Shown piece by piece: positions 1 through 64,000 of a stretch of DNA of 64,000 bases. The DNA is taken from NCBI GenBank assembly GCA_010093815.1, contig ML996591.1. One strand, given 5' to 3'. Source of the DNA: Pseudovirgaria hyperparasitica. Taxonomy: Eukaryota. Every line of letters begins with the position of its first letter. Positions within the stretch are counted from its first letter, which is position 1. Both the position numbers and the translations under genes were made by a program. Below the pieces are notes generated by a model. The model saw only the letters and a list, made by a program, of their open reading frames with translations. It had not been told where the DNA came from and did not search any database.

Positions 1-290
1 AACGTATACGTACGTCTAGAGGTCTAGAAGATTCCTATTATTAATTAAGAGAAGGATCTAGAATGTATAAGGAGGAATATATAAGGAACGGTCTCTCTAT
101 ATATTTAGTTCTCTCTCTATCTAGTCTTTACTTTAAGAATTATACTATATTCTTATTATCTTTAAGCTATACTCCGCCGATCCGTTTATTATATAATAGT
201 CTATTACGGCTAGATCCTATTATATAACTCTATTTAGATATATATTCCTTATATAAGGAATATTATATATCTATTTATACCTGCCCTTTT
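1..290. mobile_element. RIP-degraded repeat/transposon relic (partial, runs off the left edge)
   Basis: Very AT-rich, saturated with TpA and almost free of CpA/TpG until ~291, the classic RIP (CpA->TpA) signature. No ORF; element family not identifiable. Confidence 0.6.
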
Positions 291-1597
291 CACAGTTAGA
301 TCGGTGTTAGGACCAGGAACTGTGATGTGCATAACAAATTGGATAGAAAATATCTAAAGAATGGCTCTTTTTCAAGGCTTGTATGAGTCTATCGTAAGAT
401 ATCCAAAAAAGGGTTTTGAAGCTCTCGGGAAACTCATTGACCGCCATCGATTATTGCTAAGAGATACTATTATCCCGAAGCCAAATGAGCTCTTCTAATG
501 TAAGAACAACCTTATCTCATGTCAGACTACAAAGATACAACCCAATAAATCTCTGGGAAGAAATGTGAGTATGAATATGACCTGGTACATTAGAGAGGCG
601 AGAGCTTAGATCGGCCTAAGCTGTATAGATGTTATGTAATGGATAAAAGCCCTCTCGTAGAAGTTTATGTTCTAATTATACCTCGCTTGCGGAGATACAT
701 TGTTTGCTGCATATGTGCTCACATCCCGTCCTTGACTTCCGATATCATCCACTCAGCGTATCGTCTCCGGGCAGACACCATATTCCCGACTCGCAAGACA
801 TGAAACACTCTTTGCAGCTGTATGAGAGTCATGAGTATCACCGCTTTGGCACACATGACTCTGCACATGATGATACGACCGTGTTCGTGGGTAACACGAA
901 CCCGATGAATCAGTCACAACAGTCGTTCTGACAGTAAGATAGTGGAACAATGCGTGCTTCGTCACATGTTACGAGAATGGTCTACGTACGGATGTCATGC
1001 TACTAGGAGATGAATTATAACTTATTATCACAAGCTGAAGCGATTGGGTTTGCGGATTGAAACATGGCTTAAACGTTGATAAAACGTCTTGCTGTGAGCA
1101 TCGCGAGCACGTCGCATCTTGGGTGCCTACCCGGATTATGACACGATGCTCTATGTATCATATAGTATCCATTGCAATTTTACAAAGTGGCAGTCCGCAA
1201 AATCTCGGATAGTGACATAGTTTTGCATAATTTTCAGCCGTTATCTTGGCCTAACCCAGATAGGCGGACATGACTACACCGTACAATTGTCGAGAAATTC
1301 ACAAATCTGTATCTACTACTCGTGGGGACTTGGATCTGTACGTAACGATTCGATGCCTGTATGAGATATTTCAGATGTGTCTCGTCGATCGGCGTGGGAA
1401 TAGAATGATGAGACAATAGCGAAGGACACAAAGACTCAAGAGGCTCTCATTGGAGCACTTCATGAGCACATTAGAGTCATGCAATCAGTTCTGATGTACG
1501 CCCACACTAGTATCTATACCATGGTAGGTGCGTGATAATGTGGTTCTGGCCCCAGCACTTATTTGGTCAAACAAACTAACCTGAGGGAAAGAAAAGG

Positions 1598-1604
1598 TAT
1601 AAAA
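1598..1604 (+). promoter_or_regulatory. TATA box of the small secreted peptide gene
   Basis: TATAAAA ~105 bp upstream of ATG 1708. Confidence 0.45.
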
Positions 1605-1707
1605 CCCATGCATATACTGTACACAAAGGCATAGGTAAATCTACGGTCTACTTCTTTCGACCACTAAATAAGCGATCTGATACACGACATAATTAATACC
1701 TTTCGAC

Positions 1708-1946
1708 ATGAAGACAGTATTGCTACTTCTTTCAATCGCGTTAAGCGTAGCTGCCGCCCCGGTTGATGCATGTGAGTGTTACCAGTAAAATCAATCCAAG
1801 TCCATCTCGGTATGCTAATTATTCTCATAGCTCACGAGCTTGTTGCGAGACAAGGAAACAGTGGCGTTCGACCTCGACCATGGCGCCTGCTTGAGGCTAA
1901 AGACATTGTCGCAAGACAAACAGTGGAATTCGACCTCGGCCTTTAG
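1708..1946 (+). CDS. Small secreted repeat-peptide precursor (59 aa, KEP-like); second repeat frameshifted
   Basis: Exon1 1708-1771, intron 1772-1830 (GTGAGT...GCTAAT...TAG), exon2 1831-1946. Spliced product MKTVLLLLSIALSVAAAPVDASHELVARQGNSGVRPRPWRLLEAKDIVARQTVEFDLGL* has a clear signal peptide and duplicated xVARQ motif. Not in the ORF track. Confidence 0.75.
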
Positions 1947-2925
1947 CAGACAGAGAAAATAAAACCTCGTTAGATGGCGCATAAGGCTGTCAGTCGACAC
2001 GGTTGGGACTTATGATGGTGCGAAGAAGCAAAGATATTGTACATCGCTGCGAACGTTCATTGGGTTTACCACTTTTGCGCGGAGACATCAAAGAGTACTG
2101 GATACCAGATAGATCATCTATACACAGAGTAGAGAGCTTGGATAGCAAAATACTCTGGTTTCGACTATAACGATCTCATTTCAGTCTTTATTGGTCAGAG
2201 CCTCGATCGATATGATAATCCTAGATATCGGGTGATGTCGTCATGTAGTGGTAAGTGTGGGAATGAAAGAGTGGTCAGCAGGCTATCAAATCCTCTTCCA
2301 GAATGCTACAAGGCTAGCACAATGTGAAACGATGCATTACTCACATGAACAACTCGTGTTCAAGGATCATCCCATAACTCCAGCCCTGCGACGGCGATAA
2401 GGTCACTGTGACCGCTCCATTGGTGCTTCCGAAAAAACACAGTTACGGCAAGGGGCTTTCTCTTTACATGAAACGCAGCATCTCTTTCCAGCGAGCATTA
2501 GGTATTGTTTGCTTTTATTAATAAATGTCGGGTGATCGGATCGGGATACTTGGGAGATGGTCGGAGTTGAACCGCGTGGCGTGGGCATCCATCCGGATCC
2601 TTCCCGCTACCACTGCAGCCTCCATTTGGGTTCATACATCCATGCACGGCCTAAAATCACACACTTGGCTCGAGCTTCCAATAACGTGGCTCCTGGGTGT
2701 CACTCTGGTAACAATGCATACTGTAGCAACCCGATTTGATGCACGTGGACCTGCACACTGTCTCGCGAATTTACGGGTGACAGAAGATACTGGAGATGGA
2801 CATATCGATCAAGCCGTCATTTCAGATCTATACAGTGACCGATATGGCGTGAGAGCGACGTCAAGACATGGATAAAAGCAGTATAGAGGAAGACGAATGT
2901 CGTTGTGTACCATGTATGCTATGAC

Positions 2926-4282
2926 TCAGGGATCAAAATGCCAAGCAACCGCACCTGTTTTCGTGCCTTCCTTTGGTAAAAATTTTACAAGCTGCCCATA
3001 GCGGATGATATCTTTACTGAAGACCTGATGCATAATATTGCGCACTCCTACCAGGGGAAACACATACTGATCGATCATGTATGAGAGCCATGATGGCCAT
3101 GTGGTTCCATCGACGGCTTTGGTGGTGAGATCTATCGCATTCCTAGAGGGTTTCTCTACTTGCGCCCGGTACGTTTCGAAAACGTTCGTGAGAGACGATG
3201 TTGGCGGCGAGCTGCCTTCGCGATCAATCAGTTCTTCGAGACCGTTGATCAGGGAAACAACATGCATTGCTCCGATATTAAACCCCATGCCAGCGAAGGA
3301 CTCCATACTGGTGACAGAGTCTCCAGCCATGACGATGCGGTCGTGGTACCATAGATCCGAAAAGCCGGTTTCTTGGTCAGTCAAGATTGACCATTGGGAC
3401 TTTTTCCATATCTCGCCAAAAGTCACGTCTGCGAAGATAGGTTTGTCTCTCCAGGCGTCTACGAACTCCTGCTTCTCCTCCTCTGTATAGTGTTTTCGCT
3501 CAATTCTAGCTTTGGGTAGGCGCCTAGCAAGCACAAAGATCACTGTCTCTGCATTGGCACATGATTGGGCACCTAAAGGGCTCGACCTTGCTTCATAAAG
3601 AGTGCCTATCTCGCCTCGACCAGGATAAGGAGCATAGCCATACAATGTTTGGATATGTCGAGTGGTGGAGAGACCTTGTGTTTGGAGGCCGTTCTCTTGA
3701 GCTAACTTCTGCGCAGTCCTCAATGTATGGCTGTAGGTACCATCGCAGCCTAAAACAATAGAACCATTTTCGACGGAGCCATCATTAAGGAACACACGCA
3801 CGCCATTGGCGCCTGTCTTAATGTCGGAAATATTTGAGTTCAGTCGTATCGTTTCTCCGTGATTCTGAAGAGAATCACGTAAAAATCCGACTAATGCCTT
3901 CCGAGGCAGGTAGAGGCACGGGTAGCCATGGCTGCATATATCAGTCAATGATTATACAAAAAGGGTGAAGATCAAGGGCAACTGACTTATTCATCCAGAG
4001 TGATCCAACCTCGGTGCGTCTACATGTTTTTCCACCTATCATACGATCTTCTTTGAACTCCATAGGAGTCGACAGGGCTATCAACTGCTCTAGAAAACCA
4101 AGCTGCTCAATAACACGCAACGTACTCCCTTGCAAAAAGATACACGCACCGCCTTCTGCGGCAACCGTTGAACTTTTCTCAAGAATGACATACTTGATTT
4201 TGGCCGCAGTAAGGAGGTGAGCAGCTAGGAGTCCAACAGGTCCTCCGCCGTTAATAATGACACGAAAGTCGGTGTGCGACAT
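2926..4282 (-). CDS. FAD-dependent monooxygenase (group A, PaxM/CtvC-like epoxidase/hydroxylase type)
   Basis: Exon1 4282-3987 (VIINGGGPVGL Rossmann motif), intron 3986-3932, exon2 3931-2926 with GCDG and GD motifs (AGDSVTSMESFAGMGFN). Confidence 0.9.
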
Positions 4283-5220
4283 ATTGGTCCTGGTAGAGTG
4301 TGATATGATATCAAAAGGCACGGGGAGTTGTACGAGAAGAGTTTGTGAGTGCCGTTCTACACGAACCCGATCGCTCTTTGATGCGACTCGAGCACGTCAC
4401 GCTAAGTCGCGAGTTATGGTTCGATATATTTATAGATCCTTGGTATCTATACAGCACGCCATTAGATCTTCGAACGACCAACGCATACAAGCTTGCACTA
4501 GTTGTATGAAGGATCATAGCTTTCTGTTCCCAAGGTTCTCCTAAGATGGCAAGAAAGGAAGAACTGATGGTTCAACGCTACCCGGCACGTGGCTCCTATC
4601 CAAGCGTCATCCTTCCCGCTTATCGTCCGTCTCACGCTAGACATACTTCTGTATGGTAATACGGCCGAATGACAGCCCCAGACATCTGTGCGTTCGATGG
4701 AGTGTCACTAAGCGGCCCCCAGTCGCCCTGCCGGGTGGGATGAATCTGGGCGTAACACTCTATGAATAAGGACCGTAGAGTGCCAAGACATTGTAATTGG
4801 TCATTGTATAGACTTCCAAGCAACAACCGGAGGACATGGAGTGTGGGGGACCCTGTCTGTTCCGTACATAGGACAGTCGTGCCGTCGAACTGACCCACCT
4901 GCAACACATCATAGCTACAGCCAACAGCGAGCAGTGCACGACATTCCATCCGATTAGGTCGACGACTCGACATGCACGGTTGGGGGGACGGGGGAACAAT
5001 CGTTGGATTTTGGTAGCTGCGTAAGTTATACGATGGCTCAGAAACGTGACTTGGTGGTTGATGTAATGATTGTAATTCAACTCTAGACGACAATACATGT
5101 ACCCGAACACGAGAGAAGATAATTCATCTGGATATAATGTTGTATACATTCAAGCTTAAAATCATAATCATAGTCAAAATGCCTCTTTGATGCCCCAAAC
5201 AATATGGTGTTACAATGTTC

Positions 5221-6550
5221 TCAATTCCAATACTTAACAGGCTCAGCCGGCTGAGCTAGATCAGCTGTCATTGAGATCTCAGTCTGCTTGATGATACCAT
5301 CGTCCGGACGACACGGTCCGAGCTCCACGTCTTCATGCTCTGAAGGAGATCTCAACTTCCGTTCAGCTTCGTCCATTCGTCGGTATGACAATGCACCATT
5401 CCCTGATACAGTGGACGATGAGAATTTCGACCCTTTACCATAAGCATAAGTGCGACTCTTTAGACTTGTAAAGAAAGATGTCTTCATGATCGTTGCCTGG
5501 AAGAATCGCGGAAAGGTAGGCAAGCAGGCGCAAATCATCGTTGCGGTCACTTCGGCCACAGCCCAAAGTCCGAATTTGAGTCCAACGCGGGAGATATCAG
5601 GCGATATGTTCAGTTGTACAGTGTAGTATATCCTCACTGCAGAGCATCCACAGACACTAGTATAGGTTAGCATTTCTTGTTTGTCTGCTCGATGGTTCCG
5701 TGACTTACAAAGCTGCAGTCATGAAAATCAGTGCGATCTGCAGACGTTTTTGCCACGGCATCCGGAGCTTCCAAATGGCATATTGAGGAATGAGGATAAT
5801 GACGATATCGCTCACAATGTTGAAAATGGCACACGTCAAGTAGATTGCGTTCTGATCAGCGCATTCGCCACGAAGGAAGGGTTCCCAGGCTTTCTCTCGT
5901 GGATTGCACTGGAAGATGACAACAAACACATTTACCAAATAGTACAGAAGCACAAAAATACCAAAACTCCATGTGGACCACCACATGAAGTCGGACTTTT
6001 TGGTAGGCGCAAATATGGTGCGCAACTGGACACAAATTGAAAGTTTGACCAGCGCGAGCGTAGCGGAGTATGTGCCTGCCGCATATTGGAAATACTGCAT
6101 TATCTTAACACAAACCTGAATGATTCGATGCCTGTTTCGCATACCTTTCCAATGAGTATCATATTCTTTAGTTGGACATTCCATTGGTGTCGCCCTGCAC
6201 CATGAAAAGCGAATGCGCAACTGAAAGCGTTCATAAGGATGAAAGTTGACCATCCGAGAAGTAGAATCCCTTCGAGTATCAGTTCTACGACCATACACCT
6301 GGTAGCCTAGACACCACTTACAGTCATCCCAGGTCGCTCTTCTTATGATGGCCAGCTTGGTATATATGCGCGCAAATACCAGGAATGTAGCGATCACGAT
6401 ACAGACAATCGTTGTCCCAACAAACACCTCAGTGAGGTCTGGCGGATTAACAAAGTTTGGTACCACGCCTGGAGGAGGCGCCAACGCCGGACCTTCCAGC
6501 ATGCCTGGAGGCAGAGTTTGTCTGCGAAATATGATATTGGAAGAAAACAT
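5221..6550 (-). CDS. Fungal rhodopsin-domain / PTH11-like (CFEM-less) integral membrane protein
   Basis: Four exons (introns ~6321-6270, ~6144-6095, ~5708-5660). Motifs PPPGVVPNFVNP, GAGRHQWNV, KLSI, QCNP..KAW, NIVSDIVIILIP, EVTATMICACLP; multiple TM helices. Confidence 0.88.
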
Positions 6551-7336
6551 TTTTCTCTGGAGGAGGCAAACTGAACTGCTAGCTGTTAGGAGTGAATAGT
6601 TGATGGCTATAAGGCTGCTCGTTAGTCCTTCCAGTTACCAGATCTGTCAAAATAGTAACAGCCTTAAGATTTACATTGCATGAGCAGACATGGTTGTGTG
6701 CATAGTTGCGTTTCACCACGGGCCTCAATAACAATGATGAGTAGACAAGGTACCGAGGGATAGTCGCTTTCGGCAGCCTGCCAATGCCATTGATTGGATG
6801 AAGTCTGCCGGACCTGATGGCATACCATGTGCTCAGCGTATGAAGGTCCAGGATTACTGCAGCAGAAACAACTTGATGCATCCGGGACTTCAGGTTGCAG
6901 GTACAAGCACTTGAGCAACAAGCAAGGTTGTTGTCGAGTCGTGGATAGTTAGTCCAATATAGCACGCTTAATGTGGCTTAGCGCCGTGTTGTGCGCGTCT
7001 TGCTGCGTCTCCCTGCGTCTAGCGACGGGCTAACCCGAATTGGAAGCCACGCCGGCTCGGCGAGCCCCTCGTAGATAATGTAAAACGGCTTGTCAAACAA
7101 CCTTCCTCAAACCTTCCAGACGTCTCTCCGACCTTTTCCGTTCACTACCAGTGTTTCATACGGCACTTACTGCACGGCATCACAGTTACACGCTCTGCTG
7201 TGGTGAATACTAATGTCCGGGTTCAGTTTCTACCTGTCTTACGCCCTAAATCGACATCAACTACGAATTGATCCCTACCACCATGCATCATTGTCCTTGC
7301 ACTGACCGCCAGAAGTCCTCAGAGCCGTAGTGGGTC

Positions 7337-8131
7337 TTAGCTTGCTCGCATATTTGACTTCTCCACAGATGCGAGCATCCTTTCGATAACGTGGACCGTG
7401 CCATTGAAAGCGACACTATCCCTGCCACCAGGAATCTCATGACCCCCATCATGAGCAAAGACATGGCGCTTGCTCGCCTTACACATTTGGGCTAGCTGAG
7501 GTGCTAACTCTGGCTCTTCATCCCTCGCCCCCCAAATGTGGGCTGTGTAGAGCTGAATATCTGTATCGGCGGTCGCCTGCTGGTCGGGTATGTCCACGAA
7601 CGGTGGTCGTCCACAGAAGAAGATGGCACATTTGAATGGCGCCGTGCCGTTTTGTCGATTCTGCTTGGCAATCATAAACGCCGATGCAAGAGAGGTACCC
7701 TGAGAGAAAGCCATTACACCGTCAAATGGCCCCTCGTCTGCAACGTAACTTCCTAGATCAGTCACGGCCTTGCTAAAGGAGATAGGATCGGATGGCTTGT
7801 AGTAGACGAAATGCTCATCGGCCGGGTTGGACAACTTCTCAATGGCTTGTCTCTCAGTCATAATATGGTTTTAATCAACTGTAAGGGCTCTTACCTCGGT
7901 GCATAGGTGCTTGCACAACCCCTTGAACGAAATGATAACTATGTCCCGGCCCAAGTTCATGCCGCAAAGCAGCTTCAGAGCGTCAGTCCTTGTTTCCAAA
8001 GCCTTGTGATCAGACCTACCAGTCTGGCTTTCGAAGATCTACAATCTTCAACGTCAGCTCCGCTCAAGCCGGAGTTCTGGAGCTCTTACCTTGCTGGATG
8101 TACCTGCACCATGCAGGCAAAGAAACCGCAT
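7337..8131 (-). CDS. FSH1/DUF341 serine hydrolase (LovG-like trans-acting thioesterase/esterase)
   Basis: Exons 8131-8090 (MRFLCLHGAGTSSK), 8038-8020, 7972-7895, 7845-7337. Nucleophile motif GPFDGVMAFSQG, HIWGARD (Asp), HDGGHEIP (His). Divergent from the PKS. Confidence 0.92.
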
Positions 8132-8248
8132 ATCGTTCCAGTGGCTTGTCAATTCGGAAAGACTGAATTAGTCAAAGTGCATAATGAGTACTTCAATCCG
8201 TACTAATCGCTGCGGCCCCATGTTTATACCCATTCAACCGGCAGGAGC

Positions 8249-8281
8249 CGGACTATCAACGGACCTATCACGGACTATCAA
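8249..8281 (+). promoter_or_regulatory. Three tandem 11-bp direct repeats (CGGACTATCAA / CGGACCTATCA / CGGACTATCAA) in the hydrolase-PKS bidirectional promoter
   Basis: CGG triplets at 8249, 8260, 8271 (CGG-N8-CGG-N8-CGG), typical of Zn2Cys6 binding sites; each unit also contains a GATA core on the minus strand. Confidence 0.55.
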
Positions 8282-8677
8282 GGTGTCAATGCCTGACATC
8301 ACAACTGGCAAGCACTTCTTGGAACGGTTCCATTTTTGTTGACAGGGATCATGACGGAATCAGAATTACCAATTTAACCTTAATCGGTAACAAGGTGCTA
8401 TCATCTATCGACAAACTAGCCAAGTTGAAGCTCGCCCAAGTGGTTTCATCAGATCTATTCCCAGGAAAGTCTCCTTCAAGTTCCTCTCTGAACTCTTATC
8501 CTTATGCGCTTCAGATTCACTTCTCTACTTTGTTAGAATCGGCATATCAATTATTTCACGCAATCGACCCGTGGATTTGGGAGTGTTCAATATTCACTCT
8601 CTTGGCCAAGACCAGGTGTCCTTGTCTACTGGTCAGTGGTCAGTGGCGCACTGCGTTCGCATCTTTCAGCTCTCGTC

Positions 8678-11600
8678 ATGTCACCGGGCCGACTATTGGG
8701 GCATGATGACCGTGTTGAGGATGAAGCTTTCGATGAGGACGTAGATTTCCTGGAGCCTATCGCCATTATCGGATTCTCTTTGAGGTTTCCTCAAGTAGGA
8801 TCTTCTGCCGAAAAGTTCTGGGAGCTTTTGAAGACGAGGCAAGATGCCATGACAGCCACTCCCCCAAGTCGATTCAATGTGGATGCTTTCTATCACCCGA
8901 CGAAAAAAGACGCACTGAATGTAAAGGGTGCAAACTACATTCCCGAAGATGAACCCCTGGATGCCTTCGACAACGGTTTCTTCGGGATATCCCCGGCTGA
9001 GAGCCATGCAATCGACCCAGCACAACGGATCCTACTTGAGACCTCTTACCGTGCATTTGAGAATGCAGGTCTACGAATGGAGGATCTTAGGGGCACAAGA
9101 ACCTCCGTGCACACGGGATGCTTTTCGAGTGACTACTTTACCATGATGATGAGGGATTCTGATTACCTACCCACGTATGGGGCACTTGGGGTCTCGCTCT
9201 CTATGCTGGCGAGTAGAATCAGTTGGTTCTATGACCTTCGTGGCCCATCTGTCAACCTAGACTCTGCATGTTCTAGTAGCGCTATGGCCATCGATATGGC
9301 TTGCCAAGGACTGAGGACAGGCGAATCAACACTAGCAGTCGTTGCTGGTTCGAGTCTTCTTTTCGATCCCGACTATTCGCATATCCTGGATCACATGCAT
9401 ATGCTCTCCCCCGATGGGAAGTCGTTGTCCTTTGATGAGAAGGCCAATGGATATTCACGTGGAGAAGGTGTGGCTGTGTTACTACTGAAACCTGTATCAC
9501 AGGCTGTTCGGGATAATGATACAATTAGGGCTATCTTCCGTGCAACTGGATCAAATCAGGATGGTCGAACTCCAGGAATCACACAGCCTAGCAGTACTGC
9601 TCAAGCTGAGCTCATCCGTCGAACATATCGCAATGCTGGACTTTCTCTGAAGCACACCAGATATTTCGAGGCACATGGTGAGAGATATTATGCCTCTGAT
9701 ATTGTTGACTTGCTGATTCATGATTCTGTGTAGGAACCGGAACTCCAGTCGGAGATCCAATCGAAGCTAAAGCTATCAAGTCAGTTTTCCAATGGGACAG
9801 AGATACTACAGATCCTCTCTATATTGGATCTGCGAAGTCCCACATAGGTCACCTCGAAGGTGCTGCCGGAATAGCTGGGGTGATCAAAGCTATCATGATT
9901 CTGGAAAGCGGTGTCATTACACCGATAGCCAATCTCATTAATGTCAACAAAAAGATCGACCAGATTGATTCTTGTCTTGCATTTCCCAAAGCATGTGTTC
10001 CGTGGCCCCAAAATACAGAAATCAGGAGAGCGAGTGTTAATTCTTTCGGCTATGGAGGCAGTAACACTCACCTGGTACTTGACGATGCGCAGAGCTATCT
10101 TCTCCGAAATGGTCTTTATGCTCATCATAACACATACCCTCTTGTCACGGCATCTGAGATGAATGATTGGAATGAGGTCTCAAATCATTATTCAGACTTG
10201 CGCCATGACAAGGGCAATCAACCAATGGTCTTATTATTTTCTGCACATGAATCTTCAGCACTTCAATCCATGATAGTGGACTGGCAAGAGTACAGCAAAA
10301 AAAGGAGAGGACCAGATCAGCATCCAGTGTCTATTCGAGACTTGGCATATACTTTGGACACACGACGTAGCCGACTATCATGGTCTGCCGCCATATGTGC
10401 CACAAGCCTGGAGGATTTGGTTACGGTCGATCCCAGATCAGTGACACGCATACAGAAAAAGTCTGACACCCCTCGACTCGCCTTCATCTTCACAGGCCAA
10501 GGTGCTCAATGGTGTGCGATGGGCCGTGAACTTTTTGAGTATCCAATGTTTGCAAGGTTTATCGATGAGGCTGATAAACATTTGCGAGCCCTTGGAAATG
10601 TTTGGTCCGTAAGAGAAGAGCTATGGAGATCACCGGATGAAAGCCGCGTTGACCAGCCCGAGATTGCTCAGCCACTCACTTGCATTTTGCAAATCGGGCT
10701 TGTTGACCTCCTCTATGAAGCGAATGTCCGGGCGATGGCAGTAGTCGGCCACTCTATGGGAGAGATAGCGGCGGCATACTGTAGCGGTGCTATATCTAAG
10801 GCATCTGCTTTGCGACTTTGCTATTACAGAGGTCTTTACGTATCCAAAGTCCAAGAAAGGAGCACTATGAAAGGAGGAATGCTAGCCGTAGGAATAGGGG
10901 AGAGCACACTCGAGCCCTACATGAAACGACTGCGCTGCAAAATTCCAGACTTCAACATCGCCATCTCTTGCTTCAATAGTCCGAAAAACCTGACTTTGTC
11001 CGGCCCACTCGACCAACTGAACATGCTTCGCGTAGAACTTCAATCTCATGGAGTATTTGCCAGAGCTGTACGCGTCAGTGCTGCTTATCACTCGCCGCAG
11101 TTGGAATGTATCGTAAAGGATTGTTTAGCCCAATTTGAAGGCCTGAAACCGGGAACGAGGTATGACATACCCATGATCTCAACCGTCACTGGATTGAGGG
11201 TCTCTCATAATCAGTTACGGGACCCTTCACATTGGACCACGAATATGATTCAACCAGTAGAGTTTACCGCGGCTCTTACCACGCTTTGTCTACAAGGCCC
11301 AAAGAGCTTGACGCCGAAGATAGACGGTAGTCATCATCGGGCCGTTGTCGTAGACCATCTGATCGAAATCGGCCCACATGCCGCGCTTAGCCTCCCGGTT
11401 CGTGAGATACTGGAGACGCTTCCACGGCAAAAAGATCTTCAGTATAGCTCAGTACTCTATCGCAATCAGTCTGCAAGCAAGTGCCTTCTTCAGCTGGCAG
11501 GAAAATTAGCCTGCGAAGGCTTTCCAGTGGATCTAAGATTCCTGAACGAGCTAGGAGAGGACAATCTGGATCAACCTAAGGTTCTCCCTGACGGACCTCA

Positions 11601-14600
11601 ATACAAGTTTGACCACTCCCAGTCATTTTGGCATGAAAGTGAAGTCTCCCGGAACCACAGACTTCGCTCGCACAAACATATTCCGCTCTTAGGGAAGAGG
11701 TCACGGGAATGGAACCCTCTCCAACCGCAGTGGAGGTGTAGGCTCAGAGTGGCAGAATTGGCATGGGTATTGGATCATAGGATCAGTTCACAGACTATGC
11801 TTCCCGCTTCAGCGATGGTATCAATGGCAATCTCAGCTGTTACACAACTCACAGACGATGTTGAACACAAGTCTGCATTTGTTGTGCGAAATATGCACAT
11901 CAAATATCCCGTGATATTTTCAAAAGACACAGATGACATAGAGCTGAGACTGTCGATGTATCCGATCGACACACAGCAAAGAAAGAAGCCATGCGCTTGG
12001 AGATTTTCAGTGTTTTGTCGACAACAAAACCACTGGACCGAATGTTCTGATGGCTCTGTGAGCGTCGAGTACGACCATGGAAGGCAAGCTGAGGCTGAGA
12101 TTGGGTGTCACTATAAGCGGCGCCGTATTGCCCATGAGGCCTTATGTGCGCAAGATGTGCTACCCAAGGACCTTTACGAGTCTTGGCAAAGTCAAGGATA
12201 CCACTATGGGCCTAGCTTCCAAGGAATTACTAGTGCAAAATTCAACGGAGACCGAACTGCCACTGCTATCATTGACATACCTGAGGCACTGGCTATGGAC
12301 GAGGACTTCGCAGATTATCTCTTACACCCCGCAAGCCTCGACACTGTGATGCATATGGGTCTTGTTGCTCTAACATATGGAGCAACGCGCAATATCCCTA
12401 GCCAGGTTCCGGCTTATATTGATAGCTTATGGATCTCTGCGGCTCCTAAGTTACAGACCATAAAGCTTGAGGCTTCAGCTGAAGTATTGTCACAAAATGA
12501 TCAAAGCAGTGTGACCGATATATTTGCACTGGATCATCTTGACTCGTCGTTGCATGTTGTAGTTAAAGGAATCACTACTAAGACTGTCGCAGGTTTTGAC
12601 TCCAATATTTTGTCAAAAAGTCTTCAAAAGGGTTGCTTCTACCACGTGGACTCATTCTTGGACATAGAGAAGATGCCGCCTCATCAGCTTCAAAAGTTTC
12701 TTCAGCCTCCAGCCGGAGAAGAAGATATGGCAATCGACTTCTGGGAAGCTGTCCGAGAATATGTGGAATACATTTTGAAAGGATTTCGACATCACAAGAT
12801 CTCCAGCCGATTGAGCAAGCAGCAGCCTCATCTCGCTCGCTACTTAAAATGGGTCAATTGGGTACTTCGAGACACTGATGCTCGATCCAGCCCAAGTAAG
12901 ATTAGCATTGAAGAATGCAGATCTCGACTGGAGTCACAAGGGCCACTTGGTTTATTATATCTAGAGGCTGGGCAGAAGTTGTCGCACATTCTGAACGGAG
13001 GCACGAACCTATTGGATCCACGTTCCAACTTCAAAGAAAATCCAGCAGGAATTTATCACAAGGAGATGTCGTTAAACTCGACTTACATGGAGAGAGCATC
13101 AAGATATATCCGCTTTCTGGCCCTGAAGAACCCTGATATCAAAATCCTGGACATAGGCGATGGTACCCGGTCTTTCACTCATCATATCGAACATGCCCTA
13201 TGGGATGATGCTGTAGGAGTGGACTTATTCTCTGACTACGTCTATGCGGACATATCATTGGTCTCGCTACAGCGAGCTCAAGCCCGATTGGGTCCAAATC
13301 ATCCGAAAATGATCTTTAAGACGCTAGACATTGAGCAAGATCCTATATATCAGGGATTCGACAAGTCTAGCTTCGACATAATTGTAGCGTCGAACGTGCT
13401 TCATGCAACGAGTAGCCTCATCACAACAATGCAACGAGTGCGCAAGCTTTTAAAACCAGGTGGACAATTGATACTTCATGAAATAACACAGCCAACGAGG
13501 ATCGAGCCAGGTTTCATCCTTGGGCTGACCAATGGTTGGTGGCGCGCAGAGACAGACGGGTGCCGTATGAGTCGGCTACTTTCCGAAGAACAGTGGTCCG
13601 ATCTGTTCCAATCAAGCGGCTTTGCAGGTCCGCACCTTGTTCTGCACGACTTCGAGAATCCAGTGATCCAGTTCAACAGTATATTCTGTGCGACTACTGT
13701 TGCGGATCCAGATATAGATCCAGTTGCTCTGCAAATACCCCATCAACCTTCTGTAACACTTGTTACCTCGGGATCGCACATGGAATTAAAGTTGGGTAAA
13801 CGGATTCAGGAAGAATACTCTGACTTCGATTATCGCCCTGTCTGTATCTCAACTCTGGAAGAAGTTTCTGAATCGGAAGGAGCGTCGAACGAGCAACTCG
13901 TCTTCCTAATAGACATATACGAGCCATTCTTGCGGACTATGACAGCAGTGAAGTTTGACCTACTGAGAAACGTCTTCCGCCGCGCTAAACACGTCATTTG
14001 GGTATCATCCGGTGGAGGGACCGCCTCGGATCCAAATTACGGCATGATCGATGGATTTGTTAAGGTGCTAAGGATTGAGATGAACGTTACCGTTTCGACC
14101 TTGACACTGGAATGTAGTAAACGAAGCATTGAAGACCAAGCGAGGCACGTGTGCCAAATAGTTCATGCGCACGGGTCCTGCTCTCCAGGGGTTCAAGAAG
14201 AATACTGCATCGTTGATGATAATATTCATATTCGACGTATAACCGAAGCTTCACCTATTTCGGGCCAGATGTCAGCTATCGCCAACGGGACAGAATTGAA
14301 AACGCAAGACACGATCTCGGCAAGACCTTTTGCCATAAAACGCTCAGCTGATGGACGTATAAGATGTGAATCGATGTCTCCGGGTCATCCCACGCTAAGA
14401 GACAATGAAATAGAAATTGAAGTGCAAGCCTTGGGCCTCGAAAAGACAACTCTCAAACATGAAAGGTTTGAGCCAGAAAACGATGTTCCACTTTGCGAAG
14501 GATCAGGTGTTGTAACACATGTAGGACATAGTGTACAACTTCAGCGAGGAGATCGTGTGTGTTTTCTGGCGCATGTCCTTCCGTTGTCCAATGTCAGAGT

Positions 14601-16488
14601 TCGACAGACACAGGCAGTCCGATTTCCAAACGATATGGACTATTCAACGGCGGCTACGCTACCGAAAGACCTACTTGTATCATATGTGCTAACCACCAAG
14701 CTTTTACGAATAAACAGTAACAGTACTGTACTGATTCACGGTGGTTCTGCATCTTTCGTACGAGCATTACTGCATATCGTGCAGCCGCTTGGCCCTCAAC
14801 TGTTCATCACAACAGAGACGGATTGTACTACGGAGGAACTCTGCCAGTATCAGTGCACTGTCTTACCTACGCCGTGCTCATCACAGTATCTCTTCGCGAT
14901 GAAACCCAAAGGCGCAGATGTTGTCATAGATATTGGCATGGCGACGGGCATCGACGACGCATCAACGTATACTTCCAAATTCGGGCAGTACTTTCGCTTG
15001 CGCATGGACCTGGATTGTGATCTGCCGCAAGCTCAAACGTCTAATTTGTCGAAGCACGCTATTGCATTTTCCATGACATACGACTCCATCCTATCGCACT
15101 ACTATAATGAGGACAACTGCCTGACCTCGGCCGCACAATACATTCGTCAGCAAGGTATGGGTCATCAAAAGGCTCCGGTGTTTGCTTTGCAGGATGCCGA
15201 AGACGCGCTTGAAATGCTGAAGCCGGGATATGTCGAAAAGACGATCCTAGAGCTCAAGAATGATGACAAAATCACACTTCATACGCCCATTGCTGATAAG
15301 GCGATATTTGATGCCACGGCAACCTATGTAGTAGCCGGGGCTTTCGGTGCTTTAGGTCAAGCAGTAGTGCGATGGATGGCGCGGAACAATGCTAAGTACA
15401 TGATACTACTATCCCGGTCCGGTGCCCGAACACCTGAAGCAAAGATGATGCTTCAAGACTTCCGAGGGGCAGGAATTGAAGTCGCGGCGCCCATCTGCGA
15501 TATCTCGCATTACGACACTCTGCGTAGTGTCTTATCCGAGATCTCAGCGACGATGCCAAGAATCAAGGGTTGCATCCAAGCATCTGGCATCCTGAATGTA
15601 GGTACACTTTTCCGTTCAGGTATGACACGATACTAACGTAATTTCCAGGATAAAGCCTACGAGAAGATGGACTTCGAAGACTGGAATAGCGTGACCAGGC
15701 CTAAAGTTGACGGATCTTGGAATCTGCATGAAATTCTTCCTCAAGGCATGGATTTCTTCATTATGACATCTTCACTATCTGGTGTGCTTGGGCAAGCGAC
15801 ACAGATGAACTACGCTGCCAGCAGTACCTATCAAGATGCACTTGCACGCTATAGAGTGTCTAAAGGAGAGAGGGCAGTCTCAATCGATCTTGGCGCTCTT
15901 CTGACCGGAGGACTTCTGGACAGTATCATGCTTGAACGTTTTGTCCGATCAGGCCTCTACATACCAATTCCAGAGCAAGACGTATTGGCATTGCTTGAGA
16001 TCTACTGTCGGGACGGTACTCTGGCTGATAGCTCATCTAAGTGCCAGGTTATCACTGGCGTCAAGAAACCAGTCGATAGCGTTGCGGAAGGTCATTATTT
16101 GTCTGAAGCGCTGCAAACGCCTTTGTGGAGCTTAATGCGTGTCACTCACGGACGCAAAACCTCGACCTCAGGGCTTGCCCGTGAGGATAGCACTCTGAAA
16201 GAGCAGGTGAATGAAGCAGCGACTGATATCGAGGCAGCAGCGATCGTAACAAATGCCTTGTCAGAGCGCTTTGCGTCACTCCTTCTACTACAAGTGGATA
16301 AAATAAATCCAGACAAACCTTTTCACAGTCTCGGCGCAGACTCACTGGTTGCAATCGAAGTTCGTAACTGGACTCTGAAAAACTTTGAGGTAGATATCCC
16401 GGTATTCGATTTGCTGGGGGACAGGACTATCAACATAACTGCAACATATCTAGCACAAACCCAGCGATCCAAGAATTCTGCATCATAA
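8678..16488 (+). CDS. Iterative highly reducing type I PKS, KS-AT-DH-cMT(degenerate)-ER(degenerate)-KR-ACP, ~2567 aa
   Basis: Exons 8678-9677, 9734-15597, 15649-16488. KS DSACSSS, EAHGTGT (across intron 1), GHLEGAAG; AT GQGAQW, GHSMGE, AYHS; DH DHRISSQTMLP and HPASLD; MT-like ILDIGDGTRS; ER-like LIHGGSASFV; KR GAFGALG and QMNYAAS; ACP GADSLVAIEVRNW. Confidence 0.97.
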
Positions 16489-16494
16489 CGGAGG

Positions 16495-17166
16495 CTACTC
16501 GCTTGTTATGTCTTTCTTGGCTAAGAATTGGCCATCCTTCAGTGCGGGAACAGAACCTGCGCTCCCTATATTCGTCATCATCGTGACATAGATATATGCT
16601 GCAACCAAATGACCGACGCTCGCCACCTTTCCCTTCCCAAGTACGCTCTCCGCAGCTTGGAAGTCTTCATCCGGTAGTGGTGCTCGAGACTTGGCCAACT
16701 TCAGAGCTAGTTTGTACACAACAGCCTCTGGTTCCTCTAGGCCGTCCGGACACTTGCCACTCACGGCCTGCTTGATCTGTAGTTCCGAGAACCCTACTTT
16801 TCGCGCAATCTGCGAATGAGCATAGAGCACAAACGGGCAGTCGCAAGCTGCAAGCACGGCGAGACAGCCGAGCTCGCGCTCCTTCATGGTGAAGCATTTC
16901 TGGAATACAAATGCGTTTGCGAGGTTAAACCAGGAGTCTATCAATTCGGGGGTATAGCTGTGATTGGGAGCTCAGCAATTGTATAGTTTATATTTGAATT
17001 AGAGAGATACATACTAGAGAGACGCATACGGGCCCATCAATGAGTCGTTTTCATCTTTCCAGACTAGCCCAGGGATCTTGCTGAACTCGAAATCGAACAC
17101 TCTAGCCTCCAGGTCTTGCTGTTCTGGAGTGAGAGACTCCGGTGAAGGTTTTGGGAATCGAGACAT
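16495..17166 (-). CDS. Carboxymuconolactone decarboxylase (CMD)/AhpD-fold protein
   Basis: Exon1 17166-17015 (MSRFP...LTPEQQ...LMGPYASL), intron 17014-16958, exon2 16957-16495 with ERELGCLAV...YAHSQIARKVGFSELQI, typical of fungal CMD-family proteins. Confidence 0.82.
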
Positions 17167-17599
17167 GATTGTTTGAAATACGTGCGAAGCTTGGATGTGG
17201 TTGGAAGAAGGTTTGGGGAAAGCTGTATGGAGTGCGACCGGTGTGGTCTTTATATGATAGTTAGCAGACCTCAAGCCAATCAGAGGATCGATATTGGTCC
17301 GTACATCCTTGCAAATCTGGCTAACTTAGGGTCCTGAATCCTAGGCTAGTGTGTGCTTGTTTCAGATAACCCCAGTCGTACATGATATCTCTGGCGTGGC
17401 TTCCATATCAAGCATAGGTAGACGCGAAGGCTGCTATAACTGTTGTGTAATCAAGACAGATGAGGTAGTAGGTCATATTAACAAAGGTTAAGAGAGATCC
17501 TTTGGTTACAGGCTGTATGATATAGAAGTGTGAGGATTACTCCATCTCATGACCACAAATTGACGCGCCGCTGGGGGTCATTTTGTTTATTTTAGGTCT

Positions 17600-18300
17600 C
17601 GATACTGAGTGAGCTTCACGAAAGACTGAACCATAGAATGGGCTTTCTAGAGTTATACATTCTTATTGTTAGGGGCAAGGCGAGAGTTGGAGAAAGTCTT
17701 CAGTGTATAATAGATAATCACATAATTATGTAGAAGTCTTAGGAGAAGCACTTAACAATAGGAAAATCTTAAAAAGGAAAGGATCAAGTCTCATTGAAGC
17801 TGTATTTAATGTTAGACTTTTTGAAAGTTTTCGGACATGGAGGGTAATATGAATAGGTAGTGTTTAGAAATTGCTTAATTCAATGGTTGCTTTGTTTGGT
17901 CATTACAAGTATAAAATTAAATGAGAGGTTATAAAACTGATATGTACTCCTACATATATTCTATTAGGACTTGAAAAAGATACTTCGGAAACATTCAGGA
18001 CCTCATAAGCATACCTCAGGTCTCGTCGTACAAATACTTGAGTATTCGGAGGTATACTATATGTGTTTATCACCCAGCCGATCCAGTCTGTATCTTTTGT
18101 AAGGATAGTTCGTGTGTTAGATGACAGACAGGTTGAATTAATAATCAGACATGTCTATTCTATTCTTTGAAGTAGGTAACAATTATAGATATTTATAGGA
18201 AATTTGAATACAAAAGTCAGGATGTAGACTTAAGTTGAATTCGTAAAAGTAATTAAGAAGACGCTTCAATATCACAGATGAGTCCTCAATACCATTCCTA
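17600..18300. other. AT-rich non-coding tract at the right border of the PKS cluster
   Basis: Visibly lower GC than flanks, no ORF >=60 aa; RIP dinucleotide bias is weak so origin is uncertain. Confidence 0.35.
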
Positions 18301-18837
18301 CATACATGATGGGTCCCATCACGTAGCGCGAGGCATATTCTCGAACCGAGTATAGATGCTTCCTAAAGTTACTTCATCAAGCCCCGGTCTTATATCTACG
18401 CCGATAACCCCTCTTATTCCAACCGAATTCTTAGTTTCGCGCAGGTAACATCACGCTTAGATGCCAAGCTTCCTTCACCATTCAGATATCTGTGCGGAGT
18501 CTTGTTTATGGCCGCTACGTGCGTTCTGCTTACATGGTATGGTATCTTATTGCTTCCAACATCTTCTATGCCAATGTATAGAGCCCTGCCATTCTTGGCT
18601 GTCCAATCTACGGCCGTAATTACTAATGTACATCTTCTCTATCTCGGCTTCCGCAGCATTAGTAATGCTTCCAGCCATGCTTGATCGAGTATCTCATAAA
18701 TAACTGCTCCGACCACTGGTACACGACCCTTGTCACCAACCAAATCATCGTGTAGTCATTTCGAAATATCTTAACAGAGTACCGATCATATAATCTCTCC
18801 GTACCTCTCTTATCCTGCTACTTCCAGACCATCAGCA

Positions 18838-19254
18838 ATGTCCCACCTCGAATACTCTGCATACCCGGGCTTCGGCACCCACGCCGCTGCAAACACACAC
18901 TACAGCCAAACAGTGCGCGTCGGCGACATTATCAAAGTCGCCGGTCAAGGCGGCTGGATCCACTCCTCCAGCCCTCCGGCCTTTCCCCCCAACGCAAGCG
19001 TTTCTTCCGAGATTGAGCGCGCGTTCTCGAATGTGCAGACGGCCCTCGTGCATGCTGGATCGGCTGGCTGGGCACAGGTTTATGCTCTGCGAGTCTATGT
19101 GACGGAGCTGAGCGATGAGATGAGTGCAGGTATTATCGGGGAGCTGCGCAAGTGGTGCCCTGGGCATAGGCCAGTCATGACGGTTGTGGAGGTCAAGGGG
19201 TTGTTTGCGGATATGCGGATCGAGATCGAGGTTGAGGCACACTTGGGAGGTTAA
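18838..19254 (+). CDS. Rid/YjgF/YER057c/UK114 family protein (non-RidA type)
   Basis: Intronless 138 aa; YSQTVRVGD..VAGQGGW, AFSNV..AL, C-terminal MRIEIEVEA. Confidence 0.9.
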   Translation: MSHLEYSAYPGFGTHAAANTHYSQTVRVGDIIKVAGQGGWIHSSSPPAFPPNASVSSEIERAFSNVQTALVHAGSAGWAQVYALRVYVTELSDEMSAGIIGELRKWCPGHRPVMTVVEVKGLFADMRIEIEVEAHLGG

Positions 19255-19403
19255 GATGAAGGGAAAACAGGGGGAGGACTTAAGAGGTATATTTATATAC
19301 AACATATGTATAGCGTGCCTCCTATCGGTGAAATATGTACAATGAATATCCCTTTACCCTTTCCTTCAGTCATGCAATCATGTCATCGTGTCTTGAATGC
19401 GCA

Positions 19404-19947
19404 TTATTTTCTTCCCGCATTCGGACTCCCGGGAGCAGGGTTGAAGTCGATGTGTCCCGGGGCATCGGTAGGGGCAGGGTTGGGAGCACAAAGCGTAGCT
19501 CCAACGGGTCCGAGATGGCCCCCAATGCAGCCCTCCGCACCGCCTTGGTTGATATAACCCCCGGCCGTGCCCTGCGCAATGTCGCCAATGTTGCCGGCAA
19601 GATGGCCCGCAGCGCCCTGTCCTCCAGCACTGCTCTGAAGCACACCCGCGAGCTCACCGTGACCGGGTCCCAGGTTGATGAAGCCCTCGCCTCCGACTTG
19701 GTCCTGTAGGAAATTGGGTTAGTTGGCTGCCATTAGGGAATCTGGGAGGAAGAGATGCACGTACGACACCGGCGGAGTTCTTGCCCTCGATGGGGAGGAG
19801 CTGGAATTGGAAGGGCTCGCTGGTGTATGAGGCCTGTGGGACGCGGACCTCGTTGGGAGCCTTGACGACGGCGACAGGGGCTGGTGTGATGAGGGGTGAA
19901 GCGGTTGCGCCGAGGGCGAAGGCGAAAGCGAGGATGACTTGAACCAT
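19404..19947 (-). CDS. Small secreted glycine-rich protein (~160 aa, 2 Cys), candidate effector
   Basis: Exon1 19947-19765 (signal peptide MVQVILAFAFALGATASP), intron 19764-19704 (GTACGT...CTAAC...CAG), exon2 19703-19404 in frame (DQVGGEGFINLGPGHG...NAGRK*). Confidence 0.8.
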
Positions 19948-21169
19948 GGTGTCTGTCTGATTGAGATTTTGATCGAGGTACAATGGTAGTTCGAGTCCTT
20001 GAGTCGAGAGAGGAATGGATGGATTCCAGAGGTTGTTCGAAGGTTTATATGCCTCCAGATACGGTGTGCATCGAGCGTCCCGCATACCCGCATCCAGACC
20101 AGAAAGCCATACAGCGTGAACGGGGATCTACAATGTCTGGTCTGTTGTTCCGACTGAATTATCAGCACCAGGCGGGAGATATACCGCGGCTTCTCTATAG
20201 CTTGTCACTGGCTTATTCCACTTAGCGTGAGATCATCACATTCGTAGCGAGCTAATACCCTAAGAGCGACCCTCAGAGGTATAATTGCCCTCCATAACAC
20301 TCAAGCGTCTTGCGGGGTACATCTTCGTAGAGCTATTCGTCGAATCGCTGATATGATAGTGTCTTGTTCGGGTGAAAACTGAATTGGCTGCATATGCGCA
20401 ATGGAAAATCCCGTGGCGCCTTCAGGGCAACATGGTAAATTCCCGCCATCTAGTCGTGGATTATTCGATCTTTGTTTGTCTGATTCTACTGGTTTTGTGT
20501 CGTCCTGACTTCAAGCTCGTATACCTTCATGTGCTATGCGGGTGCTGTGACCATCGTGAAGCTATCGTATGGACACGAACGCCAGTGGTGAGAGGTCAAG
20601 ACAGTAGAGCGTACTTTCGTATAATATCAAATTCAGTGATGCCGTACCATGCCCCCTCACGACAAGTAAGAACGACTTGATGCAGGACTGAAACATTTCT
20701 CGAAGCCACCACTTGGGACCGGACTCATGCTTTAGCGTGTGATTTTACGGGATCTGCCTCGGCTTAAAATGTCATGCCTCCACGTGGAACGCCACATGAT
20801 GGACTTAGAAAATGTGAGCCTGGTCTGAAAGCTCGAAGCCGTAGTAGGCGTAACAACAATGCTGTGAGCTTGTGAAGATGGAGGCTCATGCTTCCGGACG
20901 ATCGTCTTCAGGGATGGTTTAGTGGCCGCATGCCAAGATTTCTTATAAACTGGGGTTGATTTGGAAACAAGCTTCGCGGGGTAAATGCATGTGTGTTTAT
21001 GCGAAGGAGCCGTTGCAGTGCGGGTGGTCAGTATATCGCTGACATGTATCACGGTTGTTAAAGTTGTTAGATGGGTCGGATGGTTCGCCAGATGTGCTAC
21101 CCCAAAACATCATTGTTGGAACACAGAGATGAGCCGTAGGATTTGACATTTGTGCTAATACTGACCATC

Positions 21170-23566
21170 TCACCCTGCTCCTCCCACGACGACGCCCCTA
21201 TTTCCTCTCGGCCCTACAAACCCTCTCCTCTGTCTACCTGTCCTGCCCCTTCCCAGCCAGTTATACTTCAGCTCCTTCGTCAACCGCTCCATCTTACTCT
21301 GCGCTTCGTCTCCACTCTGGACGCTGGCTAGTACGCTCACACATTGAAGCATCCTGCCCACTGTTTCTGTGACCTGACTTGAGTCCATCTGCGCCGGTGC
21401 TGGTTCACGTGCTCGTGGGCGTGGACTTTGTCGGCCTATACTGGCGAATGAACCTGCTGATGTATTGGACGTGGCACGTGATCGAAGTCCCAGAGAAGAC
21501 GCGTTGCTGGTTGTGTCGAGTAGTGTAGTGGACTGCGAATTGAAGCTTGAGAAGGTGGGGTCTGTCGATGCTGATGTTCCTGGACGAGGTGGTTCGGCTG
21601 AAAGGTTAGGCGTTGGCGGATGACTTGCAATACCGGCGGATAAATTTTCGAGAGATAGGCGGGAGAATATGGACATCAAAGTATCATTGCGCGGAAGGAG
21701 CACGCTATCACGGAAAGTAAGAAGCACTATGCGACGGACATCTAGCTTTTCGCCGATAGTTGGTGTGTGAGGGTCGATCGAAGATGAATTGGCATTTGAC
21801 GGGACGGCAGCCCAGAAGTCGGACGCTTCTCGGGACGTCATGAGAGGTCCACGACCTTTGAATTCGAGATCTAGAGGTAAAAAGACAGCCTGGAGAAAGG
21901 GCAGGATGGTCGTAAAGACTATGACCCACATCTCGACCAGGTTTGTTACCAACCGATCATCTGGTACATGTCTCAAGGTCTGATCCAGGGACAGAAACCC
22001 AGTCTGCAAAAGCTCCCTAAGGTCCTCGATAAGCGCTACTGGGTTTCGTTTCTGTATACACCGCCTAATATGGACTGATACAAGTCCATTGAAGTCCTCG
22101 ATCGGTGGCCTCGGATCTTCACCTTCAAATATGTGTAACAATCGGGCTTTGAGTAAAGGCCAAGCATCGTCTGGCGTGAGACCAGCTATACCAAAGACTG
22201 TGCCTAGAGCAGCCAGATCTCCAGCATACGTGAGTGTACTTGGACCCGGCGATGGTCCGGCTGACGTAGAATTACCAAGACTTGACGGTCCTACCCATTC
22301 GATACGATCTGTCTGGAAAGACTGTCCACGTTCACGAAGCATTGGATCCGCTGGATCGACACCGTAGGGTGCCAGAGCTGCCGCTTTCTCTTCTTTTTTC
22401 TTCTGACGTAATGCTCGACCGCCATGCCGTAAGTCAAGCCCGGTTGCAAATGAGCTGGTATGACTTGGAGACGCTGGATTCGGAGCAAATGAGTACAGAG
22501 GTTGCGGCATGGCAGGATCTGTGGGCTTGGAGTTACTCTTGACAGATGATAACGGCAGATCATGATATTCATCCTTCTCTTTCAACTTGTTCTTTTGGCG
22601 CGAGAGAAAATGATGTTTATGCTTTTCCTTTTCCTTCTCTGGTGCATATGACTGCACTTTATCCAGTGGTACTAGCGTTGATGTCGAGGCATTCGCAGAT
22701 GAGTAGATAGATGTTGCGCTAGACATGGATGGATCAGTAAGACTTGTTGTCGAGTTGTTCATCAGCATCCGATTCATAGCCGCATTCGCTTTGCCGGGAG
22801 AGGGTAGAGGCGGGTGTTTCCTGTCAACATCCTTGTCTCTCGATATACCAATGTTCTTTGGTTTAGAGAACAGCTTCATCTTCGACTTCTCCTTCTTCAT
22901 TTCACGCTCCTGGGGTATAGGCGGCGGGGTAGGTTCATGTGTTGCTGACAGTCCCGGGGATGGAATTGGACTCCTGGGGTACGCCGCATTGGCTGCACTT
23001 GTTGCCGCCATACGACTTCCACCAGCAAGTCCATGTTGATATTGCGAGCTTGGATTGTTTGATCGATTTGAGAAGTCAACGACTGGTACAGGAGGGGGAG
23101 GCGACATGTGTCCTTTGTTTGGCGCGTTCCGATCCGCAGGCCCAGGTATTGTCTCCGATCTCTTTCTATTGTGGTGTGCGGTTTGTGGGTGCATCGCAGC
23201 CTGTGCCGCAATCTGCGATGCGGTGAGGTTTGTCATGGCGGACGTGCTCGGCGTGCCAGACGAAAGTGTGGGTTCGAAGTATCCCTGTGAACGTTGTCGT
23301 CGGTGTGTGAAGTGTGAACCGAACGTTACAGGCGAGCCTACCACGGGAGAGACAGTACGAGAGGAATCGTTCACAGCGCGAATGAGTGGAGGCCGTGGTA
23401 AGCTGTCGGTGGACGTGTTGATAGGTGGTATATTGACTTGTCTCCCATGCAGTGTATATGGAGAACGACGCGAAGCGAGCGCGGTGGCATTTGAGGAGTC
23501 TGAGGAGGAGTCAAAAGAATCACTGTTACTGCGACGGTATGCAGGTGCTGGAGAAGAGGGAGCCAT
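21170..23566 (-). CDS. BIT61: HbrB-domain protein / TORC2 subunit Bit61-PRR5 family
   Basis: 798 aa intronless ORF; low-complexity N-terminus then AWPLLKARLLHIFEGED..PIEDFNGLV..HI, LPFLQAVFLPLD, GRMLQCVSVLASVQS. Confidence 0.82.
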   Translation of the reverse strand: MAPSSPAPAYRRSNSDSFDSSSDSSNATALASRRSPYTLHGRQVNIPPINTSTDSLPRPPLIRAVNDSSRTVSPVVGSPVTFGSHFTHRRQRSQGYFEPTLSSGTPSTSAMTNLTASQIAAQAAMHPQTAHHNRKRSETIPGPADRNAPNKGHMSPPPPVPVVDFSNRSNNPSSQYQHGLAGGSRMAATSAANAAYPRSPIPSPGLSATHEPTPPPIPQEREMKKEKSKMKLFSKPKNIGISRDKDVDRKHPPLPSPGKANAAMNRMLMNNSTTSLTDPSMSSATSIYSSANASTSTLVPLDKVQSYAPEKEKEKHKHHFLSRQKNKLKEKDEYHDLPLSSVKSNSKPTDPAMPQPLYSFAPNPASPSHTSSFATGLDLRHGGRALRQKKKEEKAAALAPYGVDPADPMLRERGQSFQTDRIEWVGPSSLGNSTSAGPSPGPSTLTYAGDLAALGTVFGIAGLTPDDAWPLLKARLLHIFEGEDPRPPIEDFNGLVSVHIRRCIQKRNPVALIEDLRELLQTGFLSLDQTLRHVPDDRLVTNLVEMWVIVFTTILPFLQAVFLPLDLEFKGRGPLMTSREASDFWAAVPSNANSSSIDPHTPTIGEKLDVRRIVLLTFRDSVLLPRNDTLMSIFSRLSLENLSAGIASHPPTPNLSAEPPRPGTSASTDPTFSSFNSQSTTLLDTTSNASSLGLRSRATSNTSAGSFASIGRQSPRPRAREPAPAQMDSSQVTETVGRMLQCVSVLASVQSGDEAQSKMERLTKELKYNWLGRGRTGRQRRGFVGPRGNRGVVVGGAG

Positions 23567-23959
23567 AACAAGACGAGTGATTGTTGGCGGAGCTAAAGCT
23601 TGCTGGGATACGTGACACGGCCGCAGGGAGGGGGGATTCGGTCCACGGTCAAAGACTTGCGGCTTCCATACACGCCGGACAATGGCCGTGACAAAATGCC
23701 CAGTGGTAACACAATTCTATCCGGCAGAAGTGAATACAAAGAGACAACGATAATTAGTAGAACTGTAGGTGTATAATCTGGAGAATGAGGGGATACCTAG
23801 ATCCGTCCATGATGTTGGAGAGTCCACTAATTACGGCTAGTTAGTAGTTCTCGGGGTTGTAGGGTGGGGACTTAGCGTCCCCCGCAACCTCGAATTGATC
23901 TTTTTCACCTTCATCCAACATCATACCATCTCTCTCCCTCAGCCCCCATTGCTTTAGCC

Positions 23960-24247
23960 ATGCCAGATCTCGAAGCGAAGTACGTTCATGTTGCCGAAGC
24001 TTCGTCATCGTCCTCGCCGAAGATATTCTGTCGTCATCTCCCCCAAGTCTCGGAAACGTCCCCTACCGAAGAACGCGTAGCGTACCTCTCTGCTCTCCGT
24101 AGCAACACCATCAAGCTTCAGGACGAGATTAATACCTTTCTGACGAACAAAATGGAACACGATAAAGCTGTGGCTGATGGCAAAGGAAACATCGATGATT
24201 CTAAGGAGGAAGAGAACTACGGTGAAGAGGTCGTTGAGGATGATTGA
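23960..24247 (+). CDS. GON7: EKC/KEOPS complex subunit Gon7
   Basis: 95 aa; YLSALRS...LQDEINTFLT.KME.DK and acidic EEENYGEE tail. Confidence 0.85.
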   Translation: MPDLEAKYVHVAEASSSSSPKIFCRHLPQVSETSPTEERVAYLSALRSNTIKLQDEINTFLTNKMEHDKAVADGKGNIDDSKEEENYGEEVVEDD

Positions 24248-25066
24248 TGAAACTTCAGTGGATGTCTGGTGCATCATAAACGACGACAGAGGATACCTCA
24301 AGCATATTATTATCAAGTCAGGTGGAAGTATGATATGTTCATAGTGCAACGTCGCAAAGAGGGGCGTATAGACTGCAAAGGTGGCCCGGTACCAGCGCCG
24401 TGGGACATAACTTCGACCGGCCGCAAAGCTCACAAATACTGGACAAGAGAATCTACGGAATCTCCCAGTAGTAATCATGAGCTCTCCAACGCACAGAGCC
24501 GCAGAATGTCTAACTTTACGCTATATGAGGCCGCCCCGCATCTATCTGAAGAGACGATAGAATGACTGTACACAAGTCTGTAGGGGTTTTCAGATCCTGG
24601 TACTCCTTATTGTCTTTTTCCCTTCGATACACCACCCAATACACCTTTGGACAAGGCCCTCATTATCCCTAAACTCGCACTCCACACAGGCGCGCTTGCA
24701 AGGCGAAGAGACCCTCTCAGCGATCTACTACGAGCCTCATATCTGATTTCGTCCACGGCTCCTTGTTTAATTGCTGATCAAGACAAATTCACATCGTGAA
24801 GGGACTCATGAAAGTGTTGACTTCTGTGGATGGACGCAGGCTGAACAATAGTGTCGCGGTGGATCGCAATGCAGCTACAAGGACATAATAGACGTTGAGA
24901 TCTATATACAAGGCGAGAAATGCAATCGAAGGACGAATACGAGCATCAGAAAATCTTAAGTCCACTTACTTCCTTTTACAACAGCTGCAGTCAAGCCTTT
25001 GCAGTATCCAAAAGCGTCGTTGAGGGCTAAGTTGCCTTCACGATTGATTATCAATGTAATTACGCG

Positions 25067-27757
25067 TCAAGCCATCTCTCGAATGACTGCTTCCTCGGCC
25101 TCGTCAATACCATTCTGTGTTGTTTTGACCAGAAGGCCTTCGCGACTGAGAAGACCCACGTCGGCTCTGATGTCTCCGTTCTCCGCGTTCTCCAGACAAC
25201 CTTTTTCGAGTATCTCAATAAAGGTTTGGAACGATCCACCGGCGCGGATCTCATCTTTGTATGCCGCAACACACCTTTCGCACAGATAAAGACCACACCC
25301 ACGTCGCATTCCAGAATCACCTCTTAGTTCGTTACCAAGATGATCAGCGTCTTTATCCGCTTCACATGCCGAAGTTGCCGCATATACATAACAGAAAGTG
25401 CAGAAATATTCGTTGTCCAGGGGCACACCGTCGAAGAGCCGGTTGATGGCATCGTCATTCCCAGCTACTGTCTTCAGGTGTTCTGACCCTTTGAGGGGTC
25501 CAATGATATGTTGATCACATTCCACGATGAATTCGCGCTGCAAAGTGCAATTTGCACACATTCTCGTTGGTTCGATGCCATTGGCAGTGTAACCGCCCTC
25601 CAGTTCTGAGTAGCCCAGGCCTGAGTCCCATTTGAGTACGTCGACGGTCTTTACTTGTCCTAGCCCTCCCAACCCATAAGTCAGATCTTGACAAAAGTTA
25701 CAGTGCGGATGCTTTAGAGTGAGCATTTCTACGGTGGAAACATCTATCCAGGGGTCTCCGACCAGCATGAAAGCCATAGGATGAGCAAATTGCGTCCTTA
25801 TTTGCGTCATTGTCCCGCTGTTTCCGTGAACGTCCATCATCCAGCACCCAGTGTCGGCGCCAGAGACCTCTGCAATCGGATAGGTTACAGTGCGAGAATC
25901 TTGAGGCTCGTCAACGAGTGTCGGACCGGAAAGGCCTCTGTACACTTGCACCGTGGAAGGGCTTGACTCCCCAATTTCTACGGTGGAGTGAGCGTGTTCA
26001 TCCTCACCTTCCAGATCTTCATTCTCTTCCTGATTTTCGCCGATTTCTTGTTCTGCATCGGTGTCTTGGTCCATGACGTCTTCACTTTCGTCCTTCTTAC
26101 CTCCTTTAATGCTTAGTTTCTTTGTTTTCAGCTTTCGCAAATTGAGAAAATCGCAAGTCGTGCCATCTTTGACGCACGTCTTGCAAGGTGGTAGATCGTC
26201 CTTGGTTTTGAGAGAACATCTTCTTTTCGCCAAGCGACAACGGGTGCACTGAATATACGTACGGTCTGCTGCAGCTGCAAGGATCATGTTCTGTAGCGAC
26301 AGCGGATTATCGACGGAAATCCTCTGCCTTCCATGGCCTGGCAGAGGTCCCGCGACGCATAAACTCGACGAAGTCACGCACTCATCACAAGGTCCCGGCT
26401 GATCTGGATTGTCTGCTAAGGAGCAGTCGTAGTCGGCTCTTTTGCAACTTTGGCAACGTTGTCTGTATTCAGGGGCGACGAGAAGTTGGCAGTCTCGCTG
26501 GTCACTTCTGGGATCATCTTCAGAGCCTGTATCCTCTGAGCTGTGTTCTGCGGGCGGACAAAGTGCGCAAGGATATGCGTTCGGGTCTTTCAGCAAAGGA
26601 CAGGCCAGGTCAAGTCTGCGACAAGTGACGCAACCTCGAGCCGCCGGGTGGTTACGAAGGTCCTCTTGATGTCGGTCAGGATCCGTCAGTGGGTCGGTGA
26701 TGACTTCATCTACATTACTTGATGATCTGTAATCTCTTGCTCGTCTTCGGCGGTGGCGCTGCTTCACCACTTGAGTCATACCCGTGCCAGAGCTTTCACC
26801 GATAGACTCGTCAACGAAAATATTCCAGGCCTCGTCATCTGGCCAATTATCCACCCAGCCCGCCAATAGCTGTTGCATTTCATATGATTCATACCTGAAG
26901 ATAACTTCGAGGTGGAGTCCCTCTTGTCTGGCCTTCAGCTTTGAAGTTGGTGCTTTGGGTCTCTGTGGAGCGTCCAGTGATTCTTCAGCATCTTCGTCTT
27001 CAGGGTCTGCGTTGACCACGAAGCCAGTGCGTGGCAGACTGATGGCCCGGCGCTTGCCATCTCTTTTCTTTGAGTGCTTGCGCCGGTTTTCTGCTCTAGG
27101 GTCGTAGTCACCACTGTTGTCATAGTCAAAAGCAGTTCTCATTGTCCGAAGAATTTTTGGGTCACGTTCCCGATAGTCATAGGCTTTTACATAGGGCGCA
27201 GGTGCCGCAGGTGGTTCAGGCGATACTGGTGTGTCGTAGCGAGTCTTTCGAAAATTCTCATTCTCTTCGTAGTAGCGCTCCCTGAACGCCATATCTTCGG
27301 CTCCATCGTCCATCGGCTCATCCTCACTCTCCATTTCTTCATCTGACAAGATCTCATCCTCTGCTCCTCTTTCTTGGTCCTCTTGGCCTTCTTCAATCAG
27401 TTCACTATCTGTAATCTCTTGGTCTTGTTTGTCTTCTTCCTCGTATTCATCCTGGAGTTCCTCAGATCTTGCTGGGCTTGAGGTGATGTCGCATCCTTCG
27501 CTTGAGTGGCCTTGTGGGCTTTGTTGAGGAACTTTGCTCGTCAGCTGCATTGGCTCAGAAATTATAGAGGATTGAATGCCTAGATCTACCAAGCCGGAGT
27601 TTTGAAGGCGCATGGAAGTCATGTTAGAACCGAGGCTGCTTGTATGTCGTGAAGTACAGTGTTGAATGCTTGGTTGGTTAGACTCCTCAAGCTGCATTGG
27701 CGTCGGGAGTGATTGTTTACGTTTCTGGTTATGAGAATCGGACCTCACTTCTGTCAC
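25067..27757 (-). CDS. Large acidic protein with three tandem Zn2Cys6-type clusters and a Cys-rich C-terminal domain (5' end uncertain, possibly ATG 28095 via introns)
   Basis: 896-codon ORF; CVTC-x6-C-x10-CALC, CQSC-x6-C-x11-CDEC-x6-C, CTRC-x6-C-x10-CKTC-x6-C; later CNFC, CANC, CTFC, GCGLYLCERC. Confidence 0.8.
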   Translation of the reverse strand: MTEVRSDSHNQKRKQSLPTPMQLEESNQPSIQHCTSRHTSSLGSNMTSMRLQNSGLVDLGIQSSIISEPMQLTSKVPQQSPQGHSSEGCDITSSPARSEELQDEYEEEDKQDQEITDSELIEEGQEDQERGAEDEILSDEEMESEDEPMDDGAEDMAFRERYYEENENFRKTRYDTPVSPEPPAAPAPYVKAYDYRERDPKILRTMRTAFDYDNSGDYDPRAENRRKHSKKRDGKRRAISLPRTGFVVNADPEDEDAEESLDAPQRPKAPTSKLKARQEGLHLEVIFRYESYEMQQLLAGWVDNWPDDEAWNIFVDESIGESSGTGMTQVVKQRHRRRRARDYRSSSNVDEVITDPLTDPDRHQEDLRNHPAARGCVTCRRLDLACPLLKDPNAYPCALCPPAEHSSEDTGSEDDPRSDQRDCQLLVAPEYRQRCQSCKRADYDCSLADNPDQPGPCDECVTSSSLCVAGPLPGHGRQRISVDNPLSLQNMILAAAADRTYIQCTRCRLAKRRCSLKTKDDLPPCKTCVKDGTTCDFLNLRKLKTKKLSIKGGKKDESEDVMDQDTDAEQEIGENQEENEDLEGEDEHAHSTVEIGESSPSTVQVYRGLSGPTLVDEPQDSRTVTYPIAEVSGADTGCWMMDVHGNSGTMTQIRTQFAHPMAFMLVGDPWIDVSTVEMLTLKHPHCNFCQDLTYGLGGLGQVKTVDVLKWDSGLGYSELEGGYTANGIEPTRMCANCTLQREFIVECDQHIIGPLKGSEHLKTVAGNDDAINRLFDGVPLDNEYFCTFCYVYAATSACEADKDADHLGNELRGDSGMRRGCGLYLCERCVAAYKDEIRAGGSFQTFIEILEKGCLENAENGDIRADVGLLSREGLLVKTTQNGIDEAEEAVIREMA

Positions 27758-30700
27758 ACCGCTGCTGTCTTGTGAGGTGGGCTGGCATAGCCCATTCCAT
27801 TGAAGTGAAGGGTCGTCATTGATCCTTGATTTGATCGACTGTTGTGACTAATATAAGAGATCAGCCTCCAAAGTTAATGCTTGGTCATCTCAGAGTGTAA
27901 ACGCGTCGCACTATTTCTCAGTGTCTCCCCATTCTTGAGATCTCCAATATCAGATTGGAGAAGCCCGAGTACTTTTCGATCATCACCCTAACTCCTAGCC
28001 CTATGCAGTCCCAGATACGTGGTATAACTTACAAATTCAAATTCAGAATCTGATGAGCGCCCCGGTGGAAAACTCCAAGTGGGACTGGGATTCATTGTAT
28101 ATCACTCGCGTGAAGCGTGTAGAGTTGAGTGAAATATATCAGTATTGGTCAAACCAGAACGTGAAAGTGAAGTCTTCTGGCTGATTTGGCGATGGGAAGC
28201 GTCAAAGCAGAAAAGAAAAAGGCAGAGCTAGGAACCAGAGAGGTGTTGGAATGAAGTGCATCTGTATAAAGCTCAGACCGGATAACCAACTTTGTGACGG
28301 ACTTGCCTTGGAAGAGGAGTGAAGTGCGATAACTTTGTAAAGGAAAGGGTGCCCAGACTCACAGAAGTACAATTATTAACGCCATTGAAGGTGTTGAGGA
28401 CTCTCTATCCAGCATAGCATAAGACGTTTAATCTACGCACGACAAGATCTTGTATCGACATCAATCTGCAGATGCTATTGCTACTCTACAAGGTATTATC
28501 TTGTTACTTCAGGTTCTCGGATTTGAGGTGAATTATCTTCCTTAAGCCATCTGTTTTGTACTATTTGTACCCGATGAGGAGTTAGCCATTAGAAATTGGT
28601 AAATGCTAGACTGAGATACAGATATTCTAGGTAATCATCCATACTCCATAGTAGTGAAATGATTATTTCACTCAAGCTGGAAGGTTTGACAAAAGTCTTT
28701 TCGAGTATACCACATATCAAGATTGACCCTGAAACTTGTGCCTGACTCGGAGACGCCAAAAAATCACTGGCAAAGTCCGTGAAATTCTGCCCAGATTCAG
28801 CGCTAGGACGATGCTCTCGAACGCCTATTTTACATCCTATCAGCTCTATGAAGCGCATATTAGCCTACGTTGTTAAAAATACTGTTAAATTTTGTTGGGC
28901 ACTGACCTAAAACACTTGAGTTTGCTGACAAAGCGAAAATAACAATTATTGCGGAGCACTATTTCTCGAACTCTTGGCCTCTTTAAAGCTCGTTAAAGGG
29001 AACATGGCCGCTGAGACAGAGTCGTGAACAGCATCTGACAATGTCTGGCCACACAGGATCTTATAGCACGCACGAAGAATGATCATGGATCTAGAACGGC
29101 AAGGGAAAAAACAAAGAGTCTGAGACGAAAATAAACAGCCTCGCCGCGGCCCTCTGGTGAGGCTAGTCTTCGTTCCGTAGCACCTTTGCAATATGACTCT
29201 ACGTCCCAAAAACACCTCACACAATGACGACAAGAGAATGAGTGACAGCCTCGATGAGATACACAGAGTAAGCAACGAGACTGGCAGAGGCAAGACCTGT
29301 GATAACGATAACAATCGATACGTACGTAGACCTGGCCTCGAATGATGAACGCCTTGACGATGCAGAACGCCATCAGGTGCAGGAGTAGGGTGCGGACGCA
29401 TGCTATCACACAAGTATAGTGCACATGGGACTTCGAATTCCGATAACTGGACCTCGATGGGACAAATTCGAGCCAGTAACCAGGCCAAGAGAAGAATGTC
29501 GTGCAACATATGCTTTCGACACCGGTACCTTCCGCGGATGTAAGATAGTAATTTCCGCGTTGTGTCTGCAAGGGACAAATGCGCTGCTGATCTTTGTTTA
29601 CGAGGATCTTTTACAAGAGGCTGATCCACGTAGTCATATGGTATCTGATCCTAGAGGCTTGAAATGCGGCTTTCTCGTCGAGCATATTCTCCTTTGGACG
29701 CCTGAGTCTAGACTCGACTATTGAAAGCCTCACCACCGCTCTACTGCCGATACAGGGGTAAGGGGTGGAGACAAATGATCACTAGACAAGACTGGCAACT
29801 TCAATGAGGAGTTTCAAGGCCTCTGAGCTGCACCGGTAAGCCAGTACTACGTACAGCAAGGATGCTTTAATCGGCCCTTTTCACACCGTTCGGACTCTGG
29901 AATCCTGATATGCCAATCAGCTTCGATATCGCATCAAGCATAAGGTGAGTGATTTTGGTTGGGCCTTTGTAGGTTCTCTTGTGGACTTTTGATGCATTTC
30001 CGTATTCTAACATCAAATGCTGTGTCCATTTGCAGAATGCTGTCTTTCAGTATGTGCTTTACAAGGCCCCCACATCTATTGTAAGAGCTAGGAGTTGACT
30101 CCGAGATTATTACAGGCAGGTGCCATTCACGCAAGCTCACCATGCTTCGGTCCCAACTTCCATGGATACTAGGGTCTTTCAATAGTGACTGCTCCACAAA
30201 TCTCATGAATGTGTACCAGAGACACGGAGGCGGGTCCTTTCGTTTCGATATCATGATAGCTTTCGACATGCCTACGTCTCTGACTTTAAATATCAGAATT
30301 CTCCCGTGTAGTAGATCTTATAGTACCAATTGATTGGACACATCCAACGCAATCATAAGCAGCTATTCTTGTGATTTCGCAGCTCTGGTCAGGTAACAAT
30401 CGACACCGAGAAATGTTAGGACGTCAATCCCGAAGCCTGTAACGATAGAGGGACCATGCAAGGACTCGATCCGGAAAACGAATACCGGGTCGCACCACGC
30501 AGCCCCTGTCGAATGGATGCGCAATATAACAGTCGGGCCGTTTCTAGATGAAAGGAGCTATACGGTAAGTAGAGAAGGCCTAGGATGTGTGAATGGTAAC
30601 ATGTTAAGGAGAGGGGGAAGAGGCTATCAATAGTCTACAACAGCAGCCACGAGGTTTTACAGTCGGTCATTGGAGCGGCTGTATATTTCCCATCAAGACA

Positions 30701-31087
30701 ATGCTGTCGGATCGACAGCGGAAAGGTGATTGTGATTATCGAAATGCTGCGACAAACTTAGCGGTGTAGACTGTGTTGCGTGGTATGCCCTTCTGGAATA
30801 TTGAACTTCAATGCTTTACATCATTATTGTAATAATTCTACAGCTGAATATGCTTATTAGATCAAATCATCGCTATTGTCTTCCAAGCCCAACCGTGACC
30901 TGACTTCCAGTGTCATTTGCTACCTATATGCAACACATGCAGTCTAATAGCACACGATAAGAAACATAATCCACCATCCGATTGCGCCATAAATGCGTTT
31001 AGATAACAGTGGTCTCGAGCCAGTATGTGGCGAGATCGGGTATATGCGAAAGCGAATCCTCATGCTCTACCTCGTTTAAAATCAATT

Positions 31088-31842
31088 TTACAGCATTTCG
31101 AACGTCATGGCGAACAGAAGAATTGTTCCTGCCAAGAAAGGGTTATTGGTAGATCTGTGATCAGCACCGTTGGCCGTAGGTGCTGGTGCTACCCAGTCTG
31201 GAGGTGGCCACGAGCTGGTAGCACCACCTGTTATCGACTCAGTGGGCAAGTCCGAGGACAATGCTGTTGAGGTAGCAGTAGTAAATGAACTTGGCACTAT
31301 CGTATAGGAAGTCGACCACAAGGTTGACTGCACCGTGGAATGTACGCTTTCTCCTCGAGAAGACGTCACGGTAGGTTCGGAAACAGACAGAGGATCACTC
31401 GAAGTAGACGATGGATCAAGCCTCGAGGTGATAAATTCTGTGGTGAATGTAGCAGAAGTTGGTGCTATTCCAGGAATCACAGCGGTGCTAGGCCAGTCGC
31501 ATGGCCAACAGGTAGCCACATCGCTACTTCGAATGGTTTTAAGCGCAGGTAAAAGCGCTGATAGCGCGTTTGGGGTTGACAAGGGAGGAATTGGAAGAGG
31601 TTGTGTGGGATCTCCGAGATCCTTCTGTACAGCAGAGATGACAAGTATCTCTGTGTTATGTGGAGTGGCCACTATCGGATAGGACAGGGTTGGTGTGGTT
31701 GCTGTGATCGTCAGTGGATGAGCAATTGAAACTCTAATCAGAACGAACCATTAGCGAAGTATGGTGATACATTTACACCATGTACAATCTTTACAAGTGC
31801 ACCTACTGCGAGCCATATATATGTTCGCGCAGAAATGAGCAT
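31088..31842 (-). CDS. Probable Ser/Thr/Pro-rich GPI-anchored cell-surface protein (splice junction of first intron uncertain)
   Basis: Signal-like MLISARTYIWLAVGALVKIVHG from ATG 31842; S/T-rich main exon open 31750-31088 ending in hydrophobic tail PFLAGTILLFAMTFEML. Confidence 0.55.
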
Positions 31843-33520
31843 GGTGTATTATCAGGAGCAGGCTGTCCCGGAGTGTTAGGACTTTTAGCGATGGATTTGT
31901 CGGGGACAGTGATGGCTGAAAATATCCGTATATGATGATAGGAAAGTCGGAAAATAGTGGAAATGAAGTTTTTACCAGAGCATATTCATTTGTAACAGTC
32001 TTTTACCGTTTACTGACCGCGGTGGCTGGGTAAAGCGGTGGCTGGCTAGCCTCACCGAGTGGCAGGCAAACAGCGTTATAGATCATCTCTGATTTTAGCT
32101 TCTCAAATACCATAGCATGAGAATCTTCTGAGTCCATCGCAGATATGATCTGAATTGATGTTTTACTTGGATGTAGGCTATTCATGCGATCATAAGTACA
32201 AATGTCCACACAAAAGCGTCCGTGCGCAAACTAGCCACACGTGACATACTAGCGCGCACGTGACTCTTTCCTAGGAACAAACAAGTTTCAAGAGAATGAC
32301 GAAAGGAACCACACTATGTTTATCTCAGGTATACAACCCTCACCTACGGAACGTCTTGAGTGGTAGTGAATCTGTCACCTTTGTTTACACTGAAGTGTTC
32401 CTCTAGAAAGACTGTACGATGAACAACTGCGAATACATCCTACTTAGTATTGCCTGCATGCCTTGCAGGTTGCTCCCGCATAACACAAAAATCCCTGTCG
32501 GTACTCAGCGCGCAACTTGGGCGTGCACCAAATAAAAGTCAAGCTGCTTGCTGTTGAGGAATAACGCTATAACCGATTGCTCACAGAGACTCGCGCTGGT
32601 ATTGGGGGACCCCATTTTCAGCTTCGTACAAATAAGGCTTCTGGTCCTCTACCGAATCTGTTCTTCATCGCCCGAAGCGTTCTCGACTTGGTATCGGGGT
32701 ACTAATAATCATATCGGCTGGAGCAATCCTCTTATCATCCACTCGAGGTCATTTTGGTACTTATTAAACTCCTGAAGAACGGAGCTGACCAATGCCGCAT
32801 TTCCTGGAGTCTGGTCAAGGTTTGGTATGATGTTTCAGGCAGCTGACGGAAACATATGATTGAACCAGTCTTTGGTTCTGATGCAAGCCAGCCTATTGTA
32901 CCCACCCGAGTCGCGAAACGACACGACCGCGCGCGAGTCATAATTCAGTGGAGTGAGCCTCTGCCTGGCGAGGTGATAGGGTGTGACCAGGAGATGGTTG
33001 CGCGGTTGCAAGGGAACCTTCGACATCTCTGCGAGGGCATGTAATTCGGACCGAAAACAATGTCGTCATTAGACATCCATATCCAGTTGGAGGCTCAGGG
33101 TCCTCGTCGACGAAGTATATCTTCAATTGCAGCAACCACCAGAGAGCCACTGTATGGCAGGCAAGCGTATGGCGAATCCGCGTTCGTAGAGGGAAATATA
33201 GCAAATGAGTCACAATCATCTATACCAGGGCCTATTCGTCTCTTGCAGGCATAAAATACGACTTCAACACACATATTCGTGTGTCTTTGTATTCATTCCA
33301 TTCCGAGGGCCACTGCACTTGACAGTACCCCCGAGGGCTAGAATTGCACCGTAAACCCTGTCCTTGCTTGACATGTCGTCACATATACTTGACAGCTCCT
33401 CCCTCATAAAGACGACCACGTCTACTGTCACGTTGTGTTCCATTTCCCAACAATCGGACCCTTCAGCCATACATTCTGTCTCGATAGGCAGTACTACGCT
33501 ATCAAATACGCACTCAAGCA

Positions 33521-34393
33521 ATGACAGATCACTTCATATCCACCTTCAAATCGCACGAGGTTTATACGTACACCTTTGGCGATGATCGGGCCAGGCCGAT
33601 ACAGTGCACGGAGGGCCTCAGTCCCAGCTCAAGAAATACGACCGTGCAAGATACCAACACAGCCGACAGTAACTTGTGCACTTCCTATGGCAGCGTGGAT
33701 ACGGGCGCCTCACAGAGTCTGTTTAGCAATCTTCAAGGGAACATCGCGCAAACAGGACTGGGAATCAAGACGTCTATCAATGAGGTGTTCATGCCACTCA
33801 CATCTTTAAGCATGCTCCACGGCGACACTTACCTGTTCAATCATGCGCCGAAGAACGGACAAACAGGCCATATATACTCCCAACCAAATATCGGACCCCC
33901 ATCGGAGCTTAAAAATTACGCAAGCCCTACCTCGGAGCATCAGTCCGTCAAATCAGACAGAGTTGAAGACTTGGACTCTGCTCATGGACGCGAAAGCGCA
34001 GCTCTAGGTCACAGTAGCACTTGGTCTACCTCGCCAGAATCCCAACACAAGCACAAGCCTGTGGCATACACAAGGAGAAAGAAACCCCTGCAAACGGAGG
34101 GGAAGAAACCTGATACGCTTGAGAAGCAACGGAGCCGGAATCGGTTGGCAGCAGAAAGATGCCGCAAGAGACAAGTGAGCAGAATACAAATCTTGGTGGA
34201 CAAGGTGGAGCAGCTTGAAGACCGTAGAGAGACACTATGCGCTGCAGTTGGCTCTCTTAGTTCTCAAGTCCTTGGACTGAAGGAGGAACTTTTGCGTCAT
34301 AACGACTGCGGTTGCGAGAAGATCCAGAGCTACCTCCAGTCTAGAGTGGATCAGCTATTGGAGCATCCACCACATCGCAGGTCGGTTCCTTGA
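33521..34393 (+). CDS. bZIP transcription factor (ATF/CREB, Atf21/AtfB-like)
   Basis: Basic region RSRNRLAAERCRKRQ, leucine heptads, and the family-typical tail LLRHNDCGCEKIQSYL. Confidence 0.88.
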   Translation: MTDHFISTFKSHEVYTYTFGDDRARPIQCTEGLSPSSRNTTVQDTNTADSNLCTSYGSVDTGASQSLFSNLQGNIAQTGLGIKTSINEVFMPLTSLSMLHGDTYLFNHAPKNGQTGHIYSQPNIGPPSELKNYASPTSEHQSVKSDRVEDLDSAHGRESAALGHSSTWSTSPESQHKHKPVAYTRRKKPLQTEGKKPDTLEKQRSRNRLAAERCRKRQVSRIQILVDKVEQLEDRRETLCAAVGSLSSQVLGLKEELLRHNDCGCEKIQSYLQSRVDQLLEHPPHRRSVP

Positions 34394-35845
34394 CATATCT
34401 CCACAGACGACTATCAATGGCGGTGGAAGCTCATCAAGATGGTCAAACACGTCGCAGTGCAGAAGGAGGGAGCAGAACAGACCATAATCGGGATGATCCT
34501 CCTGAGCCTAGACACGCGACCACAATTCGGCAATACAAGCCTAGGGACCCTCCAGTCGACGCTTCGGGCTATTGTGTATTGTCTGATAACAGCATACACT
34601 AAGAAGACACGCATGGGATTGTGCGACCTCATTCGTGTCTCCTCGTTACCCCAGTAGGATTATCACTGGTGGCCAATACTCCGAAGACCTTTGGGAAGAA
34701 ATACTCGCAAGCCATGCGGGAAGATACGCATGGTGAAACAAGACTTCGATCATCGCCCCCGCTGGGAGTCAGCAAGGGGGTACAGGCACCCATGCATACC
34801 AGAGGACTTTTCTCTCTTATACTGTTTGGCGTTGTAGCTTTCGCTCGTCCAGATGCCCATATATTAGAATATCATACTATGTACGCTGTTAGTCGCCAAT
34901 TTCTCAGTTACAACTTACGTAGGGCTATTCACTTCGCAGCGCGCCAATATATCTTATCAATCAAGGTTCAACAGTCAATCATTGGCAATGACCAGGATGT
35001 TCTTCTTTTCACAAGCCAGTCAAGGACGTTAAATGACTTATGGTGCAGCATAGATGAAGTTCAACAACTCAGATAGATCAACATATTCTCTTTCCTCCAT
35101 CCCTCTCTTTTTCTCTCTCTCTCTGCTTGTTCCTATGCTTGTTGCGCCTTCCCGACAGTCTTACTTTGCCATCAATTGGCGCTGGAAACTGGAGCTGTCT
35201 CCGAAGTCACACGATGAAAGTGTGCAGAATGTTGTGCTGCCGGAATCCTCGTCATGTGCGCTTGCTGTCCAGGCCGACTATCTGTACACGAAGCCTTGCA
35301 GGGACTCAAAATCTCCCAGCTCCGGCTAACACGAGCAAGACAATTAGCTATTTGTCTCCTAATCCCTACCTACTTCATTGCTCTTAGTGTCCTTATCCTA
35401 CAAGCATTGAAACAAAGGCAAATACAGCGGGTCCAACAAGCCTCATCTCTGTCCCCACTCAGCACGCAGTTACGAATAACGGTGCTGGGATCACACCACG
35501 ACCATTACACACTTTTCTCGCTCCGGACATTGATTCCTTGCTAATGGTCTCTAACTGGACACGCACCCCTGTTGCACTTCAATCTGCTGGTCCTTGAAGG
35601 TTTGCAGGCTGATCGCCGTGTTCACGCTTCTTCGTTAGGCATGTGCATCGACGAAGCACTAGGATCGTCCAGTTCTTAACTACAAGACCTTCTTATACTT
35701 AAGCGCCCATTTTACTCGAAAGCAAGACTGACTCAATTTTCAACATTTGTGTGTCAATCGCGGCGCAACTGAATCAGACTGAACGTGTGTCCCATTCAAC
35801 AACAGTACCGCCGGCTCATCTTCACTTCCACGCGTTGATAGATAA

Positions 35846-38482
35846 ATGTCTGAACAGAATAGGACCAAATTGGGAGCAAAACGCGAGCTTGCTGGGCGTA
35901 TACAGACGTGTGACATATGCAGACTTCGTCACCAGAAATGCAATGGTGCGAAGCCTTGTTATCATTGTGAGGCCCGCAAACTCGAATGCAAGTACACCAA
36001 CATCCCAACTTCAAAGAACAAAGGTCGCAAAGCCCCCAAAGCCTCAACAACTAGTGAGACTGCCGCAGATCGGGATAGTAGGAGGAATGACTTGGTCATC
36101 CAGACGATTATACAGGAAGAGATTGTTAGTATTCCTAGGTCTGCACGGATGGCTGAGGGAGTGACTGATATTACAGGCTTCTCTACCAATGTCGCAATCA
36201 CAAAGTCAAGAGCTTGTCGAGCGTCTTACTAGAAGAATCTCCAGACGAGCTGCGCCGGTACAAATAAGTCCTCAATCCGATATGACACGCCCTGTTGTCG
36301 TCTCAGCTAGGCCGCAGCATCTAGTTAATGTCCTTGCTCAGCATTTAGCTCACAGGACCAGACAAATGCCACAAAAAGTACTCAAAGAGCTCATAATAGG
36401 CGTATATTCGGGACCTCCTCTCCGTTTACCTACAGCTCTACATCACGACGCACCAAACGAAGCGATGCATACGAAGGAACGGGCGACAAGTTGGATTCAG
36501 TCTCTACTACACGGACCAAATAATCTCATCGGCCTTCTGGACGCTCGCGAGAGTTTAGAGCTTCTGGACAGATTCTATTCGGCGGACAGCATAACACCAG
36601 TAGAAGAATGTATTTTGACATATCAGCTGGCTCTTGGGGCACGCTTGGCGGATGATACGCCTGAATGGGTGCATTATTCTCTATACGACCGAGCGAGGGC
36701 ACAGTTGGAGAGGTGTATAGATTCCGAAGAAGATGATACGTGGGTCATACAAGCTATGCTCTTAAGCTGCATGTACCTCATGAATGCGCGTCCAAAGATT
36801 GGCAGAATACTTATAGGCAAGCTCAATGTGCGATTTGCTGCCTCAAGCTTGAGTTAACATGCAGTACAGGCACGGCAATACGAATCGCACAGCAACATCA
36901 AATTGATTTAGCTTTTCCAGACTCCTCGATACAAGATAAACGAGAATACGATCGGTTGAGGATGATCTGGCGTAGCATCTATTACCTCGATATGTATGTG
37001 CACTCAGCCATGACTGGGCACGCCGTCTAATTGCTCTCAGCTGGAACTCCATTCTGATAGGGTGCTTGCCTCAGCTCAGCGCGACGACAACTCAAGATCC
37101 TTTCCTTCGAGTAAGTCTCAGACAAATTTATGAATAGAAGATGTCAATCTGATTGAACGACCTGCGCAGGACATGGAAAATGATACAGTGGTACCAAATC
37201 AAAGCCTCGCCCACAACACTGCCATGCTTGCAGTCATAACAGGCAAGGCTCTAAGCGATATCTATACAGTCAATAAGATGGAGCCAAAAATGTTCGAGAA
37301 ACATGTACAGTCTCTAAAGAACTGGGCAAAAAGCTTGCCGATAGACATGCAAGTCATAGGCAATAGGGAGACTCATGGTCCTCAGTTGCTCGCGACCGTA
37401 TCTTCGGTATGTTCCATCTACGAATCGCATGCTTGCCATCTGACGATCACTCAGGGATATGCAGAGTTGCTGTATTACGCGTCAAACATGTTCATAACCT
37501 TACCCCCGCTCCAATACTCCCTTTCCGGCACGCATGACCTGCCTATGGGTCTGCATTTCGCTGCATTGACATGGTACGAAGCAAGCAGTCATATCTTCTC
37601 TAGCATATTTATAATGACTTTTCCCCTAGTACAGAATCGGCGATGCGAATAGGTAAGGTTACCAAGGCCTTGCTATCGCAAGGAGTCTTCACCAAGAGAT
37701 CAGATATGCCAATGTATGCACCCACCAGAACCGAGGATATACCTTTACAATCAATCTACTAACACACAAGTAGGGTACTGAACTTCGTTGCGGCTATTGT
37801 TCTGCTCCTAGGCTTGAATATCAAAGATTCTGGATCGAAGTTTGACTTGGATGTGACAACACCAGAATCGAAAAAACCTGGAATGGTGGAAGGACTTAAG
37901 ACGTGTATCGCGAATCTCGAAGAGGGCGCGAGCCAGGATGAACACGTCAAGAGCCTATATCAGATTGCACAGGCATTGAGAGACCTGATGGAAATGGCCG
38001 GCAGTCCTGGTGAGGGCTCATCGGGAGAAACTTCACCGCTCGGGCTTTCAACACACATGTTTTCCTTACAGCAACAGCAAGTCCCACCACGGTCAAGGGA
38101 CCACTCATCCAGCGGTTCGCATTCGCACCCGTCCTTCACACCTCAAGGCATGTATATGCCAGACACTTCACAAGCCTTGAACAACACGCCGACCGTCGGA
38201 GCGCTCGGGCAACCGTCACACCTCCAGTGGCCAGCAAATTCGCCATATAGTCCACACGTGGGGCCTGAATCGATATCAGGGCTTACACCACTGCATTCGG
38301 GCGGCATACTGAGCAATCCCTATACACCAGTGACGTATATGACGGATTTCCAAGACGAGGAACCAGGTGGATACGTGGATGGACGGTTTGCGCATCAAGT
38401 GCCCTACGCTACCAGTTCAGGCGACATGAAATCACCGCTCGATGAGCGGAGAGCGTCCCAATACTCGAACGAATATTACTGA
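35846..38482 (+). CDS. Zn2Cys6 transcription factor with fungal-specific TF (middle homology) domain, multi-exon
   Basis: CDICRLRHQKCNGAKPCYHCEARKLEC; intron 36125-36176; GC-AG intron 36817-36869 restores RILIGTAIRIAQ; RMIWRSIYYLD; further introns to a Ser/Pro/Gln-rich tail. Confidence 0.85.
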
Positions 38483-39337
38483 TGAGTCCGTCATGCGCCG
38501 TAACGAATCTTCTTGTTACATTACACTTCATCATCATAGCTAGTACATCATTCTTTTCGGGGACGCATATCATGCAGCATGGAATGGCATTAACAAATAG
38601 CACTTTTCAACTTTTGTCAATCGCCGACACGCCTGCTCTTCCCAGGCCAGGTCAGGGCCTCCCAGATCATTCCGCGTGTAACCCAAGCCTTTCTCGGATC
38701 GGTCCGACGCATGTAACCCGATGTGGCACCATGATAATCCCATGATCCGCTGTCCTAGCAAAAAAAGCACTGAGGTCTTGTTTTCGGGCTCTTAAGACCT
38801 CGAGCCCCACCAAGTACGCTCTAGTACATCGCAGAGTCTTGGTGTTTGGCATTGTGCTGGGCGACCGCGGAGGTAGACCTCCGTTTCCACAGAGAAGCGG
38901 TGCCAGGAGCATGGGATCGGGCCCGGGTTCGCTGGCAGTCGCGAGATGGAAAAGCGTGGTGGTACCGTGTTCTTGGTGTTTACGAACTTATCCCTGCTCT
39001 TGACCAGACTTGTCATTGTACAATGCAACTTGATACAAGACAGCAAACAAAATGCCGTGTTACGAATTAGCCCTTTGTGGCATCGTGACCTTTTGACAAT
39101 CTGGTACTCTGTCTCGGCTAACCTCGTCTCGAGCATCGTGGATCTTTGACATATTGCTTGATCGCTGTGCTGCCCAATATAATCACGAAGCCTTGGCGAT
39201 CGGAGTATTCGCATGACATCACAGCTCGTCTGGAAATACGCTATCTTCGTATAATTACCACAGAACGAAAAGTGGAAGGTCTAAAACGAAATACAACAGA
39301 GATTCAGTCATAGAGATGCTGAAAACAAAAATTGAAA

Positions 39338-39409
39338 TAGCTCAAAGTGGTTTCGATCCACTGTCCTCCGGGTTATGAGCCCGGCGCGCTTCCGCTGCGC
39401 CATTGAGCT
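39338..39409 (-). tRNA. Initiator tRNA-Met (CAT)
   Basis: Reverse complement AGCTCAATGGCGCAGCGGAAGCGCGCCGGGCTCATAACCCGGAGGACAGTGGATCGAAACCACTTTGAGCTA: A1:U72, GGG/CCC anticodon stem, GATCGAAA T-loop; T5 Pol III terminator just downstream. Confidence 0.97.
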
Positions 39410-39880
39410 GCAACTTCTTCATTTATCGGGGAACGTTGTTTATCTGAAGCGGGATTTCATGTTCTGACTCATATATGGGGCTGACCCACTAAAATGTCAC
39501 CAAAAATTTTCAACTGAGGGCCTTCATTATTATGATAGTCGGCTCATTGGGTATCACTGACCGTTTAATATCTAAATTAATGTGACACTTTGTCACCCCT
39601 GTGCGTTCAGCCAGGGAATTGCTTCGCCCAATCTTATATGGTCCTGTGTCGCTAGCTGTGCCACAGCTCGAGACGTTCCCTACATGATTCGATGCTTTTG
39701 GTAGCTCTCGTAGGTCAACGAAGAGCCAGGTCAGGCTTTGATTGACGTATTGTTGAGTACAACACCTGAATCCGATCTCAGCTAGAAGAGCATAGAAGGT
39801 CTAAGAGACCTACCTTTGTGAGCTCGGAGGAAGTTCGAGAGTGACTATCCTTATTGCTTAAATGTCTCATCTGAAATCAA

Positions 39881-40556
39881 CTACCTTCCAGCCCATGGTA
39901 CCTCCCCTCTGCCGAAGCCACTGAGTGTAAGTCCTCCTTTGCTTTCATTCACCGGCCTCTTAGCAACCTTTCCTTGGCTTCGCACGCCTTCAACCACTTT
40001 GTCAAGCCCAGTCTCTACGACCACACCCCCAACTATCATCTCACCCAGCGTGGCATGGAGCGTCTCGAAATTGAAAATGAGATCCAGTTCGCAGACGTTC
40101 TCAAACAAGCGATCAAGAGCTTCCACGAAGACTTGTATGAAGTCAAGGAGGGCAAGAGGTGATTCGGTCGATGTGGATATGACGATAAAGTACAACGTGG
40201 CATAATGTCGATACGTAACGAGGGATGGTGTATCATTGTGTTGAGCGCCCGGCGTAGTTGATTTGCTGCTGTTGGCCAATAGGGGCGGAAGACCATAAGG
40301 CTGTCAATCTAGCTGCTGGAACTTGGTAGAAGGGCTCACATACGGGAGAAAGTTACATGACGAATTTGGACGATTGGCTACAAGCGTAAATATTTCTGAT
40401 ATCAAGCGCTGCTGGACGCTTGTTTCCTTGGCGTTGTCAGTATAGTTCTACCAGATACTGTCAGAGGTCCTGGGGTGTGAAACCAACCAGTTGTGTATAG
40501 AATTTGGTCAGACGAGGCTGGCCCGAGTTGTTAAAGACCAGCACGGCGTTGATCAT
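39881..40556 (-). CDS. APS3: AP-3 adaptor complex sigma subunit
   Basis: MINAVLVFNNSGQPRLTKFYTQL, two introns, YRHYATLYF, ESPLALLDFIQVFVEALDRLFENVCELDLIFNF. Confidence 0.93.
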
Positions 40557-40778
40557 CGCGATGCTCTGTTATGCGCATCCAAGCTGGACGATGAGATTGA
40601 TGTTTAATTAACTTGGTGGGAGGGGTACCTAGCTTGTGCCCCAAGCTCCTTCTTACTTACATCACTTGCTCAAGTCGCGTTGCAGGTTGATATTCTCTAT
40701 CGCAGCACAAGACATCACAGTCCATTCTAATAATTGAAGAGAACTTACTGAAGGACTTACATCTAAACTTCAATCGCC

Positions 40779-41486
40779 ATGACCTTCACCGCCACTTCGC
40801 TCCCAAGAGCATCAAGGCTACTACTCCGACGAACCCGAAGCATTAAGCTCTCAGAGCTTCCTCCCAAAGCGTCAACACGAACTGTCGCACCTGCTTATAC
40901 ACAGCATGTCTCTTCGAATATCAGCGTACAGATTGTGTCAGCCACACGTCCCTTTCACACGTTTCGCGCCCGGCAAGGGCTCATGCCCGATGCCGAGAAC
41001 CCTGCACCGAAAGAGAGCGAGCCTATGGAACATGCCACGCAGCCAACAAACCTTACAACGGATGATTATCACAAACATGCCGATGCCTACTTGAACGAGC
41101 TTGTCGAGAAGCTTGAAGAATCCCAAGAGACTAGCTCGGAAATTGACGTGGAGTATTCAGTAAGGAAGACCTATTGAATACGGTGATAAGATTCGCTCGC
41201 TAATCATCATTTTGCTTAGGCCGGCGTCCTCACTGTCGAAATAGTGGGTAGAGGCTCCTATGTACTCAACAAGCAACCACCGAACAAACAGATTTGGCTC
41301 AGTTCGCCGATCTCTGGGCCCAAACGATTCGATTGGGTTACGCTGGGCGAATCTATGGAGCACAAGGAAGGTTCTGGGACAGGAGACTGGGTATGTTTGA
41401 GAGACGGCAGCAGTCTTACGGACATCATTCAGAAGGAACTTGGGGTCCAGGTAGGAGCTGCAGAAACCGTCTACGGAGAGCAGTGA
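40779..41486 (+). CDS. YFH1: Frataxin, mitochondrial
   Basis: Arg-rich presequence; YHKHADAYL; intron 41161-41219; [26 protein letters not shown]. Confidence 0.95.
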
Positions 41487-42039
41487 TCCATGTGTAACAA
41501 ACTTTCCCAGGCGAGAGCATAGCGAGCATCGAATGTACTATACTGTTTCTCTGTAGAAAATGCTACAGAACTCTACATACGCGTGCCTATATGTCGAATT
41601 TGGTCCATTTCCCGGCTCGGTTCGAGTTCGAGCTCCTGGACCAGTACAGCTTTTCTGGTTAAGCTCGTAGTAGAGTAGATCCGGGCTTCTTTCACGCCGA
41701 GCTTTGTCGATTTTCATACTCTTTTCCAACCCTCACCGGGCGTCGTACATTCTTAGTTGGGCTGGGCTTGAGTAGCGCCCGGAAGTTTGAAGCACCATAG
41801 AGCGCCTCGGGATCCATGCCATGATATGACTGGATGTGGTGCGCAGTCGGGCTGGAAGAGGTGATATAATGTGCAGGTCGGAGCGACAGAACCTTTAAGA
41901 CATCAGATCGGACGTGGACATGCCCGCGCTCTTACTACGAGCGTTCGCTCCTAAGGCACCATCCTTAGAGCGTATAGTCGTGCCTGATCCTCGAGGAAAG
42001 GCGAAATCATCATCTAGCTCTGCAGAACCATAGCAGCAC

Positions 42040-42382
42040 TCAAACAGCGACAGCAACAGGTTTGACAATCTCCTCCTTGGGCGCCTCCTCTTCCGGATCC
42101 TCTCTCTCTTCCTTCGGCAGTGTATCCTTTTGGCAAAATACACGTTAGCTCTCCCAACGTTATAAGTGCCCTGACTCCCAGTCGATTATCACTCACCATG
42201 TCGTATATAACTTTAATCATGAGACTACAGCTCGGACAGACGCCCACATCTTCCCCTTCTCTCAGGTCGCCGATGGAGATCTCGAAGCGGTCGCCGCAGG
42301 GGCATGGGTAGTGGTAGATTTGCAGCGTTTCGTCGTATGTCATGTCTTCGATTTCGATCTCGTCGTAGAAGGAGTCGGCCAT
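42040..42382 (-). CDS. DPH3: Diphthamide biosynthesis protein 3 / Kti11 (CSL zinc finger)
   Basis: [28 protein letters not shown]; intron 42196-42127; short acidic exon 2. Confidence 0.95.
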
Positions 42383-42657
42383 GGCTACGGTCCTGGATAT
42401 CTTCGCGCACCGGGGAAGTGGCTGTGTCTGTTATGGGTGAGCGGAAAGTAAGTAAGGGAAATGGGATCTGGGATAAATTTTGGCAACGATGCGCGCCGGT
42501 GGCGGAAATAAGCCGGTGTTTGCGGGGAGGGGTTGAAAGCCTCAGGCATCACAGCATTGTATTATATGAAGTTTGAATCTCAACCGAATCTTTTTGACCA
42601 CTATCGTCCTATATGTACAAAGTGCTCTTGCACAGAAACAAAATTGTACGAAATGCC

Positions 42658-44980
42658 TTAGTCATCGCCATCGGCATAACTAACAGCAGCCTTATTAGCC
42701 CTCACACTTCTCCGCTTTGGCGCAGTAGCTGTTCCTTTCCCCTTTGCTCGGCTGCTAGCTGGCTCGTCTTCAGCACTCAGGTCGCTTGGAGGCTCTGAGA
42801 CAACGTCTTCCGCATCAGATGTGGACGGCGTTATGATTGCTTTAGTAACACTCTTCTTTGGCGCAGTTTTCTTTGTGGCAGCCTTGTTGGAAGTAGCAGA
42901 CTTCTTCGACTTCACTGGTGTCTCCGTAGGAAGTTCCTCATCTTTCATTGAGGTTGAAGCTGCCATAGCTGTTGTTGTTGTTGCTCTACGCTTCTTAGCA
43001 GCCGGAGTCTCATCGGGCTCTTTCTTTTTCACTTCGCGCTTCTTGGGACGTAGCCACTCTTCCATACCTGGCGGCCAATAGACGCGACCTTCAGGACCGC
43101 CCATTCCTACTTCATGCTCGGGGATAGGGATGCGAGGTGCTGGTTCCTCTTCTTCAGCGTCGTCTACATCTTCCTCGGCAGTGCTATCCTTCTTTTTCCT
43201 CTTAGGCGTTTTCTTCTTCTTAGGAGCACGTACTGGCTTGTTGTCGTCGTTACGTACATGGGGAATGATATCATTGAACGTCTCGTAGCCAGGGAGCTTG
43301 AACGTGCGCATGAGCTCAAACACGGCTTGTTCCTTGTCTTTGGCCTCGATCATCAAGTCCATATCATGTGGGCAAGGGGGCATGGTCATCACCCTTGGCG
43401 AGTGCTTCCGTCTTTGCCTCTTCGTGATAGCTGCTGGTGTGGGCTCTGAGTAGTGCATTTTCTGTGTGATACCCTTGCGCTTCCATGTTTCTGTAATTGC
43501 CGGGTACAGATCAATAATGTCTTGGGTACCTTCCCGAAGCTTAGTTTCATCAAAGATGATGTTGTGATGATGGTAGTCTAGGACTAGCGGGATGTTCAAC
43601 TCTTGACATACTGGAAGCAAGTCATGGACGGACCAAATAACGTCGTCGTTCTCCAATACCAAGCGATTTTTGACGCTTTGTGACAGCTTCGCATAGTTCT
43701 CGCGGAAGCGATCTAAGGTTGCAGCTTTGTCGCCAAACATACCACCCATGTGTAGTATTAGGACTGCGTCCTTGTCCTGTTGAGGTGGCAGGTTCAACAA
43801 AGTAAGAAGTTCATCATGAAATTCGAGATCCCGGAAGGAGCCATCAATAACAGACTTGCGTGGACTTCCCAGCTGTGTGAATTGTCCAGGATGCATGGTC
43901 ACTCTGTGACCCAACTCAGCTATGACTTTACCGGCCTCTGCCAGAGTCTCGGACGCAAATGGTGCAAGCTTATATCCATACTCTTCATGAGAGGCGAAAG
44001 GGAACATTTCGGAACTCAAGCGCATGAATCTGATTCCGTAGCGGTCGTTCCATCGCACCATCTTGATGATGTCTCTAGCATTCGCAAGGCCGATGTCTTC
44101 AACATACTTCTGACCTCGCCTGAGGTCAGCAGGTAGATCTTTATTGGGCCGGTTTTTGGTAGCATGTTCAGGTTGCGTTGGATCAACTAGAGGGTGTCTG
44201 TGCTCCAAAATTGAGGCAATGCGGCAGGTACGAGAACAGAAGACTGGAGGATTTGAGTACCGTAGGTAGGTGTTCAAACAAGCCTGTGATCATTGATTAG
44301 GTGCATATTTGGGACCAAGACAAGGGACTTACGAATCCTAACCGACCTTTCCAAGGTAATGGCAATACAGAGCTATTCACAGGCGGAGGTCGTGTGAGAG
44401 CTTCCTGTAGCTCTTCCTCGTCTGCCTCCTCGAGCGCATCATCTTCTGGGTCGACGTTCGGCGTCGCAGGCTCTTTCTTTACGGCATTATTGATGTTCTG
44501 CGAAGAATGACTGTTCTTCGTGGGATCTATAACTGTTTTCTTGGGCTTAGATGCTTTCTTTGGCTTCTTAGCGACCGCTTCTTCAGTACTCTCGGCGAGT
44601 GACGACAGCTCGGACATAGGCGTCTCTTCGCGCTTCACTCGTTTAGGGGCAACATTGCGATTGACTTCGTTATCAGGAGAGGCACGAAGTGCGTTTGGTC
44701 CATCCACTATCTCTCTGTTCTCATCAGGATTGAACAGGGATTTGTTAGTGGCACTCCGCCGAGAAGATCGCCGCGAGAGCGTGGGTTCCGTCGTGTCATT
44801 TTTTGGAGGCGGTATTGGTGTTCGGGAGACGCGTGCTTGATTGACGCCGTTCGGCAGTGGTATCGCAGTAGTACTGCCAGCACCAACTTCGATGCCAGCT
44901 GCGGAAGAACGTTTTCGTTTTGCCATAATGATTGTTGTATGACGAGCTCGGAAACTTGCTCTAGTAAAAGACCGAAGCAT
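42658..44980 (-). CDS. uve1: UV-damage endonuclease (UVDE)
   Basis: PLPWKGRLGF / intron 44332-44284 / ACLNTYLR; RLSSEMFPFASH, HPGQF, LENDD, DYHHH, KMHYSE, DLMIEAKDKEQAV. Confidence 0.95.
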
Positions 44981-45214
44981 AGAAATCTAAGAAGCAAAAG
45001 ACACAAGCTGCGAGGAGAGTATATTGCTTGGAAATAGCGAACCGCACTGCATTAAGCCAATGACTTAAAAGGAGATTGGAGGTCTATGCTTGGGGAATAT
45101 GACGAACTCGATCAAGCTACAAAACGGAAAGGTTGTATTATGGATGAGCACGCGGGTGAATCTTGCGGATCAAACAGATCTGTCGAGTAATGCTCATCGC
45201 TACGCCCACTAGAA

Positions 45215-45227
45215 ACGCGTGACGTCA
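45215..45227. promoter_or_regulatory. Overlapping MCB (ACGCGT) and CRE (TGACGTCA) elements in the UVDE/NFU1 divergent promoter
   Basis: ACGCGTGACGTCA seen directly, ~235 bp upstream of the UVDE ATG. Confidence 0.5.
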
Positions 45228-45617
45228 ATGAATCTTCTTTTCGGGCTGGGCAGCGGGCGAGCAGCGCGTTCTGGCACCAGGTGGGCTAGAGACTGGTCAA
45301 CCTTTCATACAACATCTGACAACAGGTTGCATATCATAGCTTGTAGTCTATAGTCGGGAGAACTACCCGAATGCCTCATCTGGACTTGGGAGTTGTAGAA
45401 TTCCTTCACTGGAACTGGTCCAAAACCCAAACGAGTCAGAAGATCACGTTCCAGGTTCTGCGTCGGCCGTGTTCTGCTGAGTAATACAGAAGGTGCATTG
45501 AAATTACATCACCGCCCGAGGTGTTCACCCTCGACAATAGGATAGACCAAAACTCGTGCCTTCATTTCTGAACTCCGCTTGAGCGCATCAGGTCGATCTA
45601 CATCCGAGCGTACGACT

Positions 45618-46597
45618 ATGGCCTCCAGATCTGTTCCGCGACACGCTCTGCAATGTCTTTACAAGCGACCGTTGACTTCTGCAGCGGAGGCTCCGAAGCG
45701 CATATTATCGACTCAGGCTTCAGCACGATGTCTACATGCCTCCGCAAGAACGTCGCCTCTCGGACCCTCGCAATACCGGCCTTCAATTCCACAGAGACCT
45801 ATCGCCAAAAACAGTCTACAGTCCCGACGAACGATATTCATACAGACTGAGACCACTCCGAATGAAGACGTAAGTTTGAATATAGAATGTTGCATCAAAG
45901 CTAACATCTTTAGGCTCTAAAATTCAATCCGAACACGCGGGTACTACCAGAGACAATCAGCTCAGGATTCCTTGAATACCTAAATCCTCGATCCACGCTT
46001 GCGCCTCCTCACCCTTCCCCACTCGCCGCAAAACTTATGGCAGTCGATGGCGTAACATCGGTATTCTTTGGTGTAGACTACATAACTGTTACAAAAGACA
46101 GCGCAACGCCATGGGCACACGTGAAACCAGAAGTGTTCAGTATTATCAATGAATTTGTTCTCTCTGGCCAGCCAATGGTTAAATCAGTCGAAGATAAAGC
46201 CGGAGAACAAGGACAAGAGTCTTCGGAACAAGATAGCCTCGCATACAATGAGAATGATAGCGAGACTGTTAGCATGATCAAGGAACTCTTGGATACTAGG
46301 ATCAGGCCTGCGATCCAAGAAGATGGGGGCGATCTTGAATTCCGGGGCTTTGTTAACGGGCAGGTCTTGCTGAAGCTTGTAGGGGCTTGTCGCACGTGTG
46401 ACTCAAGTACAGTCACGTTGAGAAATGGCATTGAAGGAATGCTGATGCACTACATTGACCAAGTGCAGGGCGTTCAGCAGGTTATGGACCAAGAGGAAGA
46501 AATCGCAATGCGGGAGTTTGCAAAGTTTGAAGAAAAACTGAAGGAGACAAAAGGCGCGGCAGCCATCGCAGCAAGTCCCCTGGATGCCGCCCCTTGA
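45618..46597 (+). CDS. NFU1: Mitochondrial Fe-S cluster carrier NFU1
   Basis: Presequence, IFIQTETTPNED / intron 45870-45913 / ALKF; IRPAIQEDGGD and GACRTCDSS (CxxC). Confidence 0.95.
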
Positions 46598-47544
46598 GCT
46601 TACTGAGGCGCTGGAGGTATGTCCGGACAGATGTCTGGTGACACGTCCTTGTATATTTCACTCTGATACATGTTCCGCCTGTAAAATAGCTTCGAAGCGA
46701 TGTGCCTGGAAGAATGATTGTGTGTATACACTTTGAGCCAACTTTGTCTACTGTATAGGATATAAATACCACACTGGCATTCCATTAATTGCTATGGTTG
46801 ACATGAGTCGAGAGCAGCAAACCCGCCTGAACGCCACCACCCCATAGCCATAGACGGGAGTATGTTGGTGCAAGGTACGCACGGCCTGAGATAGTGGTGA
46901 GTGGTCGATTTGCTGCGGCGCGGGCGGTGAGATCAGGCCATCAGGCGCCCAGATACGCCAACCGTGGGCGGCCACCATGCCTTTTTCGCAAAAACGAATC
47001 CAAATTCCCGAGGACCATGAGACATGACCGTCACCGCCGATCGTCTCGAGCTTCTTATAGGTAAGGTTATATCAATAGTTTACCAGTTCAAGGCAAAGCC
47101 AAAAAAAACCCATCTCCGAAGCTCCTATGGCTTTGACATTCTCTAGATAAAGGTCATAATGTCTTTAGCTTGCAAATTGACGCACTTTCAAGGTTGACGC
47201 CGCCGCCTGCAGCTGCCGTCCCATTTTTCTGTTGAGCCGATTGCTGATCAGCCCTTTCTGTCCCTCTGCGTTATCGTGAAGACAAAACCCACCCCTCCAC
47301 TTACTCTCACTCTCCACTCTCCACTCCGCCCCAGATCCTCTCTCTACTCGTCAATATCCTACTCAATCACTCGTCATTCACTCCTACGCCAACAACCCAC
47401 CCTACCTAACGGCCTTGCATATCCTTTTACATTGCTTCCTGCATCCCATCACCATTGTCCAATTCCCAGCAAGTGGCACGTCATTTGCGTCATCGTCTCA
47501 ATTGATCCCATCTAGAGAGCAGGTCTCACTAGTTTTTGAGCATC

Positions 47545-50500
47545 ATGGTCCTTCTCGACGGCCAAGAGGTCATCACTGAGGAAGAAAAGCGGTTGAGAGC
47601 AGACACAGACCGCAAGCAGTACTGGAAGAAATGGGGCCCGTACACCGCCGAGAGGCAATGGGCTACCGGTATGTGAAGTCGCACCCTCCGCCTCTGTTCA
47701 ATTGCTAATAAAGCTCAAGTTCGGGAGGATTACTCGTGCGTTAATTGATTCTTCCGAGGAAAGAGAGAGACTCTGCTAATCTGCAGCATCCAGTCACGAT
47801 GGAGATGCCTGGAGTCGTACGTTGAGAACCGTCAATGGGCACCTTCGTTGAAGCTAACTAGCCCTATAGACTTTACTCATGACATGGCGCGCTCGAGGGC
47901 GTTCAGGTGGGGTGAGGACGGTATCGCCGGTATCTCCGATACGCATGGATTTCAGCACATTGCATTTGCGTTCTGGAATGAAAAAGAGTAGGTCGCCGCA
48001 TGTTTGGCTGTCGCAGCATCTGTCTGACTTGAACTAGTGACTTCTTGAAAGAACGCCTCTTCGGCTTGTCCAATCCCCAGGGTAATCATGGAGAATCAAT
48101 CAAAGAAGCTCACTTCCACCTTGACAATGTCCCTACCGTGAGTCGCACTCTCCTGGGATAGTCAATTGGCGCTGACCAAAATAACAGCACTCATACATGA
48201 AATTCCTGTACAAATATCCCCAGCGCAAGTTTCCCTACGAAGACATTATCAAAACCAATGCCGCAAGGACGCGCGAAGAAGATGAATACAACCTCATAGA
48301 CACCGGCGTATTCGACGATGATCGATACTGGGACATTTTCATCGAAACAGCAAAGGAGGCGGATAATCCTGAGGAGATTCTGTGTCGTGTCACGGCCTAC
48401 AACAGGGGTCCTGAGCCGGCGCCTCTCCACATCGTCCCGCACGTTTGGTTCCGAAACACGTGGGCATGGGGACACGAGAAACCAGACCAGAAACCGTGGA
48501 TTCGCCAAGTAGGCCCCATTACGGCTCAGTCAAAACACCACAAGCTCGGTGAGCGGTTCTGGCAGCTTTCGCCCTCCCCGGGTATCGGGGCCAGTGGTGT
48601 GGATGTGGAGCCAAAGCTCCTATTCACGGACAACGATACCAATTTCAAGGGTCTTTATGGTGGAACAAACAAGACACCTTACGTCAAAGATGCATTCCAT
48701 CGTTATATCGTGGACGAGGAGACCAACGCTGTGAACCCGAAGTGTACTGGAACCAAGGCCGCAGCATGGTATGCTTTTGATGAAGGGGACGGCGTACCGC
48801 CCGGAGAATGTGCTGTCGTACGTTTTAGGTTATCAAAGGATTACGAAGGTTACTTGGACGAAGAGCTATTCGATGACATCATGGAACAGCGAAGAGAGGA
48901 GGCCGACGAGTTCTACACGCGTCTCAGCCCTATGCCGATGAGCGACGACATTCGGAATGTCCAGCGTCAAGCCTTGTCAGGTATGCTCTGGTGTAAGCAG
49001 CACTATCACTTCATCTGGGATCAATGGGCGAATGGTGATCCTAACATGCCACCGCCGCCTCCTGAACGGAAATCCGTTCGGAACGCACAATGGAAACACA
49101 TGCATCTAGACGATATTCTGTCCATGCCAGACTCATGGGAGTATCCCTTCTTTGCCGCGTGGGACAGTGCTTTTCATTGCATACCACTGGCCATGATCGA
49201 TCCTGACTTCGCCAAGAAGCAGCTAGACATATTCACAAGAGAATGGTACATGCATCCCAACGGACAATTACCAGCCTACGAATGGAACTTTGGAGACGTC
49301 AATCCTCCGGTGCACGCATGGGCTACGTTCAGAACCTTCAAGATTGAGCGCAAGATGTATGGCCGCGAGGACTTAGATTTCCTCGAGCGCGTATTCCACA
49401 AGCTACTGCTAAATTTTACATGGTGGGTCAATCGCAAGGACCTCCACGGTCATAACGTTTTCGAGGGCGGCTTTCTAGGTATGGACAATATCGGTCTTTT
49501 CAATCGATCTGATCCTCTACCTACGGGTGGTACACTGGAACAGGCCGATGGTACTGCTTGGATGGCTTTCTTCTGCCTGAGCATGCTCAACATCAGCTTC
49601 GAGCTAGCCAAGCACCGCCGAATCTATGAAGACACAGCCTCAAAATTCTTTGAACACTATATGCTCATTGCCGAGGCTATGAAGTTCAGAGTCGGAGGGG
49701 AGTCCAAGAGTCTTTGGAACGAAGAAGATGGGTTCTACTACGATGTCATCTCGTGGGGAGGGCCCTGGTCTCATCAAATGCCAGTGAAATCGATGGTAGG
49801 CCTCCTGCCGCTCATCGCTACGATAACTCTCGAGCCAGAGGTCATCAACAAGCTGCCTTCATTTAAGAAGCGCATGAACTGGTTTATCGAGAATAAGAAC
49901 GACCTTGCTGAGCGTAATATTGCCAGTATGACGAAACGTGGCAAAGGCGACAGAATGCTTCTCTCACTCGTGAACGAGGACAGGCTTCGCAAGATTCTGA
50001 ATTACATGCTGGACGAAAACCACTTCTTGTCCGAGCACGGCATCCGATCGCTCTCAAAGTACCACAAGGATCACCCTTACTCGATGGAGGTCAACGGACA
50101 GAAGTATCAGGTCAGCTATGTACCTGGAGATTCCGACAGCGGTCTCTTTGGAGGTAACAGTAACTGGCGAGGTCCGATCTGGTGTGCGACCAATTTCCTC
50201 TTGATTGAATCACTCCAGCGATTCTACATGTTCTATGGCGACAATTTCAAGGTCGAATGCCCCACAGGATCTGGAGACGAGATGCATCTCGGACATGTTG
50301 CGGAAGAGCTTCAACACCGTCTGCAACATCTCTTTGCTCGAAATGATGAAGGGACACGGGCAGTCAACAATGGAAATCAAATGCTTGACTTTGATCCTAA
50401 CTGGAAAGACTACATATGGTTCTATGAGTTCTTTGATGGAGACTCTGGACGTGGACTGGGCGCATCTCATCAGACTGGATGGACGGGTTTAGTTGCGAAG

Positions 50501-50971
50501 ATGATCCACGATACTGGGTAAGATGATGCGGAGTAGAGTGATCTGGGACCTAGTACTGACAAGAAGACTAGTGTGACTTGCCGACTGCCACAGACACCAA
50601 GAACCCCAAGCGCTGCCGCATCGCACTACTTTGATGACGTTTTCAGTCGCAAACGCCCTGGTAAACCTACGCTTCGCCGCTCGTCGACGACTAGATCGAT
50701 TGGAGTACGAAGTGATTGGGACGAGAATGACGATGACGAGATGGGCTCACCTATCAGCACTCGATCATTCAACCGCAAGAACTCGATTGGAGTTCTCGAT
50801 GACGAAGCGCTGAGGAGGAAGGCAGAAGTTGATGAGCACATTGCCAATTATGTGTCGGATCAATTGGAGCGACTGAAGCATGGTTCGACGGCAGACAATG
50901 ACGAGGACGAGTTTGAAGCAAAGTACGATGGTGTAGACGAAGGTCAGAGGAATGGGGTGAATGGCAAGTAG
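47545..50971 (+). CDS. GH63 / MGH1-like six-hairpin glycoside hydrolase (YMR196W-like)
   Basis: Multi-exon 5' end gives [43 protein letters not shown]; main exon has [36 protein letters not shown]. Confidence 0.9.
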
Positions 50972-51576
50972 AGTGTGGAGTGAGCGACTGCGCTCATATG
51001 CCGACACACGCCCCTCAGCAAAGTTATGCGAAACCTCCCTATAGAAGCGACATGGATAGATACTGTTCATAGAAGTAGATGCTAGAGACCTGAGAAGCTG
51101 AAGACTATAAGAATAACACTACGTCATACTCCCACATCGAAATAAAGTTTAAAGACCAAGACCAAGGAGCACGTTAGCTGTATCGGAAGTCATGTAAATT
51201 TTGAGATTTTCGGGAATTATGTAGTTGCTGCCCAGACAGTGACGTTGCGGGCGCTTAGTCATTGTTTACCTGGACCGTGACTAGCGCAAACAAACGGAGC
51301 GATCTGGTAACCCCATGCCGGGCGTATGATATGATTGAAGCGACGTCCAACCTGCGCCAGGTGGATATTGAAGTTGCACGCAAATCGCCATTGCATACCT
51401 ATCAGTTGAGCTGTTTTTGAGACATAGCTCGTCCTTTACGTGGTACGCATTCCAGGCGTGCATTCTTGCGAGCTTGCCCAATGTTACGTTGCCCAGCTAA
51501 TGAGAGCGGAATGCAGAGTAGCCAGACATTTCCGAAGAAGGCTATAAAACGACGCGACTCGAAGACTTGCTTCAAG

Positions 51577-52730
51577 ATGGCGGCTTTCATAACTACCATG
51601 TTTGTCCTCCCACCTTCCTCGAACCTTTCTCTTCCCGGTCAACTTGAGCCTCTTTCGTCCATCCCACCATCGATGCTAGCGGGTGTTGCAGCTTGGCCAC
51701 ATGAGAATAGTGGTCGGGAGGCCTCGCATGGATATAAGCGTACAATAGGCGAGCCTGAAAGCTTCTGTCGGAGCTCTTTTCCGCAGTCATGTTCTAGTGA
51801 CTGGGAAGGCGGATCGACCCTCGACGGCGTGATGGAGCTTCATGATCGGTTGAAAAGCATGATGATAGATACGGAGCATGCTCTTGAGCTTTTTGAAACT
51901 GAATTGGTAGAACAACTGAGCTTACGATGTGGTCAACGCAGAAATTCCCGAACGCGAGCGCCGTTCAAGCCGAACAAGAGCGGACGAGGCACGAGCTCAT
52001 GGCAGCTAAAACAATTCGCTGAAGCGACGTTGGGCAGTGGCAGTCTCAGAAAAGCGGTAAAACTGCCAGAAGGAGAAGACTTCAATGAATGGTTAGCTGT
52101 CAATGGTACTATATCTGACCATTTTGGAGTCGGGAGTCATGCTAAGCAAAGATGCAGTCGTGGATTTCTACAATCAGATCAATCTCTTGTACGGATCTAT
52201 TACCGAGTTTTGCTCGCCGCAAAGCTGCCCTGAGATGAAGGCGACGGACGAGTAGGCATTGCTGTCATGCCATGATTAATTGAGTGCTAAGGGGTGTGTA
52301 GATTCGAGTATCTCTGGCAAGACAACGAGAACTTCAAGCGACCGACAAAGATGACGGCACCAGAGTATGTGGAGCACCTCATGGCATGGATCCAGAGTAA
52401 TATCGACAACGAACAAATGTTTCCAAGCAGAATCGGTGAGTGTTTGTCCAACTGGGCGCGCGATGCATAGGCTGATGTAGAGCAGGTGTCGCTTTTCCGA
52501 AGGCATTCCCTTCATTGCTCCGGCAAATATTCAAGAGGCTGTATCGGGTTTATGCGCACATCTATTGCCATCACTATCCAGTGGTGGTCCAACTTGGGCT
52601 GGAGCCTCATCTGAACACGTCCTTCAAGCACTACGTCCTCTTCATCGACGAGCACAATCTGTCGAGTGGAAGTAAAGACTACTGGGGCCCGCTCGGAGAC
52701 CTTGTAGAGAGCATGCTGAAGAGCGACTAA
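51577..52730 (+). CDS. MOB1: Mob1 kinase activator (MEN/SIN)
   Basis: MAAFITT / intron 51600-51941 / [36 protein letters not shown]; further introns; [16 protein letters not shown]. Confidence 0.93.
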
Positions 52731-53467
52731 AGAATCGGTGTGGCTGAGATGGCATGTACGACAGCTTGACAAGAGCATGGATGGTTAGGCGTTTCTCCAG
52801 GAGCATTAGTGGATGGGCAGGGGGTGGGGCAAACACACGACTGATGAGCTACGGCTGGCAGCAGCAGCAGGGGTCACGACGGCGTGGTAAATTAATGTAC
52901 ATTATTCGTGGGTATTATTACTGCAAATCATTATAAGCGACTTTGTTTCAGGGGCATGAGAGATTGGGGGACACATTCATGTGTATCTATGCTCGAGTCA
53001 GGCACGAAGAAACCAAGCAGAGAGAGAGAAAGTAGAGGTAATCGGTGATGATCCTTCGTTATCATATCATGTCTGGGAAGGGCGGCTCGTAGTTGCAGCG
53101 GCGAGTTGTATCAGCATGCGGCGTTGGCGTTGCGTGTCTCTTGGGTAGTATAGGTAGATATGGGGGTTTGGGATGTTGATGTTATTATTGATGATGATGA
53201 TGGAGTTTGATTGATTGCGGCACGGGTGAGGTCAGGTATTACTAGGTAATTATAGGTAGGGTGACAGTCCTGTTAGGGTAATTGGTGCAAGTGCAAGCTT
53301 GAAGGGTAAGGAACAGCAGGGGCAGCGTATAATCAGTCATGAGATGCGCAGATGGGACGTGGAGGTACTGACACTAAGTATGTCTGACAGTTTGACAGGC
53401 GGGTCAGCCGGGGAAATAGGTGGGTCAAGTGTGAGGAAAGGGTGGGGAGGGGCCGTCGCTAGAGTCG

Positions 53468-53538
53468 CCCCCAAGATCCGCCCAAGACCCCCCTAAGAGC
53501 CCCCCCAAGATACTCCCAAGACGCCCCCAAGATGCCCC
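53468..53538 (-). repeat. Degenerate CCC(C)AAGA tandem array; seven G-runs on the minus strand (G-quadruplex candidate)
   Basis: C-runs of 5,3,6,7,3,5,4 separated by 4-8 nt spacers nearly all starting AAGA. Confidence 0.6.
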
Positions 53539-54079
53539 AAAAATTGCTGCATCCTTCCCCCAAAAAGACACAAACGGCGCCCCATTGCCCCCCCTAAGCA
53601 GACCCCCCCCCTCCTTTCTAGCACTCGCTGCCGTCAAACTAATTACCGGCACTAGTAGGTAACCTCAGCACTAAAACGGATAAGTCAGCAACATTTTTAC
53701 TCTATCCCCCTTCTAGCAGGAGGTACAACAGTAAAGAACAGCCACACACAATTCACTCACTACGGCTGTCTGACCTCTCTTGTTGACTCTCTCTGCCCTC
53801 TCCGCCTCTCTTGTCTTTCTGTCTCTGCCTCTCTGCATTCAACACAATCAATCACTCGCTATTAGCCTTATCTACCCCCGGCCTGGACCCTGCCTGCACA
53901 CCCAATCCTAGTCATGCTTCCGAACCGCGTCTGCGTCTCCCTCGCCGTCTTGGACTACTCCCCCGCCCAATATCTATTTCATCCCTCCCGTCCACGCGAC
54001 TGGTCTTCTCAATTTCCATTTCTCCTCTCCTTTAACATCTCTCCTTGAAAGTCGCCATTTCGGTCGCGTCGCCGTCGCC

Positions 54080-56047
54080 ATGTCCGAATACATTGGCCAT
54101 AACAAGGACCACCATGTCGACGAGACCAAGCTCTCACACGACCACTCGCCCCACCCCCATAGCTCCGATCTCGAGAATGGCGACGTCAAGTCTGCTCCGC
54201 TGGCCCGCAGCCTCAAGGGACGACACATGCAAATGATTGCCATTGGTATGCCATACGCCTCGACAAAGTTCCGCTGAGCACAAAACATCCTAACTTTTTG
54301 GTCTCCATAGGCGGTGCTATTGGCGCTGGTCTCTTCGTTGGTTCGGGAAGTGCTCTACATTCCGGTGGGCCAGCAAGCTTGGTATGCTCCACACCCATTG
54401 CTTGTCCTGTCTTGTCATGTCTTGTCTCAGGCTAATCATGATTCCGCCTTCTTCTAGCTCCTTGGCTACATCATCACTGGAATAATGCTTCTGTTGACAG
54501 TCCAGGCCCTTGGGGAGATGGCCGTCCTCTATCCTGTCAACGGCGCTTTCTTCAACTACATTGTCCGTTTCGTGGATCCGTCGTGGGGCTTTGCCGTCGG
54601 CTGGGATTACGCCCTCAACTGGGTAATACGACATGACCCCTGTCTCACCCGTTACTGTGCCCATTTGCTAATTACACATCCTACAGCTTATCATCCTACC
54701 GTTTGAAATCACCGCTGCCGGTCTCACAATAAAGTACTGGGGTGAATACAACATCGGCATCTGGATCGCCGTCTTTTTGGCGATCCTTACGGCCGTCCAG
54801 TTTTTTGGTGTGCGCGGATACGGCGAGGGTATGTAAAGATTCCTACTCGCAATTCATCCACCCCAGCCCCTGCTTACACGCCTGCAGTCGAATTTGTCCT
54901 GGCCATTATCAAGATTGCTGCTTGCGCTGGCTTCATCATCCTTGGCATTATCATAAATTGCGGTGGCGTCCCGGGTGACAACCGCGGTTACATTGGTGCA
55001 CGGTACTGGCATGACGGTCGTGCCTTCCAAAACAGTTTCAAGGGCTTCTGCTCCGTCTTCGTCACTGCCGCTTTTGCCTTTTCCGGAACCGAATTGACCG
55101 GTCTCGCCGCTGCCGAAGCTGCGAACCCGCGCAAGTCTCTCCCAAAGGCTTGTCGCCAGGTGTTTTGGCGCATTGCCTTCTTCTACGTACTCAACATCTT
55201 CATCCTCGGCCTGATTGTCGACTCGAACTCGGACTACCTCCTCAACTCGTCTGGTGCTGGCAACACACAGTTCTCCCCCTTCATTGTCGCCATCAAGGAC
55301 GCTGGCATCAAGGTCCTGCCATCCATCTTCAACGCCGTCATCACCATTGCCGTCATCAGTGTGGCCAACTCTGCCACGTATGGCTCCACCCGCACCATCC
55401 AGGCCCTCGCCGTCAAGGGCATGGCGCCCAAGCAGCTTGCCTATGTCGACAAGAAGGGACGCCCGGTTCCCGTCATTATCCTTCAGCTCATCTTCGGTCT
55501 CCTCGCTTTCGTGAACGAAGCTCCCGAAGTCGGCAACCAATTCTTCAACTGGCTCCTCGCCCTAGCCGGCTTGTCCAACTTCTTCATATGGGGCTCCATC
55601 TGCCTCGCACACATCCGCTTCCGCATGGCTTGGACCTACCAAGGCCGCACCCTGTCAGAGATTCCCTACAAGGCCTATTTTGGCATTCCCGGCTCCGCCG
55701 TCGGCCTCTTCCTCAACTTCATGTGCCTCGTCTTTCAATTCTACGTCGCCCTGTTCCCGATCGGCGGCGATCCTCCGGACGCCGAGGCCTTCTTTGGTGC
55801 CTATCTTGCCGCTCCCATCACCCTCGCCCTCTTCGTCGGCTGGAAGGCCTACACCGTCTTCACGAATAATCTGTACCATCGCCAGCAGACCTGGCGGCCG
55901 TACGTCTTGCTTTCAGAAATGAATCTTCACGAGGGCATGCGTGATATTGCGCTCGACACCGACGACCATGTTGTCGAAAAGGGCCATCGCACTATCGGTC
56001 AGAAGATTCTCGGCGCGCCAAAGTCTCTTCTCCGCGCCTTTTTCTGA
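54080..56047 (+). CDS. Amino-acid permease (APC superfamily, YAT family)
   Basis: LARSLKGRHMQMIAIG / GAIGAGLFVGSG; QALGEMAVLYP; FAFSGTELTGLAAAE; CLAHIRFR; several introns. Confidence 0.93.
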
Positions 56048-56464
56048 GAGCGCAGCGAATGAAACGGACACATGGCCCTCCCTTTTCAAGGCATCCTTTT
56101 CGGACAATTTTTTTTTGGTATTTGGCAATAGTTCTATTAAGTTGCTTGAAGACGCGTTGTATACCACGTGGGTTTTGCTTAGTGGCGTTCAAATGTATGT
56201 TAAGAGATTCCTCCCTGCCCTCCCCCGTCGCCCGGCGCCGGTCTCGGAAACTAGATATATGCATGAACCAGACACTACACAACTGCTGCAATACAACTTT
56301 GTCGTCTCAGGGAGAATCTGTTTGTTATTCGTGCTAATAGACTGATTATACGATACTGCACTACAGTAGTCTACACATAGACAACAACGACAAAGTCTAC
56401 AACAATGGAGCGAGATTGAGGGGGCCAATTGAATCTATTTCTAGGGGCTCTCCAATTCCCGACA

Positions 56465-57137
56465 ATTTTTATTTTTATTTTTATTTTTATTTTTATTTTT
56501 ATTTTTATTTTTATTTTTATTTTTATTTTTATTTTTATTTTTATTTTTATTTTTATTTTNNNNNNNNNNATTTTTATTTTTATTTTTATTTTTATTTTTA
56601 TTTTTATTTTTATTTTTATTTTTATTTTTATTTTTATTTTTATTTTTATTTTTATTTTTATTTTCATTTTTATTTTAATTTTTATTTTAATTTTTATTCT
56701 AATTTTTATTTTAATTTTTATTTTAATTTTTATTTTAATTTTTATTTTAATTTTTATTTTAATTTTTATTTTAATTTTTATTTTAATTTTTATTNNNNNN
56801 NNNNNNNNNNNNNNNNNNNNNNNNNNNNNNNNNNNNNNNNNNNNNNNNNNNNNNNNNNNNNNNNNNNNNNNNNNNNNNNNNNNNNNNNNNNNNNNNNNNN
56901 NNNNNNNNNNNNNNNNNNNNNNNNNNNNNNNNNNNNNNNNNNNNNNNNNNNNNNNNNNNNNNNNNNNNNNNNNNNNNNNNNNNNNNNNNNNNNNNNNNNN
57001 NNNNNNNNNNNNNNNNNNNNNNNNNNNNNNNNNNNNNNNTTTTTATTTTAATTTTTATTTTAATTTTTATTTTAATTTTTATTTTAATTTTTATTTTAAT
57101 TTTTATTTTAATTTTTATTTTAATTTTTATTTTATTT
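56465..57137. repeat. (TTTTTA)n microsatellite grading into (TTTTAATTTTTA)n, with assembly gaps (N 56560-56569, 56795-57039)
   Basis: Directly visible; true length unknown because of Ns. Confidence 0.95.
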
Positions 57138-57251
57138 TTTGGTTGTGGTCCCCCGCCCGTCCTTCACTCACCCAACGCCGTTGTTTCTACTTTTCAAACT
57201 CGGGGAGATGGACGGGTTAATTAGATAGATTGATAGGTAAAGGGACATACG

Positions 57252-57405
57252 TGATATGATATGATATGATATGATATGATATGATATAATGTAATGCCGT
57301 GCATCATAAAGGGTTTGCTTGTATGTGTATATTTGTACTACTTTACTTTACAACTGTACTGTACTGTGCTGTGCTGTGCTGTGCTGTGCTGTGCTGTGCT
57401 GTGCT
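57252..57405. repeat. Pentanucleotide microsatellites (TGATA)7 at 57252-57287 and (CTGTA)2(CTGTG)8 at 57354-57405
   Basis: Directly visible, downstream of the SPF1 stop. Confidence 0.9.
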
Positions 57406-57598
57406 AGTGAGTAGTAATAGTCTAGAAATTAATCATCTATCATCGCTCGGGGCGAGAGGAAAAGGGCGGGTCCCTGCAGGGGTCGAGGAGTCCACGAAAG
57501 CCCATACATATCCCATGCTCTCGTGCGGAGGGTGGAGGGTGGAGGGGGGGTGTAGAGACCACGAACAACCACACACAACAGACCACACCACACAGCCC

Positions 57599-60500
57599 CT
57601 ACGCCTTCCCCTTCTCCACCTCGCCCAACCTCCTCCTCTCCTCCACCACAGCCTCATCCCTCTTACGCGCCTCCTCCCTCTCAATCTGATCGGGCCGGCG
57701 CAGCGCAATATCCTTCGGTCTATAATCGCTAAACAGCGTCTTGAGCACCTTCTCGACAACCCAACAGCCCGCGAAATCGACGAGCATGACAGCCGTAATG
57801 GTAAGCTTAAAGTCGGCGGAAAAGGGGACGAGCTTGAGCTTCTCGTTGAGCTCGGGGATGAATTCCGTGGCGCAGGAGAAGGCGACGCCGGAGACGGAGA
57901 GCAGGCCCCAGTACATGGCGCGGTTCTCCTTGATGGATTCGCGAAAGGGGCGGCCCTGGTAGTTGATTGCAAAGGTGGAGATTTGCTGGATGAGTTGGAG
58001 GAGGTAGATTGCGGAGTTGAGGAGGGAGGGCTCAAAGTCGCCGTCGAGGTCGATGTCGGCTTTTTTGCTGTTTGGGAATAGATGTCAGTATAGTGACACC
58101 GGGTGAGACAAGGTAAGAATACACAAGGGTTCTGGGACAATAGCTAGACTTACGGTTCTGTGCGCTGGACGTATTGGGATATGTAGATCAGTGTGCCGAT
58201 GTGGATGGCAAACTGTCCCAGAACGGATCCGATGATGTATGGGTTGAAGATGTTGTGTTGCGGGCGTTCTTTGGACAGACCCTCGACCGACTTGGCACGA
58301 GAGATGGATAAGAAGCAGACGCTCATCATCATGCCGCTGATGGTCACCTGACCATCGCCAAACTTGATTCCGTCCAGGTACAGAACACTCAGACTGTACG
58401 CACTGATCAAGCAGTTCAATGCGAGGATCTTGTACATCTGTATCGTGGCAACGAGCGTACAACGGCCTTGACGAATGATATTCGGGATCGCAATCACGTT
58501 GGCTAGCTTGCTCGTAAACGGTGCCGCAACAGACGCGTCGCCGAGCTTGATGGTAGGAGGTTCGCTGTCGTCGAGCTCTTGCTCCATCATGCTAGTCGTG
58601 AACTTCTCTGCCATGCTCTGCGCGGCTTGTTGCGCTTTCTGCTTGCGTTGATCCTGAGGGCTAAGCGCTTGGGACTGTTGCAGCTTTTGCGCTTCTGGGC
58701 TCGTGATGGTAGGGATACCATTGCTTTGTTGCATCTCTTCGACGGACTTGCCCTCCTTCTTGGCCTTCTTCTCGGCTTCCCTCTGCACAGCCTTCTCGTA
58801 GTGTGGATTCGAAGGGCCGGGGGGATACAGATGGGCAATCATGGGCGGGACGGGCGGTGCTGGCTGGTTGAATCGTTTCATCAAGCTGACTTGCTTCTCG
58901 TAAACTTCCTTCATCTTTGTCGTTCTGAAGTGATCCGAAATCTTTTGCAGATCGTCAGTCGTACCATTCAGGAGCGCGACTCCAATGTGGGCTTGCTTCA
59001 ATGCACCAACGTCATTCGTGCCGTCGCCACACATCAGTGTTGTATAGCCTGCGTCTTTGAGTCCGAGCAAAATCTCTTCCTTCTGCTTAGGCGACACCCG
59101 CGCGTAGACCCAAGTGTGGCGAAGAATCTGCTTCCATGCCGCTTGTCCCTTGAACTTGGTCAGAGCATACCCAGTTGCACATAGATCCTTAGTCTTCAGG
59201 ATCTCCGCATCCAAGGGCGCGCTGGGATCGACAGGAATGTTGACTTTATCATCCACACTCCGCCACACGAGCTTTTCCCCGGAGTCGTCATTCTCTGGCG
59301 CATCTAGGATAAGGCAGTCTCGATCCACAATTTCCACCTGCTTGGCAACATGTACAGCCGTGAGAGGATTGTCTCCAGTGATCATGACAACTCGATGGCT
59401 ACTCTCGTTGAGCATCCGCACAGCCTTCTTTGCGTCGTCTTTAAGAGGGCACTGTAGAACCAAAAATCCTGCAAAGTGAAGGTCACACTCCACGTCTTCT
59501 CGTTTTAGATCGTTGATGCGGTTCTGCCCAATCTCGGCTTCAGTTGAGATGTACTTGTACGCAAGTGCGAGGACACGGCCTCCATTACGGGTAAAGTACT
59601 TGAAAGTCTCTTCGTATTTAGGCGGAGTCTCAACCAGCATCTTTCGAATTGTCTCAGGCGCTCCCTTGACACCCGCAAATGTAGCTTTGGTCTTCTTTTG
59701 CGTCTGTCTGTTTGTCGTAAAAACGGTAGCGACAGAGCTCTGCCTCTTTAGAGCGGATGAGAACTGGAAGCGGCGTCGAATTTGAACAGAGTCGGTTTGG
59801 GTTGCATATGATTCGCCATGGACTGCGCTCTTAGCTCTGCTCGTGAGGATGTTCTTGTCGCCCAGAGTCCATCCAAGCGACTGCAGTGTGGCCTTTTCCA
59901 TCGGTTCTCCGACAATATCTCCTTCGTCTAGCTTGACCAAAGCATGCGCTGTAGCAAGGACAAGAGTGGTATCAAGTCCCGTTTTAGGGATCGGAACAAG
60001 CTCAGGCTGCGCACCATCAGCTTCTTGCTTCGCTCCAGACTTGCCTAGAGACAACCCGGCAATACCATCAACGACAAGATCCTCGCCTGTCAATGTACCG
60101 GTCTTGTCAAAACAAGCAACATCAACGCGCCCAGCAAATGGGATTCTGAAAGGCTCTGTGCAGAATATTGCATATCGACTGAGAGCAGCAAGACTGGTAT
60201 TGACTGCGAGACTAAGTTCCATGGGCAGCTCAGGGGGTACCACGCTTGTGATGATGAGAACGCAGTCCAACAACAACTTTGACCGTTTCCGGTCTCGTGC
60301 GACACCCTCCTCCCAAACGTACCAAGATGCAGCAATTGCGAACATCAAAAGGAACAATATGAAAAACAACGCTTCGATGTTGTTAGCAGATACTCGCTCA
60401 GTCGAGTAGATCATGGTGCGAACGAGACTGCCCTGACTGGTCTCAAAGCCCGTCTTGACAACGATGGCTATAGCACCCTTATCAGGAGGCGGAGGGACAC

Positions 60501-61611
60501 CGGAAGACAGCTGTGGGATTACGTCAGGCGCGTCCTCGCTGGTGGTGCCATGGGTGATCTGGAGGACTTTGGTTCCTCCGTACAGGAATGCGTTCTTATC
60601 AAGTCCTTCGGGCTCGATGCGTGCTTCGCCGGGACGTAACTGGATCGAGTCCTTCAATACTGGCGTACTCTCTCCAGAAAGCATAGCTTCATTCACAATA
60701 GCCGTTCCCTCAATCAGAACCATGTCACAAGCAACGCCACTGTCCTCTTTGGTCCTCCCGACGGACACGAGATCGCCTGGGAGCAGTTTATCACTCTGTG
60801 TTTCCTGCCACTTGTTCTCTCTGTATACCAAAAGGTCGTAAGGTTTGATGCTCATGCCTCGGAACTCGTTCAGAGTTCGCTGTCGCTGCCATACCACAGT
60901 ACTCTCGAATGCTACAAGCATGAACAGCGTGAATAGCGAGTAGTACCAATATTCATCCAACATCCACAGTCCTACGCAGAATACCTGGAACACGAAGAAC
61001 GGCGCGACGGCATGCTCTTTGAAGAGCTCGGTAAAGGTCGGAACGGGAATGTCGAACGAGTTGTCTCCGTAGTATCTCTGTATCCTCGCGATTTCTGTAG
61101 GCGATATAAGACCTTTAGACTGCTGGAATGCTTTCAAGTGAGGCTTGGGCTCCGCATCCAAAGCATAGGCTAATGGCGCAAAAGTCTTCTTCTCGGGCTC
61201 GTACAGAAATCGGCGCTTTTGGAACAGGAAAGATATGTTTTCTTTGCCATCGAAAGTGTCCCGCTTGAGCTGACATATCTCCGCTGATCCGGCGTTCGCA
61301 ATGGGTATGACCTTGATCAATTTCGCGGTATAGACGTCTTTTGCGCCCAAGGAGGTGAAGAGAGACTTCAGGTTAACATTCCAGTGCGTCGAAAGCCACA
61401 CAAGTGACTGTATTGTTACGATGGATCCACACCATACGAATGTCCACTCTTGAGATTGTATGTGCTTCTCATAGCGCTCGGGGGAGAGGTAGAAGGCGAG
61501 GAAGGCAGGCCAGATGAGTAGAAACGGCCAAACATAAGTGTGTAGTGAGGTCGGTAAAGGGTTGTACAAGCTCGCCGACTTGATCTGAGGATCGTCGACA
61601 AGAGCCATCAT
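57599..61611 (-). CDS. SPF1: P5A-type ATPase (ER transmembrane-helix dislocase Spf1/Cod1/ATP13A1)
   Basis: SGES, PPELPMEL, DKTGTLT, KGAPE, TGDN, GDGTND motifs; intron 58153-58068; last exon INYQGRPFRE. Confidence 0.96.
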
Positions 61612-61800
61612 GAGTGATGGCGGATTGACGGCTTATGCAGATGATGAGACCGTGTTCTTGACGCGACACGAATTAACTTTTGGGAGGAGGGTTATAACGC
61701 CACAATATGTGGCTTAATCGATCCGTCTTAGTCATTTGGAACCCGGCTTATCGATAAGGTATTTGACGGCGGGGGAGCAAAGCTGCATTCCTCCGACTGT

Positions 61801-61807
61801 TGACTCA
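61801..61807 (+). promoter_or_regulatory. Gcn4/CpcA element TGACTCA upstream of GlnRS
   Basis: Perfect TGACTCA 80 bp upstream of ATG 61887 in the 275-bp SPF1/GlnRS bidirectional promoter. Confidence 0.55.
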
Positions 61808-61886
61808 CGCGACGTGCTCATATTGTAACTGAGGCAAAGTGTCGGAAGTGCATTACTCCACCCGAACACCCACGACGCTGCTTCAT

Positions 61887-64000
61887 ATGATGGCCACAGC
61901 AGCAGCGAGTCCAACGATTGATTTGGAGAACCCTCCACCGTTCGACGAAGTCTTATATAGCTCCCTGGAAGTGCTACCCTCAAAACAACCTGAAGGAATC
62001 TCAAAGGGCGAATGGAAGAAATTTCAAAAGAAGCTTGAGAAAAAAAGGCTGACGGAAAAGAACAAGGCGGCTGGCCTTCCTACTCGAGCGAAAGAGCCAA
62101 AGCCTCAAGAGGCGCAAACAAAGACTGTGGAACCAGAGCAGGACCTCCAAAGCAGAATATTCAATACCACATGGCTCAAAACTGTTTATGATGAAAAGCC
62201 AAGGCCAGATGTCATCACTCGGTTCCCTCCTGAGCCAAATGGCTACCTGCATATCGGGCACGCGAAAGCGATCACCGTAAATTTCGGCTTTGCGCAACAC
62301 TACAAGGGGAAATGCTATCTTCGTTACGATGATACCAATCCGGTGAAAGAAGAGGAGAAGTACTTTACTGCAATCCAGGATATGGTCAAATGGCTAGGCT
62401 TTGAACCATGCGCAATCACTTATAGCAGCGACCACTTTGACGAGCTGTACAATCTCGCCGAGAAGTTGATCTCGAAAGATTGCGCATACGTATGTCATTG
62501 CAGCGGTAAGACTTCTCGCGCTACCGCCTCGACTTGAAGCTGATCGGCGCGTGCAGCAAAGGAGATAAATCTTCAGCGTGGTGGACCTGACAATAGGGGG
62601 AAGCGTTACGCATGTGCTGACCGATCTCGTCCGGTGGAGGAGTCGCTAGCTGAATTCCGTGCGATGAGAGATGGAAAGTACAAGGAAGGGGAAGCCTTCC
62701 TTCGAATGAAGCAAAAGCTAACCGACCCCGAGGAGGGAAATCCTCAAATGTGGGACTTGCCAGCGTATCGTGTCAAGAACCAGAACTACCACCACCGTAC
62801 CGGAGACAAATGGCGGATCTATCCAACATATGACTTTACACACTGCATATGTGATGCATTTGAAAACATATCTCACTCGCTATGCACGAGTGAATTCAGA
62901 CAGTCGCGTGTGTCGTACGATTGGTTGCTCGAGCAATTGGACATGAAAATTCCGAATTCCGAGGAAAAGGGTCCTATGCAACGAGAGTAAGTTTGACCCA
63001 GTGATTTACCAATTCTCAATTAAATGTATAACAGATACGGCCGCCTAAATGTCCAAGGTACCATTCTTTCGAAACGCAACATTCAAAAGCTCGTGGAGGG
63101 AACTGTGGCCGAGAAAAGGCTACCAGACGGTACTACCGAGATGCGCAAAATCGAGCCACAAGTCCGAGGATGGGACGATCCGAGACTATTCACTCTTGTC
63201 GCTCTTCGCCGACGTGGAATTCCTGCGATGGCAATGCGCACGTTCGTCCTGGATCTTGGCGTTACAGATAACAAGACTGATACTGAAGTACACAAATTCG
63301 AATCTACTATCCAGGATTACCTTCATCCTCGGGTTGCCCGGCTGATGCTCGTTCTTGAGCCAGTGAAAGTGGTCATAGAAGACCTCTCTCCGGACGACGA
63401 GTTCACAAAGGAGATAGCCTTCGGGACTGGGTCGTTAAGCACCCACAAACGGCCTGTAACGTTTTCACGAGAGATATATATCGATTCTTCGGATTTCAAA
63501 GAAGAGGATGATGCTGATTTCAAGCGGCTTGCTCCTGGTAAGACTGTCCGGCTGATCAACGCCATGCTTATTCGAGCGACCACATTTACGAAAGACTTGA
63601 ATGGCAATATTACAGAAATTCGCGCTGTCAAAGGCCAGGAGGCAGACATGAAGTCAAACTCCGGAACGATCCATTGGGTCGATGTAGCAACGGCCGTCCC
63701 TGTCACAGCTCGTAAATACAGTTCACTCTTCAACTCTGGCGACCTTGATTGGAGCGAAGGCGGCTATGTTGACAAGATCAACCCTAACAGCGAGTTGATC
63801 TTCAGCAATGCATTTATCGAGCAAGGATTCAGCTCTCTTGGCAAGCAAGACAGGCCTGTCTCAGAAAATCCTGATGCAGGATCCGATGATATCATCAGGT
63901 TCCAGGGAATGCGCGTGGGGTACTTCTGCATTGATCCAGAGAAAGAAGGCGATAAGATCGTGCTCAATCAGATCGTTCCTTTGAAAGAGAGCAAACCGAA
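61887..64000 (+). CDS. GLN4: Glutaminyl-tRNA synthetase (stop just beyond window)
   Basis: [65 protein letters not shown]; introns ~62506-62556 and ~62987-63033. Confidence 0.93.

What the first reader, a model, noticed from the sequence alone, without database searches (positions are those of the whole stretch)
1708..1984. Hidden secreted repeat-peptide precursor (core QGNSGVRPRPW) invisible to the ORF track
Seen: TATA box, signal peptide, canonical 59-nt intron, then ELVAR|QGNSGVRPRPW-RLLEAK-DIVAR|Q... The architecture signal + (acidic spacer-xVAR + short core)n matches fungal Kex2-processed repeat proteins (KEPs), which yield peptide signals, toxins or RiPPs. The cleavage site is monobasic (AR) rather than KR. 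Inference: the mature peptide would begin with Gln (pyroglutamate-forming) and carries RPRP, recalling the PRP motif of proline-rich antimicrobial peptides. I do not recognise this core, so it may be an undescribed fungal peptide family.
Basis: partly seen in the sequence, partly recalled or inferred. Interest (0 to 1): 0.72.

Follow-up and report, generated by a model that had tools for sequence, protein, structure and literature searches.

The report
Orphan fungal two-repeat secreted peptide precursor
A small, spliced gene that protein collections miss, in a fungus that parasitises rust fungi, encodes a secreted precursor that is probably cut to release one short positively charged peptide; its second copy is knocked out of frame, no relative was found, and its function is untested.

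Summary
The gene is real. It has a TATA box at 1598, an ATG at 1708 and a hydrophobic leader. Contigs of two runs skip exactly the 59-nt GT..AG intron. The product is 59 residues and stops at 1946, not 1984. It has two monobasic Kex2-type sites (LVAR|Q, IVAR|Q) but only one in-frame core: unit 2 is 4 nt shorter than unit 1, so its NSG[VI]RPRP core is read in another frame. All four runs agree, so this is not an assembly slip. The two units differ mostly at third codon positions (dN/dS about 0.17, P 0.045), which suggests selection on both cores before the shift. A neighbouring gene identifies the organism as Pseudovirgaria hyperparasitica, a rust mycoparasite without close sequenced relatives. 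No homologue or paralogue was found. The gene works like a Kex2-processed repeat precursor but fails both published definitions (three or more repeats, dibasic sites). It also fails the proline-rich antimicrobial peptide definition and has no UstYa neighbour. The likely product is a pyroglutamate-capped linear peptide of about 21 residues; the 11-residue end has no good cut site. Function is untested.

The parts
1598..1604 (+). TATA box, 45-52 nt upstream of where the spliced contigs begin (1649, 1656)
   Evidence: contigs cannot show a true start
1708..1771 (+). exon 1 coding part (64 nt): predicted signal peptide (about codons 1-16, 1708-1755) and start of the pro-peptide
   Evidence: the cleavage point is inferred from the small-residue pattern, no SignalP run
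1772..1830 (+). 59-nt GT..AG intron with CTAAT branch site at 1815
   Evidence: joint 1771>1831 in runs X3 and X4
1831..1946 (+). exon 2 coding part up to the TAG stop; the spliced product is 59 aa
1836..1850 (+). first acidic spacer and monobasic site (LVAR, fits LxxR)
1884..1916 (+). linker and second spacer/site (IVAR); the peptide between the two sites is 22 aa, or 21 after loss of the last Arg
1917..1946 (+). expressed C-terminal 9-mer (Gln-led, net charge -2), the out-of-frame reading of core 2; the 4-nt length difference to unit 1 lies at its start
   Evidence: no indel in 4 of 4 runs
1947..2400 (+). 3' untranslated region covered by the spliced contigs (X4 to 2083, X3 beyond 2400)

Best explanation
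A lineage-restricted precursor of a linear secreted peptide, which arose by one internal duplication and has lost its second core. SHOWN: the gene structure, splicing, the 59-aa frame, the two-unit DNA repeat, the frame shift in unit 2, and the presence of Kex2 and glutaminyl-cyclase homologues in the genome. INFERRED: the signal peptide is removed; Kex2 cuts after LVAR and IVAR; a Kex1-type carboxypeptidase removes the last Arg; the N-terminal Gln is cyclised to pyroglutamate. The main product is a cationic peptide of about 21 residues (net +2), perhaps trimmed from its C-terminus towards the conserved NSG[VI]RPRP part. By-products are a 12-aa pro-piece and a 9-aa acidic tail. Before the shift the gene gave two related RPRP peptides. 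Most likely role (weakest step): an extracellular, unmodified ligand-type peptide, acting as a signal or on the rust host, and not a cyclised RiPP. I rate signal and host-directed activity about equally.
For: Splice joint in 2 of 4 runs, the two that lack the intron. Hydrophobic leader and list of Arg/Lys sites. LxxR motif with aliphatic P4. Unit 1 against unit 2 over 13 codon pairs: 8 differences, 6 at third and 0 at second positions, 5 synonymous and 3 conservative; dN/dS 0.17, binomial P 0.045. Three repeat precursors beside UstYa genes in this same genome mix KR with single-Arg sites (ER, SR) in one repeat register (L091, L094, L097). Kex2 on C17. Glutaminyl-cyclase homologue on C14, E 6e-23 to human-type QC structures. 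Pyroglutamate, C-terminal trimming and apparent cuts after single Arg in KEP peptides (PMC9769878 passages). No UstYa match on C27 among 27 matches genome-wide.
Against: No peptide data. No homologue in any search and no paralogue (-57/59), so conservation across species could not be tested. The selection signal is thin: 13 codon pairs, with ends chosen by me where similarity stops and with the codons at the gap and the Trp codon left out. It is P 0.083 for the part after the gap alone, and it dates from before the shift. Ala is not among the favoured P2 residues listed in PMC8528282. An Arg|Gln pro-peptide junction is common in fungal secreted proteins (recalled). X3 and X4 are not on record as RNA, come from one sample, and may be the same strain. 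The gene lies 1.7 kb from a contig end, so left-hand neighbours are unseen.
Confidence: 0.58

Rival explanations
1. A decaying relic: a once functional two-core precursor that is still transcribed and spliced but no longer under selection, so any peptide it makes is without effect.
For: Frame shift in unit 2 in 4 of 4 runs; single copy, orphan; lies 1.4 kb from an AT-rich block with a RIP-like signature at 1-300 (composite index 1.12). The selection signal only dates from before the shift.
Against: TATA box, leader, intron, both sites and core 1 are intact; the coding sequence shows no RIP signature (composite index -0.45); spliced contigs exist in two runs.
Confidence: 0.2
2. A K2PP-type or plain small secreted protein: one cut after the first site (or none) leaves a 31-residue (or 43-residue) mature chain, and the repeat is incidental.
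For: LxxR after a short disordered pro-piece is the K2PP pattern. The second site has Ile at P4 and Ala at P2. A single-sequence model puts a short helix over the second site (residues 22-28 of exon 2; mean pLDDT 59, unreliable).
Against: The second site is conserved against the first at synonymous-biased positions. There is no Cys and no confident fold. The last nine residues are an out-of-frame reading.
Confidence: 0.1
3. A proline/arginine-type antimicrobial peptide (PrAMP-like) used against the rust host or leaf microbes by entering cells and blocking translation or chaperones.
For: One PRP motif and net charge +2; [IV]RPRP also opens Bac7 in Table 1 of PMC7736402; mycoparasitic lifestyle (PMC3317363 abstract).
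Against: Proline is 18% of the 11-mer and 10% of the 21-mer against a 25% threshold; the mean charge of known members is +5. No match among solved chains of 20 residues or more at E 10.
Confidence: 0.07
4. A dikaritin-type RiPP precursor cyclised by UstYa/DUF3328 enzymes acting from elsewhere in the genome or from the unseen left flank.
For: The genome has 12 UstYa loci. The core has a Pro-Trp end, and Umemura notes W-with-P cores beside DUF3328 genes. A rhodopsin-domain gene lies 3.3 kb away, as at 5 of 12 UstYa loci.
Against: No UstYa match on C27; no Tyr; the Trp is not shared by unit 2. The genome's UstYa-linked precursors have 4 to 12 or more near-identical units. The neighbouring genes form a reducing-PKS cluster.
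Confidence: 0.04
5. Core 2 is still expressed, through an assembly error, a cryptic second intron or ribosomal slippage.
For: Four GT/GC..AG spans of the right phase exist in exon 2, one of 50 nt (1866-1915) with a branch-like CTAAA. Contigs drop rare variants.
Against: No indel and no second joint in 4 of 4 runs. The donors are non-consensus, both in-frame alternative acceptors of intron 1 meet stops, and there is no slippery heptamer at 1905-1924.
Confidence: 0.03

Closest known systems
Kex2-processed repeat proteins (KEPs), Le Marquer et al. 2019 (PMC6339444; passages and supplement search) and Umemura 2020 (PMC7329392; passages, sections 12-13 and supplement search)
   Same: Signal peptide, acidic spacer, basic cut site, repeated short core, no folded domain; orphan status is usual (2560 of 7878 KEPs stand alone).
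   Different: Two units at DNA level and one in frame, against at least three; single-Arg [LI]VAR sites against KR/RR/KK/RK; no XA/XP Ste13 dipeptides after the sites.
K2PP effectors with LxxR sites (PMC8528282, first of three parts read; bioRxiv 10.1101/2020.05.27.120113, passages)
   Same: [quoted passage not shown]
   Different: No folded mature domain follows; a second, duplicated site lies 22 residues on; the organism is a mycoparasite, not a plant pathogen.
Pyroglutamate-capped linear KEP peptides of Coprinopsis cinerea and other agarics (PMC9769878; passages)
   Same: Gln right after the cut; linear product; possible single-Arg cuts and C-terminal trimming.
   Different: No sequence similarity was found; those precursors are multi-repeat with dibasic sites, in basidiomycetes.
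Proline-rich antimicrobial peptides such as Bac7 and the apidaecins (PMC7736402; passages)
   Same: A PRP motif, net positive charge, release from a precursor.
   Different: Proline is under 25%, the charge is low, there is one motif only, and activity and an intracellular target are untested.
Dikaritin RiPP precursors (ustiloxin, phomopsin and asperipin type; PMC7329392 passages)
   Same: Secreted precursor with Kex2-type sites.
   Different: No Tyr, no UstYa/DUF3328 gene on the contig, no high-copy core.

Membership tests
KEP (Le Marquer 2019; Umemura 2020) | N-terminal signal peptide | tested here: inconclusive
   Basic N-terminus, hydrophobic stretch (mean up to 3.3) and small residues before the likely cut; SignalP, which both surveys use, could not be run
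KEP (Le Marquer 2019; Umemura 2020) | At least three repeats | tested here: not met
   Two units in DNA, one core in frame; a possible third remnant is at chance level (302 of 3000 shuffles); criteria
KEP (Le Marquer 2019; Umemura 2020) | Repeats flanked by KR, RR, KK or RK | tested here: not met
   All 6 Arg/Lys after the leader are single
KEP (Le Marquer 2019; Umemura 2020) | Kex2 present in the genome | tested here: met
   One P-domain protease on C17
KEP (Le Marquer 2019; Umemura 2020) | Actual cleavage and release of peptides | not testable with these tools
   Needs peptidomics
K2PP (LxxR) precursors | LxxR, KR or RR in the first half, after a pro-piece of more than four residues | tested here: met
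   LVAR ends at residue 28 of 59 after a 12-residue pro-piece; criteria
K2PP (LxxR) precursors | Folded mature effector domain after the pro-domain | tested here: inconclusive
   31 residues, no Cys; single-sequence model has mean pLDDT 59, pTM 0.17; no Pfam or PDB match
Dikaritin RiPP precursors | UstYa/DUF3328 gene among the nearest genes | tested here: not met
   0 of 27 PF11807 matches lie on C27; only 1.7 kb of left flank exist on this contig
Dikaritin RiPP precursors | Tyr in the core for ether cyclisation | tested here: not met
   No Tyr in the 59-aa product; requirement as stated in PMC7329392
Proline-rich antimicrobial peptides (PMC7736402, Box 1) | At least 25% proline | tested here: not met
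   2 of 11 and 2 of 21 residues
Proline-rich antimicrobial peptides (PMC7736402, Box 1) | Net charge at least +1; PRP motif indicative | tested here: met
   Net +2 and one PRP
Proline-rich antimicrobial peptides (PMC7736402, Box 1) | Antimicrobial, with DnaK or the ribosome as target | not testable with these tools
   Needs assays
Alpha-type pheromone precursors | KR sites followed by XA/XP Ste13 dipeptides, with repeated cores | tested here: not met
   The sites are followed by QG and QT, and there is no KR; definition

The most novel reading that the evidence does not exclude
The gene is a living example of a class of fungal repeat-peptide precursors cut only at single-Arg [LI]xxR sites, which KR/RR-based surveys miss by design. 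Its pyroglutamate-capped RPRP peptide is an undescribed bioactive molecule of a rust hyperparasite: it acts on the rust host, or signals through the rhodopsin-domain membrane protein encoded 3.3 kb away. Other isolates or species carry two or more intact cores.
Probability: 0.2. Interest if true: 0.65.

Novelty: new variant of a known kind. Interest (0 to 1): 0.33.

Why it matters
If the processing model holds, it gives a short peptide, easy to synthesise, from a natural enemy of rust fungi. It would also show that precursor surveys tied to dibasic sites and three repeats overlook small, intron-split, single-Arg precursors. The frame shift in unit 2 is a neat case of a repeat precursor losing a core. 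The limits are real: the architecture is well known, orphan precursors of this kind are common, only one core is expressed, and nothing yet shows activity.

Tried and rejected
Homologue searches with the exon-2 frame. No candidate among proteins of 30-98 aa. 23 candidates and 0 scoring at E 10 among longer ones. HMMER over 1.84 billion representatives gave 2 hits, both unnamed long tandem-repeat translations with summed weak matches; rejected. ESM Atlas: no usable hit, then best 0.84 to bacterial clusters, below the tool's reliable range. PDB 0 at E 10; Pfam 0; Rfam 0 in 1-5000. A degenerate core pattern in JGI metagenomes gave 2 matches: one off-frame inside a long bacterial ORF, one in GC-rich DNA without leader or repeat; rejected. 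These collections are thin in fungi and the query is short, so absence is weak evidence.

Own genome. Protein, DNA and exon-1 queries hit only this locus. Four motif patterns gave 18, 14, 10 and 30 matches against 22, 9, 16 and 21 for the reversed controls. None of the non-self matches printed showed the precursor layout (2 matches did not translate to the motif and were not printed).

Sequencing runs. No holder was listed as RNA. Contig depth was not used to rank expression.

Other readings. A third repeat remnant near 1965-1980 is at chance level. Rescue of core 2 by splicing or slippage is unsupported. The fold prediction was uninformative and no fold search was run. The prokaryotic promoter scan was irrelevant and empty. 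Of 5 M28-family loci tested against PDB, 1 matched glutaminyl cyclase and 4 matched aminopeptidases; the other M28 matches were not tested. Resemblances to plant peptide hormones and to GnRH came to mind from memory only; they were not tested and are given no weight.

Literature. Four core motifs gave 5 unrelated papers (listing only). No papers for LxxR + Kex2 + repeat + secreted peptide or for DUF3328 + Pth11 + precursor peptide. Searches gave nothing that changes the reading (listings only). Supplement searches of both KEP surveys were empty, but the head rows shown for Umemura's tables list accessions rather than sequences, and Le Marquer's KEP table is a PDF that may be pictures, so these blanks say little; the genus name does not occur in Umemura's text or tables. 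PMC10589705 (passages): deleting six KEP genes singly had no effect on sexual reproduction, so a KEP-receptor link is not established there.

Full report
Verdict. It is a 59-residue secreted precursor with two single-Arg Kex2-type sites and one in-frame core. A second core exists in the DNA but is out of frame. No relative was found. It works like a KEP but is not one by the published definitions.

Gene structure. TATAAAA lies at 1598-1604 and is the only TATAWAW match in 150-3590 outside the AT-rich contig start (1 of 12 matches). The ATG is at 1708. Exon 1 has 64 coding bases and encodes a basic N-terminus, a hydrophobic stretch (7-residue mean up to 3.3) and small residues at the likely cut; SignalP was not available. 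The intron, 1772-1830, is 59 nt with donor GTGAGT, CTAAT at 1815 and a TAG acceptor. Four runs hold the stretch. Contigs of X1 and X2 span it unspliced and may be the source of the assembly. Contigs of X3 and X4 (one sample, a second study) join 1771 to 1831 and cover 1656 to beyond 2400 and 1649-2083. X3 and X4 are not on record as RNA, but they skip exactly a GT..AG intron, which I read as spliced transcript. The product is absent from the protein collection, while neighbouring proteins are in NCBI (2 of 5 exact look-ups), so it is probably unannotated.

The spliced frame ends at the TAG at 1944-1946. After the second site come nine acidic residues unrelated to core 1. Unit 2 is 4 nt shorter than unit 1 at this point. 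None of the 4 runs shows an indel, so this is not a private assembly error, though all four may come from one strain. Both in-frame alternative acceptors of the intron meet stops. Four spans of the right phase for a second intron have non-consensus donors and are not seen in the contigs, and there is no slippery heptamer.

The repeat is real and was probably under selection. The two units align with a score that 0 of 5000 shuffles reach; 5 of 3163 adjacent-block pairs of the window reach it, this one and four in simple repeats. Over 13 codon pairs in the register of unit 1 (5 before and 8 after the gap), 8 differ: 6 at third positions, 2 at first, none at second. Five are synonymous and three are conservative (E/D, L/I, V/I); dN/dS is about 0.17 and the binomial P is 0.045, or 0.083 for the part after the gap alone. 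I left out the codons at the gap and the Trp codon, and chose the ends where similarity stops, which favours a low dN. The conserved block covers the spacer, the site and NSG[VI]RPRP. It does not include the Trp or the linker. A possible third remnant is at chance level (302 of 3000 shuffles).

Organism and neighbourhood. A neighbouring NFU1 gene is 100% identical to a protein labelled Pseudovirgaria hyperparasitica; the next hit is 83%. That species is a mycoparasite of rust sori (PMC3317363, abstract). With no close relatives in the collections, an orphan peptide gene is expected. The gene lies 1.7 kb from the start of contig C27. Bases 1-300 have a RIP-like signature (composite index 1.12); the coding sequence does not (-0.45). 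To the right lie a FAD monooxygenase, a rhodopsin-domain membrane protein, an FSH1 hydrolase and a reducing PKS, a polyketide cluster with no evident link to peptide processing. None of 27 UstYa matches is on C27.

Relatives. None were found: word-indexed searches, HMMER over 1.84 billion representatives (2 spurious repeat hits), ESM Atlas, PDB, metagenome pattern (2 chance matches), own genome, and earlier notes of this scan. The query is short and unannotated fungal assemblies could not be searched, so this is weak evidence of absence.

How it most likely works. LVAR fits the LxxR motif, and Ile is accepted at P4 (PMC8528282, first part read; bioRxiv 10.1101/2020.05.27.120113, passages). Ala is not among the favoured P2 residues listed there, which counts against efficient cutting. 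The genome has one Kex2 homologue and a glutaminyl-cyclase homologue. As an internal control I fetched 13 stretches around the 12 UstYa loci. Three hold clear multi-repeat precursors (4, 4 and 12 or more units), mostly with KR but with single-Arg variants in the same register; two more hold two-copy repeats that I did not follow up. KEP peptides in agarics are often pyroglutamate-capped and C-terminally trimmed, and some appear to be cut after single Arg (PMC9769878, passages). I therefore infer cuts after residues 28 and 50, giving a 12-residue pro-piece, a 22-residue peptide (21 after loss of Arg; net +2) and a 9-residue acidic tail. The 11-mer needs a cut for which there is no good site: two Arg are followed by Pro, which kexins avoid (recalled), and the third has Trp at P2. 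It could still arise by trimming. The role is the weakest step: an extracellular linear peptide acting as a signal or on the rust host. A rhodopsin-domain gene lies 3.3 kb away, against a base rate of about 1.5% for a random point, but such genes are common in metabolite clusters (recalled) and this one sits inside the PKS cluster.

Comparison with known kinds. Both KEP surveys require three or more repeats and dibasic sites (PMC6339444, passages; PMC7329392, section 13); both criteria fail. The K2PP sequence criterion is met, but no folded domain follows. Dikaritin criteria fail. The PrAMP definition needs 25% proline (PMC7736402, passages); the candidates have 18% and 10%. The core motifs were not found in the paper library; the supplement searches of the KEP surveys were empty but say little. 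Stand-alone precursors are common: 2560 of 7878 KEPs had no homologue.

Scores. Observation partly confirmed; interpretation partly supported; a new variant of a known kind; interest 0.33. Most novel reading not excluded: an active RPRP peptide from a class of single-Arg precursors that surveys miss (probability 0.2, interest 0.65 if true).

Noticed in passing
G000 C11:402-407k, C11:508-512k, C13:24-26k, C13:721-724k, C20:731-735k: 5 of 12 UstYa (PF11807) loci have a fungal rhodopsin-domain (PF20684) gene within 3.5 kb, against a base rate of about 1.5% (72 merged loci; P about 2e-6). The control does not allow for both gene types gathering in metabolite clusters. One literature search found nothing on this pairing.
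   Followed up: partly
L091:2714-3428 (-) (G000:C29): Secreted four-unit repeat precursor with KR/RR/ER sites and a Tyr-containing unit, about 1 kb from three UstYa genes; candidate dikaritin RiPP precursor.
   Followed up: no
L097:8263-8740 (+) (G000:C19): Frame with about 12 near-identical KR-ended acidic units containing two Tyr, about 3 kb from UstYa genes; candidate dikaritin RiPP precursor.
   Followed up: no
L094:3780-4144 (-) (G000:C11): Frame with four Pro-rich units after KR/SR sites, lying between a rhodopsin-domain gene and a UstYa gene; no Tyr in the unit.
   Followed up: no
L093 near 3376 (-) and L098 near 7053 (-): Two-copy peptide repeats near UstYa genes on C1 and C10; may be exons of further precursors.
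   Followed up: no
window 2926-16971: Reducing-PKS cluster: FAD monooxygenase, rhodopsin-domain protein, FSH1 hydrolase, PKS (KS-AT-DH-MeT-ER-KR-ACP, in three open frames that change at about 9724-9730 and 15633-15637; introns not mapped) and a CMD-family gene. Product unknown.
   Followed up: no
window 1-300: AT-rich block (29% GC) with a RIP-like dinucleotide signature at the contig start, probably a mutated repeat.
   Followed up: partly
window 56465-57405: Long ATTTTT microsatellite (about 54 copies, with Ns) and further simple repeats; 22% GC in 56001-57000.
   Followed up: no
window 25067-27697 (-): 876-aa ORF with several Cys clusters and acidic tracts, no Pfam match at E 0.01 and not in the collection as an exact sequence.
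   Followed up: no
window 19654-20127 (-): Frame containing what looks like a signal peptide after an internal Met; possible small secreted protein, no Pfam match.
   Followed up: no
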